Positions 1 through 64,000 of a stretch of 64,000 bases of DNA are shown one piece after another. The first letter of the stretch is position 1, and each line of letters opens with the position of its first letter. The notes below the pieces were generated by a model. The model was not told the DNA's origin. It saw nothing but the letters and a program-made list of their open reading frames with translations, and did no database searches. The position numbers were made by a program, and so were the translations under genes. The stretch is from positions 171,330 to 235,329 of the forward strand of contig JAECRG010000001.1 of the NCBI GenBank assembly GCA_015999875.1, read 5' to 3'. Source of the stretch: Candidatus Saccharimonadota bacterium. GTDB lineage: Bacteria; Patescibacteriota; Saccharimonadia; Saccharimonadales; Saccharimonadaceae.

Positions 1-144
1 GTAGCGCTCATAGCCACAGGGTACTTCAGTGCAAAAGTTGGCGAGGCACACAAACTCAAGGCTATTGTCCGTATCGTAATAGGCGGTGCGCTCGCCATGC
101 TACTTACCTATGGAATCGGCACCCTGTTCGGCACAGCTATTTAA
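1..144 (+). CDS. VIT1/CCC1-family membrane protein, C-terminal fragment (5' end outside window)
   Basis: Frame 1 is open from base 1 to TAA at 142-144. It translates to ...KAIVRIVIGGALAMLLTYGIGTLFGTAI, a Gly/Ala-rich terminal TM helix resembling VIT-family C-termini. The family call rests on motif memory only. Confidence 0.4.
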   Translation, partial: VALIATGYFSAKVGEAHKLKAIVRIVIGGALAMLLTYGIGTLFGTAI

Positions 145-150
145 CAAGTA

Positions 151-179
151 TTGCTTTTATTATATATTTATGCTATAAT
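151..179 (+). promoter_or_regulatory. sigma70-type promoter for ORF 189..554 (TTGCTT-N17-TATAAT, TGC extended -10)
   Basis: TTGCTT is at 151-156 and TGCTATAAT at 171-179. The -10 ends 9 nt before ATG 189 and no SD lies between them. Confidence 0.5.
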
Positions 180-188
180 ATTAGTATA

Positions 189-554
189 ATGAGCAATATT
201 CGAGAGATACCCACGGCGCTTACAAGAGAACATAATCTCCAGAGCGCATATAACGCAAAGATTGAGGATATATTTTCAACATTCAATGCCCGCTACCCAG
301 ACTATCAATCCCAAGCAGAAATCGTACGTGACAATATACTCTTCAACCTTGCTGACTACGTCAATGAATTCTCGGTAGAAGAAATTGAAGAAATCGCGCA
401 GACTGCATTAAACCAAGTGCTCGAAGGTAACCAACCGGAGCACAACGACAGCATTGAATCCTTTGCAAGCGATCACTCCACAGACAAAAGCGTTGAACTT
501 GGAAAAATTGCAGCGTCCGAGTCAACCAAAAATGTCATACCCCTATTTAGATAG
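189..554 (+). CDS. hypothetical acidic protein (121 aa)
   Basis: Intact ORF directly downstream of a canonical promoter. I recognised no motif. Confidence 0.5.
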   Translation: MSNIREIPTALTREHNLQSAYNAKIEDIFSTFNARYPDYQSQAEIVRDNILFNLADYVNEFSVEEIEEIAQTALNQVLEGNQPEHNDSIESFASDHSTDKSVELGKIAASESTKNVIPLFR

Positions 555-560
555 CTAGAG

Positions 561-1157
561 CTACGCTGCGGCGATTACTTCGTCGATGATACCGTATTTA
601 GCAGCCTCTTCGGCGCTCATCCAGAAATCACGATCAACATCTTTTTCGATTTTGCTTAGCTTTTGGCCAGTGTTCTTGGCCAGAATCTCATTGAGCATCT
701 TTTTGAGAAAAATGCCTTCGCGCAAAGTAATCTCTTGATCAGTAATTTTTCCCTGCGTGCCACTTGACGGCTGGTGAATCATGATTCGGCTACTTGGAAG
801 TGCAACACGTTTACCTTTTGTGCCACTACTAAGCAGAAAAGCTCCCATACTTGCCTGCAGACCAATACCGATAGTTTGCACATCCGGCTTAATGTACTGA
901 ATAGTATCATAGATAGCGAGACCGTCGTATACGCTACCGCCAGGACTATTGATATACAGCTTGATATCTTTGTCCGGGTCGGTGTACGCCAGATGGAGCA
1001 GCTGAGCAACGACGAGATTGGCAGTGTGCTCGTTTACATCTTCACCGAGGAAAATTACACGCTCGTTGAGAAGGCGCGAATAAATATCGAAGGCTCGCTC
1101 ACCGTCTTGGGTTTTTTCTATAACAGTTGGAACTAGGTAGCTTGTTGGCTTATTCAT
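561..1157 (-). CDS. clpP: ATP-dependent Clp protease proteolytic subunit
   Basis: Motifs seen: [23 protein letters not shown], catalytic Ser context [11 protein letters not shown], and IMIHQP. The start is trimmed from 1193 to ATG 1157 (MNKPTSYL) because the promoter and CIRCE lie inside the longer ORF. Confidence 0.95.
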
Positions 1158-1163
1158 ATTACT

Positions 1164-1204
1164 AGTATATAGAAAAACTAGCACTCGCGTCAATAGAGTG
1201 CTAG
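1164..1204 (-). promoter_or_regulatory. clpP promoter with embedded CIRCE-like inverted repeat
   Basis: CTAGCACTC-N9-GAGTGCTAG lies at 1178-1204 (perfect 9-bp arms). On the minus strand the spacer reads TATTGACGC, giving -35 TTGACG (1193-1188), an 18-nt spacer and -10 TATACT (1169-1164). Six nt later is ATG 1157. Confidence 0.7.
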
Positions 1205-1224
1205 TTTGATAGGTGCATTGTACT

Positions 1225-1248
1225 ACAACTCTCGGGCTCCTAGAGTGT
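1225..1248 (+). repeat. hairpin element copy 1 (ACAACTCTCGGGCTCctaGAGTGT)
   Basis: The 15-nt core ACAACTCTCGGGCTC and the GAGTGT arm recur inverted at 1750-1771. The element can form a 6-bp stem with one bulge. Confidence 0.7.
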
Positions 1249-1261
1249 CATAGTACTTCGG

Positions 1262-1465
1262 TCAACCGAGGCTGCCACCGCCAGGTAGCTTGTCGGTAAA
1301 TCTCGAAAAAGACAACACCGACCGGCGACCAGTGGGTGGTTCCTTGCGAAGTAGTTGCGACTTCTCGCTACGCATCACACGATCGCCAAACACTTCATAG
1401 GCGAACTGATGCGCCGTCGCCAGCACAAGCTTCAAAGATGTTTTGACGCGATCTAAAGCATTCAT
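1262..1465 (-). CDS. small hypothetical protein (67 aa), cassette 1
   Basis: AGGAGG lies 6 nt upstream of ATG 1465. The C-terminus SVLSFSRFTDKLPGGG is paralogous to AVLSGFAEKLPKGG of ORF 1871..2260. Confidence 0.4.
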   Translation of the reverse strand: MNALDRVKTSLKLVLATAHQFAYEVFGDRVMRSEKSQLLRKEPPTGRRSVLSFSRFTDKLPGGGSLG

Positions 1466-1604
1466 CTGCTTCCTCCTGTGCTATCGAAAAGAGCTTGGCC
1501 TGATGACCTGCGAGAGTCTTTGCGACTGTGACCCAGATCACATCGACGTAGTAATATATAGGTAATTCCTCCGGCCACAGTAAACCACAATGTAAATCTT
1601 CCAT
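1395..1604 (-). CDS. possible small ORF (69 aa), cassette 1; overlaps 1262..1465 by 71 nt in another frame
   Basis: Open frame only. The SD is weak and distant. The IYYYVDVIWVTV...GHQ stretch only vaguely resembles RelE/ParE C-terminal strands. It may be a remnant. Confidence 0.15.
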   Translation of the reverse strand: MEDLHCGLLWPEELPIYYYVDVIWVTVAKTLAGHQAKLFSIAQEEADECFRSRQNIFEACAGDGASVRL

Positions 1605-1701
1605 ACAAATCCAAGGTTCAGCCTCTTTTCGTCTTAGTATCTTCTGTCACGTCCTACACAGCCAAGCGCAGGGCATGGGGTGCAAGAGAATGGTCATACA
1701 C

Positions 1702-1719
1702 AAAAAACCGCCAATGGCG
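1702..1719 (-). terminator. weak hairpin plus T6 tract (minus strand)
   Basis: The minus strand reads CGCCATTGGCGGTTTTTTG. The stem is only 4 GC pairs, so this is a borderline terminator or attenuator. Confidence 0.3.
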
Positions 1720-1749
1720 ATTACGATCTTCCTCACATCTCCTTAATGT

Positions 1750-1771
1750 ACACTCCGAGCCCGAGAGTTGT
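1750..1771 (-). repeat. hairpin element copy 2 (inverted copy of 1225-1248)
   Basis: The plus strand reads ACACTCcGAGCCCGAGAGTTGT. Its reverse complement shares 15/15 nt plus the 6-nt arm with copy 1. Confidence 0.7.
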
Positions 1772-1777
1772 GTGATT

Positions 1778-1786
1778 ACTATAACA
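1778..1786 (-). promoter_or_regulatory. extended -10 (TGTTATAGT) reading into hairpin copy 2
   Basis: The minus strand reads TGTTATAGT. The predicted TSS is near 1771, the outer edge of hairpin copy 2. Confidence 0.35.
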
Positions 1787-1794
1787 GATTTACA

Positions 1795-1823
1795 GAGAAA
1801 TAAAATAGCCCTCAAGCGAGGGT
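1795..1823 (-). terminator. rho-independent terminator after ORF 1871..2260
   Basis: The minus strand reads ACCCTCGCTTGAGGGCTATTTTATTTCTC: a GC stem CCCTC/GAGGG followed by a T-rich tail. Confidence 0.6.
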
Positions 1824-1839
1824 ATTTCATAATTTCAGG

Positions 1840-1870
1840 GATTGTAGCTCTCGGCTCAGTGAGTACAATC
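1840..1870 (+). repeat. hairpin element copy 3 (GATTGTAgCTCtcggctcagtGAGTACAATC)
   Basis: A 10-bp stem with one bulge abuts the stop codon at 1871. It shares the 12-mer GCTCTCGGCTCA with the inverted copy at 2282-2293. Confidence 0.7.
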
Positions 1871-2260
1871 CTAACTTCCAAACACAGACCCACACAGGAA
1901 ATAGTTCGCCGTGTCACCCGTAGAGATAGATCTAGCCAGATCTAACTGATCCCTCTCTTCTTGTAGTTCAAGCACGTATCGTGCCTGAAGTCGCTGGATA
2001 CCTGAAAATGGGTTTGGCCAGGTTACGGGAGGCAGCCCCGAACCGCGGCTCACGCCACTCAGGGTTGCCGCTCCTGCAGCGATAGCCACACCTGCTGCCG
2101 CACTTGCTGCGGCAATATACTTGCGTTGCATGCTCATACCACCTTTCGGTAATTTTTCGGCAAACCCGCTCAATACTGCTGCGCATTCACCCGCACTCGC
2201 TAATTCGTCTACGCAAATTGCCACACCACCCTGCATATAGGGTCGCAGGCATGGTGCCAT
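1871..2260 (-). CDS. small hypothetical protein with central Ala/Gly-rich hydrophobic segment (129 aa; alternative start 2137 gives 88 aa), cassette 2
   Basis: AGAGGA lies 8 nt upstream of ATG 2260, and AAAGGTGG lies upstream of ATG 2137. The N-terminal AVLSGFAEKLPKGG is paralogous to the end of ORF 1262..1465, which supports the longer form. Confidence 0.45.
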   Translation of the reverse strand: MAPCLRPYMQGGVAICVDELASAGECAAVLSGFAEKLPKGGMSMQRKYIAAASAAAGVAIAAGAATLSGVSRGSGLPPVTWPNPFSGIQRLQARYVLELQEERDQLDLARSISTGDTANYFLCGSVFGS

Positions 2261-2269
2261 ACTTCAGTC

Positions 2270-2295
2270 CTCTCTCAATCTTGAGCCGAGAGCAC
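2270..2295 (-). repeat. hairpin element copy 4 (inverted copy of 1840-1870 core)
   Basis: CTCTC (2272-2276) pairs with GAGAG (2288-2292). In the minus-strand RNA the 3' arm GAGAG is part of the SD (GAGAGAGGA) of ORF 1871..2260. Confidence 0.65.
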
Positions 2296-2310
2296 GCTAT
2301 AACTATACAA

Positions 2311-3594
2311 TTATTTACTATTTAATTCAACGAGTTTGTCAATAGTTTTGTCAGTCAGAAGACGATTTGCGATATCACGCTGTGCTTCCGGAGACTTGAG
2401 TTGTTTGCGCAAATCATCTGACGGATACTGCTGCCCCAGCAGATTCATGCGCTCAAGCAGCTCTTCTTGTGTCGCTTCCACCTTGAGAACTTTGCTCAGT
2501 TCAGCAAGCACGAGACCTGCTCGCACGCGATTATCTGCAGCATCTTTAACTTCGCTCGCAATCCATGCATCTTTGTCTTTGAAGTCTTTTTCTGCGAGGT
2601 ACATGTCAAGCGTAAGTCCGCGTTGCATGAGATTCTGCACCATATCTTGCTCGATAGAACGCATTTGATCTTGCGCCAAGATTTCCGGCACAGGCACTTC
2701 GCTCTTCTCTACAAGCTCTGATACAAGTGCATCTTTAAGCTTGTCATCTGCTTCTTGTTGCTTTTGACGAGTAATCTCTGTTTTGATGTCATCTTCAAGC
2801 TCCTTGACTGTCTTGAATGGACCAGCTTTTGCAGCAAGCTCATCGGTCAATTCTGGCTCTACAACCTCTTTGACCTCGTTAAGCTTCACAGAGAAAACAA
2901 CCTTTGCTCCCTTGAGATCTTCTACATGGTAGTGATCCGGAAATGCAAGATCTAGATCAAACTCATCACCCGCCTTGTGACCAATAATACCGTCTTCAAA
3001 GCCTGGGATAAAGCTATCGCTACCAAGTACGATATCATAGCCTTCTGCTGTACCGCCGTCAAACGCAACACCGTCTTTTTTACCGACGAAGTTGATGTTT
3101 ACCTCATCGCCCTTCTTAGCTTTGCGCTCAGCTGGCTTTTTCTCTGCGTATCCTTTTTTGATACGATCAAGGATTTCATCGACGTCTTTTTTAGTGACGC
3201 TCACTTTTTCTGCTTTTGCGCTAAGCTTCTTGTAATCACCGAGGGTGATTTTTGGCAAAATCTCTGCTATAGCGACAAACTCGAGTTCGCTACCAGGCAC
3301 GAATTTCTTTACGTCAACTTCTGGACGATCAAGTGCCTGTACGCCAGATTCTGTAAATGCGTCAGCGACCGCTTTGCTCAGTGCGTTCTCAAGCGTGTGC
3401 TGGGCAAGGTCATTTGGATCAACATGTTTTGCCGCAACGCTCGCAGGCGCCTTACCCTTGCGGAAGCCGGGGACCTTAATATCCTGTGCAACTTTAGCAA
3501 GCGCTACTAGCTCGGCGTTTTTGAGCTCTTCGGCACCAACTGTAATTGTAAGTTCAACTTTTGTCTCTGATAAATGTTTCGTGGATTGTTTCAT
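2311..3594 (-). CDS. tig: trigger factor
   Basis: 427 aa. The N-terminal ribosome-binding signature GFRKGKAP and a central FKBP-like region are present. It sits in the classic position upstream of clpP. Confidence 0.95.
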   Translation of the reverse strand: MKQSTKHLSETKVELTITVGAEELKNAELVALAKVAQDIKVPGFRKGKAPASVAAKHVDPNDLAQHTLENALSKAVADAFTESGVQALDRPEVDVKKFVPGSELEFVAIAEILPKITLGDYKKLSAKAEKVSVTKKDVDEILDRIKKGYAEKKPAERKAKKGDEVNINFVGKKDGVAFDGGTAEGYDIVLGSDSFIPGFEDGIIGHKAGDEFDLDLAFPDHYHVEDLKGAKVVFSVKLNEVKEVVEPELTDELAAKAGPFKTVKELEDDIKTEITRQKQQEADDKLKDALVSELVEKSEVPVPEILAQDQMRSIEQDMVQNLMQRGLTLDMYLAEKDFKDKDAWIASEVKDAADNRVRAGLVLAELSKVLKVEATQEELLERMNLLGQQYPSDDLRKQLKSPEAQRDIANRLLTDKTIDKLVELNSK

Positions 3595-3603
3595 ACTGTT
3601 ACC

Positions 3604-3609
3604 AGTATA
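3604..3609 (-). promoter_or_regulatory. -10 box TATACT, 9 nt upstream of tig ATG
   Basis: The minus strand reads TTCACA-N16-TATACT-GGTAACAGT-ATG. Confidence 0.4.
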
Positions 3610-3655
3610 TCAGCTTCCACCACCGTGTGAAAACGTAAGTAGTTACCAGAAAAAT

Positions 3656-5179
3656 CTAGCTGACATATCCATAGCCAGATTTTTTGACATTATATGCCCG
3701 ATGGCTACGCTTCCGCAGGCTTAGTGTGTCCTCTGCGTCAAACTTACGCGTAGCAACCCCTCGTGAACTATCCGTCACGACTTGCGTCATATTAATCTCC
3801 ACACCCAGCGCTACACACGCGTAGATATCAAGCACTTTGTCGTGCAGCACAGGGTCTTGACTAGCTTCCACGTTCACATATTTCGCTGCAAAACCTGTAA
3901 TCCGAGAGAACACTTCTGTAATATTCTCATCCGTATCTTTGAGAATTTCTTGCGGATAAGCACCCGGGGGCAAAGCACTGTTTTCTAAATGAGTCAGCAT
4001 GTTCGCCAGTTTCACTACAGATGCCCTCTTTATCGAGAGGTCTCCATAGCGAGATTGACCCCCTCCATCCTGAGTTAATGCATCGCGCAACTTGCGCGCA
4101 TTCGCATTATTTGCACCCTCTGAGTCGGCAAGCATTTCCATGGTATTTGCGAATAGTTGCGTCAGACCATCGATCGCCTGTGCACTGTCGCGCTTTCGAG
4201 ACCCAGGGGCGTCTGCTTCATGCTCACGCACCATTTCGGCATATACACGCAGCCCTCTGTAATAAGACCCTGGAAGATCTGCCGAGGAATTCACAAAATA
4301 CTTTGCAATATTATCTACAGTCGGCTCAGGAAGTGCAGCCTTGTGGTCATACATATTCATCCTTGACCTAAAATATGCAAAATCATCACATGTTTCACGC
4401 GTAAATTCACCGCCGAGCTGATAGATTCCAAAATCACCTAAATTCACCTTGTGGCTTACCCGTGTACCGTACATAATCTTCTTTACTGTCTCAGAGGCGC
4501 CAACCTCACCGTTATTTATCCCGACCCACAGTGCGGCTGCTGCATCTATATCTTCAGCGCTGTTATCCGCACATCGTAGCACAGATTCTGCCACTAAGCC
4601 TGCTATATAGGCCCTATCTTTCATATCAGATGATTCTGCCAGTCCATACTCGTCCAGTTCGGATAATACCGCGACGCGATGCCAGGCATCCATCTCTTCC
4701 TGCGTTCGTGCAGATTTCAGACCCTGTACGAAAAATCTATTTGGAGCAGACTGATCTACAGCTTCTTGTGCAGTGGCAATACGCGCCGTCAACCCCTCGC
4801 GCGTCTTTTGGTACTCACTCCAGTAGTCGTTGACGTCTCCGCCAGTTCTCCATAGCGGCTGCTGCGAGTTATCATACCCACTTTTCTTTAGCCATGTGCC
4901 ATACCCCATACTCTCGAATTCCGATAGATTACTCTGTGCAATATCAAGATCTCGCGGCAACATTCGCATTGCCTCACGCTGAGCCTCACTATCCATATGC
5001 TCACCTACCAACGCCCCTAGCACCTGTTCATCGGTCGCATCAACTGATAAATTACAGATACGCGCAAATGCATGCGCAATGGCAGGCTCTATGTCATCCA
5101 TCTCATTCAAAGATTCTTTGCTTGCCTTGCGATACTGATCACTACTGTGTCTCGGCTCTTGCGTATTTTTCATTTTCAT
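3656..5179 (-). CDS. hypothetical protein (507 aa), no recognisable domain, no signal peptide or TM
   Basis: Long intact ORF with its own canonical promoter. I recognised no catalytic motif. Confidence 0.7.
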   Translation of the reverse strand: MKMKNTQEPRHSSDQYRKASKESLNEMDDIEPAIAHAFARICNLSVDATDEQVLGALVGEHMDSEAQREAMRMLPRDLDIAQSNLSEFESMGYGTWLKKSGYDNSQQPLWRTGGDVNDYWSEYQKTREGLTARIATAQEAVDQSAPNRFFVQGLKSARTQEEMDAWHRVAVLSELDEYGLAESSDMKDRAYIAGLVAESVLRCADNSAEDIDAAAALWVGINNGEVGASETVKKIMYGTRVSHKVNLGDFGIYQLGGEFTRETCDDFAYFRSRMNMYDHKAALPEPTVDNIAKYFVNSSADLPGSYYRGLRVYAEMVREHEADAPGSRKRDSAQAIDGLTQLFANTMEMLADSEGANNANARKLRDALTQDGGGQSRYGDLSIKRASVVKLANMLTHLENSALPPGAYPQEILKDTDENITEVFSRITGFAAKYVNVEASQDPVLHDKVLDIYACVALGVEINMTQVVTDSSRGVATRKFDAEDTLSLRKRSHRAYNVKKSGYGYVS

Positions 5180-5186
5180 AAGAAAT

Positions 5187-5215
5187 ATTATACTATAATA
5201 ATAACATTAAGTCAA
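5187..5215 (-). promoter_or_regulatory. promoter TTGACT-N17-TATAAT, 7 nt from ATG 5179
   Basis: The minus strand reads TTGACTTAATGTTATTATTATAGTATAATATTTCTTATG. There is no SD, so the geometry is leaderless. Confidence 0.65.
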
Positions 5216-5241
5216 TATAGCTGTTCTTTGCTAAAACGCAA

Positions 5242-6588
5242 TTACTCTACAAATAGTGCATCAATTTCATCAAGTATGCCGCGATTACGATAGTCTTTGA
5301 CGCGTGTCACTATACGCTCAAGACTAAGCTTTTCTTCTGATTCCGAGGCGACATCCTTGAAGGTGTAGAGTTCGTTTTTGAGCTCTTCGTCGCCGACAAA
5401 CACCATAAATGGCACATGTTTTTTGAGCACGGCTTTGATCTGCTTATCGATCTTGCGACCAGATATGTCTACCTCCACGTTCACACCTTCTTCGCGTAGA
5501 CGGCGCGCAAACACCAATGCGCCATCGACATTATCATCGCCGGGCACGACCACACAGATATCCGTAGTTGAGACAAGCTCCGGCAAAAGCTTGTGTGATT
5601 CGAGAAATAGTAACATAGGAGTGAGGCCAGGTGCCATGCCAACTGTCGGCACAGGCTCTACACCGAACAGGCCTACCAAACCGTCGTAGCGTCCGCCACC
5701 AAACATCGAGCGGTTGTTGTCAGGGTGCATATCAAATACCTCAAATACTGTACCTGTGTAGTAGTCAAGCCCCCTCATAAGAGTGATGTCGAACAGAGCG
5801 TTATTTACACCTGCTGTCTTGAGCAGAGTAAACAACTCCTGCACTTCCTGTACGGCGTCACTGTCGCGCAGTTCTTCTGGTAGATCGGCCATAGATTTAG
5901 CAGTAATCAACTTAGCGATCTTGGCACTACCCTCGCCCGCTCGCTCTTCGCCAAAGATATCTATCACCTGGTCACGAAACGCCTCAGCAGGGATTTTGTT
6001 TTTGCGATCGAACAACTTCACCATCAGATGTGATTGCACCGCATCGAGGCCTAAGTATTGACTCATCATATAATTGATAAGTTTGCGGTTGTTGATTCGT
6101 ATCGCAAACATTTCGTCGCTCGCACCAAACGCGCGTACGATCTCGTAAGCCATAGCAATAATCTCTGCTTCTGCCCGTACGCCGTCTACTCCAAAAATAT
6201 CGGTATTGAGCTGCCAGAATTCACGCTCACGACCACGTTGTGGACGCTCGTAACGCATAAAGTTAGCAATGCTATAAAGACGCGCTGGATAGCCGAGCTC
6301 TTGACGCTGCGCGGCAACCATACGGCTAATACTTGGTGTCATCTCTGGTCGTATAGCCACCACACGGTCGCCTCGATCGGTAAAAGTATATGTCTGCTCG
6401 CTTGCAAGCTCTTGACCGCTTTTGGCAGTATAAAGCTCGAGAGGCTCTAAGATAGGCGCAGCATACTCTTCATAACCGTGCTGTCGCGCTACACGGTGCC
6501 ATGTATCAAATATATAGTTACGTACCCGCATGTCTGCTGGATAGAAATCTCGTGTGCCCTTGTAGGCTTGTGTACTAAGTGAGCTCAT
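5242..6588 (-). CDS. hisS: histidine--tRNA ligase
   Basis: Motifs seen: KGTRDFYP, FRYERPQRGREREFWQ and GGGRYD. The ORF extends to 6606. The start is set at the second Met (MSSLSTQAYKG, 6588); 6606 remains possible. Confidence 0.9.
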   Translation of the reverse strand: MSSLSTQAYKGTRDFYPADMRVRNYIFDTWHRVARQHGYEEYAAPILEPLELYTAKSGQELASEQTYTFTDRGDRVVAIRPEMTPSISRMVAAQRQELGYPARLYSIANFMRYERPQRGREREFWQLNTDIFGVDGVRAEAEIIAMAYEIVRAFGASDEMFAIRINNRKLINYMMSQYLGLDAVQSHLMVKLFDRKNKIPAEAFRDQVIDIFGEERAGEGSAKIAKLITAKSMADLPEELRDSDAVQEVQELFTLLKTAGVNNALFDITLMRGLDYYTGTVFEVFDMHPDNNRSMFGGGRYDGLVGLFGVEPVPTVGMAPGLTPMLLFLESHKLLPELVSTTDICVVVPGDDNVDGALVFARRLREEGVNVEVDISGRKIDKQIKAVLKKHVPFMVFVGDEELKNELYTFKDVASESEEKLSLERIVTRVKDYRNRGILDEIDALFVE

Positions 6589-6639
6589 TTGCCATAATCC
6601 TATCATCTTTATCTGTTATTTGCAAGGTTAAGCGTCGTT

Positions 6640-7668
6640 TTACTCGACAGCCAAGGTTGTCTGTACAGCATCGCTCTGACCGTGCACATTGGTAAAATTT
6701 TCATTCTTTCGACGAGCTGTAACTTGTGCGCCCATGAGGCCATACCTACCTGCGTATATACTTACGCGGCTCGCCCATTCACCCCCTATGCCAAAATCAT
6801 CAGATAGAACCTCAAATTTCTCCTGAAACATATAGCCGTCCGGTAACCGCAGTGCTCCATTTGGCGTAGTAGCGGCAATCCCTACGCTCCCACTACCTTT
6901 GAGCGGCTTGGCGATTATAACTGCATCTTCACGAAGATCGGGCATATCTTCACGCGTATATTCTCGCGGCAAGTATTTCGGAAAGTCTATCTTGTCGCCG
7001 CTCACTAACATACCCAGATTGGTTTTGTCAGCCAAACCTACAAGCGACCCCCATAGTGGATTACGCTCTTTGTCCCATCCGTTTTTATTTATCCCTCTTC
7101 GTACAGAAGCTACATCATTAAATGCACTGAGCTGCGTTGCATTCTCGTCATATTCAATACCCGCTTCAGCAAGCGAGTCGATCAGAAAGTTTAGTTCTGA
7201 TTCATATTCAGATTTAACAGATGGGATCGTCAAAGCAATCTTTTTTTCGTCTACAGGCAACGATTGGCGTATTGCATCTAGTACGCCGCCTGGCACTGCA
7301 TAGCCTTGCTCGCTCCATATCTCGGTCAATGCCACCGTCTCACCCAGCGATATAGCCGTTATAGGATCTATCTCAACGATCCTCGGACCAGCTTCCGTCC
7401 TTATTGTGTCTACTCGCATCACGGGGGGCATCGTCAACCCGTCGGGAAACTTTGCAGCAGAGTTTGCAACACTCCGGTTTGAAGCTGGCGAGTCTCTGAT
7501 CATTTCAACCACACCCCCAAGGGCTCTCCACGCGGCAAGCGCCAATTGATTCAATTCCTTTTCCTCGGATGTCGAGATCATTAAGGGCTTTTCGGGCACA
7601 ACGCAGGTCTCTCTAGGAGAATTCATCGTCCATATACCTTTGCTTATATAGCGTTCTCTAGCATTCAC
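6640..7668 (-). CDS. ATP-grasp-like protein of unknown substrate (342 aa)
   Basis: VIIAKPLKGSGSVGI and FTNVHGQSDAV resemble the RimK/GshB-type ATP-grasp nucleotide-binding strands. The GTG start overlaps the TAG stop of the upstream ORF by 1 nt; an alternative start is Met15. Confidence 0.45.
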   Translation of the reverse strand: MNARERYISKGIWTMNSPRETCVVPEKPLMISTSEEKELNQLALAAWRALGGVVEMIRDSPASNRSVANSAAKFPDGLTMPPVMRVDTIRTEAGPRIVEIDPITAISLGETVALTEIWSEQGYAVPGGVLDAIRQSLPVDEKKIALTIPSVKSEYESELNFLIDSLAEAGIEYDENATQLSAFNDVASVRRGINKNGWDKERNPLWGSLVGLADKTNLGMLVSGDKIDFPKYLPREYTREDMPDLREDAVIIAKPLKGSGSVGIAATTPNGALRLPDGYMFQEKFEVLSDDFGIGGEWASRVSIYAGRYGLMGAQVTARRKNENFTNVHGQSDAVQTTLAVE

Positions 7669-8039
7669 TACCGTACTCCCTTCAGAAAATTTTCAATCTC
7701 GCCTACGGGCATCTCGCCTTGAATCCTGATAAACTCGTAGCCTAACTCACGCGCAAAAAGAAGTTCTTCTGTAAGCGAATCCCCGACGACCAATACTTCA
7801 CCCGCAACTAGGCCTTCAAAGTCTTGTCGCCTCTTCTTTGCCACCAGCATAAGCTGATCAAATTGCTGCCAGATCTCCGGATAACGAGTTATTTGTTCAT
7901 ACGTCCACTGTTCGTTCATCGTATAAAGTATGCGGCGCGAGGAGCTCCTGGTGGCTGCAAGTGCAGTTTGCGCACCTTTAAGCCATTCTCCCGTCTCATT
8001 CAATAATGTGTTTTTCAAATCAAAAATGATTGTGTTCAT
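7668..8039 (-). CDS. miniature HAD-like protein (123 aa)
   Basis: IIFDLKNTL occupies HAD motif I, but Lys replaces the second Asp. VVGDSLTEELLFARELG resembles motif IV. There is no cap domain. Confidence 0.45.
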   Translation of the reverse strand: MNTIIFDLKNTLLNETGEWLKGAQTALAATRSSSRRILYTMNEQWTYEQITRYPEIWQQFDQLMLVAKKRRQDFEGLVAGEVLVVGDSLTEELLFARELGYEFIRIQGEMPVGEIENFLKGVR

Positions 8040-8071
8040 GTGTACTCCAAAAATAGTAAATATTACAAAAT

Positions 8072-8101
8072 AAATACGCCGAAGCGATGTTCGGCGTATT
8101 T
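8072..8101. terminator. bidirectional rho-independent terminator
   Basis: AAATACGCCGAA-gcgatg-TTCGGCGTATTT forms a 12-bp stem with A/T tracts on both sides. Confidence 0.75.
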
Positions 8102-8200
8102 ATATTTTGGGTAAAAGAGAACTAACCGATTCGCTCCGGCAACAGATGTGAATGATGGTTAGTTTTGTAAATCATTATTTTATTATAGCATAAGCTAATG

Positions 8201-8239
8201 CATATGCAAACCGCCCCTTGCGGAGCGGTATTGCATATG
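8201..8239 (-). terminator. long hairpin downstream of the LPXTG gene
   Basis: CATATGCAAACCGC...GCGGTATTGCATATG forms about 14 bp with one bulge. There is no clear T tract. Confidence 0.4.
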
Positions 8240-8261
8240 ACCGGTCAGTGTCTCGATCTTC

Positions 8262-9467
8262 CTAGAATAGGTTTCGGCGACTTGCTGCGTAGTAATATGC
8301 GGTAAGTCCCATGGCTGCGAGCCCTACACCCGCACCCAGGATATCTTCAGGGCCGGTTTTTGGAAGCTCTGGTGAAGTGGGAGTTATAGGCTTTTCACAC
8401 TCTGCGCTTGTTGCTGGCAAGTGTTCTTTGCCTGGAATAGGACATTTCGCTTCGCAATCTTTGAGGTTGGTTGAGTACTTACTTGCATCAAACTGGTCTT
8501 TATTGATAGTGATGACCTTCTTGGTTGCGAGCTCGCAGACAACCATTTTTTCTGGTGTTTTACAGTCTTCGAGATTTTTACTGTATTTAGTAGGATTGAA
8601 CTGGTCTTCGTTGATAGTGACAATCTTTTTAGTTTTGAGGTCACACACTTGAATCAACACCTCTTTACAATCGTCTAGATTCTTACTGTATTGAGTAGGG
8701 TTAAATTCGCTTTCCTTTATCGTAACGATCTTTTTGGTAGCAAGTTCACATACCTTTATATACTTTTCTTCACAATCCTTAAGATTCTTTGAGTAGAGTG
8801 AAGGATTGAACTGGTCTTCGTTGATAGTGACAATCTTTTTGGTAGCAAGTTCACACACCTTAATAGTTACAGGCTTTGGTGGTTCTGGTGGTTTTGGAGG
8901 GTTAACAGGAGTTGCATAGATAGGATTACCACAGGCTTTGATGATCGCATATTTGAAATTACCGGCAGCGTCAAGCACTACAAGCGTAGGTAATGACGCG
9001 TTTGGATTTGCGAATGCTTGTCCACCAACATGGGATGTCTGGTAGTATGTCTGGCCATTGATTGAGATTGGCTGACTGTGCATGATAGCCTGGCGACCGA
9101 TACTCGCAGCATTATTGGCAACTACACGACCGTCAGCTATAACTTCGCCACGATTGTTTGATGTACCGTCAAGCACACGATCACCAGCAACAAGATTTGG
9201 CTTGATCCAGTAGTGATTGTAAATTGCTTGTAAATCACCGCAGGTATTTGCATTGTAGCTATTTGTCACATCGCCGTAGCTATGTGTACCGTTTGGCACA
9301 ATATTATTTTGATTGTTACAAACACTCGCTGCATCGACAGATGTCTGATTGAATTGATACACGCCAACACCTGTTAGCATGACCGCCATGACGAAAAAGC
9401 TCGCAACAATTGCCTTGCTTTGTTTCGCATAACGGAATTTGTTTAATAAATTCTGTAGTCCTCGCAT
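8262..9467 (-). CDS. LPXTG-anchored surface protein with four Cys-bracketed 35-aa repeats
   Basis: The start is set at ATG 9467 (GGAGTGAGG SD upstream; the ORF extends to 9503). An N-terminal TM/signal is present (IVASFFVMAVMLTGVGV). The C-terminus has LPKTG, a hydrophobic stretch and the SRRNLF tail. Confidence 0.85.
   Translation of the reverse strand: MRGLQNLLNKFRYAKQSKAIVASFFVMAVMLTGVGVYQFNQTSVDAASVCNNQNNIVPNGTHSYGDVTNSYNANTCGDLQAIYNHYWIKPNLVAGDRVLDGTSNNRGEVIADGRVVANNAASIGRQAIMHSQPISINGQTYYQTSHVGGQAFANPNASLPTLVVLDAAGNFKYAIIKACGNPIYATPVNPPKPPEPPKPVTIKVCELATKKIVTINEDQFNPSLYSKNLKDCEEKYIKVCELATKKIVTIKESEFNPTQYSKNLDDCKEVLIQVCDLKTKKIVTINEDQFNPTKYSKNLEDCKTPEKMVVCELATKKVITINKDQFDASKYSTNLKDCEAKCPIPGKEHLPATSAECEKPITPTSPELPKTGPEDILGAGVGLAAMGLTAYYYAASRRNLF
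8436..8858 (-). repeat. in-frame tandem repeats (4 x about 105 nt) encoding VCELATKKIVTINEDQFNPxxYSKNLxDC units
   Basis: Near-identical DNA blocks are visible, for example 8598-8650 versus 8810-8860 (ttgaactggtcttcgttgatagtgacaatcttttt...). Confidence 0.85.
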
Positions 9468-9562
9468 GTAAACCTCACTCCACATTAGGTTATATATGTT
9501 CATAGTATCACAAAATTAAGCTAATGTCAATACACATAAGCACTTTGCCGTATGATACCCTG

Positions 9563-10165
9563 TTATTTTTTCAAAAGAATATGTCTTTCAACCCACTTAT
9601 ACATGAGTATACCAGACGCCACTCCTACATTGATAGACCTAGTACTACCAAACTGAGAGATAGCGACATGACGAGACGTCTTGTCGAGTAGCTCCTGTGA
9701 AATACCTGGCCCCTCCCCGCCAAAGATTAGCACCGCATTATCTGGCAGCTGTGCTTTATGAAGCGGTGTCGCATTAGCTATATTATCAACGGCCACGAGT
9801 ACTTTGTCTGCATTACTTGCTATAAATTCATCGACAGATGCGTAATATAGTATATCTAAATATGCGTCCGTCTTCATCGCGCCACGCTTGTTCCATTGCC
9901 TCCTACCTATGACATGGAGTCTGCGCACGTTAAAGGCGTTTGCGTTTCGCACAATAGTACCCATATTGAAGTCACGCTCGACGTTTTCGATAGCGATTTC
10001 GAGAGATACGCTCGTGAGCTGCATATCTGCGCGTATTGCGTCTACCGTCCAGTAGCGATACTTGTCGTCAACATTACGAAAATCACCTTGGGCGAGAAGC
10101 TGGGGATCAAGTCGGTCATCATCTGGCCATGGTTTTTCGAGAGGTGGAGCGCCGTGTTGCATCAT
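9563..10165 (-). CDS. SpoU/TrmH-family RNA 2'-O-methyltransferase
   Basis: Motifs seen: NMGTIVRNANAF, LIFGGEGPGIS and SINVGVASGILMY. Confidence 0.8.
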   Translation of the reverse strand: MMQHGAPPLEKPWPDDDRLDPQLLAQGDFRNVDDKYRYWTVDAIRADMQLTSVSLEIAIENVERDFNMGTIVRNANAFNVRRLHVIGRRQWNKRGAMKTDAYLDILYYASVDEFIASNADKVLVAVDNIANATPLHKAQLPDNAVLIFGGEGPGISQELLDKTSRHVAISQFGSTRSINVGVASGILMYKWVERHILLKK

Positions 10166-10206
10166 AACTCTAGCCTAGCATGGCTGTGGCACAAAACCCA
10201 CTATGT

Positions 10207-10215
10207 TGCTATACT
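10207..10215 (+). promoter_or_regulatory. extended -10 TGCTATACT, 7 nt upstream of GTG 10223
   Basis: The sequence reads TGCTATACT-ACCGTAA-GTG. Confidence 0.4.
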
Positions 10216-10222
10216 ACCGTAA

Positions 10223-10732
10223 GTGACTACGCGAAAAAAACAAACATGGACCGACATTTTAATTGAGTTTCTCAAAGCTCAAGTTGCTGGTAATGTACTA
10301 TTTCTCGGTACAATGCTTGGTTTTTTCATAGGCGAGAAACTACTCAATGTACCAGAGATTCCATCTCTCATAGGAGCCAGTATCCTTGCTAATATAGCAT
10401 TCTTTTTTGTGAACCGAGAACTCGTGTTTACAGCGAATGGTAAACGCCGCACATACGGTGAAGTATTCCGCTTTATTGCACTGATGGTATTTAACATGCT
10501 CATTTATACCGCCCTTACGAGTGTAATCGCCAACGGTATTGCGCTTACTTTCGAAGAAGGTGCTGCTCACGAACATCGCTTCTACCTTGCTCAGATACTC
10601 TCGGCTATGATCTTCAGCGTATGGACATATGTGGGGTTGAAGTTTTGGGTTTTCAAACCCGCCAAACAGCACGCACATGCAAGTCGTCATCACGCACTCA
10701 CTATCGAAAAGCGACGAGGTAAGCGCGCGTGA
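10223..10732 (+). CDS. GtrA-like membrane protein
   Basis: The protein has four hydrophobic helices and ends in ...YVGLKFWVFK, typical of the GtrA family. It has a GTG start. Confidence 0.55.
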   Translation: MTTRKKQTWTDILIEFLKAQVAGNVLFLGTMLGFFIGEKLLNVPEIPSLIGASILANIAFFFVNRELVFTANGKRRTYGEVFRFIALMVFNMLIYTALTSVIANGIALTFEEGAAHEHRFYLAQILSAMIFSVWTYVGLKFWVFKPAKQHAHASRHHALTIEKRRGKRA

Positions 10733-11157
10733 ACGCGCTGAATCACGCCCTATCTGGCGCGATTATTGCTGTGCTTGTTCCCGCCCCTATGATTCCGCTC
10801 GTAGCAGTTGCTACTCATTTTGTACTTGATGCCTTTCCACATGCGAAGACACCTGATAATATACGCGACGCACTTAAGCGTCCTTTTGCGTATACATTCT
10901 ATAGTGACATCGCGCTCACCTTCGCCGCCACACTACTCGCGTGGTATCTGTTCCCCGACAAACTATGGCTCATACTTCTCGGTGTGTCGTTTGCAATACT
11001 TCCTGACTTATTGTGGTTCTTCAACGGCAAAGTAGCTTGGCTCAAGCCATATTTCAAGTTTGCGTTGTGGATACAATGGGCAGAAAAGCCATGGGGCTGG
11101 TCGCTAGAGATTCTCTATAGCATGATCTTCGTGGTAGTACTTATTGGTCTGAGCTAG
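10729..11157 (+). CDS. membrane protein, possibly DUF457/YdjM-like metal-dependent hydrolase
   Basis: The GTGA start/stop overlaps the upstream gene. HALSGAII...HFVLDAFPH resembles DUF457 His motifs. Confidence 0.4.
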   Translation: MNALNHALSGAIIAVLVPAPMIPLVAVATHFVLDAFPHAKTPDNIRDALKRPFAYTFYSDIALTFAATLLAWYLFPDKLWLILLGVSFAILPDLLWFFNGKVAWLKPYFKFALWIQWAEKPWGWSLEILYSMIFVVVLIGLS

Positions 11158-11359
11158 ACAAGGATGTCCCTTTTGGACGGGGTGGCACAATAATCCACAG
11201 TATAATATAGGGAAGCAACCCCGGTAAGCCACCAGGCAATAGTAGCAGTACTGCCACGACGCGTATGATTACGGGGTCTATACCAAAATATTCTGCAATG
11301 CCAGCGCAGATACCTGCAATCTTGCGATCTGTCGTGGAGCGATATAGTCTTTTTGTCAT
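11141..11359 (-). CDS. PspC-domain membrane protein
   Basis: MTKRLYRSTTDRKIAGICAGIAEYFGIDPVIIRVV is present. The start is trimmed from 11404 to 11359. Confidence 0.75.
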   Translation of the reverse strand: MTKRLYRSTTDRKIAGICAGIAEYFGIDPVIIRVVAVLLLLPGGLPGLLPYIILWIIVPPRPKGTSLSSSDQ

Positions 11360-11440
11360 ATGTACAGTATACCGCATTAAAACTCTCTGTACGTCCAATG
11401 CCAACCCGTGCGTTCTACGGCTTGTGAGATCTATAGTATA

Positions 11441-11463
11441 AATAAAAACACCGTAGTACGGTG
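11441..11463 (-). terminator. rho-independent terminator after tRNA-Leu(CAG)
   Basis: The minus strand reads CACCGTactACGGTG followed by TTTTTATTTAT. Confidence 0.6.
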
Positions 11464-11472
11464 CAATTATAG

Positions 11473-11559
11473 TGGTACAGATGAGAGGACTTGAACCTCC
11501 ACGCCCCGAAAGGCACTAGCACCTGAAGCTAGCGCGTCTACCAATTCCGCCACATCTGC
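11473..11559 (-). tRNA. tRNA-Leu (anticodon CAG), CCA encoded
   Basis: The reverse complement is GCAGATGTGGCGGAATTGGTAGACGCGCTAGCTTCAGGTGCTAGTGCCTTTCGGGGCGTGGAGGTTCAAGTCCTCTCATCTGTACCA. The anticodon loop is TTCAGGT, the variable arm is long and the T-loop is GGTTCAAGTCC. Confidence 0.95.
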
Positions 11560-11601
11560 TCATACTTACTACTTTACAGCGCAAACGACACTTTTTCAAC
11601 A

Positions 11602-13254
11602 CTAGCTAGGACTTGAGTATCCGGCAAAATCTATGCCGTCATACCCAGTGCGAAGATGGGCAACAATAGTACGCAACTCGACAGGCTGTTTAACTCCGGC
11701 ATTGAGTGTACCGTATGGATCAAAGATAGTGCGTAGATCCGTGTAAAGCTTCGCAACCTCATCGCTAGTGCGCTTCTCGATGAATGGTGACTTAATACGA
11801 CCTTCGGCAGCTTCGCCTACCGTAGAGCCTCCATGCTCATATACGACTTTTACAAATGCATCATAGAACTTAAGAAGTTTCTGTTTGTCGACAGCAGAAC
11901 GAAGTGAGAATTGCGGCCAAAAACTGTATACACCGTCCGTAGCATAGCCGCTATATGGCAGCTTTATACCGGTAGCTTTTTCCAACACAGCAACAGCATC
12001 GCGAAAATCTTCAAACCTTGCATGCGGCAAGTATACACCTCGAAACAGCGAAGGTACGATAGTGGACTTTTCTTCAGAATACACAGCAGCGTAGACAGCG
12101 CCACGCAGGGCAGAAATCTCCTGAATCACCTCAGGCTTAAGAGCCTGCTCGGCAACACCGCCGTATTTATCTGACAACTTGAGTGCTTTTTTGAACTTTC
12201 TCTTGCGGACACGTTCGCTAAAATCACGGAATGAGCAAAGCACGAGACCAGCGATTACAGCTGGCGTGGCGCTCTCGCCATCAACAAGAGAAAAGATATT
12301 GTAGCGCTTGCCATGCGTTCGAGCGAGAGAGATAAGTTCACCGTCAAACACCTCCAGCGCATCAGGCTGCAATGTACGTAGCTCGTCTACTAGATCCACA
12401 AAGTTATTTGCATCAGGTACCGCAATGGCAACAAGCGCTTCTTCATTGTTATAAAACTCTGCTTTTAAGATCATCTCCGAAACAATACCCAGAGTACCCT
12501 GCGCACCAACAAATAGCGGCGTTAGATCAAAAGTACCGTTTTTGTGCTTTACCTTGCGAAGATTCGCGTAACCAGAATTGTCGATTGTGCCAGTATCGAG
12601 CTGACCATCTATGAGTGTCCTGTTATCTTCTATAAGATTGTCTACGCTACGATATATCTCGCCTTCAAGTGTCTGCAGACCCTTCTTTTTACTGAGTTCT
12701 TTCTTACTGAGTCGACTCGTTTGGATTACGTCGCCGTTTGCCAATACAACTTCTAATTCAGTAACGCTTTCGTCGATCGCACCGTTTTGGCCAGAAAGAC
12801 GCCCGCTGGCGTTGTTGGCTACAGCGCCGCCTATCGTACTGTACGCAGATGAATCTGGAAATGAGGGGATATAGCAGCCCTGTAGCTTAAGTGCTGTCTG
12901 CAACGAGCCAAAGTTTGTACCAGGTTGAACTCGTACTAATCGCTGCTTGGTGTCGAATTCAAAGATACTGTCCATGTGGGCGGTAGTGCTAACTAGTATA
13001 CCCTGCGTAATAGCCCCGCCAGTCTGATCTGTACCAGCACCACGTGCCGTGACACTGATAGCATGTCCTTTGTCAGCCAGCTGATGAGTAAAACGAAGCA
13101 CTTTGCGGATATCGTTAGTACTACGCGGATATACTACAATCTCTGGAGTAAGTGACAACATGCTACCATCTGTAGATAGCTGTTTGCGCACAGCCGCATT
13201 TGTAGTCACCTCACCGAGCAAGTGTTCATTTAGGTACTGGGAAATTTTACTCAT
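11602..13254 (-). CDS. FAD-binding oxidoreductase (GlcD / D-lactate dehydrogenase-like)
   Basis: 550 aa. A PCMH-type FAD-binding region (VTARGAGTDQTGGA, GGAVANNASG) is followed by a C-terminal oxidase domain. Confidence 0.8.
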   Translation of the reverse strand: MSKISQYLNEHLLGEVTTNAAVRKQLSTDGSMLSLTPEIVVYPRSTNDIRKVLRFTHQLADKGHAISVTARGAGTDQTGGAITQGILVSTTAHMDSIFEFDTKQRLVRVQPGTNFGSLQTALKLQGCYIPSFPDSSAYSTIGGAVANNASGRLSGQNGAIDESVTELEVVLANGDVIQTSRLSKKELSKKKGLQTLEGEIYRSVDNLIEDNRTLIDGQLDTGTIDNSGYANLRKVKHKNGTFDLTPLFVGAQGTLGIVSEMILKAEFYNNEEALVAIAVPDANNFVDLVDELRTLQPDALEVFDGELISLARTHGKRYNIFSLVDGESATPAVIAGLVLCSFRDFSERVRKRKFKKALKLSDKYGGVAEQALKPEVIQEISALRGAVYAAVYSEEKSTIVPSLFRGVYLPHARFEDFRDAVAVLEKATGIKLPYSGYATDGVYSFWPQFSLRSAVDKQKLLKFYDAFVKVVYEHGGSTVGEAAEGRIKSPFIEKRTSDEVAKLYTDLRTIFDPYGTLNAGVKQPVELRTIVAHLRTGYDGIDFAGYSSPS

Positions 13255-13366
13255 CTACCGTCCTCTGTTCTAAGCTTTACCTCTATGATAGCATATATGT
13301 CCATGGCCGAAGTATATTTTGCATTTAACTAGAGTTATGCTAACATAAATAGGCTACCGGTAATTT

Positions 13367-13451
13367 GCGCGAGTGGTGGAATTGGTAGACACGCTAGCCT
13401 TAGGAGCTAGTGCCTTCGGGCGTGGAGGTTCAAGTCCTCTCTCGCGTACCA
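13367..13451 (+). tRNA. tRNA-Leu (anticodon UAG), CCA encoded
   Basis: The sequence is GCGCGAGTGGTGGAATTGGTAGACACGCTAGCCTTAGGAGCTAGTGCCTTCGGGCGTGGAGGTTCAAGTCCTCTCTCGCGTACCA, with anticodon loop CTTAGGA. Confidence 0.95.
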
Positions 13452-13459
13452 AAATAAGG

Positions 13460-13486
13460 AACATCATGGAAACATGGTGTTTTTTA
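13460..13486 (+). terminator. rho-independent terminator after tRNA-Leu(UAG)
   Basis: ACATCATG-gaaa-CATGGTGT is followed by TTTTT. Confidence 0.75.
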
Positions 13487-13620
13487 TATTTGCGGAGGAT
13501 TGAGCCGATAATCCGCTACTTCCTATCGAGACTAGGACTGGCCGCCCTTATCAGAAAACACTTCAAAGTAAACAAGTGGCTCCAACATGTCATTTCTGAC
13601 ACGCTGGAGCCACTCAAAAT

Positions 13621-13647
13621 CATAACAAAAAGGCGCCTAAGCGCCTT
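13621..13647 (-). terminator. rho-independent terminator overlapping the rsmD stop
   Basis: The minus strand reads AAGGCGC-ttag-GCGCCTT followed by TTTGTTATG. Confidence 0.7.
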
Positions 13648-14194
13648 CTCGTCGGTAATAGCTGAGATGTGCTTCTCCGTAACTACGATTGTCCACCACA
13701 ACAATTCCGCTTGGTAGCACGACCTCCTCACACTTACCTGGTTTTGATAATACCATAAGCCCTCCAGGTTTGAGTAGTCCGAAAATTCTCTCAACTGTGG
13801 ATAAGTGCATATTAAAGTCGTAATATGGGGGGTCTACAAAGATGACATCGAACTCGTCAGCACTTCTCATGCCGAGAAATTGCTGCATACGCCCCCTAAA
13901 TAGAGTGTATTCGGGATAATTCACATTTAACGTCTGCATATTCTCAGTTATGGCTTTTTGCGCGGCACGGTTTTGCTCGACCGCCACGACTTCTTTTGCT
14001 CCACGACTGAGCGCTTCTAGACCTACTACACCAGTACCAGCATAAGCGTCGAGGACTCGGGCACCCGCAAGTTCAGAGATAAGCGAATTAAACATAGCAC
14101 CTCGTACGCGCTCGCCCATTGGGTGTGTAGTACGGCCGCGTGGCGCGTTTAGCATACGCCCACCGTGATTACCAGCAATTACGCGAACTCTCAC
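13637..14194 (-). CDS. rsmD: 16S rRNA (guanine966-N2)-methyltransferase
   Basis: Motifs seen: MRVIAGNHGGR, VLDAYAGTGVVGLEALSRGA and FDVIFVDPPY. Confidence 0.85.
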   Translation of the reverse strand: MRVRVIAGNHGGRMLNAPRGRTTHPMGERVRGAMFNSLISELAGARVLDAYAGTGVVGLEALSRGAKEVVAVEQNRAAQKAITENMQTLNVNYPEYTLFRGRMQQFLGMRSADEFDVIFVDPPYYDFNMHLSTVERIFGLLKPGGLMVLSKPGKCEEVVLPSGIVVVDNRSYGEAHLSYYRREGA

Positions 14195-15009
14195 TTATGC
14201 GCCTCCGAGGCTGCGAGTATGGAGCTGTACCATCCTGCACAGACCGCTTTGATAGTGAGCGGCACGAGCTCGCTCCTCGTCTCACGCGCTAAGTGACGAG
14301 TCCATCCCTTTTGCTGAAACTCATCGTACATGCCCATAGCGTGCACATCGTGCAGTATATGGAGAAATACCTCGCGGAAGCCTTGCTCACGCAACTCCTG
14401 TACGTCAGCATCGTCAAATCTATGAATACTGTCTAGTTTTGCACCCGAAAGCGTAGTTGCCACGCCCAGCTCAAAGCTAAGGTGTGTTGTCATGACACCT
14501 TTTGCACCCCAGAACTCCCAGTTGTTTTTGATGCGCATGCGAGCATTGTCACCAGGCAGTACCAGCTTTTCTTTTGTGCTGTTGCGCGTCTCTATACTCT
14601 CACCCCGTAGTTCTTCTAGCTTCTCTTCGAATGGATAGTGATGCGCCGGAGTAAGGCCATCGGTAATTGCATGTGCCATCCAGGCTGCTTCGAACGCAGC
14701 ACGTTGATAGTTGTCCGCTTTCAGTGCCTCGGTAAGATTGACTATATGATCCTCGATCATAACAAGCAAATCCACATCACTAGGGTCGTTTGGGTTTATA
14801 TAATGCCATGGTTCATCCTGAGCAGGGCTTTTACGCTTGATACCATCAGGTCCGTTTTTGCCTTCGAAATGTACGATATCCCGATATGTAGGAAAGTTAA
14901 CCCCTGACGGAATATGTGAAGTAATGTGTCGGCGCGCTACACGGTCGATACGTTGATGCACACCCATGATGCGACCGGATTTGGTACGAAAGGTTGTTCC
15001 TGAATACAT
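14191..15009 (-). CDS. hypothetical protein, possibly zinc phospholipase C / P1-nuclease superfamily
   Basis: MAHAITDGLTPAHH has the H-x3-D-x3-P-x-H spacing of the HFVGDIHQPLH motif. The similarity is weak. Confidence 0.3.
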   Translation of the reverse strand: MYSGTTFRTKSGRIMGVHQRIDRVARRHITSHIPSGVNFPTYRDIVHFEGKNGPDGIKRKSPAQDEPWHYINPNDPSDVDLLVMIEDHIVNLTEALKADNYQRAAFEAAWMAHAITDGLTPAHHYPFEEKLEELRGESIETRNSTKEKLVLPGDNARMRIKNNWEFWGAKGVMTTHLSFELGVATTLSGAKLDSIHRFDDADVQELREQGFREVFLHILHDVHAMGMYDEFQQKGWTRHLARETRSELVPLTIKAVCAGWYSSILAASEAHK

Positions 15010-15167
15010 AAATCTCGCTGCGTTAAATAGGAGAAATCTACGGCGCTCCAGCTCTCGAACTTCTTCGAATTTGCAGTACCCCAGTTTTTCCTATTGCTCC
15101 GGACAACGGACTAAATCCGAATGTTCGGGTTTGGCTTTTCCCTTTATTTAATACGTGATTATTTTTG

Positions 15168-17201
15168 TTAGTTGAGCGTTGTGAGACGCTGGTTTTTCTC
15201 CACCCGAGTGGCCAACTGTTTATATTGTAACAAATCATCACCAGAAGAGAGAAATTCCTTTGCTGCCGCCTGTGCCCTAGCAATCAGCTTTGTGTCACCT
15301 AGACTTGCTACCTGTAGATTTAATGCGCCGTGCTGCGAGCGGCCATAGATCTCACCAGGCCCTCGCAATTTCAGGTCTACCTCGGCTAAATAAAAACCGT
15401 CTTGCGACTTCTCGATTTCACGTAAGCGCGCAGATGGCTTAGAGCTATCGCTCATCACAAGATAGCAATAGCTCTGATGAGTGCTACGCCCAACACGTCC
15501 ACGTAGCTGATGCAATTGACTTAGTCCGAAGCGATCTGCGTTTTCGATAATCATAACTGTAGAATTCGGCACGTTGACACCCACTTCCACCACAGTGGTG
15601 CTGACTAGTATATCGATGTCACCGTCTGCGAATTGCTGCATCACTGCGTCTTTATCTACAGGCGCGAGCTTTCCGTGCAGGAGACCTACTTTCCTGTGAT
15701 TAAAAACCGTGCTTTTGAGCTTCTTGTATTCAGCTTCTACGCTCTTGACGTCATTTTCAGGATCTTCATCGATCAAACTACAGATAATGTAACACTGTCG
15801 GCCTTTTGCAATTTCGTCATCAACAGCTTCGTAGAGTTTTTCGGTGTTAGTGGGTGCCCATAGCTTCGTCGCTATCGGTTTACGGCCGCTTGGTAACTCG
15901 TCGAGTACGGATACGTCGAGCTCACCATACACCGTAAGTGCAAGACTGCGCGGAATAGGTGTAGCCGTCATCGCCAGCAAATGTGGCATCCGTATTGATT
16001 TATCGAGCAATGCTTGACGCTGGGCGACACCGAAACGATGCTGCTCGTCGATAACCACAAAACCAAGCTTGTGGTATTCGACTTTTTTCTGAATAAGCGC
16101 GTGCGTGCCGACAATGATATCGACTGTGCCGTCCGAGATCTGAGAGAGCAATTCTTGACGGGCCTTGCCCTTTACGCTTCCGGTAAGAAGTCCTACCGAT
16201 ACATCAAACGGTGCAAGTAGCGCACTCAGCGTTTCTGCGTGCTGTGAAGCGAGTATCTCTGTCGGGGCCATGATTGCCGACTGATATCCAGCTTGCGCGG
16301 CTTGGCGAGCTGCAAAACCCGCTACGGCTGTTTTACCGGAACCCACGTCACCCTGCAGGAGACGGTTCATTGGTATTTCTGATTCAAAGTCTTGAATGAT
16401 CTGCCAGGCAGCTCGACGCTGTGCGTTCGTGAGGGCAAATGGCAATCCAGCAACAAATTCTTTTGCCGCAGCTACGTCAAACGGCAACTTCCAGCCCTGA
16501 AGTCGATTATTTGCCTGCTTATTAAGCTGGCTCGCTAGTAGTAATTCAAATAGTTCTTCAAAACCAACTCTTTCTCGCGCTTGTGCAATCTGCTCCTGTG
16601 ATTCAGGAAAATGCAACGCGAGATGCGACTGAGCATTACTCATGAGTTTCTGGCTCTCTACGATAGTCAAGGGAAGTGTTTCTCCAAGCATCGTAATGGT
16701 TGGCCGTAGACTAGCAACAAGTTTGCGCAGTAGCGGAGGTTTGACGCCGCGAATTGAGCGATAAACCGGCACAATTCGCTCACCTTCTGTCTGCTCGAGC
16801 TTCTTTGCTTGCTCAACCCCAGGATTTGTAATCTGATAACGATTGTAGCTAAACTCAAATGTACCAGTAAACATATAGCGCTCACCTGTTTTTAACTGCG
16901 TGGCACGATATGGCTGATTAAACCACACCGCCTTGAGCTTACTTGAATCATCGGCGAGCACTGCGGTCGTAATGCGCATGCCTCGACGAACACTACGCGT
17001 CTCAACTGATTCTACTTTCGCTACTATCGTGACTTTGCCAGGTTTTAGATCGACAATCCTGCTTTGCTGCGTATAGTCATCGTATGTGCGCGGTAAATAA
17101 TGCACTAGATCTTTGACGGTGCGCAGCCCCACTCTATGAAAAGATTCGTCGAGCTTATCGCCGACGCCACTAAGCTCACGTAGTGGAAGCGAGAGATTCA
17201 T
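15168..17201 (-). CDS. recG: ATP-dependent DNA helicase RecG
   Basis: Motifs seen: GDVGSGKT, VIDEQHRFG and QLRGRVGR, plus an N-terminal wedge/OB region. Confidence 0.95.
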   Translation of the reverse strand: MNLSLPLRELSGVGDKLDESFHRVGLRTVKDLVHYLPRTYDDYTQQSRIVDLKPGKVTIVAKVESVETRSVRRGMRITTAVLADDSSKLKAVWFNQPYRATQLKTGERYMFTGTFEFSYNRYQITNPGVEQAKKLEQTEGERIVPVYRSIRGVKPPLLRKLVASLRPTITMLGETLPLTIVESQKLMSNAQSHLALHFPESQEQIAQARERVGFEELFELLLASQLNKQANNRLQGWKLPFDVAAAKEFVAGLPFALTNAQRRAAWQIIQDFESEIPMNRLLQGDVGSGKTAVAGFAARQAAQAGYQSAIMAPTEILASQHAETLSALLAPFDVSVGLLTGSVKGKARQELLSQISDGTVDIIVGTHALIQKKVEYHKLGFVVIDEQHRFGVAQRQALLDKSIRMPHLLAMTATPIPRSLALTVYGELDVSVLDELPSGRKPIATKLWAPTNTEKLYEAVDDEIAKGRQCYIICSLIDEDPENDVKSVEAEYKKLKSTVFNHRKVGLLHGKLAPVDKDAVMQQFADGDIDILVSTTVVEVGVNVPNSTVMIIENADRFGLSQLHQLRGRVGRSTHQSYCYLVMSDSSKPSARLREIEKSQDGFYLAEVDLKLRGPGEIYGRSQHGALNLQVASLGDTKLIARAQAAAKEFLSSGDDLLQYKQLATRVEKNQRLTTLN

Positions 17202-18988
17202 TAGCCTTCGAGTACTTGGTTTTTCAGCGCTACGGTAAACTCATCGAGACGTGACTTGAGCTCGTCGTAGGCCTCTAGAGCTTCGTCCACATTGCTCGCA
17301 GTTGTCTCTTCATACCATTGTACATAGAGCTTGAGCTTTGGCTCAGTGCCACTTGGCCGAACGGTGACACGCCGCCTCGGATCTCCGAGTTCAAACACAA
17401 TCACATTACCGCTAATGCAGTCGACTGGAGTTACATCGCCAGTTTCGACATCTCGACGCTCAAGCGTAGTATAATCTTGCACCGCCGACACACGGTAACC
17501 CCCGAGAGTACTCGGCGTGCTAGACGTCAGCTGTTTCATAATAGTTTGCATCGTCTCGAAACCATCTGCACCGGGGAATTGCACATCAACAAGAGTCTCC
17601 TCGTAGATACCATGCTCTACGAATAGTTCGAGCAAACGAGTGTAGAGAGTTTTGTTTGCAGCTTTTAGCTCGGCCGCAGCTTCAGCCAGTGTCAGCGCAC
17701 CAGCCGCGCCATCTTTATCTCGCACATAGGTGCCCTTGATCATGCCATAGCTCTCTTCACCGCCAAGCAGAAATATCTCATCAGTTGTTTCTTTATTGCG
17801 GATAAGCTCACCTATGTATTTCATACCGACAAGCATGTTTCCATACAGTTTAACTCCATAATAATCTGTAAGCGCCTGCAGCAAATCAGTCGTAACAATC
17901 GTTTTGGCAAGGAAGTGCTTCGGCGTGAGCTTGCCGCTCTGACGTAGTCTACCTAACACATAGTCCGCGGCTAGTGCGGCTGACTGATTGCCGTTGAGAT
18001 AAACTGGCTTACCCTCATGCAGCGCAACTACGCCTATCCGGTCTGCGTCAGGATCGTTTGTGATAGCGATGTCGGCTTTTTCTGCTAGCAGTTTTTCTAC
18101 TGCCATTTCATTGGCAATAATTTCTTGCGGATTTGGTTTGCCATTGGGAATTGTCGGGAAGTTTCCGTCTGGCGTCATTTGCTCCTCTACGACCCTCACA
18201 TCTTTGAAGCCAGCCCGTTCAAGCACGGGTAGTACATTTGTCTGACCCGCTCCATGCAGTGGTGAATACACGATTGCAATATCACGGTACTCTCCCACGG
18301 CTTCGTTTACAGCCGCGTCCACGTATGCCCTATCTACGTCGTCACCGATAAGTATGATGTCTCCAGCTTGTACCGCTTCGTCAAAATCGACAGAATGAAT
18401 CTCCTGAATTTCATCAGCTTTTGCAAGGACACCTTTGTCGTGTGGCGCAACGAGCTGCGCGCCATCGCTCCAATATGCCTTGAAGCCATTGTCTGCTGGC
18501 GGGTTATGGCTTGCACTCACCACTATGCCCACAGCCGCACCCAAGTGACGGACAGCGAAACTCAACTCCGGCGTAGAACGAAAGCTATCAAAAATATATG
18601 TCTTGAACCCATTTGCCGCGCACACTTCTGCAGTAATACGACTTAGTTCCGGGGAGCTGAGTCGCGTATCACACGCAATCACAACACCTTTTTGGCGCGC
18701 CTGTTCATCAAATTCGCTTGAGTACAAACAAAGTGCTTGAGTACTCTCGCCAATCGTTACCCTATTAATTCTATTTGAGCCCAGTCCAACCATGCCGCGT
18801 CGCCCGGCAGTACCGAATTCAAGTACTTTAAAGAATGAATCTTCAAGCTCCTGCCAATTTTGGTTAGCAACAAGCTGTTCAATTTCGTTCACATACTCAG
18901 CATACTTTGGCTCGTTCAGCCATTTGGAAATATTTTCAAATGCAGCTTCCGACACATGCTGCTTCAGTGTTTGAGTATCGATTGTCAT
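17201..18988 (-). CDS. phospho-sugar mutase (phosphoglucomutase/phosphomannomutase family)
   Basis: The active-site loop SASHNPPADNGFK and the metal loop TNDPDADR are present. 595 aa. GGAGG lies upstream of the start. Confidence 0.9.
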   Translation of the reverse strand: MTIDTQTLKQHVSEAAFENISKWLNEPKYAEYVNEIEQLVANQNWQELEDSFFKVLEFGTAGRRGMVGLGSNRINRVTIGESTQALCLYSSEFDEQARQKGVVIACDTRLSSPELSRITAEVCAANGFKTYIFDSFRSTPELSFAVRHLGAAVGIVVSASHNPPADNGFKAYWSDGAQLVAPHDKGVLAKADEIQEIHSVDFDEAVQAGDIILIGDDVDRAYVDAAVNEAVGEYRDIAIVYSPLHGAGQTNVLPVLERAGFKDVRVVEEQMTPDGNFPTIPNGKPNPQEIIANEMAVEKLLAEKADIAITNDPDADRIGVVALHEGKPVYLNGNQSAALAADYVLGRLRQSGKLTPKHFLAKTIVTTDLLQALTDYYGVKLYGNMLVGMKYIGELIRNKETTDEIFLLGGEESYGMIKGTYVRDKDGAAGALTLAEAAAELKAANKTLYTRLLELFVEHGIYEETLVDVQFPGADGFETMQTIMKQLTSSTPSTLGGYRVSAVQDYTTLERRDVETGDVTPVDCISGNVIVFELGDPRRRVTVRPSGTEPKLKLYVQWYEETTASNVDEALEAYDELKSRLDEFTVALKNQVLEG

Positions 18989-19092
18989 ACTACCTCCGAG
19001 AGTTAGATTAAACTCCTTTTAGTATAGCAATAACCTGCCATGATTTGCCAGTCAGCCGTCTAAAAATAGCGTATAAGATTAAATATAATTTG

Positions 19093-20334
19093 CTAGTTTA
19101 CAAGTATAAAGGTATTTTTACCTTTTTTAATCAACGATACCTCTTCTACATTTATATCTTCGGCAATCTTTAGGCCATTGATAGAGATTGCGCCTCCAGA
19201 AATCAGCCGCCTTGCCTCACCTTTGCTTTTGACAATCTCCGCAGCTTGCAAGATGTCTGTTACAAATTGATTCAGACCTACTACTGGAATTTCCGTCTTA
19301 AGAATACTGACTACGCCTTCGTCGCTAGGATTAAATGCTTCACCGCCAAATAATACACGGGTAGCTTGTTCTGCCGCGCGTGCCCTGTCTTCACCGTGAA
19401 CAATTTTCGTAATTTCCCATGCTAGGCGCCTTTGAGCACTACGCCGTTCAGGTGCTGCCGCGTGTTCTGAGGCAATAGTCTCAACCTCATTTTTAGAAAG
19501 AAGTGTGTAGACTTTCATGTAGTCGATGACACCTTCGTCGTCAACGTTTAGCCAGAATTGATAGAACTTAAAGACACTCGTAAGCTCAGGATCGAGCCAA
19601 ATAGTGCCACCCTCGGTTTTGCCAAATTTACGGCCCGTAGCCTTATTGATAATAAGTGGCGCACTAAGCACGTGTGCCTCGCCGCCTTCGATACGTCGTA
19701 TCATATCTACACCTGCAATAGAATTACCCCATTGATCTGCACCACATACTTGCAACGTGACTCCATGCTCACGATACAAATGCAAAAAATCATAGCCTTG
19801 AATCAATGAATAGCTAAATTCTGCGTAGCTAATGCCGTTGCCACCTTCACCTAGTCGGGCCTGGATGAATTCTCTCCCGAGCATCATGCTCATCGGTACG
19901 TGCTTGCCAACCTCGCGCAAAAACGACAAATAGTTAATGTTTTTGAACCAATCGTAGTTATCTACCACTTCAAACAACTGTCCACTAAATACCTGCCGAT
20001 ATTGACGTTCGATTTCAGCTTTGTTGCCAGCAATCTCCTCGACCGCATTCAAATTACGCTCATCGAGCTTGCCATCTGGGTCACCAATCATACCCGTAGC
20101 TCCACCGACCAGCAGATAGGCTTGGTGGCCACGTGCCATCAAATGTCGTAGCATCATAGCGGTAGCTAGATTGCCAATTTGCATACCGTGCCCACTTGGG
20201 TCTACACCAAAATAGAACTTGCGGGAATCTCCGTCTAGCGCAGTAATGTCATCGAACGTCGTCTGATTGACAAAGCCTCTCCAGGTTAGTTCTTCGGATA
20301 ATGTCACGGTTACTCCTTCATTCGTGCTAGCCAT
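19093..20334 (-). CDS. tyrS: tyrosine--tRNA ligase
   Basis: Class I signatures are present (GVDPSGHGMQIGNL, KFGKT) with a C-terminal S4-like domain. The ORF extends to 20352; the start is set at MASTNEG. Confidence 0.9.
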   Translation of the reverse strand: MASTNEGVTVTLSEELTWRGFVNQTTFDDITALDGDSRKFYFGVDPSGHGMQIGNLATAMMLRHLMARGHQAYLLVGGATGMIGDPDGKLDERNLNAVEEIAGNKAEIERQYRQVFSGQLFEVVDNYDWFKNINYLSFLREVGKHVPMSMMLGREFIQARLGEGGNGISYAEFSYSLIQGYDFLHLYREHGVTLQVCGADQWGNSIAGVDMIRRIEGGEAHVLSAPLIINKATGRKFGKTEGGTIWLDPELTSVFKFYQFWLNVDDEGVIDYMKVYTLLSKNEVETIASEHAAAPERRSAQRRLAWEITKIVHGEDRARAAEQATRVLFGGEAFNPSDEGVVSILKTEIPVVGLNQFVTDILQAAEIVKSKGEARRLISGGAISINGLKIAEDINVEEVSLIKKGKNTFILVN

Positions 20335-20384
20335 TATATATATCAACATCAATTGTAGCAGAAATAAATATTCTACCGCGAGAA

Positions 20385-23084
20385 ATGTTTGCTATAATGG
20401 AGTGTAATACTGCTTATGGGAAAGACAGAGTTGTGACCAAGAAATCTTCACCGCGCAAGATGAGTCTTTATGCGAATTTATCGCACAAGCGCAAAACTAA
20501 AAAAGATCTAAAAGCACGCAAACGTGCCGAGTATCTCGCTACGCTACCGAAACACCCAGTCAAGCGGTTCTTTGCACGTTTGCATCCGAAACGCGTCGCC
20601 GGCTATTGGTTCAGTCGCAAAGGCGGCATGATGGCGCTTAAGGTATTCGGTATACTCGTACTCCTCGGTGTACTTACCGTAGGATCGCTATTCGCTTACT
20701 ATCGTCGTGACCTAAACTCTATCCGACCAAGCGAACTTGCCAAACGTGTACAGACGACTGTGACAAAATACTATGATCGCAACGGCAAAATACTATGGGA
20801 AGACAAAGGTGACGGTGATTACAAGCAAGTTGTAAAAAGCGATCAGATTAATAAGTACATGAAAGATGCGACAGTTGCTATTGAAGATCGTGACTTTTAC
20901 ACCCATCACGGAGTGAGCCCCACAGGTCTCGCACGCGCAGCTTTCAACAACGCAAGTGGCGGCAGCACACAAGGCGGTTCAACACTCACCCAGCAGCTAG
21001 TAAAACAGGTGTTCTTCTCTGATGAGTCTCAAGATCGTGGCCTGAGCGGTATACCTCGCAAAATCAAAGAGCTCATACTCTCTATCGAAGTAGAACGGAT
21101 GTACGACAAAGATCAGATCCTCACTCTCTATCTAAACGAGTCGCCATATGGCGGGCGTCGAAATGGAGTACAAAGCGGAGCCCAGACATACTTCAACAAA
21201 TCCGCAAAAGACTTGTCACTACCCGAGGCTGCGTTGCTTGCGGCGATTCCAAATCAGCCAGGCTTATACGACCCTTATAATGAAGCCGGCCACGAAGCAC
21301 TCGTCGCGCGTCAACATAAGGTACTTGAGGCCATGCAAGATACTGGCAAAATTACCCAAAAAGAAGCGGACGAAGCCAAGGCTTTTGACATACTTACAAG
21401 CATCAAGCCCCAGGTTGATGACAGTGAAAATATCACTGCCCCACACTTCGTACTCGAAGTGCGACGCCAATTAGAAAAAGAACTCGGCAAAGCGACTGTC
21501 GGCAGAGGCGGTCTCACTGTCAAAACCACACTCGACCTTCGTGCACAGCAGGCAGCAGAGCAAGCAGTAGCCACAGGCGCAGCTATGCTACCGCTCTACG
21601 GCGCAGACAACATTTCTCTTTCCTCCGTAGACGCAAAGTCAGGCCAAGTGATAGCTATGGTGGGAAGCGTAGACTATCGCAAAGAAGGCTATGGACAGCA
21701 AAACAGCGCCACTTCTCCTCTGGAGCCCGGTTCAAGCATCAAGCCGATTGCCGACTATGCGCCCCTGTTTAAGCAGCGAGAAGGCACTAACTATGCGCCA
21801 GGTTCGATACTACGTGACGAAAACATCAACTCAATATATTGCGCGGGCTCCGCACCAGGCTGCTCACTCAATAACTACACCCGACGATTCTATGGCAACG
21901 TCTCGATTCGCCAGTCGCTTGCCGGCTCGCTCAACATTCCTGCCGTAAAAGCCATGCATATCGCAGGCGTAGAAGATGCTCTCAAGACTACTCGTGATCT
22001 GGGTGATATTTCCTACTGTGCCGACAACAACAACGCAGGTCTATCTGCTGCAATCGGAGGTGGTTGTACGGTAAAACAGATAGAGCACACGAATGCATAT
22101 GCCTCTCTCGCACGCGGTGGTGCCTATAAGCCACTTGCCTATGTGCTCGAGGTGCGTAACGCTTCCAACGAAGTTCTCAAGAAATGGGAAGACCCTAAGC
22201 CAAAACAAGTCGTAGACCCTCAGGTGGCATACATGCTTTCAAGCATCCTGAGCGACGCACAGGCCCGAAGTATCACCTTTGGATCACAAGGAAATTCATA
22301 TGGATTTAATGTACCAAACGTATGGACGGCAGCAAAGACAGGTACAACCGAGAATGGTAACGGCCAAGCGAAAGACTCATGGTTTATGAATTATTCTCCG
22401 GTCGTAGCGACAGGAGTATGGGTAGGAAATCACGACGGAAGGCCGATGTCCTCGAGCGACAACTCGGTCGTACGACGCGTATCAAACGACTTTATGTCAG
22501 CGGTCCACACGCAGGTATACCAACCAGAAAATAAATGGACACCAAATCAACAAGTAGAACGCCCTGAAGGAATCAAGGAGCTCGCGATTGGTGGTCGCAA
22601 GGATGTATACCCATCTTGGTTTGATCAAAAGGCTGGTATAGCAAATGAAAAACTGATCTTTGACAAGGTGTCAAAGAAAAAGGCAACGGATTGTACACCG
22701 GAAAATGCACGCATAGAGATTGGCGTGACTAAGACAACCGACCCTATTACCAAACAAGCTGCCTATATCGCTCCGGATGGATATGACGCATCAAAAGATG
22801 ACGACACCCATAAGTGCGAGGACGTTAAGCCGTCCGTGTCGGTCACTACTAAGAAAGTACCAGCAAATAGCAATACGGTTGAGATAACTGTAAATATAAT
22901 GCAGGGCACTCACCCTCTCAATTCTCTTAAAGTACAGGTAGGTGCAAATCTCGTAGCGGACGTGGCAGTATCTGGCACGGGCACCTATACAACAACAGTC
23001 ACACTCACAGCACCCGAAACAGTTACGGCTACAGTAGAAGATAAGGCGCTGTACACTGGAAGCGGCTCTCAGCAATCACCATAG
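20385..23084 (+). CDS. bifunctional class A penicillin-binding protein (glycosyltransferase/transpeptidase)
   Basis: GT51 motifs EDRDFYTHHG, GGSTLTQQL and RKIKE are present, as are transpeptidase motifs GSSIKP and KTGTT. The start is uncertain: TGCTATAAT at 20390-20398 lies inside the ORF, and in-frame alternatives are GTG 20433 and ATG 20460. Confidence 0.9.
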   Translation: MFAIMECNTAYGKDRVVTKKSSPRKMSLYANLSHKRKTKKDLKARKRAEYLATLPKHPVKRFFARLHPKRVAGYWFSRKGGMMALKVFGILVLLGVLTVGSLFAYYRRDLNSIRPSELAKRVQTTVTKYYDRNGKILWEDKGDGDYKQVVKSDQINKYMKDATVAIEDRDFYTHHGVSPTGLARAAFNNASGGSTQGGSTLTQQLVKQVFFSDESQDRGLSGIPRKIKELILSIEVERMYDKDQILTLYLNESPYGGRRNGVQSGAQTYFNKSAKDLSLPEAALLAAIPNQPGLYDPYNEAGHEALVARQHKVLEAMQDTGKITQKEADEAKAFDILTSIKPQVDDSENITAPHFVLEVRRQLEKELGKATVGRGGLTVKTTLDLRAQQAAEQAVATGAAMLPLYGADNISLSSVDAKSGQVIAMVGSVDYRKEGYGQQNSATSPLEPGSSIKPIADYAPLFKQREGTNYAPGSILRDENINSIYCAGSAPGCSLNNYTRRFYGNVSIRQSLAGSLNIPAVKAMHIAGVEDALKTTRDLGDISYCADNNNAGLSAAIGGGCTVKQIEHTNAYASLARGGAYKPLAYVLEVRNASNEVLKKWEDPKPKQVVDPQVAYMLSSILSDAQARSITFGSQGNSYGFNVPNVWTAAKTGTTENGNGQAKDSWFMNYSPVVATGVWVGNHDGRPMSSSDNSVVRRVSNDFMSAVHTQVYQPENKWTPNQQVERPEGIKELAIGGRKDVYPSWFDQKAGIANEKLIFDKVSKKKATDCTPENARIEIGVTKTTDPITKQAAYIAPDGYDASKDDDTHKCEDVKPSVSVTTKKVPANSNTVEITVNIMQGTHPLNSLKVQVGANLVADVAVSGTGTYTTTVTLTAPETVTATVEDKALYTGSGSQQSP

Positions 23085-23106
23085 CACTCTAGCAGTAAAC
23101 AATATA

Positions 23107-23130
23107 ATAGGCCTCATCCCTGAGGCCTAT
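23107..23130. terminator. bidirectional terminator between convergent genes
   Basis: ATAGGCCTCA-tccc-TGAGGCCTAT is flanked by A/T-rich runs. Confidence 0.75.
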
Positions 23131-23155
23131 TATATTGACTAAAAAGGCTAGCAGC

Positions 23156-24076
23156 TTACTGACCTTGAATCAAGTCAATCAGAGAGTCTTCCTGCGTCTT
23201 CTTGCCTGACGGTTTGCGACGAGGTTTTGTGGATGATGGCTGCTGCTGACGAGCTTCGGGTGCGACGGAGGTAGGCGCCAATGTAGACGCAGGTGTGGAT
23301 GTAGTCACCTCTGCCTTACGCCCATTTGCCTTGCGTGCGATCAGTCGCCTAGCAGGCTGTTTATCAGTGCGGGGACCCTGGGCTTGCTTCACGGCTGTCG
23401 TCAGACGTGCGAACATCATTTTACCTGCATCTGTTTGGAGTACTCGGATGAACTCGACTTCAACCTTACTACCAACTTGCTTGACAGCGTTCTCCACAAC
23501 AACCATTGTGCCGTCGTCGAGATAGCCTACGCCCTGATGACTATCTTGACCACGAGTAACAAGCTCTATCTTCGCCCTCTCTCCTGGCATATGTACAGAG
23601 CGGATATTTTTGGCTAGCTCATTAATATTCAGTACTGCGACGCCTTCTACTTGTGCAACCTTATTTAAGTTGTAGTCGACCGTGCATACACTGCCCTGGT
23701 ATTTCTTGGCAAGCTCAATAAGCTGCTCGTCTACGCCACGTGCCGCAACGCCATCTTGCATAATTCGTACAGAAATCTCTTCGATACCCTGCAGCTTACG
23801 TACAAGATCAAGACCTTTGCGGGCTTTTGCTCTTTTGTCGCTATCTCCACCGTCTGCGAGTAGCTGTAGCTCACGCAAGACACTTCTGGGGATCACAAGC
23901 TCACCTGGAATAAATCCAGCTTCTGCGATAGCGAGGATTCGTCCATCAATAAGCACAGATGTGTCGACGTAAATACTTTGACGTGAAACTCTTTTGTTTC
24001 GTGATGCTGTTGCTACGACAATATACGTCGTTTGCGCTAATATTGCTAGCGCGATTATGATAATAATATAATCCAT
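23156..24076 (-). CDS. PIN/TRAM-domain protein (YacL-like)
   Basis: An N-terminal TM is followed by a PIN-like VDTSVLIDGRI, a TRAM-like C-terminal part and a low-complexity tail. It sits downstream of radA, as in Firmicutes. Confidence 0.7.
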   Translation of the reverse strand: MDYIIIIIALAILAQTTYIVVATASRNKRVSRQSIYVDTSVLIDGRILAIAEAGFIPGELVIPRSVLRELQLLADGGDSDKRAKARKGLDLVRKLQGIEEISVRIMQDGVAARGVDEQLIELAKKYQGSVCTVDYNLNKVAQVEGVAVLNINELAKNIRSVHMPGERAKIELVTRGQDSHQGVGYLDDGTMVVVENAVKQVGSKVEVEFIRVLQTDAGKMMFARLTTAVKQAQGPRTDKQPARRLIARKANGRKAEVTTSTPASTLAPTSVAPEARQQQPSSTKPRRKPSGKKTQEDSLIDLIQGQ

Positions 24077-24083
24077 AATTCTC

Positions 24084-25442
24084 CTATTTGTGCAGATACT
24101 CGACCAATGCCGAGCGCATATCTGTCACTGTTTTGATAAATGATAAATTTTTGTGGCCAACTGCAGGTGCTAATGCCTGAGTGAAACCGAGCTTCTTTGC
24201 TTCTGCAACTCGTTTGTCAACGGCCTTGACCGAGCGTACCTCGCCCCCAAGTCCAACTTCGCCAAATACGACCGTGCCAGGCGCGAGCTTGTGTCCAGCC
24301 GCTGCACTTGCGATAGCCATACAAATAGCCAAATCAGCAGCTGGGTCACTCAGCTTCATACCGCCCACGACATTGATGTAGATATCTTTGTCTGATAATT
24401 TCAGTTTAGTACGGCGCTCCAATACCGCGATCAATAGATTAAGACGATTGAGGTCAAACCCCGAAGCTGTACGTTTAGGATACCCGAAATTTGTCGGATT
24501 GACAAGTGCCTGAATCTCCACCAGTAGTGGACGATTGCCCTCCAGCGTTGCAAGCACTACCGACCCATCTTCATCTCTTCGCTCTGCAAGTAATGCTGCA
24601 GATGGATTCTCGACGACCTTCAAACCTTCTTCGTCCATCTCAAATATTGCTGCTTCGTTTGTGGAGCCATATCGATTTTTTACCGCCCTAACTACCTTGA
24701 ACCCGCCGTAGCGGTCACCTTCAAACTGCAGCACTACGTCAACCAAATGCTCAAGCACCTTTGGACCTGCTATTGCACCTTCTTTGGTGACATGCCCAAC
24801 CAAGATAACTGCCGCACCCGTCTCTTTTGCAGCTCGGATAATCACATTACTGCTGTTTGTAATCTGACTCACCGTGCCTGGCGCGGAGCTTATGTCTGCA
24901 AGACTCAGTGTCTGGATCGAATCAATTACAATTACTTGATATTTTCCACTTCGAATTGTGGCTGCTATATCGTCAGCGCTTGTTGAAGCAACAAATTCAA
25001 GCTGATCTTGCCCATGTGCACCAAGTCGTTCGGCTCGCTGCTTCACCTGATGCGCAGATTCTTCACCACTTGCATAGAGGACAGGATAGCTTGCTGCGAC
25101 ATGCGCGCAAACTTGTAGCAATAACGTGCTTTTTCCCATACCCGGCTGCCCAGCCAGCAACGTAACACCTCCGGGCAAAATACCGCCACCGAGAACTATA
25201 TCGAGGTCACCAATCCCTGTCGGCATTCTTCCGATTCGCTCTTCTGGGTCTATTGAGCGAAGCGTTTGCGCGACCAAAACACTTCCACTGCCAGCACTTT
25301 TATCGACGGCTGATTTACCCATCATCTGAGGAAGTTGCTCGACAAGAGTATTCCACTCGCCACAGTTTTCACACCGTCCCATCCATTTAGTATATTGAGC
25401 TCCGCACTGCTGACAGACGTAACTCTGTTTTGATTTAGCCAT
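24084..25442 (-). CDS. radA: DNA repair protein RadA
   Basis: Zn finger CQQCG...CENCG, Walker A GQPGMGKST, KNRYG and a Lon-like C-terminal domain are present. Confidence 0.95.
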   Translation of the reverse strand: MAKSKQSYVCQQCGAQYTKWMGRCENCGEWNTLVEQLPQMMGKSAVDKSAGSGSVLVAQTLRSIDPEERIGRMPTGIGDLDIVLGGGILPGGVTLLAGQPGMGKSTLLLQVCAHVAASYPVLYASGEESAHQVKQRAERLGAHGQDQLEFVASTSADDIAATIRSGKYQVIVIDSIQTLSLADISSAPGTVSQITNSSNVIIRAAKETGAAVILVGHVTKEGAIAGPKVLEHLVDVVLQFEGDRYGGFKVVRAVKNRYGSTNEAAIFEMDEEGLKVVENPSAALLAERRDEDGSVVLATLEGNRPLLVEIQALVNPTNFGYPKRTASGFDLNRLNLLIAVLERRTKLKLSDKDIYINVVGGMKLSDPAADLAICMAIASAAAGHKLAPGTVVFGEVGLGGEVRSVKAVDKRVAEAKKLGFTQALAPAVGHKNLSFIKTVTDMRSALVEYLHK

Positions 25443-25457
25443 TACTTACAGTATACC

Positions 25458-26465
25458 TCAGATGCTCGGCGCAGGCGCCAAACTGCTGTCGAGCGAACGT
25501 GAAAGACTATTCGACTCATCAACTGTTTGATTATAGGCCTGACGCTTCACCTCATAATCGGCAACTTTCGTGTCGATAGTACTGCGCGTCTGTGTTAACA
25601 CCCCCACTCGGCCCTCAAGAGCAGCCCGAGCTGCCTGAAACGTAGACTGATCAGAGAAACCACCATTTTGCGCACGGACGTTAAAGGTCTCTATGTCATC
25701 ATTGAGCACGGCTATCTCACTATTGTATTGACTAGTCATTGTATTAATCTCACTTGATAGTTGCTCGAGTTGAGATTTGAGAGTTGTAGAACTTCTCTCT
25801 AGTTCGTCAAATTTCGAGCTATAAGAATCATGTAGCGCTACGATTGCTTGTCGACCTGTAAAATACTGGGAATAGTACTCCTCGAGTTCATCTCCAATAC
25901 TACTCACCTCAGTGCCGATAATGGAATGTAGCTCATTATCTCTCTCCCCAGGTTCTGTACGTGCGTAGTACTCCATACGTTCTTTTAGATCATTGTCTTC
26001 CGAACGGAGAAGTTTTTGATACTCAACATCGATTAAGCTATTAAGGTGGTTTTTTTCCGACGAAGATAAACGAACATACACCGCATGGAGCATTTCGTGC
26101 GCCGCAGTCACCTCCTCTACGCCATTGAGTCGTTTATCCGATATGTTGTATACAAAAATCTTGCCGTTTGTGAAGCATCCGAGTATCGCGCTGTTTTCTT
26201 CTTGACGCTTACACACCTCATTGAACTTAGCCGTACCGTCAAGCTGTGGCTCAGATGCATAGAAATAAAAAGTCCCCTTATCATTCATCTGCGCGCGTTC
26301 GGCCAGTTGTGCCACTTCTGACGAAGGTTGGTATTGCCACACAACTAGTTGATCGACCACATACTGACGATTGAGCACTACCCAGCCTGCAACCAAAAAC
26401 AGCAATACTGTCAGTAGCGAGCTGACAATTACGGCTGTCTTGCTATTACCGGGGGACGCTCTCAT
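25458..26465 (-). CDS. membrane-anchored protein with HExxH motif and coiled-coil C-terminal half
   Basis: The N-terminal TM is AVIVSSLLTVLLFLVAGWVVL. AAHEMLHAVY provides the HExxH. A heptad-rich C-terminus follows. It overlaps the clpC stop by 20 nt. Confidence 0.6.
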   Translation of the reverse strand: MRASPGNSKTAVIVSSLLTVLLFLVAGWVVLNRQYVVDQLVVWQYQPSSEVAQLAERAQMNDKGTFYFYASEPQLDGTAKFNEVCKRQEENSAILGCFTNGKIFVYNISDKRLNGVEEVTAAHEMLHAVYVRLSSSEKNHLNSLIDVEYQKLLRSEDNDLKERMEYYARTEPGERDNELHSIIGTEVSSIGDELEEYYSQYFTGRQAIVALHDSYSSKFDELERSSTTLKSQLEQLSSEINTMTSQYNSEIAVLNDDIETFNVRAQNGGFSDQSTFQAARAALEGRVGVLTQTRSTIDTKVADYEVKRQAYNQTVDESNSLSRSLDSSLAPAPSI

Positions 26466-28923
26466 AGCTACCCACCACAGTGACCTTTCCTTGCTTGATA
26501 CCGGCCGTCACCACAACACCTTTTTCATACGCGCCGCTAATTACCCCCTCGGCAATTTCATGCTCCAGCTCATCTTCTATCACCCTTCGAAGCGGGCGTG
26601 CGCCGTTAAACCTATCGTAACCATGGTCAATAAGCAATCGTTTTGCAGCTGGCTTCACGACAAGTGCCACGCCTTTTTTCACCAATCGTTGCTTGAGTTC
26701 ATCGATCAGTCGGTCAAAGATTTTTGATACTTCTTTGCGGGTCAGTGCACGGAACGTGATAATTCCATCAAACCTATTAATTAGCTCGGGCCTCATAAAG
26801 TTCTCCAGAGCTTCTTTTGCCGAGGCTGCATTGCGTGCATGCACAGCATCAAGCTCTTTCTCATCCTTTTTAGTGTGTACACCAAATCCTAGGTTTGCCT
26901 CTTTACGCATCGCCTCGGCGCCGAGATTACTCGTCAAGATAATCACCGTATTCGTAAAGTCCACTGTACGTCCAGATGCATCAGTTAATTTTCCATCCTC
27001 GAGTAATTGCAGGAGCATATGGAACACGGTCGGATGTGCTTTTTCTATCTCATCAAAAAGCACCACGCTATAAGGTTGACGACGGATCTTGTCCGTTAGT
27101 TGACCGCCGTCTTCATACCCTACGTAGCCTGCTGGCGCGCCAAGTAGCCGAGAGGTGTTATGCTTTTCTGCAAATTCGCTCATATCGATTTTGATTAATG
27201 CGTCGTCGCTACCGAATACTTCACGAGCTATCACTCGTGCTAGCTCGGTCTTACCGACACCAGTTGGACCCATAAATACGAAAGAACCAATCGGGCGCTT
27301 GCTCGAACCAACACCACTACGACTACGGCGCACGGCACGCGCAACCTTATTCACGGCCTCTTCTTGGCCAATCACGTGTTTCGCGAGATGCTTTTCGAGA
27401 TGTGACAATATTCGAGCTTCGTTTTTCTGCACTCGAGTCGCCGGGATACCGGTCATAACAGATACCGCGTGCGCGACGTTATCACTCGTCAGCTTAATAG
27501 GTGACTTTCTCTCAGCCTCTTCGCTGAGCTCCTTAACCTGGAGCTGGAGCTGACTGATGCGAGTCTTGTAAAGTGCCGCACGCTCATATTCCTCACTCAC
27601 TACCGCATCTTCCATCTTCTCGTTCAGCTGCTTCAGTTCACGAGTGTAGTCACGAATTTTGCTTGGCTTTTTGCCATGTTTTACTCGCACTAGCGCTGCT
27701 GCTTCATCGATCACATCAATAGCCTTATCTGGCATGAAGCGGTTTTTAATATAGCGATCAGCCATATGCACCGCGTCTTCTACTACTTCGTCACTCATAC
27801 TTACCCCGTGATGCTTTTCGTAGTACGGACGTAAACCTTTAACAATAGCTGTTGTGTCTCGCAAGCTTGGCTCGGGCACATTAATGGATTGAAAGCGACG
27901 CTCGAGTGCGCTGTCTTTTTCAATATGCTTGCGATATTCGTCTAATGTAGTTGCACCGATCAGACGCATTTCACCACGAGCTAAGGCGGGCTTGAGCAAG
28001 TTAGCCGCGTCAAGTGCACCTTCGGCTGCTCCTGCACCTACAAGCAGATGCAGCTCGTCGATAAACGCGATGGTATTCTGCTGCTCCTTGAGGGTAGCCA
28101 CGACTTTTTTGAGACGGTCTTCGAACTCACCGCGGTATTTGGTGCCTGCGATCATAGCGGCGAGATCAAGCTGTACGATACGCTTATCGAGCAGATGGTC
28201 AGGTACGTCTTCATTTGAAATTCGCTGCGCCAAACCCTCCACGATTGCCGTCTTACCAACGCCAGGCTCACCTATCAGCACAGGGTTGTTTTTGGTACGA
28301 CGACTCAAAATCGTCACCATACGCTCCACTTGCGCATCACGACCTATCACTGGATCCAGCTCATTTGATCGTGCTTTGGCGGTAAGATCTACACCAAAAG
28401 TATCGAGAATGCTTGTTTTACGCTTAGGTTTTTCAGTTTCTATGATAATTTCTTGCGCCTCGAGGTTGTTTTGACGAGCAAAAAACGACTCAAGATCACC
28501 ACCCACGGCATCGATGTCGACGCCCATATCAGCCAGCAGGACCGTGGCGCGTGCATTTCGCTGATTGAGGATACTGTAGAGAATATGCTCAGTACCAAGA
28601 GAATCTTGGTTGTAATCTTGTGCAACTTGCCAGCTCATACGAAGGGTCACTTTGGCAGTTTCGCTGAGGGAGTTCACCCCTATGTGTACAGCTTGCGTGA
28701 CAGGTTTCAAGCCAAGCGCAACTTCTGCTTTATCAAGCGTAACACCCGCATCGGCAAGCACCTTTGCTCCTACGCTTGAACCTTGAGCAAGGACACCGAG
28801 CAACAAATGCTCCGTCCCGATAAACTTACTACCATATCCGCGCGCAATAGAATCCGCATGGTACAAACTTGTCCGCGCGTTATCCGTCAAATGAGCGACA
28901 AACTCTGCAAATTCATCAGACAT
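26446..28923 (-). CDS. clpC: ATP-dependent Clp protease ATP-binding subunit ClpC
   Basis: Two Clp_N repeats, Walker A motifs GEPGVGKT and GPTGVGKT, and a UVR-like linker are present. 825 aa. Confidence 0.95.
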
Positions 28924-28994
28924 ACTATTATTATGTTTCCTCCGTGTCGTAACCGCAAGCCTTTTTAATAGCTTTTATACGATAACTTATATTC

Positions 28995-29035
28995 AGTATA
29001 CACGGCTTTTGGCACTCGAGTCAAGTGAGTGCCAA
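28995..29035 (-). promoter_or_regulatory. clpC promoter with embedded CIRCE-like inverted repeat
   Basis: TTGGCACTC-N9-GAGTGCCAA lies at 29009-29035. The minus-strand spacer ACTTGACTC gives -35 TTGACT (29024-29019), an 18-nt spacer and -10 TATACT (29000-28995). A 71-nt leader carrying GGAGG follows. Confidence 0.7.
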
Positions 29036-29037
29036 CT

Positions 29038-29541
29038 CTAAATATCTCGGACATGCTCTTCAGGATGTAGCTCCTCGATCAAGAAAGCTCCGTCGGATTG
29101 ACGGTCAAATTCCACATGGAACTCTTGCTGGAAATAATCACCGTTTTGTACAACACGATACTCTACATATGCATCATTTTCACTCTCGTCTTTTGCGATA
29201 GGGCCATTATAGATCTGAACCTCCTGCCCGTGACCAAGTGCTAGCTGATAGCCCATAGAAGAAGTACGACCCATAATACGGAAACTTCGTAACTCGATAG
29301 CAAATGGTGCATCGTTCTGAATCCACGCATATGTCTGCATCGTGCTACCGTTTCGTCGTGTCGTGAGTCTAGTCACCTTAATCTCAGGATGAATCTTATG
29401 GCCGGTATCATGCCTCGGAGGATCTGTCTGCGGGACAGTCCCGGAGCTCGGAGACCCTGCTGCTCGAGAGGCTATTGGCGACTGCGCATCAAATATCGGC
29501 TCGCCTTTTATCATTTTAGTCATAAAGTCGAACAAACCCAT
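29038..29541 (-). CDS. hypothetical protein (167 aa)
   Basis: Intact ORF. TGTTATACT (29556-29548) lies 6 nt upstream of the ATG. I recognised no motif. Confidence 0.55.
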   Translation of the reverse strand: MGLFDFMTKMIKGEPIFDAQSPIASRAAGSPSSGTVPQTDPPRHDTGHKIHPEIKVTRLTTRRNGSTMQTYAWIQNDAPFAIELRSFRIMGRTSSMGYQLALGHGQEVQIYNGPIAKDESENDAYVEYRVVQNGDYFQQEFHVEFDRQSDGAFLIEELHPEEHVRDI

Positions 29542-29555
29542 GTCTCCAGTATAAC

Positions 29556-29583
29556 AAAACAGCCTGCTTCCACAGGCCGTTTT
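29556..29583 (-). terminator. nusA terminator hairpin
   Basis: The minus strand reads AAAACGGCCTG-tggaag-CAGGCTGTTTT followed by GTTAT. Confidence 0.6.
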
Positions 29584-29602
29584 GTCATGTGATTTCTCTT
29601 AC

Positions 29603-30724
29603 CTACGCTTCGTCGGAACCTTCAAGCGCGTCTAGCAAGCTATCTTCGATATTCTTCTTTGGCTTAGCCTCGGCTATCGGCTGTTCCTTGGCTTCGATAT
29701 CAAGTTCGTAGCCGCTCAGACGACTTGCAAGTCGCACATTTTGCCCACCACGACCGATAGCGATAGACTGCTGATCGTCAGCAACAATCACCTTAACACG
29801 CTTGTCAGCTTCATCTATGACTAGATTCAGGACTTCAGCCGGGCTTAATGCATTACGAATATACATATCGATATTTTCGTCGTAAGGCACAATGTCGATC
29901 TTCTCTTGATCACCGACTTCGTTCATAACAGCTTGGACGCGGGTACCATGGCCACCGACAAATGTACCGACCGCGTCAACACCTGGAACCGTACTCGCCA
30001 CGGCAATCTTAGTTCTGCGGCCAGCTTCACGGGCGATGCCTTTAATTTCTACTGCGCCTGTTTCCATTTCTGGAACTTCTTGGCTAAAGAGATACTCGAT
30101 AAACGCCTCATTGCCACGACTTAGAATAAGTTGTGGACCTCGGTTGTCGCGTTCAATATCTTTGATAAATACCTTAATACGAGCACCTACGCTATAGAAT
30201 TCACCCTGGATCTGCTCGCTTTGTGGCAAAATACCAGTAGCCTTACCGAGCTCAACTCGCACTACACGAGGCTCGACTCGCTGTACAATACCAGTTACAA
30301 CAGTACCGATTTTGTCTTCATACTCGGCAAGTACGATCTCACGCTCAGCTTCACGAAGACGCTGCAGCACCACCTGCTTGGCTGTTTGCGCTGCAACTCG
30401 TCCAAACTTTGTCACTTCGAAAACTTCTTCAACTTCGTCACCTACGACAGCACCTTTTTTGTACTGCTGCGCTTCTTCTACGCCGACTTCGATAGCGTCA
30501 TTGATAGGATCTTCGACCACTTCGCGAATCACATAGACGTTTGCTGTCCCGTCATTCGTGTTAAGCTCCGCACGAACGTTCTGTTCACGCTCACCGTTGT
30601 CACGGCGCCATGCAGCGGCAATCGATTGCTCGATTACACTCATCACTACATCTTCTGGTAGGTTTTTTTCTTCTGCAATTGTACGTACAGCGAGTGTCAG
30701 CTGTTTGAGATTAATATCTTCCAT
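29603..30724 (-). CDS. nusA: transcription termination/antitermination factor NusA
   Basis: The N-terminal domain, S1 and two KH regions are present (GQNVRLASRLSGYELDI). The start is trimmed from 30784 to MEDINLKQ at 30724, with AAGGA upstream. Confidence 0.9.
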   Translation of the reverse strand: MEDINLKQLTLAVRTIAEEKNLPEDVVMSVIEQSIAAAWRRDNGEREQNVRAELNTNDGTANVYVIREVVEDPINDAIEVGVEEAQQYKKGAVVGDEVEEVFEVTKFGRVAAQTAKQVVLQRLREAEREIVLAEYEDKIGTVVTGIVQRVEPRVVRVELGKATGILPQSEQIQGEFYSVGARIKVFIKDIERDNRGPQLILSRGNEAFIEYLFSQEVPEMETGAVEIKGIAREAGRRTKIAVASTVPGVDAVGTFVGGHGTRVQAVMNEVGDQEKIDIVPYDENIDMYIRNALSPAEVLNLVIDEADKRVKVIVADDQQSIAIGRGGQNVRLASRLSGYELDIEAKEQPIAEAKPKKNIEDSLLDALEGSDEA

Positions 30725-30811
30725 AAAATTCTTTCCTTTCGTTTTACTAAAAAATCCGACCTGCCGGCCGGAATGTACTATCATTAGTATACTCTTTCTG
30801 TCTTGCGATTG

Positions 30812-31261
30812 TCAAATATTTCGCTTCACAATACTGGCTATATATCCCAACGTGGGGGGAAGTATTATAATTACACCCCCTATGCAGACCAAAAGTACCA
30901 TCAACATATGCTCGCCGCTCAAACCAAGTACCCCCACAACAGCACTCGCCGCTCGATCCGCTGCCCACACAAGTGGCCAGATTAAAAGTGACGTACAAAT
31001 TGAAATAAGCACTGCAAACGGCTGTTTAAATGGCACGAGCAACAATATACCGGTCAATGCGACACTTCCAGTCGCAATCAGTATCAATGAAAAATTCCGA
31101 TGCCACGGCTCTGGCGCGTCAGTTACCAGCGCATCGATAACCTGAAACACCGGCAAAAGCACCATACTCAGTACACCGTATGTCCAAAGCAGCCATTTCT
31201 CAGGACGTTGAGTCTTCGTGTCTGTCATGTTCCACGAGTATAGCATCTGCGCAACTGCCAT
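30812..31261 (-). CDS. hypothetical polytopic membrane protein
   Basis: Four hydrophobic segments are present. The start is uncertain. Confidence 0.5.
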   Translation of the reverse strand: MAVAQMLYSWNMTDTKTQRPEKWLLWTYGVLSMVLLPVFQVIDALVTDAPEPWHRNFSLILIATGSVALTGILLLVPFKQPFAVLISICTSLLIWPLVWAADRAASAVVGVLGLSGEHMLMVLLVCIGGVIIILPPTLGYIASIVKRNI

Positions 31262-31312
31262 GATACTATAACTACAAAAGCATAATCATTTATCAATAGG
31301 AGGTGGGACCCC

Positions 31313-33322
31313 ATGCATAAACCGTACATACTGGCGATTGGCGATATTGTCACAGACGCGTTCATCAAACTCAAAGACGATGAGGCAAAAGTAGAGACCG
31401 ATGAGCAGGGCAACAAGCATCTCGTCTTACCCTTTGGTACAAAACCGCCTTACGACCACGTAGATATAGTACAAGCCGTAGGACCATCACCAAATGCGTC
31501 TGTTGCTTTCTCTCGACTTGGCGCTCATTCAGGTCTCATGGCATATATGGGCGACGATATACCCGGTAAAGATATGCTCGCCTATCTTGGCGAACAAAAT
31601 GTTGATACATCGACCATCTCGGTTGCTGAAGGCATGAAATCTAACTACTGGTACGTACTGCGCTACGGTGCAGAACGAACCATTTTGGTCAAAAACGAAC
31701 AGTACGACTATAAATGGCAGGAACCAGCCCAAGTACCTGATTGGATTTATCTCAGCGCACTCGATGGTGCTTCATGGGAACTCCACATGGAGCTCCTCGG
31801 CTACCTACGCAAGCATCCCGACACGAAGCTAGTGTTTCAGCCCGGGACATTCCACTTCAAGTGGGGTGCCGAAAAACTTGCAGAAATCTACGCACGTTCC
31901 TACATGGTCTGTATGAACAAAGAAGAAGCGGCCGACGTAACAGGTCGTGACCTCAGCAATATCGAGGATTTGTTTGATGGCCTACACAACCTTGGATCAG
32001 AAGTAGTCGTAATCACCGACGGTCCACAAGGATCATATGCAAGTGATGGTAAAAAGATTATCTCAATCCCAAATTACCCCGACCCTAAGCCACCTACAGA
32101 CCGCACCGGTGCTGGTGATGCATTCGCCTCCACAATCACAACGGCGCTTGCACTCGGCGAGTCACTCGAGACAGCACTCACTTGGGCGCCTATCAATAGT
32201 ATGAATGTCTGCCAACACTTAGGCGCGCAGGCTGGGCTACTTGATAAAGAAGCAATTCTCACTCTTCTCGGCAACGCACCGGACGACTACAAGCCAACTG
32301 TTATCGCAGGGGCACACGATGCGCCCCTGGAAGATATTGCTCGCTCACTTGTCGAAAATCCCAAAGGCATCTTCGCAGCTGACGAAAGTGGAGGTAGTAT
32401 CAATAAGCGTTTCATCCAATACGGCATCGAGGATAGCGAAGAAGTCCGTCGACAATATCGCCAACTCTTCTTTACAGCTCCCGAAGTCGAGCATTATTTA
32501 AGTGGAGTGATCTTATTTGATGAAACTGCCCGCCAAGCGGCAGATAACAAACAACCGTTTCCGGAGCTACTATCCGAGCGCGGTATCATACCAGGCGTGA
32601 AGGTCGACAAAGGCATTGTTGCACTACCAGGCTTCGACGGTGAAGGGGTTACAAGTGGCCTAGATGGCCTACCTGAACGACTCGCCGAATATCACGCCCT
32701 GGGTCTTCGTTTTGCCAAGTGGCGTGCCGCGTTTACAGTCACCGATGCACTACCAAGTGACGCGGCGATTGCCGCAAACGTACATGCACTTGCACGCTAC
32801 GCACTTGACTGCCAAAATGCCGGCATCGTACCTATCGTAGAGCCGGAAATTGTACACGAGGGTGATTTCAGCATTGATCGCGCCCAGGAAGTCACTGCGC
32901 GCATCCTTGATGCGCTTTTCGAGGAACTTGCGCTTCTTGGAGTCAATCGAAAAGCAATTATCCTAAAAACGAGCATGGTACTTGCAGGCAGCAAACAAGA
33001 ACAATCATCCGCCGAGGCAGTCGCCAAGGCTACTGTTTCTACGCTAGTGCACCATGTTCCTCATGATATCGCAGGTATTGTCTTCTTGTCTGGAGGCCAA
33101 ACACCAGAACAAGCTACTGCGAACTTACAGGCTATTACAAATCTCGGTGAGCAAGCATGGCCGATCACGTTTAGCTTCTCTCGAGCTCTTCAAGAACCAG
33201 TGCTAGAAGTATGGGGCGGCCAACCAGAGAATACAGAACATGCTCAAGCTACTTTCACCGGTCTAGCCAAAGCAAACAGTGACGCGACAGTTCAACAAGA
33301 TACAATCAAAACAATCTTTTAG
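31313..33322 (+). CDS. fusion protein: PfkB-family sugar kinase (N-terminal, about 320 aa) plus class I fructose-bisphosphate aldolase (C-terminal, about 340 aa)
   Basis: AGGAGGTGG lies 7 nt upstream. The kinase part has ILAIGDIVTD and DRTGAGDAFAS. The aldolase part has ADESGGSINKRF, GVKVDKG, PIVEPEI, ILKTSMV (Schiff-base Lys context) and VFLSGGQ. Confidence 0.85.
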   Translation: MHKPYILAIGDIVTDAFIKLKDDEAKVETDEQGNKHLVLPFGTKPPYDHVDIVQAVGPSPNASVAFSRLGAHSGLMAYMGDDIPGKDMLAYLGEQNVDTSTISVAEGMKSNYWYVLRYGAERTILVKNEQYDYKWQEPAQVPDWIYLSALDGASWELHMELLGYLRKHPDTKLVFQPGTFHFKWGAEKLAEIYARSYMVCMNKEEAADVTGRDLSNIEDLFDGLHNLGSEVVVITDGPQGSYASDGKKIISIPNYPDPKPPTDRTGAGDAFASTITTALALGESLETALTWAPINSMNVCQHLGAQAGLLDKEAILTLLGNAPDDYKPTVIAGAHDAPLEDIARSLVENPKGIFAADESGGSINKRFIQYGIEDSEEVRRQYRQLFFTAPEVEHYLSGVILFDETARQAADNKQPFPELLSERGIIPGVKVDKGIVALPGFDGEGVTSGLDGLPERLAEYHALGLRFAKWRAAFTVTDALPSDAAIAANVHALARYALDCQNAGIVPIVEPEIVHEGDFSIDRAQEVTARILDALFEELALLGVNRKAIILKTSMVLAGSKQEQSSAEAVAKATVSTLVHHVPHDIAGIVFLSGGQTPEQATANLQAITNLGEQAWPITFSFSRALQEPVLEVWGGQPENTEHAQATFTGLAKANSDATVQQDTIKTIF

Positions 33323-33942
33323 ATCAAGCACGCAACAGTATCATTTAAGCTCTTACCCGGCACAAACACTGTCAACTCATTATGAGAGGAAGTGACTTCA
33401 ATAAGATTCACTCCTCGCCCAGCAAGTAGCTGTAGTACATATGCACATACGCCCGGTATAGGTAAATGGCCGGGGCGCAGCTTCACTGTTACTCCCACTA
33501 GGCCTCGTGACGTGACAGTGCCATGCAGCGAAGCCTCGAGTTCGTCTATCACTTCGCTGCGGCCTATGAGTGCCGTGTGCCAAATTCCTCGGGTATACAC
33601 CATATATTCGTGCTGTTCGTGAAGTTTTCTTGCTGCCCGAAAAAAAGCATCTGTGTTTATGTCTGCCTGCGGAATAGTGAGGATACCTAGACCTGATTGA
33701 ACTGATATTTCTCCTAAATACGAAGAAAAGTCGATACCATCACTATTTGTCATCCGACGCGCTTGGCGATTGAGTGCCAGTGTAATCGCCTCCACCGACA
33801 CACGCTCACCGCTCGCTTCCTCTATCTCGGGCCTAATCTGTCTTGCCAGCGACGAATAGTTAATAATTCCCTGCCTCATGTGCAATGCGTGCGTAGGGTG
33901 ATGTTCGATCCAGCTGCGTATTCTATCAGATATAGTTATCAT
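33319..33942 (-). CDS. ACT-domain-like protein (207 aa)
   Basis: The C-terminal VTVKLRPGHLPIPGVCAYVLQLLAGRGVNLIEVTSSHNELTVFV resembles an ACT fold. The call is low confidence. Confidence 0.4.
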   Translation of the reverse strand: MITISDRIRSWIEHHPTHALHMRQGIINYSSLARQIRPEIEEASGERVSVEAITLALNRQARRMTNSDGIDFSSYLGEISVQSGLGILTIPQADINTDAFFRAARKLHEQHEYMVYTRGIWHTALIGRSEVIDELEASLHGTVTSRGLVGVTVKLRPGHLPIPGVCAYVLQLLAGRGVNLIEVTSSHNELTVFVPGKSLNDTVACLI

Positions 33943-33995
33943 ACTTGATTAATTCTAATCACTTTATTTAATTATTGATCATTATATTAAATATT

Positions 33996-34025
33996 TTGCT
34001 ATACGTCAATCTCGCAAACTATACT
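33996..34025 (+). promoter_or_regulatory. promoter TTGCTA-N18-TATACT, 6 nt from ATG 34032
   Basis: Read directly from the sequence; no SD is present. Confidence 0.5.
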
Positions 34026-34031
34026 GCGAAC

Positions 34032-34643
34032 ATGACACGAGAAATCATTACCACCAGACTAGCAACGGTCGACGACATACCTGCAATTCGTTTCATGTAT
34101 GACGATCTAAAACAATACCAAGATTATCCAGCATTTCGATCCAAATCGTTCCATCGAGCAGTCGGACATATCATCGAAAGCGCAAAAGACTCGGAGCGAA
34201 TTATCGTTGCTTCCACGACGGACGGACAGCCAGTTGGCATGGCTCATGCTGCACGGCCATTCTCCATACGAGGCAATCAAGCAAACATGGCATACGAACT
34301 CCACCATTTGTACGTAGACGAGAGTGCGACCTACACAGCCCCAATCAACCTAGTAGATCACATAGCCCGCGATATACAGCGCACAGCTGGTTCGCGTAAG
34401 GCGCTCGAAGGCAGCTCACTATCTATAAGTAACGGCGACACCAATTGCTTTGACACACTTCTTGCACAGTATCGCTACAACGGTGCGATGAGCTCTATTC
34501 GCTACAACAGCGACGAGTTACGTGACATGGCTCTACGCTCCATCACTAGACAATACCGGCCAGAAGACGTTATTGAACCGGCATTTGCTGATCCGGACAG
34601 CGTAGTAGTACAGTTTCCATCGCTGACTTCTCAGCAGGTGTGA
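34032..34643 (+). CDS. GNAT-family N-acetyltransferase (putative)
   Basis: ITTRLATVDDIPAIRFMY... has a GNAT-like N-terminus. The start is trimmed from 33975. The last 74 nt overlap the convergent nuclease gene. Confidence 0.5.
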   Translation: MTREIITTRLATVDDIPAIRFMYDDLKQYQDYPAFRSKSFHRAVGHIIESAKDSERIIVASTTDGQPVGMAHAARPFSIRGNQANMAYELHHLYVDESATYTAPINLVDHIARDIQRTAGSRKALEGSSLSISNGDTNCFDTLLAQYRYNGAMSSIRYNSDELRDMALRSITRQYRPEDVIEPAFADPDSVVVQFPSLTSQQV

Positions 34644-35283
34644 CCCATAGCGAGTAGACTTGCTTCACGGCGATCTGCCTCGCCACATACTGGCACCGAA
34701 AGGCTTTGTTGGATGGCAGCCATGACGCAGCGTCACTATCACTTTTCTGTTGATTTGCCTTACCGTCGGCAGCAATCAGATTCAAGGGATCGTTTGCAAG
34801 CGCATAGCGCCGCTCGACGCTGAGCTGCTGTGCACCAGTCTGCCAGGCGTTACTCAGCGCGACAACATGATCTATCTGTACATCGGCACTCGTACCTGCT
34901 CCTCGCGTGAAAGCGACCTCTCTCCCTGTGTATGGGTCGCGTAAAATACCGCTCACCACTTTACACACCTCGTCAACCTGAACAGCATCAAGATCACGAC
35001 GCAATATAATATTACGCATGTCACATTCGCTCACTTTTGCCCAGCCGTTGCTAAATTGCGTGCGTGCATAGCCCGTTTTGGGAGACTTGCCTTTTACCGG
35101 TAAACTCTCGAGCACACTAGTGACAGATGAGCTGTTCTGCTTAGTAGCGATAGGTTGATTTATTACCGGAGGCTTCACTGCATCAAATTCACGCCTCCCC
35201 ATATCAAACGCAACAGCAGACAGGCTCACGATTGCTATGATCAAAAGCACGACAAGTCGACGGATTTTGTAGTTTGGCTGCAT
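34570..35283 (-). CDS. membrane-anchored or secreted HNH-type nuclease (DUF1524 family)
   Basis: An N-terminal TM (RLVVLLIIAIVSLSAVAF) is followed by QIDHVVALSNAW and NLIAADGKANQQKSD. Confidence 0.75.
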   Translation of the reverse strand: MQPNYKIRRLVVLLIIAIVSLSAVAFDMGRREFDAVKPPVINQPIATKQNSSSVTSVLESLPVKGKSPKTGYARTQFSNGWAKVSECDMRNIILRRDLDAVQVDEVCKVVSGILRDPYTGREVAFTRGAGTSADVQIDHVVALSNAWQTGAQQLSVERRYALANDPLNLIAADGKANQQKSDSDAASWLPSNKAFRCQYVARQIAVKQVYSLWVTPAEKSAMETVLLRCPDQQMPVQ

Positions 35284-35300
35284 ACCTCTTCATTTAACTT

Positions 35301-35309
35301 TGTTACAAT
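35301..35309 (+). promoter_or_regulatory. extended -10 TGTTACAAT, 6 nt from pepN ATG
   Basis: The sequence reads TGTTACAAT-AGATAT-ATG. Confidence 0.55.
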
Positions 35310-35315
35310 AGATAT

Positions 35316-37829
35316 ATGCAAGCATTTTCTCATTTACTCGACTCATTTATACCAGAGCACTACGACTTATCCCTTACACTCGCACGCGAAGCGAGGACAT
35401 TTCATGGCACAGTAAGCATTAAAGGCTATCAGAAAAGTAGTGTAGACATTCCTTTTCATGCAAAAGACTTAACAATTACAAGTGCTACCGTAGACGGTAA
35501 GTCTGTAGAGTACACTCATAGTGAGCACGATGAGCTTCGCCTTGCGCATGCATTGCCTGGAGCACATATCGTTGTACTGCAATTCGAAGGAACTATCACG
35601 GATGCGATGCACGGTATGTATCCGTGCTACTTTGAAGTAGACGGCGTCAAAAAAGAACTCCTAGCAACGCAGTTCGAAAGCCATCACGCACGCGAAGTAT
35701 TCCCCTGTATCGATGAGCCTGCTGCTAAGGCTACTTTTGACCTGACGCTCACTACCGAAGAAAATGTCGAAGTGCTTGGCAACATGCCTGTCGAGTGGCA
35801 GCGCGTAGAGCCAGAAGGCTTGGTAACAAAGTTCCAGTCTAGTCCACGAATGAGTAGCTACTTACTTGCATGGGTTGTCGGAGAATTGCAGAAGAAATCT
35901 GCCACGACAAAAGATGGAGTAGAAGTAAACATCTGGGCAACGCATGCCCAGCCGGCCGCCGCACTTGAGTTTCCGCTCGACATAGCTGTACGCAGCATAG
36001 AATTCTATAACGATTATTTTGGTACCGCTTATCCCCTGCCGAAAGCAGATCATGTCGCACTGCCGGACTTTAGTTCGGGCGCTATGGAGAACTGGGGTCT
36101 TATTACGTACCGTGAAATGGCGCTACTCGCCGACCCGACAACAACAAGTATCTCAAGCAAGCAATATATCGCCACCGTGATCGCGCATGAACTCGCGCAC
36201 CAATGGTTCGGCAATCTCGTCACTATGCAATGGTGGAACGATCTATGGCTTAATGAAAGCTTCGCTACGCTTATGGAATACTTGGCAGTCGACGCCATAC
36301 ACCCGGAATGGAATGCATGGCTAGATTTTGCCTCCAACGAAACAATCGGCGCATTGCGTCGTGATGCGCTCGATGGCGTACAGTCCGTCCAGGTCGAAGT
36401 TAATCACCCAGACGAGATCAGTACATTATTTGATCCCGCAATTGTCTACGCAAAAGGCGCACGGCTACTGCGCATGGTACAGCACTTCGTTGGCGACGAT
36501 ACATTCCAACAAGGACTCAAGCACTATTTCACCGAACACGCGTATGGCAATACCGTCGGCGACGACCTCTGGCAGGCACTGTCCGATGCAAGCGGCAAAG
36601 ATATCGTAGAAATGATGAACACATGGACCTCACAACCCGGTTTCCCGGTAGTGCAGGCATCTCTCAAAGACAACAGGATTACCCTATCGCAGCAGCAGTT
36701 CTTCGTTGGTCAGCACGCCACAAGCGATCGCACCTGGCCAGTTCCGCTCAACGCATCTACCGATACCGCACCAATTTTATTCACCGACAAGTCTGTGGAG
36801 TTTGAATACAATTCAAAAGCGCCATTTGCGCTCAACGTCGGCGATACTGCGCACTTTATCACGCAATACGACGAAACTCTTTACGCCAGGCTTATCGGCG
36901 CAGTAAGAAACGGCTCCCTCGACATGCTCGGCCGCATACAGCTACTAGATGAGGCTACACTTCTTGCGCGTGGCGGCAAACTCTCTTCAGCCCAATTAAT
37001 TCCGCTACTCGACGCGTATCGAGACGAGACAGCGGAGCCAGTGTGGAATATCATCGCTATTGCTATCAGTGAGCTCAAGAAGTTTGTTCAGGACGATGAA
37101 GCGGCCGAAAGAAAACTTCGACAACTTACATATACGATTGCACGCAGCAAGTATCTTGAGTTGGGCTGGAACCAAAAAGAAAACGAAACAGAAGAACAAA
37201 CCAAATTACGAAGTACCATCATCGGATTAACACTATACGGAGAAGACGAAGAAGCTATCACTAAAGCCAAAGAGCTCTACGAGACGACACCTTTGGAATC
37301 GCTTGATGCGGAGCTGCGTCCGCTCATCATTAGCTCTGTTGCCCGCTACGGAGATGGTAGTGTAGTAGACGAGCTTCTCGAGCACTACCGCTCTTCGCAA
37401 TCCGCAGAACTCAAACAGGATATCTGCATAGGAATTACCAGTACACGAATACCGGCGAAGATAGAGCAGCTTCTCGCAGTCATCAAAAATCCAGATATCA
37501 TAAAACCCCAGGATGTTGCACGTTGGTTCGTGTACTTGATTCGTGGTCGCGAGTCAAATGACGCATCTTGGCGATGGCTACAAGAAAACTGGGGCTGGAT
37601 TGAAGATACCTTCGGTGGCGACAAGAGCTATGATGATTATCCACGCTACAGTGCGAGCGGCCTTTCTACACAGCAGCAGCTTGATGAATATATAGAATTC
37701 TTCCAACCTCTCGAGAATGTTGTTGCACTTTCGCGTGCTATCAAACTCGGTATAGCAGAAATCGAAGGTAAAGTCGAACTTATCGCGCTAGATAAGACCG
37801 CAGTGATAGACGCGCTCAAAAAGCTCTAG
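35316..37829 (+). CDS. pepN: aminopeptidase N (M1 family)
   Basis: GAMENWG and HELAHQWFGNLVTMQWWNDLWLNESFA are present. Confidence 0.95.
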   Translation: MQAFSHLLDSFIPEHYDLSLTLAREARTFHGTVSIKGYQKSSVDIPFHAKDLTITSATVDGKSVEYTHSEHDELRLAHALPGAHIVVLQFEGTITDAMHGMYPCYFEVDGVKKELLATQFESHHAREVFPCIDEPAAKATFDLTLTTEENVEVLGNMPVEWQRVEPEGLVTKFQSSPRMSSYLLAWVVGELQKKSATTKDGVEVNIWATHAQPAAALEFPLDIAVRSIEFYNDYFGTAYPLPKADHVALPDFSSGAMENWGLITYREMALLADPTTTSISSKQYIATVIAHELAHQWFGNLVTMQWWNDLWLNESFATLMEYLAVDAIHPEWNAWLDFASNETIGALRRDALDGVQSVQVEVNHPDEISTLFDPAIVYAKGARLLRMVQHFVGDDTFQQGLKHYFTEHAYGNTVGDDLWQALSDASGKDIVEMMNTWTSQPGFPVVQASLKDNRITLSQQQFFVGQHATSDRTWPVPLNASTDTAPILFTDKSVEFEYNSKAPFALNVGDTAHFITQYDETLYARLIGAVRNGSLDMLGRIQLLDEATLLARGGKLSSAQLIPLLDAYRDETAEPVWNIIAIAISELKKFVQDDEAAERKLRQLTYTIARSKYLELGWNQKENETEEQTKLRSTIIGLTLYGEDEEAITKAKELYETTPLESLDAELRPLIISSVARYGDGSVVDELLEHYRSSQSAELKQDICIGITSTRIPAKIEQLLAVIKNPDIIKPQDVARWFVYLIRGRESNDASWRWLQENWGWIEDTFGGDKSYDDYPRYSASGLSTQQQLDEYIEFFQPLENVVALSRAIKLGIAEIEGKVELIALDKTAVIDALKKL

Positions 37830-37866
37830 CCTTCCTGGTTATTTCATTACTGAACTAACATCTGCG

Positions 37867-38838
37867 CTAAATGCTTTCGATATATTGCTCTATTGACGGG
37901 GAATTGCCTGTCAATGAAATTGCCGACACCACCATAGGCACATCAACTATCTTTTTGTTATGTGCGTAGAGTTTAGCAGCATAGCGCATCTGATTAAGCT
38001 TTTTTTGCGTCACAGCAACTAACCCACCGCCCTGATTGGGCTGTCGACGGTATTTTACCTCTGTGAAATATAGTGTCCCTGCTTTGTATGACACAATATC
38101 AATTTCACAATACCTCGTCCTCCAGTTACGCTCGGTGATTTCGTGGCCGTGCCGCACGAGATATTTTGCAGCTTCATCCTCTGCGCGGTCACCTACTTTT
38201 TTGGTGGTTTCATGCTCTATAATATCTTCTACCTCGCGATGCAGTACTGTCTGATCCGAGGTATTTACATCAAAACTCTTGTACTTTGCGAGTGGCGCAA
38301 AACTCAATCTATGGAGTGGAGTCACCCCTAATCTCTCAATAGCCTCTCGGTGCGCCGCGGTGCCATAACCGACATGACCACTAAACTTATAGCCTGGGTA
38401 TACATCATCTTGCGCCGCCATGTAGTTATCCCTGGCAACCTTCGCAATGACTGATGCCGCAGACACGCTTGGTACAAGTAAATCAGCTTTTTTCATGGTT
38501 GTCACATACCTACCCTTTGATGTATCGGCTAGAAAATTTATTGTACCGTCAATAATAATCTCGTGATACGATGCAGCAACTTGCTCAACAGCGCGACGCG
38601 TAGCAAGTCTCAAGCCCTCAGAGAGCCCTTTAGAATCTATCTCACTTGCACTTACCCATCCTAGCCCGTATCCAGCCGCTTTTTGTCGTATTTCGACATC
38701 TAACGCATCGCGTCGCTTCTTTGTGAGCTTCTTACTGTCAGTTAGACCTTCTATCCTCTCACCACCCAGTACCACTGCGCCAATCACAAGAGGTCCTGCC
38801 CATGGACCACGCCCTACTTCGTCTATACCAAGAATCAT
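37867..38838 (-). CDS. rnhB: ribonuclease HII fused to a YraN (UPF0102) endonuclease-like C-terminal domain
   Basis: The start is trimmed from 39021 (which overlaps rplS) to MILGIDEVGRGPWAGPLV at 38838. The C-terminal roughly 110 aa (GDRAEDEAAKYL...YCEIDIV...FTEVKYR) is YraN-like. Confidence 0.85.
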   Translation of the reverse strand: MILGIDEVGRGPWAGPLVIGAVVLGGERIEGLTDSKKLTKKRRDALDVEIRQKAAGYGLGWVSASEIDSKGLSEGLRLATRRAVEQVAASYHEIIIDGTINFLADTSKGRYVTTMKKADLLVPSVSAASVIAKVARDNYMAAQDDVYPGYKFSGHVGYGTAAHREAIERLGVTPLHRLSFAPLAKYKSFDVNTSDQTVLHREVEDIIEHETTKKVGDRAEDEAAKYLVRHGHEITERNWRTRYCEIDIVSYKAGTLYFTEVKYRRQPNQGGGLVAVTQKKLNQMRYAAKLYAHNKKIVDVPMVVSAISLTGNSPSIEQYIESI

Positions 38839-38905
38839 ATATCTATTGTATAGCAAAAACACCGCTCGAGATGATGCGGTGTTTGTTGCGCAAGAAGTTG
38901 GGCTG

Positions 38906-39337
38906 TTATGCTTTCTCTTCTGTAGATTCTGACTTTGGCTCTTCAGCTTTTGGAGCTTCCGGAAGCGTATTGATGCCTTCACGGTCAAATTTGACAGCCT
39001 TGAGGCGGGCGCTCTTACCACTACGATCGCGGAGGAAGCTGAGGTAGTTACGGCGCACCTTAGAGCGACGAGTAACTTCTACTTTCTCTACAAGGGGGTT
39101 GTGAAGCATAAAGCTCTTCTCAACACCTACGCCGCTCGCAATTTTACGTACAGTGATACGGCTCGTATGTGATTCTTTGTTGTCGGTACGGATAACAACG
39201 CCTTCAAAAATCTGAACACGCTCTTTGTTACCTTCTTTGATCTTCTGGTGTACACGTACTGTGTCACCACTGCGAACATCGACAACAGCATGTTTCTTCT
39301 GTTCGTCGTTCACCTTCTTGATTAGTGCAAAACTCAT
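38906..39337 (-). CDS. rplS: 50S ribosomal protein L19 (with about 25-aa acidic C-terminal tail)
   Basis: Motifs seen: GDTVRVHQKIKEGNKERVQIFEGVVI and RRNYLSFLRDR. Confidence 0.95.
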   Translation of the reverse strand: MSFALIKKVNDEQKKHAVVDVRSGDTVRVHQKIKEGNKERVQIFEGVVIRTDNKESHTSRITVRKIASGVGVEKSFMLHNPLVEKVEVTRRSKVRRNYLSFLRDRSGKSARLKAVKFDREGINTLPEAPKAEEPKSESTEEKA

Positions 39338-39417
39338 ATGTCTCTCGCTTTACTGTTTATAACTACAATCAACTACTCACTATAGCATAGTTTAGTGTGT
39401 TTTTAAAGGGTAATTTA

Positions 39418-41043
39418 CTATATTGATTTGTTCACTTCATCGAGTGTCGTCTCGCCACGCAGTGCAGCCAGTACACCAGCTTGCAGAAGTGTAATCATGC
39501 CATTTTCGCGAGCGACTTTTTCGATAGACTCAGTGTGCACGTCGATCACGTCTCCGCGCAGGAACTTCTGAATCTCTTCGTTGACGACCATCTGCTCCAT
39601 CACCGGCACACGCCCCTTGAAACCGAACGGCACGTCAGGTGTGCCTACTGGCCTCCATAACTTGAATGTATCGAGATTTGGTACGCTGGGTGTATCTTCA
39701 GGAATACCTTCGAGTGTCTTCTTTACCCATCCGCGTGTGGCTTCATCCGGCTCGTACTCTTCTTTTGTTTCGTCCCAAAGCTTACGCACCAAGCGTTGCG
39801 CTATCAAGAGCCGAACCGCTGAGCTAAAAATAGGATTCTGTCCGATCATGTCAATCATACGACTAAATGCAGCAGACGTAGAGTTCGCGTGAAATGAACT
39901 CAACACCAAGTGCCCAGTAATAGACGCCTGTATAGCCGTCTTAGCCGTCTCCTGGTCGCGAATCTCACCGATCATCACTACGTCCGGATCAAGACGCAAG
40001 ACTGAGCGTAGCCCGTCTGCAAAGTGATGCCCTGCAGTTGTGTCGATAGGAATCTGGGTGATTCCCGGAATGCTGTTTTCTACAGGATCCTCGAGAGTGA
40101 TGATTTTACGGTCGTCCGTGTTAAGTGCATTAAGGATGCTGTAGAGTGTTGTGGATTTACCACTACCAGTTGGCCCGACCATGAGCAACATGCCGCGAGG
40201 ATGGCTGACTATTTCCTTGATCTGCTTCATCTCTTTATCTGCGATGCCCAGGAAATCGAGATTTAGCTGTGCGGTATCAAAATTAAATAAACGCATAACC
40301 ACATCCTGGCCGTACAAGGTAGGCACCGCTTCAACACGGAGGTTGAGTATGTGTGTGGCGCCTTCGCGATGAACCTCTTTATTCATATGCCCAGATTGGG
40401 GTGTCGTAGCCGCAGTAGAGATATTTGCACGAGAGCTTAGCGCAGCCATGAGTACACGGTAGCGATCTTTATCTAGGTTTGCAACTGGGTGCAGCGCACC
40501 GTCGATACGCATACGGATACGAATAAAAGACCGCTGATTTTCGATATGAATATCCGAGGCACCAAGCTTATCTGCCTGATCTACCAAATAGTCAAACACT
40601 AAGTCAGTCCCCACGGAATTTAATGTCTGAGAGACTGATGCGATTGTCTCGCTATCACCGTCTTTAGCAATCTCGATATCATCATAAATAATCTCTTTTG
40701 GTGGATCGTAGCGATCCATCAAAACTTTGTAGGCAGATTGACTAATTAGAAGAAACTGTACACTGCGGCCATCCTGAACGTATTCGGCCTCGATTTTCTG
40801 CAGCACCGATTGCGGAGTAAGACTTGTCACACCGAAACGAGTTTGAGTACTATCTCCTCCTTGAATCAATGGCACCATCTTATTGATGTGCATCTCTTTT
40901 ACGGATAATACGTCTTGCGCAAGTGGCAGGTCATTTTCTATCTCGCGGGTATCTAGATACTGCAAACCCAAAATCGTCGAGCGCTTGGCAGTTGCCTGCT
41001 CGTCATGATCACGTCGGGTTTCTTGAATCTTTTTCTCGTCCAT
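39418..41043 (-). CDS. GspE/PilB-family type IV pilus / type II secretion ATPase
   Basis: An N-terminal T2SSE_N-like region, Walker A GPTGSGKST, an Asp box, Walker B and a His box are present. TATACT (41057-41052) lies 8 nt upstream of the ATG. Confidence 0.9.
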   Translation of the reverse strand: MDEKKIQETRRDHDEQATAKRSTILGLQYLDTREIENDLPLAQDVLSVKEMHINKMVPLIQGGDSTQTRFGVTSLTPQSVLQKIEAEYVQDGRSVQFLLISQSAYKVLMDRYDPPKEIIYDDIEIAKDGDSETIASVSQTLNSVGTDLVFDYLVDQADKLGASDIHIENQRSFIRIRMRIDGALHPVANLDKDRYRVLMAALSSRANISTAATTPQSGHMNKEVHREGATHILNLRVEAVPTLYGQDVVMRLFNFDTAQLNLDFLGIADKEMKQIKEIVSHPRGMLLMVGPTGSGKSTTLYSILNALNTDDRKIITLEDPVENSIPGITQIPIDTTAGHHFADGLRSVLRLDPDVVMIGEIRDQETAKTAIQASITGHLVLSSFHANSTSAAFSRMIDMIGQNPIFSSAVRLLIAQRLVRKLWDETKEEYEPDEATRGWVKKTLEGIPEDTPSVPNLDTFKLWRPVGTPDVPFGFKGRVPVMEQMVVNEEIQKFLRGDVIDVHTESIEKVARENGMITLLQAGVLAALRGETTLDEVNKSI

Positions 41044-41080
41044 TGTGTATCAGTATATCAAAACACAAGCATTTTTAAAC

Positions 41081-41089
41081 TGTTATAAT
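41081..41089 (+). promoter_or_regulatory. extended -10 TGTTATAAT, 8 nt from ATG 41098
   Basis: It lies within the 54-bp divergent spacer shared with the pilB-like gene. Confidence 0.5.
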
Positions 41090-41097
41090 AGTTATAC

Positions 41098-41583
41098 ATG
41101 AGAAAAATTGTTGTAATAGCCCATAATATTCGTTCCACGCACAATGTTGGAGCATTTTTGCGCACATGTGACGGATTCGGCGTGCAGAAATTCATCTTCA
41201 GCGGCTATACGCCATACCCTACCCTCGATGACGACACCAGACTACCGCACTTTGCAGACAAGATTACTCGCCAAATCCACAAAACAGCTCTCGGCGCAGA
41301 AACAACCGTACCGATTGAACGATATGAACTACCCCCTATCGAAACGCTGAAGCTTGCCGGCTACACAATTGTAGGCCTCGAGCAAGACGAGCGTTCTGTT
41401 ATGCTCCCAGACTACAATGCGCCACAAAAAGTTGCACTACTACTTGGCAATGAAATTGACGGAATCTACCCCGAATACCGTGAGCAATGTGATGCGCTAA
41501 TAGAGATACCGATGCATGGCAGCAAAGAATCATTCAATGTCAGCGTCGCGACTGGTATCGCACTCTACCATCTTTCGCTCTAA
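41098..41583 (+). CDS. SpoU/TrmH-family RNA methyltransferase (161 aa)
   Basis: Motifs seen: HNVGAFLRTCDGFG, LLLGNEIDGI and FNVSVATGIALY. Confidence 0.8.
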   Translation: MRKIVVIAHNIRSTHNVGAFLRTCDGFGVQKFIFSGYTPYPTLDDDTRLPHFADKITRQIHKTALGAETTVPIERYELPPIETLKLAGYTIVGLEQDERSVMLPDYNAPQKVALLLGNEIDGIYPEYREQCDALIEIPMHGSKESFNVSVATGIALYHLSL

Positions 41584-41590
41584 AAGTTTT

Positions 41591-41638
41591 CCACTATATA
41601 TGGTGGAATCTACTACACACAGACGCTATATATGCATT
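41591..41638 (+). promoter_or_regulatory. tandem NrdR-box-like operators upstream of nrdH
   Basis: CCACTATATATGGTGG (41591-41606) matches the remembered consensus acaCwAtATaTwGtgt at 13 of 16 positions. ACGCTATATATGCATT (41623-41638) matches at 11 of 16. The two start 32 bp apart. Confidence 0.5.
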
Positions 41639-41715
41639 GCGACGTCACATATAGCACGCTATACTAGCATAAGAGTTTGAGCGACACCTAACATAAGTTC
41701 AAGAGTACCCATATT

Positions 41716-41765
41716 GAGTATTCCTTTTGCCAAGGGTTGTCTTAACTTGACCTTTTGGAATACTC
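41716..41765 (+). promoter_or_regulatory. structured nrdH leader hairpin
   Basis: GAGTATTCC (41716-41724) pairs perfectly with GGAATACTC (41757-41765). It ends 6 nt before the AGGAG SD. Confidence 0.4.
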
Positions 41766-41783
41766 GGCAGACAGGAGCGCGTC

Positions 41784-42023
41784 ATGACCATGACCAACAC
41801 CATCACCGTCTACACCAAGCCCGCCTGTGTACAGTGTGATGCGACCTACAGGGCACTCGACAAAAACGGCCTTCAGTACGACACGGTAGATATCACCGAA
41901 GATGCGAATGCTCGCGACTACGTGATGACAATTCTCGGCTACTTACAGGCACCTGTCGTAGTCGCCGGCGAAGATCACTGGTCTGGGTTTCGACCCGATC
42001 GCATCAAAGCACTTGTCGCATAA
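41784..42023 (+). CDS. nrdH: NrdH-redoxin
   Basis: The CVQC active site and the WSGFRPD signature are present. 79 aa. Confidence 0.9.
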   Translation: MTMTNTITVYTKPACVQCDATYRALDKNGLQYDTVDITEDANARDYVMTILGYLQAPVVVAGEDHWSGFRPDRIKALVA

Positions 42024-42073
42024 GCCAACTGACGAGATGCGATACCGCAACTCAACACACTTCCAAAAGGCAT

Positions 42074-42106
42074 GCCCCGATGATTCTAGTAATGAATTAT
42101 CGGGGC
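42074..42106. terminator. hairpin terminator between convergent genes
   Basis: GCCCCGAT-N17-ATCGGGGC is followed by TGCTTTCGTATT. Confidence 0.55.
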
Positions 42107-42116
42107 TGCTTTCGTA

Positions 42117-43094
42117 TTACGAGTTCTTGCGAGCTATGCGAGCAAGCGCCTGTCGCGTAGTGTAGCCTGTCATCTTCCGCAAAAACTCCGCCTCATCCAT
42201 CGCCTTCGAGGCATACGACCCAATGCGGCGACTTACTTGGTCATGATGGTTTGAGATAGACTCATATAAGCTTTTGGCTGCATTAATAGCCCGGCTACTT
42301 TGAGTAGCATAACGCGCATCAAGCTCGCCCAGAATACCCGACGCCTTCTCTTGATCTGGTACATGAAATCGTACAGCATCCTCTAGAGTAGAGAGTCTGG
42401 CGCCCACATAGGTATACTGATTTTTGAGCATATCTATAAAACGAGATGGATCTTTTTTGAGCTGGTAAAATTGCATACCGCTGAGCTCTAGCGCGAGACG
42501 AAACGCGTGATCTATCATAGTCTGCTCACCCCGAATTGTGATTCCGTTCATGTCAGCCAATGTTACCGCCAAGATTGTTGTGTCGGGACCAAATGTTTTG
42601 AGATGTTTCTGAATAAGCTTCCCTTGCTCGTCAAACACAACTTCGGTAGCCAACACGCAGTTTGCTGAATGCATCTGACGACCTTCGTCATAGCCTGTGG
42701 CACTCATGACGCGCTGCACCTCGATAGCGCTTGCCGTCTCGTTTGCACCCGGACCAAGCAGTTGCTCCCAATCATGATGCGTCACCGCAATGCCACCATC
42801 TACAAATTCATCTGAACCAAGCCCGAGTATATCAGCATACATACAGTAATCCTCCCACACGTCACGAGTATGGCGAATACCATGATATTTAAGAGGTACG
42901 TCTGATGCTTCTCCATATTTTTCCTGAACCTCCTGCAGGCCAGATGCTATCACAGCAATGTCAATTGGACTTAGTTGCACTAGGCGATGTGGGTACCTAG
43001 CCTCCAGATGGAGTGTCACTTCAGCGATATAAGGGTTTTCATGGAGCACATGCTCTTCGTGGTTGTTGTAGTTCATGATAACTAAGTTATCCAT
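42117..43094 (-). CDS. hypothetical protein, possible HD-domain phosphohydrolase
   Basis: HGIRH lies about 33 aa before HHD, which is HD-like spacing. The evidence is weak. Confidence 0.35.
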   Translation of the reverse strand: MDNLVIMNYNNHEEHVLHENPYIAEVTLHLEARYPHRLVQLSPIDIAVIASGLQEVQEKYGEASDVPLKYHGIRHTRDVWEDYCMYADILGLGSDEFVDGGIAVTHHDWEQLLGPGANETASAIEVQRVMSATGYDEGRQMHSANCVLATEVVFDEQGKLIQKHLKTFGPDTTILAVTLADMNGITIRGEQTMIDHAFRLALELSGMQFYQLKKDPSRFIDMLKNQYTYVGARLSTLEDAVRFHVPDQEKASGILGELDARYATQSSRAINAAKSLYESISNHHDQVSRRIGSYASKAMDEAEFLRKMTGYTTRQALARIARKNS

Positions 43095-43120
43095 ACCATA
43101 TCATGTAAACAAGTTTGCGT

Positions 43121-46100
43121 CTATTTGAGCACGACCGCATCTTCGCCAAGAGCTTTGACGAGCTTACCCATCAGCGGGCTTGTCTCGTCCACCTTAAACG
43201 GCAGGCGGATTGCAGACTTCTTTTCTGTACCGAGCACCAACACCACCTCTGTCACCCCAGGGTGTTCCTTGCAGGCACTTTTGAGACTCAGAAGTGATGC
43301 ATGGTCATCGGGATTTCTGATGTTGATATAAAGCTTTTTCACCGGCACTGCAGCGATTGGCGCTGGAGCGGGTCGCGGCTTTTCCTCGACAGTCGCCGGC
43401 TCTTGCTTCTTAGGAATTGGCACTCCACCGTTTCGATATGTAGCACGTCGCTCTTGTTTTACTTTTGCACTCATTTTAGGGCTATCGAGTTTGCGACCAG
43501 TCTTCTGATATTCTTGAATATCTTTGTCGGTTACCACCACCACTTCGTCTGCTATCAGTTTACTCTCTCCACCCAGATTTCCTTCGCGGTCACGAGCTGA
43601 GTTTTTACCACCAATACGCACTACCGCATCTTGCACAAGCTTAGCTCCCACCTGCTCGTAAAGGTTGGGAAAGATAATAATCTCCCCTTCACCGAATTTG
43701 TCTTCAAGTCCGACAAATGCCATCTTCGTACCACTCTTTGTGACGATGGTACGCACAGTACTCACTATGCCACCGACAGTCATCGTGCGACTATCATACT
43801 CTGGCACAAGCTGCGTAAGTGGCTGGGTCTGTTCTTCGAGGTATGCCGCATAGGGGTCAAGCGGATGAGACGATATGTACAATCCAAGCAACTCGCGCTC
43901 CCACATTAGGCGCTCTTTTTCGGTATGCTTCGCTGGTGCAGTCTGGAGCGTGACTGTTGGCTGGATTTCATTAGCCGCATCGCCCATCAGGCCAAATAAA
44001 TCGGTTTGTCCACTTGCTGCTTCTTTTTGAATTTTGCTTGCAAACGCCTGGATTGTCTCCAGATTATAGAGAAGGTCTGATCGATCTCCAAATGCGTCGA
44101 ATCCACCAGCTTTGATGAGCGATTCCCATGCCTTGCGGTTGAACTTTGACGTACTTACTCTTTTGGCAAAATCTTCAATACTCGCAAACTTGCCACCTTC
44201 ACGAGCTCGTAGAACCTCTTCAACGGCACCAACACCCACACCCTTTACAGCAGCCATTCCAAAGCGTATCTGCTTCCTATCCGGCACTACCGCGAATTCA
44301 ACAAATGATTCATTGACATCAGGGTTCTGAACTTCGAGACCCATATGCTTACACTCAGTAATTTCAATTGCGAGTCGCTCTGTATCGTCTTGATCACTTG
44401 TCATGAGTGCTGCCATAAATGCATCTGGATAATGCGCCTTGAGATACGCAGTCCAGTATGAGATGAGTCCGTAGCATGCGGCATGAGATTTGTTGAAACA
44501 GTAGTTTGCAAACTCTTCTAGCTGATCCCAAAATGTTTCGGCAATAGCCTTAGTCGCACCGCCATGTGTTACCGCACCTTCGACAAACTCAACCTTCACT
44601 TTACGCATCAGATCAATTTTCTTTTTACCCACCGCTTTTCGCAAAGTATCGGCCTGCCCTCCAGTGAAGCCGCACCATTCTTTGGAAATCTGCATGAACT
44701 GTTCCTGATATACTAGAATTCCGTAAGTATTTTTAAGTGAATTCTCCATGCCACCGTGAAGATATGTAATCTCTTCTTGACCATGCTTTCGCTTAATAAA
44801 GCTATCAATAAACTGCATCGGTCCAGGTCGGTATAGCGCCACCATTGCGATAATATCGTCAAACACTGTCGGCTTGAGCTCACGCAAGTAGCGTTTCATA
44901 CCGGCAGACTCTAACTGGAATACACCCGTCGTATCACCTCGTTGAAACAGCTCATACGTAGCCTTGTCGTCCAACGGTATCTTTGAGAGGTCAATCTCAT
45001 CCTTGTAAACTTTACGGATAATGCGCAGCGCGTTATTGATAATAGTAAGGTTTGAGAGTCCCAAGAAGTCCATCTTGAGAAGCCCTAATTCTTCTACCGG
45101 ACCCATTGGGAATTGCGTAGCCACCACGCCCTTCTGTGCCATCTCGAGTGGCACATAGTTCACAACCGCCTCTGGCGCAATGACCACCCCTGCAGCATGC
45201 ACACCGTGCGAGCGCATAGTCCCTTCCAGGCGGATAGCAAAATCATATACCTGTTTTGCGGTTTGATTCGTCTCATACTCATGCTTCATATCGGCGTCAT
45301 CCACAATACTTACCGCAAGTGGAATATGTCGACCTTGCGCAGGTGGCGGGATAAGCTTTGCAAGACGGTCGCTTTCTCCGTATGGGACTTGGAGCACGCG
45401 TGCCACGTCACGTACCGCCGCGCGGGCCGCCATCGTACCAAATGTGCCAATGTTCGTCACGCGATCGTGGCCATACTTATTAGCACAATACTCGATAACC
45501 TCTCCGCGCCTGGTATCCTGAATGTCGATATCGATATCGGGCATTGAGACGCGATCTGGGTTAAGGAAACGCTCAAACAGAAGGTCATACTTAAGGGGAT
45601 CAAGGTCGGTAATATTAAGTGCGTACGCTATGATTGACCCGGCAGCAGATCCACGACCCGGACCAAAGATAATACCCTGGTCTTTCCCCCAGTTGATAAA
45701 GTCCTGGACGATAAGGAAGTATCCGTTATACCCCATCTTGTCGAGTACACCAAACTCCATGTCGAGACGCTCTAACTCAGACTCACTTAGAACAGCCCGA
45801 ATTTCGTCATTCTTCATATTCTTTGCTTCATCGACTGTCTTTGAGCCATATCGTACTGCCATACCGCGATACACCAATTGATCGAGGTATTCTTTCTCGC
45901 TCTCACCGTTCGGTGTAGGGAATTTAGGAATCAAGATTTTACCGAGCTCAATCTCAACATGACACCTGTCGGCAATGCGACGAGTGTTTGCTACGGCCTC
46001 AGGATTAGTGGCGCTCCAGCGCGAGATTATCTCTGCGGGATCCGTGACGTGCAGCTCGAAATCCTTGAGGCTCATGCGCTTTTCGTCAGACAAGAACGAA

Positions 46101-46849
46101 CCCGTGCCTACACATAATAAGATCTCGTGCGCCTCCAAGTCACTATGATCGAGATAGTGACCGTCGCTAGTCACTACGCAAGGTATATCAAGCTCCTCGG
46201 ATAGTTTCTCGAGATGCTTATTTATGCCCACCTGCACATCCCACTTCACAGGGTTGTCGGGATGACCATGGTCTTGTAGTTCGAGATAGTAGCGATCTCC
46301 GAAAACGCCTTTATACCAACTAGCGATCTTCTTCGCTTCTTCGTAGTTATCTACGCGCAGCTGCTCACCAAGCTCACCACTAGCGCATGCGCTGAGGATG
46401 ATGAGACCTTCGTTGTATTGCTCAAGCAGCTCTCGGTCAATACGCGGCTTATAGTACATACCTTCAAGATTTGCTTGCGTCGAAAGCTTCATAAGGTTTT
46501 GATACCCCTGATTGTTCATTGCCAAGATAATCAGGTGGTAGCGAGCTTTATCTTTTTGCGGGTCACGATCATGTCGAGAACGTGCCGCCACATATGCTTC
46601 CATGCCGAGAATCGGCTTCACGTCGGCTCCTTGCGCGGCCTTGTAAAACTCAATCACACCGCTCATCGTACCGTGATCGGTTATAGCGACAGCTTCCATG
46701 CCCAGATCTTTTACTCTGTCCATCAGCAATGGTATCTTAGTGAGCCCGTCGAGTAGACTGTGATGCGTGTGATTATGCAGGTGCACGTAATCAGAAGGTG
46801 CTAACGCACCTTTAATAGAGGTTTTTGTGCTCTCTTCTACCGCTCCCAT
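43121..46849 (-). CDS. dnaE: DNA polymerase III alpha subunit
   Basis: The PHP domain HLHNHTHHSLLDG, the polymerase core and an OB fold are present. 1242 aa, with an extra C-terminal segment. Confidence 0.95.
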   Translation of the reverse strand: MGAVEESTKTSIKGALAPSDYVHLHNHTHHSLLDGLTKIPLLMDRVKDLGMEAVAITDHGTMSGVIEFYKAAQGADVKPILGMEAYVAARSRHDRDPQKDKARYHLIILAMNNQGYQNLMKLSTQANLEGMYYKPRIDRELLEQYNEGLIILSACASGELGEQLRVDNYEEAKKIASWYKGVFGDRYYLELQDHGHPDNPVKWDVQVGINKHLEKLSEELDIPCVVTSDGHYLDHSDLEAHEILLCVGTGSFLSDEKRMSLKDFELHVTDPAEIISRWSATNPEAVANTRRIADRCHVEIELGKILIPKFPTPNGESEKEYLDQLVYRGMAVRYGSKTVDEAKNMKNDEIRAVLSESELERLDMEFGVLDKMGYNGYFLIVQDFINWGKDQGIIFGPGRGSAAGSIIAYALNITDLDPLKYDLLFERFLNPDRVSMPDIDIDIQDTRRGEVIEYCANKYGHDRVTNIGTFGTMAARAAVRDVARVLQVPYGESDRLAKLIPPPAQGRHIPLAVSIVDDADMKHEYETNQTAKQVYDFAIRLEGTMRSHGVHAAGVVIAPEAVVNYVPLEMAQKGVVATQFPMGPVEELGLLKMDFLGLSNLTIINNALRIIRKVYKDEIDLSKIPLDDKATYELFQRGDTTGVFQLESAGMKRYLRELKPTVFDDIIAMVALYRPGPMQFIDSFIKRKHGQEEITYLHGGMENSLKNTYGILVYQEQFMQISKEWCGFTGGQADTLRKAVGKKKIDLMRKVKVEFVEGAVTHGGATKAIAETFWDQLEEFANYCFNKSHAACYGLISYWTAYLKAHYPDAFMAALMTSDQDDTERLAIEITECKHMGLEVQNPDVNESFVEFAVVPDRKQIRFGMAAVKGVGVGAVEEVLRAREGGKFASIEDFAKRVSTSKFNRKAWESLIKAGGFDAFGDRSDLLYNLETIQAFASKIQKEAASGQTDLFGLMGDAANEIQPTVTLQTAPAKHTEKERLMWERELLGLYISSHPLDPYAAYLEEQTQPLTQLVPEYDSRTMTVGGIVSTVRTIVTKSGTKMAFVGLEDKFGEGEIIIFPNLYEQVGAKLVQDAVVRIGGKNSARDREGNLGGESKLIADEVVVVTDKDIQEYQKTGRKLDSPKMSAKVKQERRATYRNGGVPIPKKQEPATVEEKPRPAPAPIAAVPVKKLYINIRNPDDHASLLSLKSACKEHPGVTEVVLVLGTEKKSAIRLPFKVDETSPLMGKLVKALGEDAVVLK

Positions 46850-46857
46850 GTGCTTCT

Positions 46858-46866
46858 ATTGTAGCA
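46858..46866 (-). promoter_or_regulatory. extended -10 TGCTACAAT, 8 nt from dnaE ATG
   Basis: The minus strand reads TGCTACAAT-AGAAGCAC-ATG. Confidence 0.5.
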
Positions 46867-46872
46867 TAGCAA

Positions 46873-46897
46873 ACAGCCCCGAATATCTCGGGACTGT
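46873..46897 (-). terminator. terminator hairpin after the YtxH-like gene
   Basis: The minus strand reads ACAGTCCCGAG-atatt-CGGGGCTGT followed by TTGCT. Confidence 0.5.
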
Positions 46898-46918
46898 TGT
46901 AGTTTATGAAGTATAAAT

Positions 46919-47203
46919 CTAGCGTTTCGTGCTTTTTTTGACTTCCGCTTGAAGCTCGCGAGCTTTCTTCTCAGCTGCGTCACGAATCTCTTTTGCTTTC
47001 GCTTCGAGTTCACGTGCTTTTACTTCGGCAGAACTACGTACATCATCCGCCGTACTAAGAGCTTGATCTTTGAGCTCTTCGGCTTTACGCTTGATATCTT
47101 CACGCGTTTCTTTACCACTTTTTGGTGCTGTTAGAATTCCGGCCACAATGCCAGATACTGCACCGATTACTGCGCCGATCGCGAGTTTACTTCCTTTTGA
47201 CAT
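46919..47203 (-). CDS. YtxH-domain protein
   Basis: LAIGAVIGAVSGIVAGILTAPKSGKETREDIK is followed by a charged helix. Confidence 0.75.
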   Translation of the reverse strand: MSKGSKLAIGAVIGAVSGIVAGILTAPKSGKETREDIKRKAEELKDQALSTADDVRSSAEVKARELEAKAKEIRDAAEKKARELQAEVKKSTKR

Positions 47204-47215
47204 AAAATCTCCTTA

Positions 47216-47455
47216 TTACTTCTTTTTCTTTACAACTTTTCTAAGCATTTTCACTGCAGTCATAGGGGTCGTGAGTCGTGATACGTTAGTTGCCGCATTT
47301 TCAACCTGATGCACCGTTCGTTCTGCGCTTTCGGTGATATGTTTAATCTGTTGCGTCACGCGGATCAGTAGAACCATTAGAATCACCGCTAGAATGAGAA
47401 ATATCGCTAGAACTGCCGCTAGAATAATGACAAGTGCGCCTGCTGCTCCATCCAT
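47216..47455 (-). CDS. DUF948-like small membrane protein
   Basis: An N-terminal TM helix is followed by a coiled region. It pairs with a YtxH gene, as in Firmicutes. Confidence 0.55.
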   Translation of the reverse strand: MDGAAGALVIILAAVLAIFLILAVILMVLLIRVTQQIKHITESAERTVHQVENAATNVSRLTTPMTAVKMLRKVVKKKK

Positions 47456-47503
47456 ATCTATCCTTTCCGTGTAGAATTACGTATACATCTATTGTAGCAT
47501 GGG

Positions 47504-48379
47504 CTACTTGATACGCTCCTGAAGATAGAGCCTGAGTTCTGGACCGTATTCGTCACTTTCAAGTGCCAAATCAACTACTGCCTTGATGTACTTTAGTTGA
47601 TTGCCAGTATCATGCCACACCCCGTCGATAATGCGACCGTACACTTCATCTCGCTGTGCGAGTTCGTTTATACTATCCGCAAGAGTAATCTCACCATTTT
47701 TGTCGACTTTTTCGTCAGCGATAATTGGCAATATATCCGGCGTAAGCAGATATCCCCCGACAGAGGCAAGATTGCTCGGCGCATTTGCTTCACCTGGCTT
47801 CTCGATCAACTGAGTAATCTGATACGCACCACCTGCTGCTTCTTCTTTGATAGCAGCCATGCCATATTTGTCCGCGTCTTTCGTATCGACCTCTATAAGT
47901 GATATAACGGACTTGCCTGTCGCCTCATATGCATCAAGTAACTGCTGAGCACGGGGTACTTCGCTACGAAAGAAATCATCAGCAAAGAATACGAAAAAAG
48001 GCTCGTCGTCGCCAATTAGATGTTGCGCGTTCAAGACAGGCCGTGCGTTACCCTTTGGTGTGCCCTTCTGGCGAACATACACAAAGTTTGCAAGCTCTGC
48101 AACAGCTTTAATCTGATCGGCCTTGTCATGCTTACCTTTTTCGCGCAGTTCCGCTTCGAGCTCATCGCTGCGATCAAAATGATCTTCTATAGCTCGCTTA
48201 GTACTGCCCGTTACAATAATAACCTCTGTCACACCCGCAGAAACCGCTTCTTCTACAATAAGTTGAATTACCGGTCGATCAATAATCGGTAGCATTTCTT
48301 TTGGCATCGCTTTTGTCTGAGGTAGAAAACGAGTCCCCAGTCCTGCGGCACAGATAATTGCTTTGGTTGGTTTTTTCAT
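47504..48379 (-). CDS. galU: UTP--glucose-1-phosphate uridylyltransferase
   Basis: Motifs seen: AAGLGTRFLPQTKAMPKEMLPI and VGGYLLTPDI. Confidence 0.9.
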   Translation of the reverse strand: MKKPTKAIICAAGLGTRFLPQTKAMPKEMLPIIDRPVIQLIVEEAVSAGVTEVIIVTGSTKRAIEDHFDRSDELEAELREKGKHDKADQIKAVAELANFVYVRQKGTPKGNARPVLNAQHLIGDDEPFFVFFADDFFRSEVPRAQQLLDAYEATGKSVISLIEVDTKDADKYGMAAIKEEAAGGAYQITQLIEKPGEANAPSNLASVGGYLLTPDILPIIADEKVDKNGEITLADSINELAQRDEVYGRIIDGVWHDTGNQLKYIKAVVDLALESDEYGPELRLYLQERIK

Positions 48380-48392
48380 ATATCCTCCTACT

Positions 48393-48941
48393 CTACTTTT
48401 GTACGATTAATTGCTTCAGCTCTTCGTAGGCATATAGTACGGCAACTGCGTCTGTCATCTGAGCAGTTTGTGCGTTTTTGATAAGTTCGGAAATAGAAAT
48501 GACACGAACTGTCACATCTTCGCCCTCTTCGAGCATTTGATCAGCGGTTTTTTTACAGTCACGTGCCAAAAAGTACCAGTGCGTATTGTTGGAGTACGCA
48601 TCGCCGTGGTACGCACCAAGAGCTATAATGTTATCAGTAGAATATCCAGTCTCTTCGAGTAGCTCTCGCTGCGCCGCTTCAACAGGATCTTCGCCCGAAT
48701 CAATCATACCCCCTGGCAGCTCTTGCATGACCTGCTCTGGGCCAGCACGAAACTGTTCGGCAATTATGACCTTATTATCTGCCGTCAGTGCAATCACGGC
48801 CGCGCTATGGTCGCCCACACTACCAATTGTATCAAAATCAATTTCAAAACCACTAGGCTGCGTGAAATGTTTACGCGTAACAGTACGCCAACCCACCTTA
48901 GTAGCTATATCTGATTCGCGTCGCTGCCAAGCCTGAGTCAT
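48393..48941 (-). CDS. NUDIX hydrolase (ADP-ribose pyrophosphatase-like)
   Basis: The Nudix box GGMIDSGEDPVEAAQRELLEETG is present. Confidence 0.85.
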   Translation of the reverse strand: MTQAWQRRESDIATKVGWRTVTRKHFTQPSGFEIDFDTIGSVGDHSAAVIALTADNKVIIAEQFRAGPEQVMQELPGGMIDSGEDPVEAAQRELLEETGYSTDNIIALGAYHGDAYSNNTHWYFLARDCKKTADQMLEEGEDVTVRVISISELIKNAQTAQMTDAVAVLYAYEELKQLIVQK

Positions 48942-50392
48942 AGCTTCTTCCTAAGTAGCTCCTGTGCCAATGCCGGATTAGCCTGTCCGCGAGACTTTTT
49001 CATTACCTGACCCACGAGATAACCTATCGCCTTGTCATTACCTGAGCGAATATCTTCGAGCACCTTAGCAGATGCGGGATCCGCAAGGATCTCGTCTACC
49101 ACTACAGCAATGGCATCGGTATCGCTATTTTGCAGTAGATTATTTGCCTCGGCAATCGCACGCGGATTATGCTCACCTGCGTAGAGTGCTTTAAAAATAT
49201 CTTTTGCAGTATTAGATGAAATCTCCGACTTTTCAATCATGCCCGCAAGCTCTATTAACTCGTCAGCCGACACACCCTCATCGATAGCAGAAACTTGTTC
49301 GTCCGATGAGTTACTACCAAGTCCACTTGCAAATAAATTTGCAATACGAGTGGCCGCGCCGTCACCTGCGTCGAGTTGAACCTTCCGCACCAACTCGGCA
49401 TGGCGTCGTGTCCCAAGTAGTGTATTAACTACCGAAGTATCTAAACCGAGTGAGCTCCATGCGTCACGATAGATTTGTGGTAATACTGGCATGTCAGACT
49501 GAATCTCGGCAACTTCTTCCGGAGTCAGCACGATCGGAGGTATGTCCGGGTCTGGCATGTAGCGATAATCTTGTGCGTCTTCTTTGCTACGCTGGCTAAC
49601 CGTAAGCTGCCTATCATCATCCCAGCCACGTGTTTCTTGTACAACTTTTCCACCGCTTTCAAGTATGTCGATTTGACGATTAAATTCATACTCAGCAGCA
49701 CGTTCTACGCTGCGGAATGAGTTTAAGTTTTTAATTTCTGCACGCGTCCCTAATTCAGTAACGCCTTTTTTTGCAACAGAAATATTTACATCAAAACGCA
49801 TATTGCCGTGATACAAATCACCATGCGTAACACCAGAGTAAGTCATGAGCCTATGCAATTCGGTAGCGTACGCACGAGCCGCTGCAGCCGAATGTATGTC
49901 CGGCTCGGAGACGATCTCAATAAGTGGGGTTCCGGCACGATTGAGGTCTACCAGACTATAGCCATCAAAATGAGTCAACTTACCTGCGTCTTCTTCCATG
50001 TGCGCATGGTGAATTCGCACATCGACAGCTGATCCGTCTTCAAGCGGCACTGCGATACTTCCAGGTCCGATAATCGGCTCATACATTTGAGTAGTCTGGT
50101 ATCCTTTTGGCAAATCTGGGTAAAAATAATGTTTGCGATCAAAGTGGCTACGCAGCGCAATTTCACTATTGAGCGCTTTGCCTGCTCGCACAGATAAGCG
50201 CACAGCCTCCCAGTTGAGGACAGGGAGCATGCCTGGCAAGCCATAGTCGACTGGTACGACTTTGCTGTTTGGCTCCGAATCACGCGCATCGTTGTCCGCA
50301 GCGCTAAACAGTTTTGTCTTGGTCGCAAGTTGCACATGGCACTCAATACCAATTGTCATTTCATACGTATCTAAAACTTCTTTTTGCGCCAT
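48938..50392 (-). CDS. gatB: Asp/Glu-tRNA amidotransferase subunit B
   Basis: IGIECHVQL and RKHYFYPDLPKGYQ are present, with a C-terminal GatB/YqeY domain. Confidence 0.95.
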   Translation of the reverse strand: MAQKEVLDTYEMTIGIECHVQLATKTKLFSAADNDARDSEPNSKVVPVDYGLPGMLPVLNWEAVRLSVRAGKALNSEIALRSHFDRKHYFYPDLPKGYQTTQMYEPIIGPGSIAVPLEDGSAVDVRIHHAHMEEDAGKLTHFDGYSLVDLNRAGTPLIEIVSEPDIHSAAAARAYATELHRLMTYSGVTHGDLYHGNMRFDVNISVAKKGVTELGTRAEIKNLNSFRSVERAAEYEFNRQIDILESGGKVVQETRGWDDDRQLTVSQRSKEDAQDYRYMPDPDIPPIVLTPEEVAEIQSDMPVLPQIYRDAWSSLGLDTSVVNTLLGTRRHAELVRKVQLDAGDGAATRIANLFASGLGSNSSDEQVSAIDEGVSADELIELAGMIEKSEISSNTAKDIFKALYAGEHNPRAIAEANNLLQNSDTDAIAVVVDEILADPASAKVLEDIRSGNDKAIGYLVGQVMKKSRGQANPALAQELLRKKL

Positions 50393-50393
50393 A

Positions 50394-50816
50394 CTATATT
50401 GCTCCTACATCTTTGAGTGCTTGTTTGAAACCAGCGAGTGCACGACGCGCAGTATCATATGTAACATGTACGTCTGGTTCGTGAGCGATTTGATTTCGCA
50501 GCTTATGTGCTGCCCACGTGCTATTGCGGCTACTGAGTCGAGATGAAGCAGATTTGAGTCGCTCACCCATGGTCGTGCCTTTGTACCCAGATTCTTTGAG
50601 AGATTGGTCAAGTAGCTTATCGGCGTTAAGTACCGAAAGATGATAACTCGCGGGCTGATCACGCGCAAGAGAGCGCTCAATAGTGAGCCATTTGGTCCGA
50701 TATTTATCCTGATTGAGCTGACGACCACCTTTTGTATAGGTAATGATTACCAATACCAAGCCCCCCACAATCAAGATTGCAGCAAAAAATACAAGCAGGC
50801 TAAGGTTGCTATCCAT
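50394..50816 (-). CDS. membrane-anchored small protein with RNxxxH (HEPN-like) motif, inserted between gatA and gatB
   Basis: The N-terminal TM is LLVFFAAILIVGGLVLVIITY. AHKLRNQIAHE carries the motif. ATGGATAG overlaps the gatA stop, and its own stop lies 1 nt before the gatB ATG. Confidence 0.65.
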   Translation of the reverse strand: MDSNLSLLVFFAAILIVGGLVLVIITYTKGGRQLNQDKYRTKWLTIERSLARDQPASYHLSVLNADKLLDQSLKESGYKGTTMGERLKSASSRLSSRNSTWAAHKLRNQIAHEPDVHVTYDTARRALAGFKQALKDVGAI

Positions 50817-52194
50817 GACGCAACTCCTCTAGCTCTCGGGCTATTGCAAGGATGTGCGCATCATCGCGTCGCTTACCGATTATCTGAATACCGATTGGCA
50901 GGCCTTCATCATTTGTGTCTATCGGGACGCTTACCGCAGGCAGACCAGCGAGACTCGCAGGTACGGTCATAACGTCTTCAAGATACATCTTAAGAGGGTC
51001 ATCCGTATTGTTCCCGATCTTAAAGGCAGGACTTGGTGCCACGGGACCAATCAATGCATCGTATCTACTAAGCACATCGTTGAATTCACGAATAAGCAAC
51101 GTGCGTGCTTTTTGTGCTTTTTGGTAATACGCGTCAAAAAATCCGCTCGAGAGCACATAGCTTCCGATAATAATTCGTCGCTTATTTTCTGGCTCAAAAC
51201 CTGCCTGGCGGCTCAGCTCATATACATCACGAAGCGTACCCTCATTGCCAACCCTTGAGCCATATCGCACACCGTCGTACCGCGCAAGGTTACTGCTTAT
51301 CTCAGCCGGCACAACAATATAGTAAATTGCCAACGCATACTTGAGCATCGGGAGACTTACTTCTTCAACCTCATAACCAAGAGATTTATATTGCTCAACT
51401 GCAGCCAAAATTCGAGCACGTACAATAGGGTCAATACCCTCCGCCATGAACTCTTTGATAAGACCAAGCTTTTTACCAGTTGGCGTAGATTGTACTGCAA
51501 AAAAGTCAGGTAGCGTCGTCATGTCTTTAGTATCTTGACCGGTCATAATATCCATTAGCAAGGCCGTGTCCTCGACATCGTGCGCCAAAACACCAATTGT
51601 ATCAGTACCACTTGCCATCGCCACTACCCCATAGCGACTTACTGCACCATACGTCGGCTTAATGCCAACAACACCGTTAAAGCTAGCTGGCTGGCGAATA
51701 GAGCCGCCGGTATCCGTGCCAAGCGCAAAGGGTACAATACCACGCGCGACTGCTACCGCAGAACCGCCGCTTGAACCACCGGCGACTCGTGTTGGGTCGA
51801 CAGCATTACGCGTCACGCCGTAGGCTGAATTCTCAGTGCTGCCGCCGTGAGCAAAAGCGTCCAGGTTTACTTTTCCGATACATATCGCACCTTCCGACTC
51901 AAGCTTCTCCACTACTGTCGCTTGGAGTGGAGCATCGAAAGATTTAAGTAATTTACTAGCGGCTGTCGTAGGAGCTCCATAGCCGAGAAAGTTATCCTTT
52001 GCTACAAATGGCACGCCAGCCAACCGACCTTTAAGCTCTCCCGCGTCTACTTTCGCAGCACGCTCAAGCGCCCGAGACTCGCTCAAGTTAATCACTACAT
52101 TGTTTTTGTCGGCTTTCGCGCGCTCAAGCGCGGCACGTACTACTGCGACTGCAGAAGTCGCCGCCACTTCATCGATTTGTTTTGCTATCTTCAT
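50809..52194 (-). CDS. gatA: Glu-tRNA(Gln) amidotransferase subunit A
   Basis: The amidase signature GGSSGGSAVAVA and the GTDTGGSIRQPA loop are present. Confidence 0.95.
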   Translation of the reverse strand: MKIAKQIDEVAATSAVAVVRAALERAKADKNNVVINLSESRALERAAKVDAGELKGRLAGVPFVAKDNFLGYGAPTTAASKLLKSFDAPLQATVVEKLESEGAICIGKVNLDAFAHGGSTENSAYGVTRNAVDPTRVAGGSSGGSAVAVARGIVPFALGTDTGGSIRQPASFNGVVGIKPTYGAVSRYGVVAMASGTDTIGVLAHDVEDTALLMDIMTGQDTKDMTTLPDFFAVQSTPTGKKLGLIKEFMAEGIDPIVRARILAAVEQYKSLGYEVEEVSLPMLKYALAIYYIVVPAEISSNLARYDGVRYGSRVGNEGTLRDVYELSRQAGFEPENKRRIIIGSYVLSSGFFDAYYQKAQKARTLLIREFNDVLSRYDALIGPVAPSPAFKIGNNTDDPLKMYLEDVMTVPASLAGLPAVSVPIDTNDEGLPIGIQIIGKRRDDAHILAIARELEELRHG

Positions 52195-52488
52195 CTATAA
52201 CACCTTCGGCACTTTAAATTGCTCCGCGACGACACCACCCTCTGAGAGGCCAGTCAGCGCTTCACGTGCGACTTCTCTTTCGGCGATAACATCACTCCGT
52301 GAGACATTTGTCTGATCCATACCATAATATGTTGGCTCTACACCCTCGGTATCGAGCTCGCCAAGTAACTCAAAATAACTCAAAATACGCTCAAGATCTG
52401 AGGTTAGTTTAGTAGCTTCATCATCACTAAGGCGCAATGCACTTAGCTGCGCGAGAGCTCGCACGTCATCTGTCGAGATTGTTGTCAT
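52195..52488 (-). CDS. gatC: Asp/Glu-tRNA amidotransferase subunit C
   Basis: MTTISTDDVRALAQLSALRLSDDEA is present. The start is trimmed from GTG 52512. TACAAT (52500-52495) lies 6 nt upstream. Confidence 0.85.
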   Translation of the reverse strand: MTTISTDDVRALAQLSALRLSDDEATKLTSDLERILSYFELLGELDTEGVEPTYYGMDQTNVSRSDVIAEREVAREALTGLSEGGVVAEQFKVPKVL

Positions 52489-52532
52489 ACCTCTATTGTA
52501 TCGTACTCTCACTCGAGATGGAACACATTACG

Positions 52533-55043
52533 CTATTGAGCAGGCGGGTACTGGGAAGGTGGCTGAGTCTGAGGTTCAGGCTGCTGCGTTGGAGGCTGAG
52601 CCATAGGAGTCGGATTCGCATAAGTCGATTGCTGCGATTGCTGCCAGCTAGTAGGCTGCGGTAAGTTCGAAAAGGGCGCAAGGGTTTGCGGCGGCTGCGT
52701 CTGTTGGACCGAGGCTTGATGCTGCCACTGAGTGGGGTCAATATACTGGCCCTGTGCGAGTTGCCCGTATTGCGTTTCAGTGCGCGGCTTAACAAACAGC
52801 CTAAGTGCAATCTTAGCAATTGCCAGTAGTACAAAAAGTCCTGCGCACACAGCTAATAGCACCTGTAGTAGCGATACAATAGTATTCATGGTAGATGTAT
52901 CCGTAGCCGTGCTGTACTGTGACTTACTATAGGCGGCAAATTGTGCGGCAAGATAGTTTTGCGGATACAAGCTTGCAGCAGTGTTAAATGATTGCGTTGC
53001 TTGGCGGTAATTTCCATTAGCGAGCTCACCAATCGCTTTATTCCAAGTTTTTGTCGAATCACTTGATGATTGAAGGGTAATGTTGCGCTGCTTTACTAGC
53101 TCGGAAATCCCTGCCGTGTCGCGGATCACAGTACTAGCAAAACATTTACGGTCAGGACAATTCAGATTATTGTATGTGGCCATTCCAATCACCCTACCTG
53201 CATCGTCTATTGCCGGCGCACCTGCAAGGCCTGCGTGCGATGAAGTCGCGATGGAACGCACCTTTTGACCTTTGCTCGAATTAAACGTCTGGGCTACCGT
53301 GCCCGAGCGATACAGGGGTGTCTCACGAAACTGAGCAGATGCAAGCGAACCAAATGCATACATCGGCAAGCCAGCCATGCGAACTGTACTCTTGTCTGCT
53401 ATATTTCCACCGCTAGCTCCAAGCTGCAGAGCAGGATATAATCCACTTTTGCCGACCTTGAGTAGTGCTGCATCAGATCCAACACTCTCACCGGCAAAGA
53501 TTTGTTGTTGCGTGACATTTGTTGAATAGTCCTTAGCTTCAATAGCAGCCTCGACTACTGTATCTGTATACGCAAACGAGCTTGACCCGTCGCCATTTTC
53601 GTTGACGACAATTGGCTTATCTGAAAGCTGTACGGCATATGCATACTTCTCTTTCATAATAGCAATATCCTCAGGCGCAATAAGTGTACTAAGCGCATTC
53701 ACCTTAGCTATAATGTCTTGATTGCGCTCTTCAACGCCTGCCATCAGCGCATCCGCATCAGTTTGCATAATACTGCGGGATTCTACTAAATAGTCGAGTA
53801 TTCGCTGTAGCCGATCAACAACTTGAGATGCGTTTGGTGCGTTAGTGATATATGCCGACACTGCCTCTTGCGGCTTCACCTGCACAACACTTCCTTCTGT
53901 GGCGACGAGGCCATCTCGCGAGACGAAGAATCCAGTGCCAGCCTTGTCTACACACGCACCTGTTAATGTAGGACCATCACCTCCGTTCGGTAATGTTAGT
54001 TTAATATCTGCACAATAAACCGTGCCGATACGCACCACAGAAGGAGCCATCGATGCCATAAGCTTAAAGTCCTGTGTAGAACTAATATAGGAAGGTACAC
54101 TTGAACCAGCAAGTAGCTTTTGCCCCTGTGGGTCTTTGTTTACTTCCTCAGATTCAGGCTCATTAGCAACCGCTTCTTCGTCACCCTTGTTTTCAAGCAT
54201 TGCCGCATCTTTAGCAGCGTCTTTTGCATCCATCAGAACTGCTGCATCAAGTCCTTCGTATTTCACATTAGATAAGACGTATTCAAGCTGAGGTACGACT
54301 GCAAAATTTGAATCACGTATATTATTGATGCACGCGACATAGGGACGATCACTCTGCACCGTCATATAACAGTCTTCGCGTCTTTCGGTCGTCACGCCAT
54401 ACGTTTCACTTTTGTAAGTAAAAGTGACTTTACGATAATCGATAGAATTAATATTTTTTACTTCTGCGTCCGAAGATTCGACAAGCTTATCTTTTTCATG
54501 CGCCGCCACCGTCTCTTTAACCAGCATATCTATTTTCGAAAGATCACTATACTCTTTTTTTGTAGCAAGTGCGTCCCAATAACTTTTTGATAGGCTAGAC
54601 GTAACACGCAGCTCTGGTGAACTCAGAGTCACTTCATTTCGAGTAGCTTCGCTCGTCTCCACCGGTCTCACGCGCATGATAGTATACGGACGCTCTTCGT
54701 TCAGGTCCGTACTCGAAAAAGTCACCTCTTCCGCAAAACCAAAACCTTCAAGTTCGCGCGCATCATACGGAATCTGTATACCTAATGTCGAATGAATAAA
54801 ACGCGACTGTGGCGCAGCATCCGTTGCAACCAATACGCCAGCTACACCAGCTTGCGTTTTACCCGTATCGGATGTTGTTATACCCATAAAATACATAACC
54901 GCCCACGCTATAGCGGCAATCACAGCGATACTCGCGAATGCAATCATACCCCAATTGAGGTATGTACTTAGACCCCTCTTACGCTTAACTGGAGCTGGCT
55001 GCATCGGTGACTGTGGCGTTATATATGGCTGTTGTGGTTGCAT
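52533..55043 (-). CDS. two-TM protein with Q/P-rich termini and a trypsin-like (S1C-type) domain lacking catalytic His and Ser
   Basis: GTGFFVSRDGLVATEGSVV aligns with the usual ...TNxHVV; DAALLKV aligns with the Asp region; GLAGAPAIDDAGRVIGM aligns with the usual GNSGGP. The two TMs are MIAFASIAVIAAIAWAVMYF and LLQVLLAVCAGLFVLLAI. Confidence 0.7.
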   Translation of the reverse strand: MQPQQPYITPQSPMQPAPVKRKRGLSTYLNWGMIAFASIAVIAAIAWAVMYFMGITTSDTGKTQAGVAGVLVATDAAPQSRFIHSTLGIQIPYDARELEGFGFAEEVTFSSTDLNEERPYTIMRVRPVETSEATRNEVTLSSPELRVTSSLSKSYWDALATKKEYSDLSKIDMLVKETVAAHEKDKLVESSDAEVKNINSIDYRKVTFTYKSETYGVTTERREDCYMTVQSDRPYVACINNIRDSNFAVVPQLEYVLSNVKYEGLDAAVLMDAKDAAKDAAMLENKGDEEAVANEPESEEVNKDPQGQKLLAGSSVPSYISSTQDFKLMASMAPSVVRIGTVYCADIKLTLPNGGDGPTLTGACVDKAGTGFFVSRDGLVATEGSVVQVKPQEAVSAYITNAPNASQVVDRLQRILDYLVESRSIMQTDADALMAGVEERNQDIIAKVNALSTLIAPEDIAIMKEKYAYAVQLSDKPIVVNENGDGSSSFAYTDTVVEAAIEAKDYSTNVTQQQIFAGESVGSDAALLKVGKSGLYPALQLGASGGNIADKSTVRMAGLPMYAFGSLASAQFRETPLYRSGTVAQTFNSSKGQKVRSIATSSHAGLAGAPAIDDAGRVIGMATYNNLNCPDRKCFASTVIRDTAGISELVKQRNITLQSSSDSTKTWNKAIGELANGNYRQATQSFNTAASLYPQNYLAAQFAAYSKSQYSTATDTSTMNTIVSLLQVLLAVCAGLFVLLAIAKIALRLFVKPRTETQYGQLAQGQYIDPTQWQHQASVQQTQPPQTLAPFSNLPQPTSWQQSQQSTYANPTPMAQPPTQQPEPQTQPPSQYPPAQ

Positions 55044-55071
55044 AATCTATGCACTAGTGTAGCATAAAACG

Positions 55072-57042
55072 CTAGCGTTTTGCGCGAATCTCGGAGATCA
55101 CATCACGTAGTTCAGCAGCCTTTTCGAACTCGAGATTGGCGCTTGCGAGATTCATCTGCGCGGTCAGCTCTTTCTCGAGGTTTGCATACTCGTCTTTTGG
55201 TATCTTTTTCAAGTCGAGCTTAGGTGCAGTATCTTCTTTTTGAGGAATAATAGCACGAAGGCCTTCATCAATTGCCTTGTCGATACCCTGCGGTGTTATG
55301 CCGTGTTCGACATTATATGCCTCTTGTATAGCGCGTCGACGATCTGTCTCATCCATCGCTGCTTGCATAGAACGGGTAATCCTGTCACCGTACATGATCA
55401 CGCTTCCCTCAACGTGGCGAGCCGCACGTCCGATAGTCTGAATTAACGCGCTTTCGCTACGTAAAAATCCTTCTTTATCAGCATCCATGATCGCGACCAA
55501 GCTTACCTCAGGAAGGTCCAAGCCTTCACGAAGAAGGTTTATGCCGACAAGTACATCAAATACGCCCAGGCGTAGATCTTTTAATATATCACCGCGCTCT
55601 AGGGTGTCAACTTCACTATGAATGTATGCAGTCTTGATATTTAGCTCGAGCAAATACGCGCTGAGATCCTCGGCCATACGCTTAGTAAGTGTCGTTACAA
55701 GAACTCGTTGCTGCTTTGCAATTCGCTCACGAATCTCTGCGATCAAATCATCCACCTGTCCCTTGATAGGCTTGATAGTGATCGGAGGATCAAGCAAGCC
55801 TGTCGGGCGAATTACCTGCTGGGCAGGTGGCGGACTATGCGCAAGTTCGTACTCACCAGGTGTTGCGGAGACATATATAGCCTGATTTATATGAGTGTCA
55901 AATTCTTCGAAGCGCAGTGGGCGATTATCCATAGCGCTTGGCATGCGAAATCCGTGTTCGACAAGCACTTCCTTGCGTGCGCGATCGCCATTATACATAC
56001 CACGCACTTGCGGCAATGACTGATGACTCTCGTCGACAAGAAGCAGCCAGTCGTCTGGAAAGTAATCTATCAGAGTAGCAGGCTGTTCACCAGGCTCACG
56101 GTTGCTTAGGTATCTACTATAATTCTCAATACCCTTCACAAAACCGGTCTCCTCGAGCATCTCAATGTCGTACTTAGTACGCTGCGAGAGTCGTTGTGCC
56201 TCAAGAAATTTATCGTGTGTCTCAAACCACTCGAGGCGCTCAGTAAATTCATGTTTGATACCCTCAATCGCATGTGCCAATCTATCTTTTGGCGTCACAT
56301 AGTGACTACTCGGAAATATAGTGACACTCGCAGGCTCATCTAAAATCTCACCCGTCAGCGGATCAATGCGAGTAATTCGGTCTACTTCGTCGCCAAAAAA
56401 TTCCAAACGATAGGCAGTGTCTCCATTGGCCGGAAATACATCTACTACATCACCTTTGACTCGAAACGTACCGCGATGAAAATCTACATCGTTACGCTTG
56501 TATTGGATATCTGTCAAAAGACGTACGAATTTGTCTTGTTGTCGACGTTCGCCACGCTTGACCGTAATTGACATTTCTGAATACGCATCTGGCGAGCCAA
56601 TACCATAGATACAGCTCACGCTCGCTACAATTATCACGTCACGCCGTGTAAGTAGCGCGGATGTGGCCGCATGACGAAGACGATCGATCTCTTCGTTGAT
56701 AGCCGAATCCTTCTCTATATAAGTATCGCTACTGGCGATGTACGCTTCTGGCTGATAATAGTCAAAGTAGCTTACAAAATAATGTACTTCACTGTCTGGG
56801 AAAAATGCCTTGAACTCGCTATATAGTTGTGCTGCCAAAGTCTTATTGTGTGCCAGAACCAAAGTTGGTACCTGCCTATCCTGAATAATATTCGCCATTG
56901 TGAACGTCTTGCCACTTCCTGTCACACCGAGCAGTGTCTGCTCACGTTCACCAGCGTTAAGTCCTTCAATCAATTGAGCAATAGCCGTCGGTTGATCGCC
57001 AGTCGGCTGATATTTTGTCTCTAAGCGAAATTTTTGGCTCAT
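55072..57042 (-). CDS. uvrB: excinuclease ABC subunit B
   Basis: GVTGSGKT, helicase motifs and a C-terminal UVR domain ([10 protein letters not shown]) are present. Confidence 0.95.
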
Positions 57043-57048
57043 ACACTC

Positions 57049-57057
57049 AGTATAGCA
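57049..57057 (-). promoter_or_regulatory. extended -10 TGCTATACT, 6 nt from uvrB ATG
   Basis: The minus strand reads TGCTATACT-GAGTGT-ATG. Confidence 0.55.
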
Positions 57058-57065
57058 CCGAGTAG

Positions 57066-57674
57066 TTAGCCTTGTCCTGCACGCTTCTTACTGACATGGC
57101 TATCGTCAGCATCGTGCATAAAATCTGCATACTTTGCATCAAGTCGGGCAATCACCTGCTCAACTAGTCTATCAGGGTCAGTGTCATAGATAATGTCTTT
57201 TGCACCAGGAGCTTCAATGTTGTCGAGAAGTGTTTTAGTGTAGTCTGCCAATCCACCACTGCCGAGTAGTACGCCACAGACCTTGCGACTTTCGAGAGCT
57301 GTCGATAGCTCATGGAGACTACCCATACGCCCACCCACCGTGATGATCGCATCGCTACTTCGCACCAAGTGCACATCACGCCCGACATACTCCATACCCG
57401 TGAAATTGATATAATCAAATTCCTTTGTTGGCAATCGGTATGTAGCGACATGCTCCCTAAAAGAGCTCGCTGGAGAGAAGCCTATTGATATGCCACGCTT
57501 TCCCTCTACGCTCACTGCACCCATTGCCGCGTAATGAGGCAAGCCTACAGTCGCGCCCGTTGTCAATGTCTTACCTCTTTTTGAAATTGATTTACCAAGT
57601 TCGTACGCAAGTTGATGTGATGCTTGAACCGTCTCACCACTTGCTGCACCCGACACACATATCTGATATCTCAT
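57066..57674 (-). CDS. LOG / TIGR00725-like Rossmann protein (putative nucleotide N-glycosidase family)
   Basis: [19 protein letters not shown] and [10 protein letters not shown] (fitting the GGxG[TS]xxE LOG motif) are present. Confidence 0.6.
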
Positions 57675-58129
57675 ATTTTACGCTCCTTGTTTACCTGTAT
57701 ATACTTTGTAATTTTCTGTAATAATTCCGGATGTGCTGCCCAGTCCTTGTAGCGACTTACGATCTGATCAGCAAGTGCAGCCTGGAGATGCTCCAGGCTC
57801 CTGTCTTCAAATCTCCGCGACTCTTCGTTATCGGTAACTACGTCGTCATGATGGAATGACACCACCTCCCCACCCACTACAAGTCCTGCGTACCGAGTGG
57901 ACTCTCCAAGTACATCTTCGTGTACGCGAAGAGCGTGATAGAGTTCTCGGGCAGTTGCATCACCCTCGAGACCCATCTCACGAATAATAGTGTGTGCGAT
58001 ATGCAATATATCTCCGACAAGTTTAGCGTCAATAGCCTGAGTTCCTGTCGCTTTTTCAAGATCATCAAACGCGATCGACAAAAGTTTGTCTGCGGGTCTG
58101 CCGAGCAATGTCATGAGCGCTCTTGACAT
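57671..58129 (-). CDS. hypothetical protein (152 aa)
   Basis: It has a 4-nt overlap with the downstream LOG-like gene and a 1-nt overlap with the upstream kinase gene. I recognised no motif. Confidence 0.55.
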   Translation of the reverse strand: MSRALMTLLGRPADKLLSIAFDDLEKATGTQAIDAKLVGDILHIAHTIIREMGLEGDATARELYHALRVHEDVLGESTRYAGLVVGGEVVSFHHDDVVTDNEESRRFEDRSLEHLQAALADQIVSRYKDWAAHPELLQKITKYIQVNKERKI

Positions 58130-59097
58130 TAGTAAGGCTTCTCCTCCAGCGGCATGTCATGAAGTTCGGTGTTCTTGTGCAATATGCCTTCTTTTGCGCC
58201 AAATTTTGTCACTACTGACGTAGAGTTGGCACTAGCAAAAACAATCGCCTCTCGTAGACTCTTGCCTAATATCCATTGGCTCAAGAAGCCACTTGCGAAT
58301 GCGTCACCAGCGCCTGTACGATCTACTACTGGAACATCTTCATACATGCCTGCGCTCACAATCGTCTTACCATCACTTGCAACAACGCCCCTTGGGCCAT
58401 CGCTTACTATTGCGACAGGTACATAATGCAACGCATGGCGAACAAGCTCTTCAAGAGTTTCTCCGTCAACGAGCATTTGCATCTCTTCTTTATTCACGCA
58501 CAACACATCGATACTACTTAAAAGAGCCTTGAGTTTTTGAGGATCAGCAAGCTCGGGGCCAGCGGGGTTTAGCATCACTTTTGCGCCTGCCGACTCCGCC
58601 TTATCGACAATCGCACGTAGCAGCTCGATGCCACCTAAAGCAAGTGACGTAGGGTACACCCAATCAACGTCGTTTATCGCATCGAGATTCAGATCTATAT
58701 TATCTGCGCCAGTTGAGACACCTCGATTATTAAGAATAGTTCGCTCGCCGTCAGTCGCAATCAAGATGTTTGAGTAACCTGCACGATACTTCTCCCGTCG
58801 TACTACATGCGAAGTGTCGACACCTTCCGCGTCAAGATCGTGTAGTACTGTTTCCGATGCGGGATCGTGACCTAAAGTCCACATATAACTACTGTGGATT
58901 CCTTGACGTGCAAAGGTTACTGCGACATTACTTGCGTTGCCTCCAGTCGCAAATACAATATCCTCTACTTCCATCTTCACTCCAAGGGGCAGGTGGGTGT
59001 AGGCGACCTTGCCCTCCATCTGCGGACTAAACTCGTCGCTTTTTAAGAAAACGTCCTGTGTCGCTTTGCCTATTGCTAGTATTCTCGGTGTGCTCAT
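58129..59097 (-). CDS. PfkB-family sugar/sugar-phosphate kinase
   Basis: ILAIGKATQDVF, GGNASNVA and DRTGAGDAFASGF are present. It is paralogous to the N-terminal half of 31313..33322. AAGGA SD lies upstream. Confidence 0.85.
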   Translation of the reverse strand: MSTPRILAIGKATQDVFLKSDEFSPQMEGKVAYTHLPLGVKMEVEDIVFATGGNASNVAVTFARQGIHSSYMWTLGHDPASETVLHDLDAEGVDTSHVVRREKYRAGYSNILIATDGERTILNNRGVSTGADNIDLNLDAINDVDWVYPTSLALGGIELLRAIVDKAESAGAKVMLNPAGPELADPQKLKALLSSIDVLCVNKEEMQMLVDGETLEELVRHALHYVPVAIVSDGPRGVVASDGKTIVSAGMYEDVPVVDRTGAGDAFASGFLSQWILGKSLREAIVFASANSTSVVTKFGAKEGILHKNTELHDMPLEEKPY

Positions 59098-59268
59098 GCT
59101 AATTTCCTTTTTATTTTACCGCCCATATCTGACATGTAGTATATCATACCGCTTATGGAGTGTGCATCTGAGCGAAAAAGCCCGACGCTGCGCGACAAAT
59201 CTACCACTCGAAAATAGAATCGCTAAGCACACTAGCGTCGCTTGGTAAAATAAGTCGAAGCGTCGTAT

Positions 59269-60180
59269 CTAAACGATAGCTTTTCCAGCGCTACCAAACG
59301 CCTGAATTTTTTCTTCCACTACTGCCTGCACCGCTCCATACACTTCAGGCATAAGTTTTACTACAGCATACTCATCAGGATGCTCTGCCAGCACTTTTTC
59401 AAGTGTCTTTCTAAATACGTAGCGCATATCACTATTGATATTGATCTTACTTACACCAATTTTTGCTGCATCTTCGAAGAAATGAGATGGAGTACCACTA
59501 CCTCCATGCAAGCTAATACCACAATCGATTGAACCGCGAATCCTCTCAAGCAGCTCGAGATCGAGCTCTTTCGGCACAGGATACTTACCGTGTAGATTGC
59601 CGATGGCTGCCGCAAACGTATCAATACCCGTGGCTTCCACGAATGACTTTGCACCCTCTGGCGTACTGAATGTCTTCTTGATTTCATCGTAATCGATATT
59701 TTCAGTATGAACATTGCTGCTACCACCAAAATAATGCGGTTCACTTTCGACGAGAGCCCCAGTAAACTTAGCATAGTTTACTACTTCGAGTGTCTTTGAG
59801 ATGATTTCTTCTTCGGTAGCAGCATGATTTGCCTGCGAGATGTCGATATGAATAAACTCATATCCTGCATCTATCGCACGCTTGCAGTCATCGACAGACG
59901 GACTATGATCAAGGTTGAGATATACCTCAACACCATATTCCTTTTTATAGTTATCAACCATATCACGAATGTTTTCAAGACCCATGGCTTTGACCTCGCC
60001 ATCACTCACTTCGATAAGTACAGGTGACCGCAGCTTCTGAGCTGCGCCCACAATAGCGATGAGGGTCTCTTGGTTATCTATATTAAACGCACCGACGGCA
60101 AAGTGCTGCTGCTTAGTACGTTGGTACAAATGTCGAGCTCGTGTAGTATTGTCTCGGATTTCGCTAATTGTCAGTCCCAT
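59269..60180 (-). CDS. fba: class II fructose/ketose-bisphosphate aldolase
   Basis: Motifs seen: FNIDN, NLDHS, GNLHG and LHGGSG. Confidence 0.85.
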   Translation of the reverse strand: MGLTISEIRDNTTRARHLYQRTKQQHFAVGAFNIDNQETLIAIVGAAQKLRSPVLIEVSDGEVKAMGLENIRDMVDNYKKEYGVEVYLNLDHSPSVDDCKRAIDAGYEFIHIDISQANHAATEEEIISKTLEVVNYAKFTGALVESEPHYFGGSSNVHTENIDYDEIKKTFSTPEGAKSFVEATGIDTFAAAIGNLHGKYPVPKELDLELLERIRGSIDCGISLHGGSGTPSHFFEDAAKIGVSKININSDMRYVFRKTLEKVLAEHPDEYAVVKLMPEVYGAVQAVVEEKIQAFGSAGKAIV

Positions 60181-60184
60181 TATG

Positions 60185-61183
60185 TTAACCCTCTCTGTGA
60201 TATTGCGCGGTAGTGTTGATAAATTCTTGAATGACGGGCATCATCTTTTCCCCGGTAAGACCAAAATAATCCAATAGTTCGTTTGGCGCACCAGACTCCC
60301 CAAAGCGATCGTACATACCAATGCGCTTTAGGGGTGTTGGCAGTTGCTCGCTCAGCAATTCGGCCACAGCGCTACCAAACCCTGCAGCAACCTGCGCCTC
60401 TTCAGCCGTGACTACACGACCCGTCTTTCGTGCACTTTTGAGCAGAGTTGCTTCATCAAGCGGTTTTATAGTTGGCACATGAACTACCTCCGCAGAGATA
60501 CCATGTTCTTCAAGCAGCTTTGCAGCCTTCAGTAGCTGATAAGACATCGTGCCAGTACCGAAGAGTGAAATATCATGGCCTTCACGCAGTACATACGCCT
60601 TGCCAATTTCAAAAGGTGATTCATCGGTACTAAATATTGGGGTCTTTTCTCGCGCAAGACGCAAGTATGTCGGACTACCATTTTCGGCAATAAGCTGTGT
60701 AGCTTTTTCTGCCTCCACGGCATCACCAGGTATCACGACCACCATACGGGGCAACACTCGCATCAGTGCGATATCTTCAAGCATCTGATGCGTGGCTCCA
60801 TCAGGACCAACACTCACCCCTGCGTGAGAGCCTACAATCTTAACAGGCTGCTCATTGAGCGTAGCGGTGGTGCGAATCTGCTCCCAGTTGCGGCCGGGAC
60901 TAAATGCTGCATAACTCGATGTGAATGGAATTTTGCCTGCTCGAGCAAGGCCGCTTGCAACCGTTACAAGATTTTGCTCGGCTACGCCAATTTCTACAAA
61001 ACGTTCTGGAAAGGCTTCTTTAAAATGATGCATCTGTGTACTTTCGGTCAAATCAGCACACAGTGCTACGATACTTTCGTTTGCCTCACCTGCTTTTTTC
61101 AGACCACGGCCGAAACCAGCTCGTGTAGGCTCTTGGGCTACATCGTCGGAAAATATATCGTCTCTCAGTGGATAATGTGTCAT
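60185..61183 (-). CDS. transketolase, C-terminal (pyrimidine-binding) subunit
   Basis: FVEIGVAEQN is present. This 332-aa half follows the N-terminal-half gene. Confidence 0.9.
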   Translation of the reverse strand: MTHYPLRDDIFSDDVAQEPTRAGFGRGLKKAGEANESIVALCADLTESTQMHHFKEAFPERFVEIGVAEQNLVTVASGLARAGKIPFTSSYAAFSPGRNWEQIRTTATLNEQPVKIVGSHAGVSVGPDGATHQMLEDIALMRVLPRMVVVIPGDAVEAEKATQLIAENGSPTYLRLAREKTPIFSTDESPFEIGKAYVLREGHDISLFGTGTMSYQLLKAAKLLEEHGISAEVVHVPTIKPLDEATLLKSARKTGRVVTAEEAQVAAGFGSAVAELLSEQLPTPLKRIGMYDRFGESGAPNELLDYFGLTGEKMMPVIQEFINTTAQYHREG

Positions 61184-61185
61184 CT

Positions 61186-62043
61186 TTATTCTCCTGCCTT
61201 AATCTTGCCATCAAGCGTGCGTAGTTTCTTGAGTGCATCCTTGGCCTGTTCGTGGTTTGGCGGTGCGCCGTGCCATTTGTAGTCATATTCCATAAAATCA
61301 ACTCCCTTACCCGGGATAGTGTGCGCAATAATAACACTTGGCTTATTAGTGATAGCGCGCGCCATGCTCGCTGCATCACAGATGCTCTCGATATTGTGAC
61401 CATCAATCTCTTGGACATGCCAGCCGAAACTTTCCCACTTACCACGTAGGTCTTCGAGTGGCATCACATCTTCCGTACTACCATCGATTTGGATGTTATT
61501 GCGGTCTATAAAGCCAATAAGCTGACTTAGCTTATATTTACCGGCAAACATCGCAGCTTCCCAGATATTGCCTTCATTAAGTTCGCCATCGCCCATCACC
61601 GTATATACAAATCGATGAGGTTGTTTGTCCATATACTGTAGTGCATATGCAACTCCTGATGCCTGGCTCAAACCACTACCCAAAGGCCCGCTAGTGTTTT
61701 CAAGACCTGGTAATTTTGTGCGCTCTGGGTGCCCCTGCAAGCGGCTACCGAGCTTTCGCAGGGTCGTAAGTTCTGGCCTATCAAAAAAACCTGCCTCAGC
61801 CATAGCTGCGTATTGAACTGGTACTGTGTGGCCATTGCTAAGGAAGAAGTAGTCACGCGCGTCCCAATCAGGATTTTTTGCATCAAAATTCATAATTTCG
61901 AAATACAGCGCAGCGAAAATATCGGCAAGGCCCAGCGGACCAGCACTGTGCCCACTCCCGGCAGCTTCAAGCATTGTGATAATATCTTTACGAATTGTGT
62001 TTGCTTTTTCGTCGAGCTGCGTCAACGTATACTGCTGCTTCAC
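61186..62043 (-). CDS. transketolase, N-terminal (TPP-binding) subunit
   Basis: GHSAGPLGLADI and GDGELNEGNIWEA are present. Confidence 0.9.
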   Translation of the reverse strand: MKQQYTLTQLDEKANTIRKDIITMLEAAGSGHSAGPLGLADIFAALYFEIMNFDAKNPDWDARDYFFLSNGHTVPVQYAAMAEAGFFDRPELTTLRKLGSRLQGHPERTKLPGLENTSGPLGSGLSQASGVAYALQYMDKQPHRFVYTVMGDGELNEGNIWEAAMFAGKYKLSQLIGFIDRNNIQIDGSTEDVMPLEDLRGKWESFGWHVQEIDGHNIESICDAASMARAITNKPSVIIAHTIPGKGVDFMEYDYKWHGAPPNHEQAKDALKKLRTLDGKIKAGE

Positions 62044-62690
62044 TAGAGCACTCCTTGTTTATTGATTTCGTCGACGAGTTGCGTATATGTCACCTCTGCA
62101 TTTACGGCCTTCTGAATCGCACTACCTACGTTTAGAACACTCACACCGCCTTGTGTGAGTGTATAGGCATTGTCCACGTTTACGCCGCCGTCCCAGCCTA
62201 TTTCCGCCTCTGGGTTGATTTGCTTAATGAGGCGTACTTTCTCAAGCTGCATCAGGTTCGCCGTACCCCCCTGGTGTCCAAGGTCTCCAGTAAACACCAT
62301 CACATGATCTGCTTGGCGAATCAGATTAGCGACAGACTCTGGCACAGTAGGACGCAGAAGTGCGATGCCGGATTTGATATTGTACTGCTTCAAGGTAGCC
62401 ATGACAGATGGCAATTGCTCGGGATCCGCCTCGGCATGAAAAATCACCAGGCTTGGTTTGAGCTGCACAAGTGTTTGCAGGTGCTCAACTGGCCGAGCAA
62501 CCATTGCATGAATATCTATTTCCCAACCTTCTGGCCACCAAAGTTCATTTTCCGGCACGAGAAATACAGGTGCAAATTCTCCATCACTAAGATCAATATG
62601 TACCCTTTGAGCAAAAGGCTGGAGTATATCTACCTGCTGCTTATATTGCTCTGCATTTTCTGCCGTCAAAGTCGGCGCAATTAAACTCAT
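62043..62690 (-). CDS. rpe: ribulose-phosphate 3-epimerase family protein
   Basis: HIDLSDGEFAP, DIHAMV, IFHAE and WDGGVN are present. The sequence is somewhat divergent. Confidence 0.75.
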   Translation of the reverse strand: MSLIAPTLTAENAEQYKQQVDILQPFAQRVHIDLSDGEFAPVFLVPENELWWPEGWEIDIHAMVARPVEHLQTLVQLKPSLVIFHAEADPEQLPSVMATLKQYNIKSGIALLRPTVPESVANLIRQADHVMVFTGDLGHQGGTANLMQLEKVRLIKQINPEAEIGWDGGVNVDNAYTLTQGGVSVLNVGSAIQKAVNAEVTYTQLVDEINKQGVL

Positions 62691-62693
62691 GCT

Positions 62694-63146
62694 CTAGACC
62701 TCATCAATCTGCGCGTTACGTCGCTTATACCTTGGTGCATCTGCAAATGGCGTACTAAGCCATGTGTCGATAATCGCCTTCCATTCAACTTCGTCTTTCT
62801 CAAGTATACGAGATGGCAAACATAGCACATTGCTATTATTGTCGTTGCGAGTCATCTTTGCTTCATACTCGTCCCAAATTACGCTCGCTCGTATACCTCG
62901 AAATCGGTTTGCCGCCATCGCCATACCCTGGCCGCCGCCACAGAGCAAGATAGCACGCGGATCATCCCTATCATCTTCCCCGAGAACTTTTAATGCAGCA
63001 AGCTGCGCGAACTGCGGAAAGTCATCTTCCGGATCGAGCGACCTATCGCCGACATCTTCTACGTCATAATCGCGCTTAGCAAGATATGCAAATACTTGTT
63101 CTTTCATGTGAAAGCCATTGTGGTCAGAGCCCAGGAAAATCTTCAT
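62694..63146 (-). CDS. rpiB: ribose-5-phosphate isomerase B
   Basis: MKIFLGSDHNGF, LLCGGGQGMAMAANR and NVLCLPSR are present. Confidence 0.9.
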   Translation of the reverse strand: MKIFLGSDHNGFHMKEQVFAYLAKRDYDVEDVGDRSLDPEDDFPQFAQLAALKVLGEDDRDDPRAILLCGGGQGMAMAANRFRGIRASVIWDEYEAKMTRNDNNSNVLCLPSRILEKDEVEWKAIIDTWLSTPFADAPRYKRRNAQIDEV

Positions 63147-63152
63147 GCCTTA

Positions 63153-63181
63153 AGTATAAGCGTTATCTCTCCTCTAATCAA
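63153..63181 (-). promoter_or_regulatory. promoter TTGATT-N17-TATACT, 6 nt from rpiB ATG
   Basis: The minus strand reads TTGATTAGAGGAGAGATAACGCTTATACTTAAGGCATG. Confidence 0.6.
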
Positions 63182-63190
63182 GCATTGTCG

Positions 63191-63220
63191 TTGAGCTGTA
63201 GACCGCGCATCAGGTATACT
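63191..63220 (+). promoter_or_regulatory. promoter TTGAGC-N18-TATACT, 8 nt from hemH ATG
   Basis: Read directly from the sequence. It is divergent from the rpiB promoter. Confidence 0.5.
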
Positions 63221-63228
63221 GGTATATA

Positions 63229-64000
63229 ATGACAAAACAGCAAAAAATTGGTGTGATTTTGGCGCAGGTAGGTACGCCAGAAGCACCCACGAAACAAGCC
63301 CTCAAGCCATACCTCCGAGCATTTCTCTCAGACGAGAGAATTATAGATTCTCCTCGATGGATGTGGCTACCAATACTACATGCCATCGTATTACAGCGGC
63401 GACCCGCTAAAATAGCAAAGCATTTCGAAGAAATCTGGACAGATAAAGGTTCACCCCTACTCTCTACATCGCTCGCACAGGTGAACGGCGTACAGAAACG
63501 CCTTGGTTCAAAATTTGTCGTCAAACTAGGCTTTGCCTATGCAGAACCCAGCATGAACACTGCGATGCAGGAGTTGCACGAAGCTGGAATCACGCGTGTC
63601 ATCACTATTCCGATGTTCCCTCAGTATTCTACGACCACCACTGCTTCTGTATACGATGAGATAATGCACCATGCACTCGGTCGACAAAAACGACGCGGCA
63701 AGCCTATCAAAAAATACTCACCCGCGCTGCGATTTGTTGAGCCCTTTTACGATGACCCTGCGTACATCGATGTGTTAGCGAACAATATCAAGCAGCAAAT
63801 CAAGAAGCTAGCTCACGCCCCAGACAAGATACTACTCAGTTACCACGGAATACCAAAAAGTTATGTAGATGAAGGTGACCCTTACCCGGAGCACTGCGAG
63901 ACGACAACCAAGCTACTTGTCAAAAAGCTTGGTTGGAAAAAAGATCAGTACAAAATGACGTATCAATCTCGCTTTGGGCGCGCAGAGTGGCTCCAGCCAT
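63229..64000 (+). CDS. hemH: ferrochelatase (3' end outside window)
   Basis: My own translation gives MTKQQKIGVILAQVGTPEAPTKQALKPYLRAFLSDERIIDSPRWMWLPILHAIVLQRRP...MFPQYSTTTT...SYHGIPKSY...YQSRFG. The frame stays open to the window end, so it is absent from the supplied ORF track. Confidence 0.85.
   Translation, partial: MTKQQKIGVILAQVGTPEAPTKQALKPYLRAFLSDERIIDSPRWMWLPILHAIVLQRRPAKIAKHFEEIWTDKGSPLLSTSLAQVNGVQKRLGSKFVVKLGFAYAEPSMNTAMQELHEAGITRVITIPMFPQYSTTTTASVYDEIMHHALGRQKRRGKPIKKYSPALRFVEPFYDDPAYIDVLANNIKQQIKKLAHAPDKILLSYHGIPKSYVDEGDPYPEHCETTTKLLVKKLGWKKDQYKMTYQSRFGRAEWLQP

Follow-up and report, generated by a model that had tools for sequence, protein, structure and literature searches.

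Small-protein cassettes between tig and clpP in a Saccharibacteria clade carry matched, co-varying end elements that point to pairing between mRNA ends

The window, i.e., the whole stretch of 64,000 nt that was analysed, belongs to a Saccharibacteria genome near Ca. Mycosynbacter amalyticus. Its relevant neighbourhood includes a SpoU methylase gene, hisS, tig, clpP, a VIT1 gene, and rpoB. According to the gene calls, tig occupies 2311-3594 on the minus strand and the ATG of clpP lies at 1157, which agrees with the gene ends and the 1.15-kb spacer given in an earlier note on this DNA. The same note's statement that the spacer contains no conventional gene proved too strong, since its ORFs have homologues under purifying selection. 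The spacer consists of two cassettes, A on the tig side and B on the clpP side, both on the minus strand, with the following features.

2302-2330, minus strand: cassette A promoter, with a -35-like TTGAAT (2330-2325) inside the end of tig and a -10 TATAGT (2307-2302); 9 of 12 matches in the scan.
2282-2293, minus strand: cassette A 5' arm GCUCUCGGCUCA, predicted 5' end of the transcript and perfect 12-nt complement of 1847-1858.
2268-2291, minus strand: cassette A leader hairpin, CUCUC (2291-2287) with GAGAG over the first-ORF SD GAGAGAGGA (2276-2268), predicted in the isolated leader.
1871-2260, minus strand: 129-aa ORF, the first of cassette A.
1840-1870, minus strand: cassette A 3' hairpin, outer stem GAUUGUA/UACAAUC (-12.3 kcal/mol), with the 3' arm UGAGCCGAGAGC (1847-1858) in the loop and 3' half.
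1795-1823, minus strand: cassette A intrinsic terminator, CCCUCGCUUGAGGG plus a U-run (terminator scan and RNA fold).
1778-1786, minus strand: cassette B promoter, extended -10 TGTTATAGT, which aligns with the invariant cassette -10.
1750-1771, minus strand: cassette B 5' element, arm ACAACUCUCGGGCUC (1771-1757) with its own hairpin; perfect 15-nt complement of 1225-1239.
1647-1736, minus strand: possible 29-aa hydrophobic GTG ORF with an AAGGA SD, candidate first ORF of cassette B.
1462-1614, minus strand: 50-aa ORF with a TTG start; its stop overlaps the start of the 67-aa ORF by ATGA.
1262-1465, minus strand: 67-aa ORF, the last gene of cassette B.
1225-1248, minus strand: cassette B 3' element, arm GAGCCCGAGAGUUGU at 1239-1225.
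1175-1207, no strand assigned: CIRCE-like palindrome CTAGCACTC-N9-GAGTGCTAG plus a T-run, overlapping the clpP promoter.
1193-1188 and 1169-1164: clpP promoter, TTGACG and TATACT, respectively (promoter scan).

The four hairpin elements that the earlier note had arranged in the order -> <- -> <- lie where it placed them and exceed the chance level. The inverted repeat 1225-1246/1750-1771 is 22 nt long and 86% complementary with a perfect 15-nt core (ACAACTCTCGGGCTC), the repeat 1847-1858/2282-2293 is a perfect one of 12 nt (GCTCTCGGCTCA), and a core motif is common to both pairs. The longest perfect inverted repeat in the spacer has 15 nt vs a maximum of 13 nt among 500 dinucleotide-preserving shuffles, of which 9 contain inverted repeats of at least 12 nt. 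RNA folding also confirms the CUCUC/GAGAG hairpin that had been proposed over the SD of the 129-aa ORF. As for cassette B, the extended -10 suggested at 1786-1778 holds up and matches the -10 of all cassettes (profile match window 1786-1743, E = 0.001), and the 5' hairpin has no SD inside. The terminator scan recovers the proposed terminator, at 1822-1809, as well as the weaker hairpin with a T-run, the latter at 1722-1706, inside the possible 29-aa ORF.

Both small ORFs reported earlier, 1262-1465 (67 aa) and 1871-2260 (129 aa), are present on the minus strand; the list was, however, probably incomplete for cassette B, which probably has further minus-strand ORFs (the 50-aa one and possibly the 29-aa one). 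The 129-aa product has homologues of 85-111 aa, which start at its internal Met (MQRKY, residue 44), so that the conserved gene spans ~1871-2131/2137 and its product is a single-pass membrane protein of 86-88 aa from the 'LPP' family; the first 41-43 codons of the ORF are an in-frame extension at the N-terminus that is specific to the lineage. Among billions of proteins, 8 to 11 belong to this family, and the word-based search with the 129-aa product returned a single match, a 99%-identical protein. For the 86-aa protein AlphaFold2 gives a weak model (pLDDT 62, pTM 0.27) with helices at 3-29 and 41-71.

In cassette B, no homologue of the possible 29-aa GTG ORF was found. The 50-aa ORF is the positional counterpart of a 57-aa ORF in Mycosynbacter, both having the ATGA overlap with the next ORF, and the N-terminus of the 67-aa product is similar to the 43-aa ORF in cassette 2 of Mycosynbacter (39% across 31 aa; E = 0.002, obtained with a small database). 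The C-terminal GGSLG of the 67-aa product, directly before the stop, is shared with final ORFs of other cassettes. The majority of cassettes are operons with 2-7 genes, some of which encode soluble proteins under purifying selection. Many cassettes of relatives open with a TM peptide of 27-38 aa, and first ORFs often encode peptides of 27-33 aa that have an N-terminus rich in Lys, a TM segment, and a charged tail. Judged by dN/dS values of 0.09-0.24 in 9 homologous small-ORF pairs, the cassette ORFs are real lineage-restricted genes under purifying selection, with synonymous sites near saturation (dS 0.8-2.6). The cassette protein families have no Pfam, NCBIfam, PHROG, or PADLOC match, and the cassettes show neither sequence similarity to a known toxin nor an Rfam match.

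The two window cassettes had also been taken for diverged duplicates, which is not established: the similarity is marginal (7 of 12 residues alike between the 67-aa and 129-aa products, E = 0.01 for this single comparison), and closer counterparts exist elsewhere. Cassettes A and B contain different gene families, each being closer to cassettes of other genomes than to the other, and their paralogy is only marginally indicated. The codons of the shared motif in the 129-aa ORF overlie the SD preceding the internal start, and in relatives the SD of the following ORF is provided by comparable codons for a C-terminal PPGG (CCAGGAGG). An embedded SD explains the recurrent 'PPGG/LPxGG' peptide motif better than protein paralogy does.

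The comparison set comprises 18 cassettes from 12 loci. A comparison of tig-clpP spacers across relatives, which the earlier note had proposed as a check, reveals 0, 1, or 2 cassettes per spacer and spacer lengths from 60 to 1150 nt within the clade. In some close relatives the site is empty (60-66 nt), and others have one or two cassettes; empty sites are observed at tig identities of 84%, 83%, 77%, and 75%, and filled ones at 74-94%. Ca. Mycosynbacter amalyticus has the same two-cassette layout as the window. Cassette number and gene content are mosaic among relatives, and all cassettes found share a single locus and a single orientation.

All 18 cassettes follow one plan: a TAnnnT -10, whose T, A, and T are invariant (18/18), located 6-9 nt upstream of a CTCTCGGCTC-like 5' arm; a local hairpin between this arm and the first SD; tightly packed small ORFs; a 3' hairpin with the complementary arm in its loop; and, as the 3' border, a terminator or the CIRCE-like clpP operator. 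Leader hairpins equivalent to that of cassette A are found in nearly all of them. This supports the earlier view of the hairpins as conserved structured elements, which are tied to promoter, SD, and terminator across cassettes. The CIRCE-like palindrome is the fixed right border of the insertion site and occurs in all clade relatives, empty sites included; a second CIRCE-like copy lies upstream of a ClpB/ClpC-like gene. The CIRCE consensus is an inverted repeat, TTAGCACTC-N9-GAGTGCTAA. An inverted repeat upstream of a heat-shock gene, as in a CIRCE/HrcA operator, is represented here by the border element at 1175-1207, not by the cassettes.

According to pattern and profile-HMM searches of ~230 kb (the 64-kb window and 166 kb of relatives), the elements are confined to tig-clpP spacers. 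Extra CTCTCGGCTC copies in loci L001 and L003 lie inside the hisS coding sequence and are thus chance matches. The metagenome scan with the pattern CTCTCGGCYYNAGAGAG yielded, among the 129 matches listed, one true cassette (L120, with the sequence of L004), and in viral contigs the same pattern gave 9 chance matches, none with a partner arm. The dispersed copies typical of REP/BIME elements are absent from the 64-kb window of the ~0.67-Mb genome and from the 166 kb of relatives, and no RAYT (TnpA-REP)-like transposase appears in the gene calls or Pfam matches of the flanks. The description of the spacer as an accessory cassette-like small-protein module stands, given the 0, 1, or 2 cassettes in relatives, and the 'REP-like' part of it is not supported, the elements being restricted to tig-clpP spacers in the ~230 kb searched. 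A literature search on the tig-clpP cassette locus found nothing.

The arms of each cassette co-vary. In alignment A4, the nine core pairs show 0 unpaired among 162 cells, 85% of cells are paired vs 31-43% when the partner is slid by 1-3 columns, two-sided changes occur in 12 of 15 pairs, and the observed covariation score is reached by 0 of 500 shuffles, all of these statistics being inflated because the sequences are related and the structure was derived from the same sequences. One-sided core changes (5 cells, ~4 independent events) all give G.U or U.G on the tig-sense strand, and the same G.U cells would read as A.C mismatches on the opposite strand. Variant arm pairs include GGGCUC/GAGCCC in window cassette B, CUCCUGG/CCAGGAG in L005, GGUCA/UGACC and CCUCGGCCC/GGGCCGAGG in L145, and CCUCCGGUA/UACCGGAGG in L141. 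The contiguous helix measures 12.0 bp with the own partner vs 8.9 bp with others (permutation p < 5e-5), and in two-cassette loci own pairs reach 10-15 bp vs 5.5-10 bp for cross pairs. The element pairs thus behave as matched co-varying partners, which points to pairing between the mRNA ends of each cassette; matched inverted repeats could also stay matched through a process at the DNA level.

As for RNA folding, the probability of the long-distance helix is at least 0.86 in 13 of 18 whole-cassette folds and below 0.7 in the other 5 (cassette A, 0.96 in a 475-nt RNA; cassette B, 0.99). For the 502-nt RNA of cassette A, which has a z-score of -4.1, both the MFE and the centroid structure contain the helix. 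In full-length RNAs the SD window is ~60% paired, mostly with the segment just 5' of the 3' arm, and in isolated leaders the SD pairs with the 5' arm. A simple ON switch, in which the 3' arm frees the SD, is not supported: the unpaired fraction of the SD changes little, being 0.40 in full-length RNAs vs 0.31 without the 3' arm, and in full-length RNAs the SD tends to pair with the 3' element. The outer stem of the 3' hairpin varies in sequence and persists in 17 of 18 cassettes. These hairpins were folded singly; RNAalifold gave no structure on the alignment because stem offsets vary in it. They fold alike on both strands (summed -237 vs -240 kcal/mol) and are therefore uninformative with respect to strand.

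Taken jointly, these results make two statements probable: the tig-clpP spacer of the Ca. Mycosynbacter clade is a fast-turnover island of lineage-specific small-protein genes, organized as one or two autonomous cassettes, and each cassette is a transcription unit whose mRNA is closed by a helix between its distant 5' and 3' ends, in the manner of hok and aapA mRNAs. Covariation supports the helix itself; its formation in vivo, the transcript ends, and the effects on stability and translation we infer, with transcript starts and ends placed by consensus motifs alone. The -10 box would set the start at, or a few bases from, the 5' arm CUCUCGG(G)CUC, and the 3' arm would lie in the loop of a hairpin that directly precedes the terminator or the CIRCE hairpin. 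While the RNA is being made, the 5' arm would serve as an anti-SD and form a local hairpin with the SD of the first ORF. After synthesis of the 3' element, it would pair with the 3' arm instead, giving a long-distance helix of 10-15 bp, predicted to extend over the SD in about half of the cassettes. In the closed panhandle, the 5' end would be buried, ~10-45 nt from the 3' end, and the first ribosome-binding site largely occluded. The likely result is a stable, poorly translated full-length mRNA resembling the hok and aapA type I toxin mRNAs.

This explanation overlaps with an unlikely one that goes further, namely a true type I toxin-antitoxin locus, with the first peptides as membrane toxins, the helix as a fold-back lock, and an unrecognised antisense RNA as the antitoxin. 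The minimal cassette of L004 (172 nt arm to arm, one 29-31-aa TM peptide) and cassette 2 of L141 (246 nt, two TM peptides of 29 and 31 aa) speak for it, as do the often short first ORFs coding for TM peptides with a Lys-rich N-terminus and a charged tail. An SD-sequestering anti-SD with a 5'-3' interaction is indicated by the CUCUC/GAGAG hairpin, the covariation, and the predicted helix probability, and the RNA features of the cassettes are those used as descriptors in T1TAdb (PMC8594479). Against it, window cassette A opens with the 129-aa ORF instead of a short toxin. As for a hydrophobic toxin ORF of less than ~60 aa, TM peptides of 27-38 aa open many cassettes of relatives, and window cassette B opens with the candidate 29-aa GTG ORF. 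No conserved antisense -10, as expected for an antisense RNA antitoxin, was seen beside the 5' or 3' elements; a reverse-strand TAnnnT near the 3' hairpins is found in just ~6 of 15 cassettes, at variable distance. Most cassettes are, moreover, multi-gene (2-7) and encode soluble proteins under purifying selection, no Rfam match supports a known family, and toxicity of the peptides is hypothetical.

A mobile or invertible DNA cassette (MITE-, integron-, or invertase-like) is another reading, with the arms as its terminal inverted repeats or recombination sites, kept matched by copying of the ends or by recognition; we regard it as improbable. Filled and empty sites among close relatives, the mosaic of cassette number and gene content, and the inverted repeats bracketing each cassette agree with such an element. 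Every cassette, however, sits at one locus in one orientation, target-site duplications were not detected, and the gene calls and Pfam listings of the flanks contain no recombinase, transposase, or integrase. Further, arms differ between cassettes, which is unexpected if one enzyme reads the sites, they keep a fixed relation to -10, SD, and terminator, and interruptions of the core helix are all sense-strand G.U. The specific identities of this kind fail as well. An integron array would have IntI and attI beside it, and no integrase occurs among the tig-clpP neighbours; the 3' stems (GGTTGCA...TGCAACC, GGTTACA...TGTAACC, and GATTGTA...TACAATC) read GTT...AAC on either strand rather than the attC order RYYYAAC...GTTRRRY. 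As in MITEs, the arms are inverted, but the borders show no direct duplications, the DNA between the arms encodes proteins under selection, and the element occupies one locus in the ~230 kb searched. Integron, MITE, and REP identities are therefore rejected on integrase, attC, duplications, and dispersal.

An RNase III processing stalk or insulator likewise has a low probability. It would involve readthrough from tig and cutting of the arm duplex, which frees the cassette RNA from the tig and clpP messages, as in rRNA-precursor stalks and the intervening sequences of 23S rRNA. The promoter and terminator scan and reading of the sequence found no terminator separating the cassette from the tig stop, in some cassettes the 5' and 3' elements are reverse complements over nearly their full length (15 + 6 bp in window B), and in the MFE structure the panhandle of cassette A is longer than its 12-bp core. 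In most cassettes, however, the core helix is just 10-15 bp, which is short for a classical RNase III substrate, and the invariant adjacent -10 suggests that the 5' arm is a primary 5' end, not a processing site. As for functionless repeats left by duplication or recombination between cassette borders, with hairpins as mere terminators, the start-like right border of cassette B (TTGTAGTACAAT) and the T-rich runs after several 3' hairpins would fit, but complementarity kept over at least 5 arm variants with 0 mismatches in 162 core cells at 74-94% tig identity, a divergence over which synonymous sites of the ORFs approach saturation (dS 0.8-2.6), makes this relic very improbable.

Saccharibacteria, which live as ultra-small obligate epibionts, have streamlined genomes. 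An island that evolves fast, encodes orphan small membrane proteins, and is kept at one hotspot in a proteostasis locus is a candidate for a role in host interaction or self-control, and one invisible to homology searches. To our knowledge, almost nothing is known about RNA-based regulation in the phylum of Saccharibacteria, and the matched 5'-3' arms would offer a clean, covariation-supported long-range mRNA structure. Only tentatively, as a possibility that we would not rate as likely, the cassettes may form a new class of self-addressed CPR mRNA modules, in which each small-protein operon has an arm pair of its own, different from its neighbour's, that locks the message and gates the synthesis of small membrane proteins; these may be toxins or serve an obligate epibiont in its interaction with the host. 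Fold-back control of the hok/aapA kind would then be seen for the first time beyond the phyla with known type I systems, extended to multi-gene, horizontally shuffled cassettes at one tig-clpP hotspot. Ca. Mycosynbacter amalyticus, which is described as culturable with Gordonia amarae in PMC11880426, has the same two-cassette layout, so the model of mRNAs closed end to end is directly testable.

Among known systems, integron attC cassettes resemble the present ones in that short ORFs, mostly orphans, are arrayed at a fixed site with a single orientation and a varying composition, an imperfect palindrome ending each unit. In contrast to them, the tig-clpP cassettes have no integrase, attI, or attC cores, possess their own promoter, and carry two complementary arms vs one attC. 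REP/BIME elements and MITEs share with them the short intergenic palindromes in inverted pairs; the elements described here, however, are non-dispersed in the ~230 kb searched, enclose expressed-looking genes, and lack target duplications. In rRNA processing stalks and 23S rRNA intervening sequences, the flanks also pair over a long distance and the stem encloses an insert, whereas the stems here are short (10-15 bp), with a predicted primary 5' end as their starting point and protein-coding RNA inside.

Pairing of the 5' and 3' ends within an mRNA is best known so far from bacterial toxin mRNAs. In type I toxin mRNAs, local anti-SD hairpins occur together with a long-distance interaction of the 5' and 3' ends (PMC6733600; PMC8594479), and the T1TAdb descriptors comprise an SD/anti-SD hairpin, a 5' stem-loop, a 3' stem-loop, and the 5'-3' interaction (PMC8594479). 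Like hok/Sok and aapA/IsoA, whose toxin mRNAs have metastable anti-SD hairpins and a 5'-3' interaction of the tac-fbi fold-back type, the cassettes would produce a short mRNA for small, often hydrophobic, peptides, with an anti-SD just upstream of the SD in a local hairpin and a 5'-terminal element pairing with a 3'-terminal element by the terminator, which is predicted here to close the RNA and cover the SD. They differ from both in that an antisense antitoxin RNA was not found beside their end elements, in being mostly operons of 2-7 genes, and in their setting, a CPR/Saccharibacteria epibiont with the locus fixed between tig and clpP. Also unlike hok/Sok and aapA/IsoA, each cassette of a two-cassette locus has its own matched arm sequence.

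In the window, tig and clpP are separated by 1153 nt, and the following features are found in and around this spacer (cassette A is the small-protein cassette nearer tig, cassette B the one nearer clpP).

2311-3594, minus strand: tig (NCBIfam model match)
ATG at 1157, minus strand: clpP (NCBIfam model match)
2330-2302, minus strand: promoter-like site TTGAAT-17-TATAGT
1847-1858 / 2282-2293: inverted pair of cassette A, 12 nt, perfect (repeat search)
1822-1809, minus strand: terminator
1786-1778, minus strand: extended -10 box TGTTATAGT
1225-1246 / 1750-1771: inverted pair of cassette B, 22 nt, 86% complementarity, perfect 15-nt core (repeat search)
1722-1706, minus strand: weaker hairpin with a T-run
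Minus strand: ORFs of 67 and 129 aa, as described in the earlier note

The earlier note had reported the two inverted pairs, both ORFs, the terminator, the weaker hairpin with its T-run and the extended -10 box; since repeats, ORFs, terminator and promoter-like sites were all recovered, its observation is confirmed. The longest perfect inverted repeat of the spacer has 15 nt, compared with a maximum of 13 nt in 500 dinucleotide-preserving shuffles, 9 of which contain a repeat of at least 12 nt. Both pairs share the core CTCTCGG(G)CTC, and the 64-kb window holds no exact copy of it outside them. As for the weaker hairpin (7 bp, 1706-1722, minus strand), it lies about 50 nt 3' of the cassette B 5' hairpin, overlaps a candidate 29-aa GTG ORF (1647-1736) and could represent either the end of a ~70-nt RNA carrying the 5' arm or attenuation of the cassette.

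The tig protein assigns the window to Candidatus Saccharibacteria, with Ca. Mycosynbacter amalyticus (88% tig identity) as the nearest named relative. Among tig-clpP spacers taken from GTDB genomes and public assemblies, empty sites (L144, L154, L146-148, and L149-151, with tig identity of 84, 83, 77, and 75%, respectively) hold nothing but a CIRCE-like palindrome and the clpP promoter in their 60-66 nt. In L007, which is more distant (57% tig identity), the spacer measures 70 nt and has a terminator hairpin but not the palindrome. One cassette is present in L001, L003, L004, L005, L139/L140, and L155 (spacers of 253-1028 nt), and two tandem cassettes in the window, Mycosynbacter L142/L143, L141, L145, L152/L153, and L156 (925-1153 nt). 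Filled and empty sites alternate along the range of tig identity, and the module is therefore accessory, often gained and lost, which bears out the earlier suggestion of an accessory, cassette-like module. The adjoining hisS-tig spacer is likewise variable: the window has an orphan 507-aa ORF without a Pfam match (3656-5179, minus strand), L139 a 276-aa ORF (3104-3934), L003 about 780 nt of other sequence (5245-6000), and L001 nothing. Convergent to clpP, the window also has an orphan 121-aa ORF (189-554, plus strand), and relatives carry a 121-164-aa ORF without a Pfam match at the same position.

The CIRCE-like palindrome at clpP (CTAGCACTC-N9-GAGTGCTAG, window 1175-1207) overlaps the clpP promoter and is kept in clade relatives (tig identity of at least 74%), empty sites included. 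A second copy (TGGCACTC-N9-GAGTGCCA, 29010-29034) precedes a ClpB/ClpC-like AAA+ gene (26446-28923, minus strand) by about 90 nt, which suggests HrcA-type control of the clp genes in this lineage.

In a curated set of 18 cassettes from 12 loci, every cassette lies on the tig strand and has parts identical in kind and order: -10 box, 5' arm, local hairpin, small ORFs, 3' hairpin, and terminator or CIRCE-like hairpin. The box is placed 6-9 nt before the 5' arm, and in the leader alignment no column is invariant except T, A, and the final T of the box and GG of the arm. In the predicted local hairpin (at least 5 bp), CUCUC of the arm pairs with the GAGAG that opens the first Shine-Dalgarno sequence (SD). 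The small ORFs, 1-7 per cassette, are closely packed, and the stop codon of one often overlaps the start codon of the next; every ORF has an SD of its own. The 3' hairpin (-10 to -17 kcal/mol) has an outer stem that varies in sequence yet persists, and the complement of the 5' arm (the 3' arm) sits in its loop and 3' half. Cassettes end in an intrinsic terminator, except that the last one has the CIRCE-like hairpin with a T-run instead. Directly after the 3' hairpin, CCCUGAAAU occurs in window cassette A (1831-1839, minus strand), L003, and L005, and a variant of it in L143 cassette 1. A composite leader pattern and profile HMMs of the leader and 3' element (nhmmer --max) were run against ~230 kb of Saccharibacteria DNA, among it the complete window (~10% of its genome), and gave significant matches in tig-clpP spacers only. 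Thus, as far as searched, the elements are locus-specific, and the REP-like nature proposed in the earlier note does not hold.

The cassette proteins have no match in Pfam, NCBIfam, PHROGs, or PADLOC. They form recurring families, combined differently from cassette to cassette: short TM peptides, 'YYWLQL...GWTNFPPGG', 'YSRTHYAWLF.KWD', TM plus 'LPP', Cys-rich, and a last-gene family with a GGSLG* end. For nine homologous pairs, dN/dS is 0.09-0.24 with third-position changes in excess; these ORFs are therefore genes. The 129-aa ORF of the window falls into the TM plus 'LPP' family, for which a search of 5.8 billion clusters gave only 8 members and exhaustive HMMER scanning of 1.84 billion representatives gave 11; all members with visible gene context lie between tig and clpP. 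Its closest homologues (P0129, P0133, and P0134) start at the residue aligned to its internal Met, so the conserved gene has about 86-88 aa, the N-terminal 41-43 codons being an in-frame extension. The AlphaFold2 model (pLDDT 62) has no more than two features, a TM helix at the N-terminus and a long helix. In P0133 (111 aa) the stop codon is lost and the frame reads through the 3' hairpin (…RRIVLPEPRATIL…); therefore, the same 3' arm follows the gene in another genome.

The two window cassettes had also been taken for diverged duplicates, and here another explanation fits better. The 'KLPKGG / KLPGGG' similarity of their products covers 7/12 residues (E = 0.01), the equivalent 'PPGG' codons (CCAGGAGG) in relatives serve as SD for the ORF that follows, and in the 129-aa ORF a small hairpin (UUACC-GAAA-GGUGG) is predicted to cover the SD in front of the internal start. 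Embedded translation signals account for the motif better than cassette duplication. Cassette 2 of L143 (Ca. Mycosynbacter amalyticus CP045921.1, spacer ~812-975) has a last ORF that stops at an in-frame TGA, and the nine codons past it (DRLPGGSLG*) agree with the C-terminus of the 67-aa window protein; a recent nonsense mutation or conservation at the RNA level may lie behind this.

According to arm-arm comparisons, the longest contiguous 5'/3' helix has on average 12.0 bp with the cassette's own partner vs 8.9 bp with other cassettes (permutation p < 5e-5), and the duplex energies are -31.8 and -25.8 kcal/mol, respectively. In the alignment of concatenated arm regions, a 15-pair long-distance helix has 85% of cells paired, compared with 31-43% when the 3' partner is shifted by 1-3 columns; both-sided changes occur in 12/15 pairs, none of 500 column shuffles attains the percentage paired or the covariation score of the real alignment, and these figures come from related sequences from which the structure was itself derived. 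Among the nine core pairs (columns 8-16), 0/162 cells are unpaired. The arms vary by matched indels and substitutions (GGCUC/GAGCC, GGGCUC/GAGCCC, GGUC/GACC, GGCCC/GGGCC, GGCC/GGCC, and GGUA/UACC) in the part that forms the loop of the local hairpins, and therefore the keeping of two local hairpins cannot explain the covariation. At two-cassette loci, own arms pair over 10-15 bp vs 5.5-10 bp for cross pairs, clearly so in 4/5 loci. Read on the tig-sense strand, every one-sided core change (5 cells, ~4 independent events) is a G.U or U.G pair, and on the opposite strand it would be an A.C mismatch; given the small number, this is modest evidence for pairing in the sense RNA. In L001, L143, L145, L152, and the window (1262-1275), the final ORF ends in codons (GSLG* / RFG*) that read (C/T)TCGG(C/T)T(G/A)A. 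This sequence is similar to the 5' arm and could base-pair with the 3' arm, which follows 20-45 nt later; the likeness may be coincidental, or the sequence may act as a third competing element.

When each cassette was folded over a stretch beginning shortly before the 5' arm and ending 25 nt beyond the 3' arm, the long-distance helix had a mean pair probability of 0.80 over 18 folds and at least 0.86 in 13 of them (0.96 and 0.99 for the window's two). For the 502-nt cassette A RNA, it is present in both MFE and centroid structures (z-score -4.1 vs dinucleotide shuffles). For the first SD, pairing with the 5' arm is predicted in isolated leaders. Folds of full-length RNAs leave this SD ~60% paired, mostly with the segment directly 5' of the 3' arm, which lengthens the panhandle. 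Computed SD accessibility changes little (0.40 unpaired with the 3' arm and 0.31 without), and the helix is therefore not claimed to switch translation on. The folds are more consistent with nascent and full-length conformations both restraining the first ribosome-binding site.

The evidence best supports a reading in which each cassette is one transcription unit with predicted boundaries and the 5' end of its mRNA would be captured in the cell by the loop of its own 3'-terminal hairpin; both RNA ends would thereby be protected and the full-length message translationally restrained. A complete type I toxin-antitoxin system would be in keeping with the architecture of the mRNA and with the small TM peptides, but a conserved antisense promoter was sought and not found, and most cassettes are multi-gene. 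It is possible that the arms form an RNase III processing stalk excising the cassette from tig read-through transcripts; the stems are short, however, and the -10 box speaks for a primary 5' end. A mobile or invertible DNA element would fit the presence/absence polymorphism, but not the single locus and orientation, the variable arm sequences or the sense-strand G.U bias, and neither a recombinase nor target duplications were found. A functionless relic is hard to reconcile with 162/162 core cells paired across lineages with synonymous sites near saturation. Membership among integrons, MITEs, or REP/BIME was also considered and rejected, each failing on the defining features tested.

Compared with known systems, the cassettes are closest in kind to type I toxin mRNAs such as those of the hok and aapA families, whose local anti-SD hairpins operate while the RNA is still being made and whose full-length form is afterwards locked by a long-distance interaction between 5' and 3' ends (PMC6733600); descriptors for type I toxin mRNA features are given in PMC8594479. 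The cassettes resemble them in predicted cis-architecture and are at most candidate members of that class: they have no similarity in sequence or to Rfam families, and an antitoxin RNA, one of the defining features of type I, was sought and not found. A literature search found no paper on the tig-clpP cassette locus. The spacer described here is a real, lineage-specific hotspot of small-protein cassettes with mRNA ends matched by covariation. This wholly computational finding exceeds a hairpin curiosity: it points to a variant of a known regulatory kind that, to our knowledge, has not previously been described in this phylum.

Follow-up and report, generated by a model that had tools for sequence, protein, structure and literature searches.

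Saccharibacteria have repeatedly been reported without a canonical phosphofructokinase (PFK) (PMC8386444, PMC6031116, PMC7304191), and transaldolase is absent from nearly all of them (PMC6031116). In reconstructions of CPR and Saccharibacteria metabolism PFK, and usually transaldolase as well, have been called missing for more than a decade. With neither enzyme, the non-oxidative pentose-phosphate enzymes cannot turn F6P into trioses, and the pentose-phosphate “workaround” that has been invoked does not balance without transaldolase. In Nanosynbacter lyticus TM7x, which obtains ATP from glucose, a 2025 paper predicted a PfkB-type PFK (PMC12815258). In the 64-kb window, the whole stretch of DNA analyzed here, a PfkB-family kinase and a class I fructose-bisphosphate aldolase (FBA) are encoded by one gene, which raises the question of whether this protein supplies the missing step.

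One gene for a kinase and an aldolase

The single uninterrupted ORF with a strong Shine-Dalgarno sequence described in the sequence-only reading was recovered as a gene with an ATG start and zero internal stops, whose 669-residue product consists of a PfkB/ribokinase-fold kinase, a linker of 11-12 residues and a class I aldolase (Table 1). The motifs listed in that reading (ILAIGDIV, DRTGAGDAFAS, ADESGGSINKRF, VKVDKG, VEPEI, ILKTSMV, and VFLSGGQ) were all present in the translation, and both domains were recognized by Pfam. A sigma-70 promoter scan upstream of the gene found no consensus site, with counts not above the shuffled expectation.

Table 1. Features of the fusion gene and of the pentose-phosphate operon in the window
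Feature	Position	Strand	Evidence
Shine-Dalgarno AGGAGG	31298..31303	+	9 nt 5' of ATG, read from sequence
Fusion ORF, 669 aa	31313..33322, stop codon included	+	ORF list and sequence reading
PfkB/ribokinase-fold kinase domain, residues 1-326	31313..32290	+	Pfam PF00294, AF2, Foldseek
Linker PTVIAGAHDAPL, residues 327-338	32291..32326	+	Alignment with unfused kinases and standalone aldolase P0121
Class I (Schiff-base) FBA domain, residues 339-669	32327..33322	+	PF00274, NF033379
LDcluster4/SLOG (LOG-like) protein	57066..57674	-	PF18306, E 1.3e-25
152-aa ORF, orphaned N-domain of ancestral ~500-aa kinase	57671..58129	-	tblastn with P0034, P0054, P0031 N-domains
Second PfkB kinase (PfkB-322), 322 aa	58129..59097	-	Pfam PF00294, E 1.1e-45
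Class II ketose-bisphosphate aldolase, 303 aa	59269..60180	-	PF01116, E 9.2e-68
Split transketolase (C-terminal half 60185-61183, N-terminal half 61186-62043)	60185..62043	-	Pfam
Ribulose-phosphate 3-epimerase (Rpe, 62043-62690) and RpiB (62694-63146)	62043..63146	-	Pfam

In alignments, the linker bridged, in frame, the points where the kinase naturally ends and the aldolase naturally starts, as the unfused kinases terminate ~4-6 residues past APDDY and the standalone aldolase P0121 begins with MEDIAKKLV. The ORF was uninterrupted in six further independent assemblies (L009-L013 and L023; seven with the window), with zero internal stops, and a search of protein databases for the same architecture retrieved ~30 protein clusters of 660-685 aa (P0001-P0030). 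These assemblies and clusters were at 52-99% identity, and all carriers were Candidatus Saccharibacteria with the gene at the NusA-PepN locus, showing that the fusion is conserved within one Saccharibacteria clade. The junction, with the same short linker, recurs in other assemblies and clusters, and unfused genomes carry the two genes apart, the aldolase next to nusA and the kinase within the pentose-phosphate operon. The joining of adjacent genes through a frameshift or an overlooked stop codon was therefore excluded as far as sequence comparison allows and has a negligible probability. The fusion is thus real. It also appears to be uncharacterized, as first suspected: its database name is just “fructose-bisphosphate aldolase class I”, and no description of a PfkB-class I FBA (PF00274) fusion was found in the searched literature.

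The aldolase half belongs fully to the eukaryote-type bacterial class I enzymes, exemplified by the Bartonella henselae aldolase (3MMT) and rabbit aldolase A (1ADO). PF00274 (Glycolytic) matched residues 339-661 (E 3.5e-111), the class I FBA equivalog NF033379 was passed with 422.8 bits (cutoff 250), and 3MMT matched with an E of 2e-85 and ~50% identity over the aligned region, as counted from the alignment. In alignments to 1j4e, 1fba, and 3mmt, the rabbit aldolase residues D33, K41, R42, K107, K146, R148, E187, K229, S271, and R303 were all matched, with Lys552 (nt 32966-32968) at the position of the Schiff-base lysine K229; the motifs AADESGGSINKR, KVDKG, FAKWR, VEPEI, LKTSM, LSGGQ, and FSRALQ were present. 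The complete 6-phosphate site (K41, R42, K107, and R303), together with the NF033379 pass, fits a bisphosphate substrate. Unlike 3MMT and 1ADO, the fusion carries an N-terminal kinase domain and the motif ADESGGS in place of ADESTG(S/T). The protein ends with ...QQDTIKTIF, without the C-terminal Tyr363 of the animal aldolases, and the alignments stopped short of the C-terminal tail. This tyrosine is not universal among bacterial class I enzymes.

Family and active site of the kinase half

PF00294 matched residues 60-308 of the kinase half (E 1.9e-31; 110 bits, cutoff 25.8). The AF2 model (pLDDT 94.7, pTM 0.92) predicted a three-layer α/β/α core with a β-sheet lid, and Foldseek against the PDB returned 1RKD, 6ILR, 7AG6, and 2C4E at TM 0.72-0.78 with a probability of 1.00. 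These fold neighbors are ribokinases, pseudouridine and nucleoside kinases, and sulfofructose kinase, at 15-20% identity, and E. coli Pfk-2 (PfkB; 3N1C/3UQD) was not in the top 50 matches; an assignment of the substrate via the fold was rejected, the neighbors being generic ribokinase-like proteins at that identity. None of the NCBIfam equivalog cutoffs was passed or even approached. Assignment as a ribokinase by model failed (TIGR02152, 69.7 bits vs 299.65; NF008353, 56.5 vs 341), with the ribokinase-model match covering residues 190-319 only, which is the C-terminal ATP-binding half, and so did assignment to the Pfk-2/1-PFK/tagatose-6-P group (TIGR03168 for the 1-PFK/hexose kinase subfamily, 41 vs 216.4; NF007632 for Pfk-2, 22.2 vs 353; TIGR03828, 37.4 vs 292).

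The catalytic motifs of the family were all in place. NxxE was found as N202-K-E-E205 (nt 31916-31927) and DRTGAGD at residues 263-269 (nt 32099-32119), with the catalytic Asp269 and the anion hole G266-A-G-D269, and the conservation comparison added D11, D15, K44, G57, N61, R122, and R264 as family-invariant residues. NxxE and GxGD were invariant in the unfused orthologues and in the 28 close fused homologues (at least 65% identity), and all 28 kept every kinase motif. pN was 0.08-0.17 in the kinase half, which is the more constrained, and 0.13-0.20 in the aldolase half, with pS of 0.75-0.89; dN/dS was dropped for pN and pS because the synonymous sites were saturated. Both halves are therefore under purifying selection, and with their catalytic residues kept, the earlier impression that both look active was borne out at the level of the sequence.

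When aligned by sequence to E. coli ribokinase (RK; 1gqt), the kinase half had V56-G57-P58 in place of G41-G42-K43 and V13 in place of N14, and no conserved acidic residue lay at the position of E143. The motif-I lysine (RK Lys43) was replaced by the invariant Pro58. The family-invariant Lys44 in the lid loop was located 13 residues before the conserved Gly, a spacing of 12 being that of Pfk-2 Lys27, which stands in for the motif-I lysine, bridges the 1- and 6-phosphates, and acts in trans, while Arg29 and Arg90 bind the 6-phosphate (PMC6429617). By spacing and sequence alignment Asp15 matched Pfk-2 Asp14, with the conserved R122 and R264 near the site, and no equivalents of Arg29 and Arg90 were established. 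Judged in this way, the active site may be said to resemble that of Pfk-2, unlike that of ribokinase. Pfk-2, which catalyzes the 1-phosphorylation of F6P proposed here for the fused kinase, shares the ribokinase-like fold, NxxE, GxGD, the loss of the motif-I lysine, and the lid-loop lysine at near-equal spacing, but it aligned with the fused kinase over the ATP-binding half only and is not fused to an aldolase.

The paralogue PfkB-322 showed the same pattern, with a G-x-K lid lysine and no motif-I lysine, and the pattern therefore does not tell which paralogue is the PFK.

Origin of the fused kinase and its gene neighborhoods

The pentose-phosphate operon of the window lies at 55-63 kb (Table 1). 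At unfused loci, the gene order was GAPDH-RpiB-Rpe-Tkt-class II aldolase-PfkB322-[kinase]-LDcluster4, with the class II aldolase followed directly by the 322-aa PfkB at all of them, and the bracketed kinase was a ~500-aa Saccharibacteria protein composed of the N-domain and a kinase with ~70% identity to the fused half, translationally coupled to the LOG-like protein and named “ribokinase” or “sugar/nucleoside kinase” in databases. In the window this slot was occupied by the N-domain only, as the 152-aa ORF, which the N-domains of P0034, P0054, and P0031 matched at 33-37% identity (E 1e-14 to 1e-19) and whose stop was overlapped by 4 nt by the start of LDcluster4. The standalone N-domain formed 25 conserved clusters and was found in the same slot in L024, which shares a contig with the fusion locus L009, and in L026. 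Its AF2 model had a pLDDT of 90.5, with no Pfam or NCBIfam match to the sequence and no PDB neighbor of the model (best E 3.2). From these sequence relationships, the kinase half derives from the ~500-aa protein of the RpiB-Rpe-Tkt-aldolase-PfkB operon. As the operon here retains the N-domain alone, the kinase moiety survives only as the aldolase fusion, which was the sole copy of its kinase family in the 64 kb examined.

PfkB-322 is a paralogue with 34% identity to the fused kinase by tblastn. It passed no NCBIfam equivalog (best ribokinase, 110 bits; ribose-1-P kinase, 105 bits), and the class II aldolase beside it was under all NCBIfam FBA/TBA cutoffs (closest TIGR00167, 208.9 bits vs 215.6). 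In Paceibacterota and other Saccharibacteria, standalone orthologues of the fused kinase (42-47% identity) divergently adjoined a class II aldolase, with Tkt, Rpe, and GAPDH nearby and no second PfkB within 10 kb. Across CPR phyla, the kinase family thus keeps company with genes for aldolase and transketolase.

A single clean fusion event was not supported, as the fused-only groups had 0% bootstrap in the aldolase NJ tree, and the unfused P0031/33/35 nested among the fused kinases with 96% bootstrap. The ~595-aa Saccharibacteria relatives kept the PfkB-derived N-terminal domain but lacked NxxE and had a deletion of the GAGD segment, and P0029/P0030 had lost K44, R122, D15, and NxxE, so that sister lineages repeatedly hold the fusion with a decayed (pseudokinase) domain. 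In a further fused subgroup (P0021, P0023, and P0025-P0027), K41 and R42 of the aldolase 6-phosphate site were lost.

Proposed function and its alternatives

The reading we prefer, with a probability of about 0.55, is that the gene product is bifunctional and acts in upper glycolysis and pentose catabolism, with a ketose-phosphate 1-kinase coupled to bisphosphate cleavage. The N-terminal PfkB-fold domain would transfer a phosphate from ATP to C1 of a ketose phosphate, presumably F6P and possibly also S7P, and the C-terminal aldolase would cleave the 1,6(7)-bisphosphate to DHAP and GAP (or erythrose-4-P) via a Schiff base on Lys552. The two activities would then be consecutive and would together provide the PFK step that these genomes are annotated without, and the fusion may bring a kinetic advantage or, as the sequence-only reading had it, channelling. 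This function is favored by the two canonical domains with intact catalytic residues and selection in both halves, by the linkage of orthologues to aldolase, Tkt, Rpe, and GAPDH genes, by the active-site pattern resembling that of Pfk-2, by the reported absence of PFK and transaldolase together with the ATP that TM7x obtains from glucose, and by the precedent of PfkB-aldolase fusions curated in NCBIfam, where the phosphorylated product of the kinase is the substrate of the aldolase. Two such fusions, NF047869 (5-dehydro-2-deoxygluconokinase/DKGP aldolase, IolC/IolJ) and NF041633 (KDG kinase/KHG-KDPG aldolase), belong to other kinase subfamilies and other aldolase folds (class II FBA-like IolJ and KDPG aldolase); their models did not match the fusion protein at E≤0.01 and matched PfkB-322 weakly.

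Two further known systems are close to this proposal. One of the top fold matches of the kinase half, E. coli sulfofructose kinase YihV (7AG6; TM 0.73, 20% identity), phosphorylates C1 of a fructose with an anionic C6 group, and the class I aldolase YihT then cleaves the product (PMC8873060), but the substrate bears a sulfonate rather than a phosphate, the two proteins are separate, and YihT belongs to a class I family different from the PF00274 half. TM7x_02415, from the same phylum and superfamily, was proposed by the same argument, as an aldolase-linked “ribokinase” homologue filling the missing PFK step, a prediction based on operon position and qPCR only (PMC12815258). It belongs to the same conserved operon family as the unfused Saccharibacteria loci and, by gene order, probably has PfkB-322 rather than the fused kinase as its orthologue; it is a separate gene paired with a class II aldolase, whereas the present kinase is covalently fused to a class I enzyme. 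This earlier prediction (PMC12815258), the PfkB-322/class II aldolase pair, the two-domain origin of the fused kinase, and the pseudokinase versions in sister lineages went unmentioned in the sequence-only reading.

Several observations stand against the proposal. PfkB-322, immediately adjacent to a class II aldolase, is already present in the genome, the Pfk-2 residue mapping is one of spacing and sequence alignment with the same pattern in PfkB-322, no equivalog was passed, the Foldseek top 50 did not contain Pfk-2, and sister lineages retain the fusion with a decayed kinase domain. The pentose-phosphate gene linkage would fit a ribose or nucleoside kinase as well, and the partner coupled to the unfused form is LOG-like and nucleotide-related. 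The suggestion in the sequence-only reading that the module could supply the PFK step was accordingly upheld in part: PFK is reported as lacking and the kinase is linked to aldolase and Tkt, but the fold is generic and the equivalogs are silent. On the related point of whether pfkA is lacking, no pfkA, transaldolase, or FBPase was found among the ORFs of at least 150 aa in the window, a 64-kb part of the genome.

A ribokinase or nucleoside kinase feeding ribose-5-P to RpiB-Rpe-Tkt, with the fusion linking non-consecutive steps of one pathway from pentose to trioses, is the strongest of the alternatives, though we regard it as rather unlikely. The database labels of the unfused orthologues, the ribokinases, pseudouridine kinase, and MJ0406 nucleoside kinase that matched best in NCBIfam and Foldseek, and the ancestral position in an RpiB, Rpe, and Tkt operon with coupling to a SLOG protein point in this direction. 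However, the ribokinase equivalog was missed by a wide score difference with the ATP-binding half alone aligned, and the ribose-contacting Lys43, GG, and Asn14 appear as invariant Pro, VG, and Val. After the split, it was the N-domain rather than the kinase that the LOG-like gene accompanied, and the Paceibacterota kinase adjoins an aldolase but has no LOG-like gene in its vicinity; known PfkB-aldolase fusions pair consecutive steps, and PfkB-322 is the more ribokinase-like paralogue, with its 110 bits coming from a full-length alignment.

An improbable alternative is a ketohexokinase-type activity, by which a free ketose would give fructose-1-phosphate or another ketose-1-phosphate for aldolase B-like cleavage, or a tagatose-6-P/tagatose-1,6-bisphosphate pathway. 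The PfkB fold is shared by ketohexokinase, tagatose kinase, and tagatose-6-P kinase, weak NCBIfam matches to TagKinase and 1-PFK were seen, F1P is cleavable by class I aldolases, and the subgroup without K41/R42 hints at another distal group in some members. The window aldolase, however, retains its whole 6-phosphate site and passes the FBP aldolase equivalog, LacD, the tagatose-bisphosphate class I aldolase, belongs to a family other than PF00274, and the neighbors are pentose-phosphate and glycolysis genes rather than a fructose or galactose utilization cluster.

Very improbable is a non-catalytic kinase-like domain that would serve the aldolase as an oligomerization or regulatory (ATP- or sugar-phosphate-sensing) module, a role that the domain seems to have in the ~595-aa relatives: the fusion was kept after kinase decay in at least two lineages, the ~595-aa proteins and P0029/P0030, and the N-terminal domain can therefore persist for non-catalytic reasons, but in the window protein and its close homologues the catalytic and invariant residues are intact, the kinase half has the lower pN, and it is the only copy of its family in the window.

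Beyond the preferred bifunctional reading, it is conceivable, if somewhat doubtful, that the whole kinase family (fused here, N-domain plus kinase in most Saccharibacteria, and standalone beside a class II aldolase in Paceibacterota) is the long-missing PFK of CPR, a dual F6P/S7P 1-kinase that with an aldolase takes the place of PFK as well as transaldolase through a shunt by way of sedoheptulose-1,7-bisphosphate. A PFK and aldolase pair can stand in for transaldolase by this route (PMC7029132). If so, the GAPDH-Rpi-Rpe-Tkt-aldolase-kinase cluster would be a full pathway from pentose and hexose to triose, the fusion would act as a natural “Rosetta stone” in assigning PFK, and the PfkB-322/class II and fused kinase/class I pairs would split the hexose and heptose branches.

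If the kinase were a ribose or nucleoside kinase, the fusion would be merely a curiosity of pathway-level gene fusion. As one easily expressed protein, it allows a direct test of whether F6P (or S7P) is converted to trioses in an ATP-dependent manner. The locus also shows how a reduced genome remodels its central metabolism, with a kinase cut from a two-domain protein and the orphan domain persisting as a conserved ORF. The covalent joining of an FBP aldolase to a PfkB kinase that is conserved in CPR provides strong evidence, by comparison, for the site of PFK activity.

Architecture of the fusion and its aldolase half

The single uninterrupted ORF with a Shine-Dalgarno sequence described in the sequence-only reading was borne out, with AGGAGG lying 9 nt 5' of the ATG, and every motif quoted in that reading was found in the translation. 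In Pfam, residues 60-308 of the fusion matched PfkB (PF00294, E 1.9e-31) and residues 339-661 matched class I aldolase (PF00274, E 3.5e-111). The two halves are connected by a linker of about 11 residues, PTVIAGAHDAPL, which runs from the natural C-terminus of the kinase, as seen in unfused proteins, to the natural N-terminus of the standalone aldolases.

An assembly artefact, in which a missed stop codon joined two adjacent genes, was ruled out, as far as sequence comparison can tell, by the search for the same architecture. About 30 clusters of 660-685 aa (52-99% identity), both Pfam domains alike, were retrieved in a large protein search, and those with organism names belonged to Candidatus Saccharibacteria. 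The fusion was present in five GTDB species representatives (L009-L013) and one JGI contig (L023), with the ORF uninterrupted in all of them and the common gene order ClpC, NusA, small membrane protein, fusion and PepN. Since the kinase and aldolase genes are non-adjacent in unfused genomes, a missed stop between neighbours cannot account for the ORF.

Other ORFs were observed around the fusion gene. Two follow the fusion gene directly: a 207-aa ORF, conserved with 69% identity in L009, which runs convergently to it and overlaps it by 4 nt, and a 222-aa ORF. Between the fusion and pepN is a protein with a GmrSD_C-type nuclease domain and a hydrophobic N-terminal segment, which occupies the same position in L023. 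A 384-aa protein consists of RNase HII (PF01351) and a UPF0102/YraN domain (PF02021); the pairing recurs in L006 and L023 as a further fusion protein of the lineage.

The aldolase half belongs fully to the class I FBP aldolases, scoring 422.8 bits against the NCBIfam equivalog NF033379 (cutoff 250). Alignments to the rabbit, Drosophila and Bartonella enzymes and a motif table showed the equivalents of D33, K107, K146, R148, E187, K229 (the Schiff-base lysine, Lys552 of the fusion), S271 and R303, and K41 and R42, which bind the 6-phosphate, are kept as well; the active site is of the bisphosphate type. In five fused homologues (P0021, P0023, P0025, P0026, P0027), all with intact kinase motifs, the aldolase Glu34 is replaced by Gln and Lys41/Arg42 by TM, AM, KQ or AL, changes which may reflect an altered distal-phosphate specificity. 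The window fusion keeps the canonical residues at these positions.

Coordinates of the features discussed (positions in the window unless another locus is named)
Feature	Position	Strand	Remark
Kinase-aldolase fusion ORF	31313..33322	+	669 codons, ATG start, zero internal stops
Operon as around the 500-aa kinase gene	63146-55072	-	
152-aa ORF	57671-58129	-	in slot of 500-aa gene; homologous to its N-domain alone, 33-37% identity, E down to 1e-19
Second kinase/aldolase pair: PfkB-322 and adjoining class II aldolase	58129-60180	-	
Transketolase, two genes (N-terminal, C-terminal halves)	60185-62043	-	split in all related loci
207-aa ORF	33319-33942	-	no Pfam match
222-aa ORF	33975-34643	+	no Pfam match
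GmrSD_C-type protein	34570-35283	-	
RNase HII + UPF0102/YraN protein	37867-39021	-	
Protein with the two Pfam domains of the L015 oxidase	11602-13254	-	18 kb from fusion
FAD-linked oxidase (D-lactate-dehydrogenase-like)	L015, 11098-12822	+	follows standalone kinase
~595-aa sister protein P0196	L007, 7001-8776		rpmA-to-xseA locus, unlike the fusion's locus

Origin of the kinase half and history of the fusion

The closest kinase-only relatives (66-71% identity) are proteins of about 500 aa, which consist of an N-terminal domain of about 170 aa without a Pfam match followed by the kinase. In a conserved operon, their gene is preceded by GAPDH, RpiB, Rpe, split transketolase, class II aldolase and a second PfkB of 322 aa, and followed by LDcluster4, a LOG-like SLOG protein, and UvrB. 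The window carries the same operon, and the slot of the 500-aa gene is taken by the 152-aa ORF, the orphaned N-terminal domain of the ancestral 500-aa kinase; the N-domains of the unfused proteins themselves share just 36-48% identity. The ORF is not debris, because standalone ORFs of this type form 25 conserved clusters (144-153 aa) and fill the same slot, between PfkB-322 (the 322-aa kinase) and LDcluster4, in two other genomes, namely GW2011_GWC2_48_9, on the contig that also carries its fusion gene, and a more distant relative. The AF2 model of the 152-aa protein (pLDDT 90.5) was helical with one hairpin, and searches gave no Pfam or NCBIfam match and no PDB structural neighbour (best E 3.2). 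As the ORF is still translationally coupled to the LDcluster4 gene and not to a kinase, its function may belong with the LDcluster4 protein.

In the fusion clade, the operon lacks the kinase moiety, which occurs solely within the fusion, N-terminal to the aldolase; no second copy of its family was found in the window. At the same NusA-flanked locus, another Saccharibacteria contig (L008) carries a standalone class I aldolase with 62% identity, which marks the aldolase as the original occupant of the locus and the kinase as the newcomer.

Association of the kinase with an aldolase predates the fusion. Distant standalone orthologues from other Saccharibacteria and Paceibacterota (L014-L020) share 42-47% identity with the fused kinase but just about 26% with PfkB-322. 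In the loci with flanking sequence, these kinases are divergent neighbours of a class II aldolase, with transketolase, Rpe and GAPDH close by and no other PfkB gene within 10 kb. Among the 216 clusters of the kinase family (50% clustering, E<=1e-30), the fusion with aldolase was confined to one, that holding the window protein. In the Paceibacterota locus L015 the standalone kinase is followed by a FAD-linked oxidase, whose two Pfam domains recur together in a protein of the window.

Sister forms showed decay of the kinase half. In Saccharibacteria proteins of about 595 aa (P0196, P0145-P0237), the N-terminal 265 residues or so are homologous to the fused kinase (BLASTP 3e-9) and are not recognised as PfkB by Pfam. 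Deletion has removed their DRTGAGD segment and NxxE is gone, and the class I aldolase is intact, features of a predicted pseudokinase-aldolase. The deepest fusions of intact length (P0029/P0030; L013/L006) keep DRTGAGD but have lost K44, R122, D15 and NxxE, and the kinase half has evolved faster than the aldolase half (pN 0.39 vs 0.23), which looks like a second, independent decay.

A single clean fusion event was not supported by NJ trees. Standalone aldolases fell inside both fused clades (P0121 and P0124 among them), fused-only aldolase groups received 0% bootstrap, and the unfused operon kinases P0031/33/35 stood beside the fused P0017/20/22 at 96%. The unfused operon genes whose kinases group among the fused ones encode 489-490 aa (L021/L022, P0033, against the fused P0020 of L023). 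In these groupings the fusion state is non-monophyletic, which points to repeated fusion or fission or to lateral replacement.

Probable function of the fused kinase

If PFK and transaldolase are both missing, F6P cannot be turned into trioses by Rpi, Rpe and Tkt; a PFK together with an aldolase makes this possible. Published reconstructions describe Saccharibacteria as lacking PFK (PMC8386444, PMC6031116), as stated for CPR bacteria generally (PMC7304191), and transaldolase is missing in all but one of the analysed Saccharibacteria genomes (PMC6031116). The strain TM7x makes ATP from glucose, and the "ribokinase" of its aldolase operon was proposed as a PfkB-type PFK (PMC12815258). A PFK and aldolase pair can also replace transaldolase via sedoheptulose-1,7-bisphosphate (PMC7029132). 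The sequence-only reading had raised the question of pfkA, and within the 64-kb window no pfkA, transaldolase or FBPase was present among ORFs of at least 150 aa.

In the PfkB-aldolase fusions curated in NCBIfam (NF047869, NF041633), the aldolase cleaves the product of the kinase, a precedent by which the fusion argues for a ketose-1,6(7)-bisphosphate as the kinase product. From this precedent, the physiological gap and residue-level hints, we infer with a probability of roughly 0.55 that the fused kinase is a ketose-phosphate 1-kinase, which would phosphorylate a ketose phosphate to the ketose-1,6(7)-bisphosphate that the fused aldolase would cleave. At the residue level, the position of the motif-I Lys43 of ribokinase is an invariant Pro in the fused kinase family, and the family-invariant Lys44 lies in the lid loop at nearly the spacing of Lys27 of E. 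coli Pfk-2, a residue that takes the place of the absent motif-I lysine and forms a bridge between the 1- and 6-phosphates (PMC6429617). In addition, Asp15 matches Asp14 of Pfk-2, and the conserved R122 and R264 are near the kinase site.

The kinase half belongs to the PfkB superfamily. Its AF2 model (pLDDT 94.7, pTM 0.92) has the canonical ribokinase-like fold, with TM 0.72-0.78 to ribokinases, a pseudouridine kinase, the nucleoside kinase MJ0406 and the sulfofructose kinase YihV, and the fold search did not single out Pfk-2. The kinase half passed no NCBIfam equivalog model either, which limits the case for a ketose-phosphate 1-kinase, and in membership tests it fell outside ribokinase as well as the Pfk-2/1-PFK subfamily. 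A ribose or nucleoside kinase, to which several of the fold neighbours correspond, is an unlikely identity. Action on other ketose routes is improbable beside the bisphosphate-type residues of the aldolase half. That the domain is non-catalytic, as it seems to be in the decayed sister forms, is most improbable, NxxE (N202-E205) and DRTGAGD (263-269) being intact and every kinase motif being kept in 28/28 fused homologues at >=65% identity. Together with the aldolase residues, this conservation agrees with the earlier view that both halves look active. In comparisons of fused homologues, where synonymous sites were saturated, pN was lower in the kinase half (0.08-0.17) than in the aldolase half (0.13-0.20).

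Besides the two fused domains, the genome encodes a second aldolase and a second PfkB kinase. PfkB-322, which has the same residue pattern as the fused kinase, adjoins the class II aldolase and is, by gene order, probably the gene meant in the TM7x study. This aldolase scored below every NCBIfam cutoff for FBP or tagatose-bisphosphate aldolase, the closest being TIGR00167 (208.9 vs 215.6 bits).

The closest functional analogues of the fusion are the predicted TM7x enzyme, which like the fused kinase is an aldolase-linked candidate for a PfkB-type PFK; Pfk-2, to which the residue-level hints point but outside whose subfamily the kinase half falls; the YihV/YihT sulfofructose pair, of which YihV shares the fold; and the IolC/IolJ and KDGK/KDPG-aldolase fusions, in which PfkB is likewise joined to an aldolase. 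No PfkB-class I FBA fusion was described in the literature searched and databases name the protein plainly as aldolase, and it is therefore rated as genuine, conserved and uncharacterised. Through the kinase role that we infer, the fusion bears directly on the question of the "missing PFK/transaldolase" in CPR bacteria.

Follow-up and report, generated by a model that had tools for sequence, protein, structure and literature searches.

A conserved pentose phosphate, aldolase and PfkB kinase gene cluster in Saccharimonadales and a predicted bypass of phosphofructokinase and transaldolase

Saccharibacteria are very small and live on other bacteria. In a Saccharimonadales (TM7) genome, of which we analysed a stretch of 64 kb (hereafter the window), eight genes lie in the order rpiB–rpe–tktN–tktC–fba–pfkB–orf152–SLOG4, and this arrangement, with a variable gene in the place of orf152 and a LOG-type gene in that of SLOG4, recurs throughout the related species sampled. 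We hold, with about even confidence, that the region is an order-wide conserved core carbon cluster and that its products form a pathway in which a PfkB-family kinase and a class II aldolase probably take the place of a phosphofructokinase and a transaldolase that are both missing. If this reading is right, the known SBP-type bypass would be present here in a new form, with one kinase and one aldolase covering two missing enzymes.

Layout of the cluster

All eight open reading frames were found on the minus strand at the coordinates given by a first-pass annotation of this DNA, and Pfam and NCBIfam matches bear out both the identities and the order that it had proposed. The upstream unit begins with rpiB (62694..63146), encoding ribose-5-phosphate isomerase B (150 aa; PF02502, 139.9 bits; NF004051, 141.4 bits, above its cut-off of 135), followed by rpe (62043..62690; 215 aa), whose product belongs to the ribulose-phosphate 3-epimerase family (PF00834, 83 bits) – as a divergent member, since it scores only 79.8 against the TIGR01163 equivalog (cut-off 212.6). 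Transketolase is split in two: tktN (61186..62043; GTG start, 285 aa) encodes the N-terminal, TPP-binding half (PF00456, 199.8 bits), aligning to positions 10–281 of the 627-position transketolase model NF004559, and tktC (60185..61183; 332 aa) the pyrimidine-binding and C-terminal domains (PF02779, 131 bits; PF02780, 127 bits), aligning to positions 316–625. The last gene of this unit, fba (59269..60180), encodes a class II ketose-bisphosphate (FBP-type) aldolase of 303 aa (PF01116, 229 bits), which scores 224.5 against TIGR01859 (cut-off 343) and 208.9 against the cbbA subfamily model TIGR00167 (cut-off 215.6).

The downstream unit comprises pfkB (58129..59097), whose 322-aa product, a PfkB-family kinase (PF00294, 156.7 bits), we call PfkB1; orf152 (57671..58129; 152 aa); and the gene for a TIGR00725-like protein of SLOG cluster 4 (57066..57674; 202 aa; PF18306, 90.2 bits), referred to here as SLOG4. 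Beyond it, on the same strand, lies uvrB (55072–57042).

The junctions are tight, as had been described: 3 nt separate rpiB from rpe, rpe overlaps tktN by 1 nt, and gaps of 2 and 4 nt follow at tktN/tktC and tktC/fba; in the downstream unit, pfkB overlaps orf152 by 1 nt and orf152 overlaps SLOG4 by 4 nt, with a gap of 23 nt before uvrB. An 88-nt gap that had been placed before the aldolase stop region is absent.

Promoter-like sites and transcription units

A promoter-like sequence, TTGATT-17-TATACT (63153..63181, minus strand; a consensus match), stops 6 nt short of the ATG of rpiB, where there is no SD. Eleven genes of the window, uvrB among them, carry an identical −10 box 6–9 nt upstream of the start codon and likewise have no SD, whereas genes internal to operons in the window do have one; this shared geometry makes the leaderless-type promoter proposed for rpiB credible, and the transcript is probably leaderless.

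The 171-nt spacer between fba and pfkB (59098..59268, minus strand), which had been credited with its own promoter and SD, contains both at the expected place as consensus matches: TGCACA-17-TATACT at 59166–59138 and the SD AAGGA at 59109–59105, 7 nt before the pfkB ATG, preceded by a terminator-like hairpin at 59237–59221. No Rfam family matched the spacer, and its length differs among relatives, falling to 0 nt in Southlakia and to nearly 0 in oral relatives. The division into two separate units is not supported by those relatives, in which the units abut or nearly so. For uvrB there is a promoter-like site of the leaderless type (57049..57078, minus strand; AGGACA-18-TATACT, including TG), which marks the downstream end of the unit and whose −10 box lies 6 nt before the uvrB start.

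Conservation of the gene order

The full order rpiB–rpe–tktN–tktC–fbaII–pfkB–(variable gene)–LOG-type gene–uvrB was recovered in 80 of 80 related species sampled. Across these Saccharimonadales loci, in which the kinase is 68–89% identical, the segment from rpiB to pfkB1 is kept wherever the flanks are present, and pfkB1 adjoins the aldolase gene in every species. The conservation in relatives that the first-pass annotation had wished to see checked is therefore there, and chance can hardly account for an order that recurs in all 80 species.

Missing transaldolase and phosphofructokinase

The claim that the window holds no transaldolase is borne out: phmmer searches of its six-frame translation with E. 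coli TalB, FsaA and PfkA returned nothing below E = 2, and no transaldolase or PfkA appeared in Pfam scans of nearly all its gene-like ORFs of at least 110 aa, a few ORFs being judged from precomputed annotations rather than fresh scans. Starr 2018 reported no transaldolase in any of the other Saccharibacteria genomes that were analysed, and no canonical PFK in the focal genome of that study. None of the terms 'transaldolase', 'phosphofructokinase' and 'bisphosphatase' occurs in the annotation tables for Southlakia, whose genome is closed.

In the pathway that we propose, RpiB, Rpe and the split transketolase would interconvert pentose phosphates, and PfkB1 would use ATP to phosphorylate ketose phosphates at C1 – F6P most likely, with S7P a probable second substrate. 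The class II aldolase would then cleave FBP to GAP and DHAP, and SBP to E4P and DHAP, so that kinase and aldolase together would stand in for the missing PfkA-type phosphofructokinase and transaldolase. In the presumed direction of flux, three pentose phosphates and one ATP would yield F6P, two GAP and DHAP. The S7P kinase/SBP aldolase bypass, as read from the genes, is plausible; the SBP route itself is well established for Entamoeba and for cellulolytic clostridia.

The PfkB1 kinase

We propose that PfkB1 is an ATP-dependent ketose-phosphate 1-kinase, with F6P its most likely and S7P a possible second substrate. The protein reaches no NCBIfam equivalog cut-off. Its best matches there are ribokinase (110 bits; cut-off 299.65) and ATP-dependent ribose-1-phosphate kinase (105 bits; cut-off 330), with the 1-PFK/Pfk-2 subfamily model scoring lower, at 68.5 bits. 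The ribokinase option raised by the first-pass annotation is not supported, as the scores fall far under the cut-offs and, of the ten residues that bind ribose in RbsK, five differ here (N14, K43, A98, I112 and E143).

The closest solved structure is that of E. coli YdjH, annotated as an L-glycero-L-galacto-octuluronate kinase, whose gene likewise neighbours an aldolase gene, lying 4 nt from that for YdjI, an FBA-family octuluronate-1-phosphate aldolase. Two sequence features recall Pfk-2, both shared with a second kinase of this genome, PfkB2: a lysine aligning with Lys27, which in Pfk-2 belongs to the lid, acts across the dimer and has no equivalent in FruK, RbsK, YdjH or PsuK, and the lack of the motif-I lysine. 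Arg29 and Arg90, with which Pfk-2 binds the 6-phosphate, are conserved in neither PfkB1 nor PfkB2, and the AF2 model of PfkB1 is unreliable in the lid, which sets specificity.

Published data from relatives tie the kinase more closely to the aldolase. In Southlakia epibionticum, Tn-seq shows growth defects for the orthologues of both genes, which are depleted in parallel (normalised reads at T0, T1 and T2: kinase 815, 344 and 46; aldolase 782, 124 and 19); the reads for rpe (295, 75 and 10), rpiB (118, 31 and 3.7) and TPI (406, 28 and 1.8) fall as well. Both transketolase halves are depleted only 2.5–5.6-fold and GAPDH shows no depletion, which is hard to square with an energy pathway that simply runs from pentose to lactate. 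In TM7x, which makes ATP from glucose, the gene TM7x_02415 – annotated as a ribokinase – lies in an operon with the aldolase gene and is glucose-induced; a 2025 paper independently predicts this gene, which by its description matches PfkB1, to be a pfkB-type phosphofructokinase. That the kinase feeds the aldolase is thus supported by synteny in every Saccharimonadales species sampled, the Southlakia depletion, the TM7x prediction and the two Pfk-2-like features, in line with the link to the aldolase and pentose phosphate genes drawn originally.

A second kinase/aldolase pair and orf152

Absent from the first-pass annotation is a gene on the plus strand (31313..33322) encoding a 669-aa fusion of PfkB2 with a class I aldolase (PF00294, 110 bits; PF00274, 371.8 bits). 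The kinase occupies about aa 1–325 and the class I fructose-bisphosphate aldolase aa 339–661, the latter scoring 422.8 against the class I FBA equivalog NF033379 (cut-off 250). An independent assembly also carries this full-length fusion, and three relatives have it at 80–83% identity. In the other PfkB kinase–aldolase fusions named by NCBIfam (NF047869, NF041633), product names and established knowledge have the kinase making the substrate of its aldolase.

The PfkB2 part shares 57% identity with the kinase domain of gene X, which in relatives encodes proteins of about 500 aa. The 'unknown 152-aa ORF' of the cluster, orf152, indeed belongs to no Pfam or NCBIfam family, but it is related (32–49% identity) to the N-domain of these X proteins. 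A profile search found 271 relatives, some fused to PfkB and one, a longer, split form, joined to a LOG domain (P0360). The reading frame is intact despite saturated synonymous sites, and the AF2 model (pLDDT 88.7) has no structural match in the PDB. On this evidence, orf152 is the detached N-terminal accessory domain of the second PfkB kinase. In this lineage PfkB2 would have moved 27 kb away and become fused to the class I FBP aldolase, creating a second kinase/aldolase pair, and two pairs thus have to be assigned in this genome: either may handle F6P, and one of them perhaps S7P. More distant PfkB2-type kinases (41–46% identity) also adjoin class II aldolase genes, and at one such locus (L092) tktC, tktN, rpe and rpiB lie nearby as well.

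The LOG-type slot

LOG/PpnN-type enzymes convert nucleoside monophosphates to a base and ribose-5-phosphate. SLOG4 falls below the cut-offs of both TIGR00725 (55.5 bits; 106.9) and the LOG model TIGR00730 (31.3; 96.35). Across 120 protein clusters its identity is 84% or more; R99 and E122 have the same spacing as the catalytic pair of CgLOG, and the motif is GGRMGSLHE. At all 71 loci either SLOG4 or a canonical LOG occupies this slot, never both; canonical LOGs, with TIGR00730 scores of 145 and 131 bits, above cut-off, occupy 13 of them. This exchange supports a LOG-like function and, together with the LOG fusion of the orf152-like domain, strengthens the LOG-type link that had been suggested. 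SLOG4 is probably a LOG-like nucleotide N-glycosidase that would release ribose-5-phosphate and a base from NMP, by which scavenged nucleotides could enter the pathway. Against this feeding role stands the Southlakia Tn-seq, in which the SLOG4 gene and its paralogue are non-essential and show no depletion.

Alternative explanations

PfkB1 might instead be no phosphofructokinase but a ribose or nucleoside kinase that, as a partner of the LOG-like protein, turns nucleosides via NMP into base and R5P, or ribose into R5P; the aldolase would act on FBP only, and pentoses would leave through transketolase and phosphoketolase with no SBP step. Its top NCBIfam matches and the 'ribokinase' label of its homologues in the sources point that way, as do the oral clade, where about 24 nt separate the kinase gene from the SLOG4 gene after it, and Southlakia, whose annotation includes a phosphoketolase that could consume pentoses without an SBP step and neither 'phosphopentomutase' nor 'ribokinase' as a gene name. 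We nevertheless consider this unlikely, given the distance of those matches from their cut-offs, the replaced ribose ligands, a depletion that follows the aldolase rather than the dispensable SLOG4, the fusion of the paralogue PfkB2 to an FBP aldolase and the glucose induction of the TM7x gene. The fusion also permits a division of work, in which PfkB2 and the class I aldolase are the glycolytic PFK and FBA while PfkB1 and the class II aldolase handle another ketose phosphate (S7P/SBP, tagatose- or other): the fused aldolase passes its equivalog, whereas the class II enzyme lies under all FBA equivalog cut-offs and scores nearly equally against tagatose-bisphosphate aldolase models, and at the distant loci that the PfkB2 query recovered, the partner of a class II aldolase is a kinase of PfkB2 type (the search with PfkB1 covered Saccharimonadales). 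Yet only one PfkB-family sugar kinase, PfkB1, and one aldolase, of class II, are listed for Southlakia, gene X is missing from its slot in oral-clade loci, and TM7x still derives ATP from glucose; PfkB1 and the class II aldolase must therefore be able to carry the F6P step in these organisms, which leaves a strict division quite improbable.

A reading without any pathway logic, in which housekeeping genes have merely inherited their synteny and SLOG4 is a nucleotide or cofactor binder without a part in sugar metabolism (as are YpsA and the Moco carrier protein) that happens to be encoded between the kinase gene and uvrB, draws on the dispensability and sub-cut-off scores of SLOG4, on its PDB relatives – among them a Moco carrier protein and some whose function is unknown – and on uvrB, equally tightly syntenic though functionally unrelated. 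It sits badly with the replacement of SLOG4 by canonical LOG, the fusion of an orf152-like domain to LOG elsewhere, the retained candidate Arg/Glu pair and the high identity of SLOG4 across the order, and also with the boundary, where SLOG4 overlaps orf152 by 4 nt while uvrB has a leaderless-type promoter-like site of its own. We judge it quite unlikely too.

Conserved gene order and a variable spacer

All eight minus-strand ORFs that the first-pass annotation had placed in this cluster are present at its coordinates, and the identities it had given to their products – RpiB, an Rpe-family epimerase, a split transketolase, a class II aldolase, a PfkB kinase and a LOG/TIGR00725-like protein (SLOG cluster 4 in Pfam) – match Pfam and NCBIfam. 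The transketolase is encoded as two genes, one for its N half and one for its C half. Successive junctions along the cluster measure 3 nt, -1 nt, 2 nt, 4 nt, a 171-nt spacer, -1 nt and -4 nt, and uvrB starts 23 nt past the last gene; on re-reading the coordinates, the 88-nt gap that had also been described is absent from the sequence.

The leaderless-type promoter proposed for rpiB is credible: the gene lacks an SD and begins 6 nt past a TATACT box, and the same geometry recurs elsewhere. A scan of all gene starts found eleven window genes with TATACT, TATAAT or TACAAT 6–9 nt before the start codon and without an SD – tig, the ORF at 3656–5179, the radA-like and pilB-like genes, dnaE, uvrB and rpiB among them – while operon-internal genes have SD sequences. 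From this recurring pattern, leaderless transcription seems to be common in this genome, and the leaderless sites would put unit boundaries ahead of rpiB and ahead of uvrB.

In the 171-nt spacer between fba and pfkB, a T-run comes directly after a weak hairpin, and there are also a promoter-like site and an SD. No riboswitch or known RNA was matched there in Rfam at E up to 1, and the only RNA families found in the entire window were two tRNAs. The cluster had earlier been divided into two units at this spacer, but the spacer differs in length among relatives and in Southlakia epibionticum it does not exist, the two genes abutting, so that the supposed two units form one block in relatives.

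Homologues of the kinase and of SLOG4, the SLOG-type protein encoded by the last gene, came from Candidatus Saccharimonadales. In a sample of one genome per species, comprising 80 loci with kinase identities of 68–89%, the order rpiB–rpe–tktN–tktC–fba–pfkB is kept in every locus wherever the flanks are present, and uvrB lies downstream in nearly all 80. SLOG4 is better conserved than the kinase: it is 202 aa long throughout (203 aa in one of 120 clusters) and at least 84% identical across the 120 clusters.

The substrate class of PfkB1

The cluster's kinase, PfkB1 (58129–59097), belongs to the PfkB family (PF00294, 156.7 bits against a gathering threshold of 25.8), and its catalytic Asp, in TGAGD265 (the GXGD motif), aligns with D256 of Pfk-2 and D255 of RbsK; it nonetheless falls below every equivalog cut-off in NCBIfam. 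A ribokinase had been one of the options offered for it. Its scores against the ribokinase equivalogs are far lower than required (TIGR02152, 110.2 bits, cut-off 299.65; NF008353, 82.1 bits, cut-off 341), and opposite the RbsK ribose ligands N14, D16, G42, K43, N46, A98, I110, I112, E143 and D255 it has T13, D15, G53, N54, N57, S109, I121, N123, L154 and D265. Because five of these ten ligands are replaced, K43 and E143 among them (in an alignment at ~24% identity), and the model scores agree, PfkB1 is not a canonical ribokinase.

Escherichia coli Pfk-2 is an ATP-dependent 6-phosphofructokinase of the ribokinase-like superfamily, which has the PfkB family assignment and the GXGD Asp in common with PfkB1, and its lid-strand Lys27 (for its role, see PMC6429617) corresponds to K41 in PfkB1 and to K44 in PfkB2, a second PfkB-family kinase described below, with the same spacing to the GG motif and the invariant Asn. 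The motif-I lysine is absent, as in Pfk-2, its place being taken by N54 in PfkB1 and by P, C or N in PfkB2. Both kinases thus combine a Pfk-2-like lid lysine with a missing motif-I lysine, and no equivalent of Lys27 was found in the alignment in FruK, RbsK, YdjH or PsuK. On the other side stand an identity of ~19% between Pfk-2 and PfkB1, scores of 68.5 bits for PfkB1 and 38.7 bits for PfkB2 against the Pfk-2/1-PFK subfamily model (TIGR03168, cut-off 216.4), and poor conservation of the 6-phosphate ligands Arg29 and Arg90: the Arg29 position is E43 in PfkB1, the Arg90 position is R105 in the window's PfkB1 but Q in other PfkB1 sequences, and PfkB2 varies at both.

The closest solved structure is that of E. 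coli YdjH, both the best sequence match (E 2.9e-21) and the top Foldseek match; it is annotated as an L-glycero-L-galacto-octuluronate kinase, and its gene lies 4 nt from that of YdjI, a class II FBA-family aldolase (octuluronate-1-phosphate aldolase) that cleaves the product of YdjH. However, its identity to PfkB1 is only ~23–25%, its substrates are keto-uronic acids, and it lacks the Lys27 equivalent that PfkB1 has. Reading the substrate from the AF2 model of PfkB1 was rejected, as the Foldseek matches (YdjH, ribokinases, IolC-type and KDG kinases) do not discriminate between substrates; pLDDT is below 50 in the lid segments 16–53 and 108–126.

Kinases tied to aldolases

The class II aldolase next to PfkB1 (59269–60180) matches PF01116 (229.2 bits against 25.5), with 224.5 bits for TIGR01859 (cut-off 343), 208.9 bits for the cbbA ketose-bisphosphate aldolase subfamily (cut-off 215.6) and 182–198 bits for the tagatose-bisphosphate aldolase models.

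In many species, a gene of ~500 aa, here called gene X, sits between pfkB and the SLOG4 gene. The first ~150 residues of its product are homologous to that of the window's 152-aa ORF (orf152, 57671–58129), and the remainder is PfkB2, ~30% identical to PfkB1. The window's clade has kept the N-domain alone in this slot, as orf152; the PfkB2 kinase domain lies at a distance of 27 kb, in a 669-aa fusion of a PfkB-family kinase with a class I fructose-bisphosphate aldolase (PfkB2::FBA-I, 31313–33322, plus strand) that the first-pass annotation had passed over. The aldolase part scores 422.8 bits against the NF033379 equivalog (cut-off 250) and matches PF00274 at E 3.5e-111. The same fusion recurs in an independent assembly, and three relatives (L086–L088) have it with 80–83% identity along the whole length; one of the three also has a free-standing orf152. 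In the locus L044 (10968–13720), the second kinase domain directly follows pfkB1 and the orf152-like segments lie ~1.6 kb further on, split in two – a further rearrangement of gene X.

More distant PfkB2-type kinases (41–46% identity) are arranged head-to-head with the gene for a class II aldolase, and the one in L092 also adjoins tktC, tktN, rpe and rpiB; no relatives of LOG, SLOG4 or orf152 were found beside these kinases (L089–L093). Through fusion or adjacency, a PfkB kinase is thus repeatedly tied to an FBP-type aldolase and to pentose phosphate genes.

Other PfkB–aldolase fusions are represented in NCBIfam by 5-dehydro-2-deoxygluconokinase/DKGP aldolase (NF047869) and KHG/KDPG aldolase/sugar kinase (NF041633). 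In both, going by the NCBIfam descriptions and established knowledge, the aldolase cleaves the product of its PfkB-family kinase. PfkB2::FBA-I follows the same logic of a kinase feeding an aldolase, but pairs its kinase, unlike them, with an FBP aldolase of class I (Schiff-base, PF00274). A PfkB::class I FBP aldolase fusion was not met in the literature searched, though no search was aimed at it.

The orf152 domain

The 152-aa ORF has no family in Pfam or NCBIfam, and sequence searches of PDB and Pfam gave no match. A profile search collected 271 relatives in several architectures: free-standing proteins of ~150 aa, the N-domain joined to PfkB2, and proteins of ~415 aa that have the domain split in two by an insert of ~260 aa, one of which is joined in a fusion to a canonical LOG domain. 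The ~415-aa proteins P0315, P0343, P0275 and P0360, which include the LOG-fused form and one with a tandem orf152 copy in front, have no Pfam match. Although the AF2 model of orf152 reaches a pLDDT of 88.7, Foldseek against PDB returned nothing below E = 1.7.

Synonymous sites have reached saturation between the lineages compared, which leaves no dN/dS ratio to calculate, yet the ORF is still intact; its dN is 0.23–0.29, compared with 0.08 for pfkB and 0.05–0.06 for the SLOG4 gene. In sum, orf152 is a real gene for an uncharacterised domain, one that fusions connect with PfkB2 as well as with LOG.

Exchange of SLOG4 with canonical LOG

SLOG4 (57066–57674) had been described as LOG/TIGR00725-like. 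It passes the model for SLOG cluster 4 (PF18306, 90.2 bits against 26.3) but reaches neither TIGR00725 (55.5 against 106.9) nor TIGR00730 (31.3 against 96.35), and PF03641 is unreported. Failing the LOG family model, SLOG4 cannot, as judged from these scores, strictly be counted in the LOG family. The LOG/PpnN nucleotide 5'-monophosphate phosphoribohydrolases, such as Corynebacterium glutamicum LOG (CgLOG), and SLOG4 share the Rossmann-like fold of the SLOG superfamily and fall into different families within it, PF03641/TIGR00730 for LOG as against cluster 4 (PF18306). Where LOG has PGGxGTxxE, SLOG4 has GGxxGSxxE: its motif G114-GRMGSLH-E122 keeps G, G, S (for T) and E and has lost P and one G. 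R99 lies 23 residues before E122, the same spacing as the catalytic residues Arg99 and Glu122 of CgLOG, although the HMMER alignment shifts R99 by two positions.

Of the 71 loci with enough downstream sequence to judge the slot before uvrB, 58 have SLOG4 there and 13 a canonical LOG; none has both. SLOG4 accompanies gene X in 27 loci, the N-domain only in 11 (the window among them) and neither in the 20 loci of the oral clade, and LOG accompanies gene X in all its 13. The canonical LOG replacements lie at L016:12515–13300, L025:12528–13298 and in 11 further loci; those of L016 and L025 are ~256–261 aa long and exceed the TIGR00730 cut-off of 96.35 with 130.9 and 145.2 bits, respectively. Because a canonical LOG swaps in at the same slot, the exchange argues, from gene content, that SLOG4 performs a LOG-like job in this cluster.

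No characterised member of SLOG cluster 4 was found in the literature searched (under PF18306, TIGR00725 and LDcluster4), PF18306 appearing only in one general protein-family preprint. Southlakia has a second SLOG cluster 4 paralogue beside a phosphoribosyltransferase-like gene (SEML1_0423/0424; PMC10633639 Table S2), which may mask any phenotype of the cluster's own SLOG4 gene.

A proposed pentose phosphate pathway without transaldolase

That neither the cluster nor the window encodes a transaldolase was borne out across the 64 kb, and PfkA is absent too. Starr et al. (2018) found transaldolase absent from all other Saccharibacteria genomes analysed; their focal genome, like those of many CPR members, has no PFK according to the same paper. 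In the annotation tables of the closed Southlakia genome, sequence- and structure-based, none of the terms 'transaldolase', 'phosphofructokinase', 'bisphosphatase' and 'phosphopentomutase' occurs; phosphoketolase is listed.

A 595-aa protein of the phosphoglucomutase/phosphomannomutase family is encoded in the window at 17201–18988 (minus strand). Some long members of that family are phosphopentomutases, which would give another route to ribose-5-phosphate. Between two tRNA-Leu genes, 11473–13451 encodes a 550-aa FAD-linked oxidase (PF01565, PF02913) that might, as a guess from its domains, be an enzyme of the D-lactate dehydrogenase type.

A transaldolase-free solution is known from Entamoeba histolytica, Clostridium thermosuccinogenes and Acetivibrio thermocellus, in which a phosphofructokinase-type enzyme phosphorylates S7P and FBP aldolase splits the resulting SBP into E4P and DHAP (PMC12203962). 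That variant uses a reversible kinase of the PfkA superfamily that depends on PPi, whereas the candidates here are ATP-type PfkB (ribokinase-like) kinases. On the best reading, as we infer it, PfkB1 and the class II aldolase would supply the PFK step and probably also convert S7P through SBP to E4P and DHAP, standing in for transaldolase; the kinase would be a PfkB-family ATP enzyme, where Entamoeba and the cellulolytic clostridia use a PPi-PFK. Flux would run from pentose to triose, which fits an ATP-dependent kinase and the lack of a bisphosphatase in the Southlakia tables, and R5P would most simply be obtained from scavenged NMPs by a LOG-type enzyme.

Experimental data from relatives bear on this reading from both sides. 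In TM7x (Nanosynbacter lyticus), a predicted pfkB-type PFK gene beside an FBP aldolase gene is glucose-induced (TM7x_02415/TM7x_02420; PMC12815258, ISME J 2025). By that paper's description – a 'ribokinase' in an aldolase operon – and not by locus tag, the pair matches pfkB1/fba of the oral-clade loci L057–L083, whose slot lacks gene X and, in contrast to the window's, orf152; the PFK role of the TM7x kinase is itself a prediction. Sedoheptulose and the pentose phosphate pathway go unmentioned in the paper, and neither an S7P/SBP bypass nor the LOG-type neighbour appears to have been considered in it. In Southlakia, Tn-seq (PMC10633639 Table S1) records progressive loss of kinase, FBA, rpe, rpiB and TPI mutants, with growth defects for the first four and TPI becoming essential; the transketolase halves are depleted only 2.5–5.6-fold, and GAPDH and SLOG4 are not depleted. 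A plain glycolytic role leaves this pattern unexplained. Several points caution against a simple energy pathway: SLOG4 and GAPDH are both dispensable, transketolase mutants are only mildly affected, and there is a phosphoketolase.

A broader proposal gives Saccharibacteria, and possibly further CPR bacteria, a pathway dedicated to turning nucleotides into trioses: LOG or SLOG4 would free R5P from scavenged host NMPs, a transaldolase-free pentose phosphate pathway would follow, PfkB ATP kinases would act on S7P and F6P, and SBP and FBP would be cleaved by aldolases. In environmental lineages, the F6P and S7P steps would be shared out between two paralogous kinase/aldolase pairs, and orf152 would serve as a physical or regulatory link between the LOG-type enzyme and the kinase. 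Taken as a whole, we regard this scheme as speculative and rather unlikely to hold in full.

Relation to published work

Three elements are already in print: the kinase as a predicted PFK (2025), the missing transaldolase (2018) and the SBP pathway itself. In the literature searched for Saccharibacteria or CPR together with sedoheptulose bisphosphate, no such bypass had been proposed, a PfkB-based one included. Nor did the orf152 domain family or the LOG/SLOG4 exchange turn up in the literature searched. CPR genome papers note that phosphofructokinase and often transaldolase are missing and invoke a 'pentose phosphate shunt'; by our own carbon balance, such a shunt alone cannot turn hexose into triose without further enzymes. 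Should this PfkB kinase and this aldolase close both gaps, core carbon metabolism would have to be mapped anew for a large group of host-dependent bacteria, and the ribose of host nucleotides would become a plausible carbon source; the nucleotide-to-triose route, if true, would explain how CPR genomes without PFK and transaldolase close their central carbon metabolism. Function can be approached independently through the fusion of kinase and class I aldolase, through the orf152 domain and through the LOG/SLOG4 exchange, and the question is directly testable, as it involves four small proteins and as Southlakia and TM7x are genetically tractable.

Flanking genes

Past uvrB, an 836-aa protein (52533–55043, minus strand) has a weak Trypsin_2 match and Pro/Gln-rich ends, and a 140-aa ORF without a family (50394–50816, minus strand) lies between gatA and gatB. 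On the other side of the cluster, the GAPDH gene of Southlakia is directly beside rpiB. In the window (~63229–64000, plus strand, cut by the window end) and at L001:4459–5869, divergent genes for a ferrochelatase-family protein and a DUF454 protein lie upstream of rpiB, the ferrochelatase being a surprising find in a genome this reduced.
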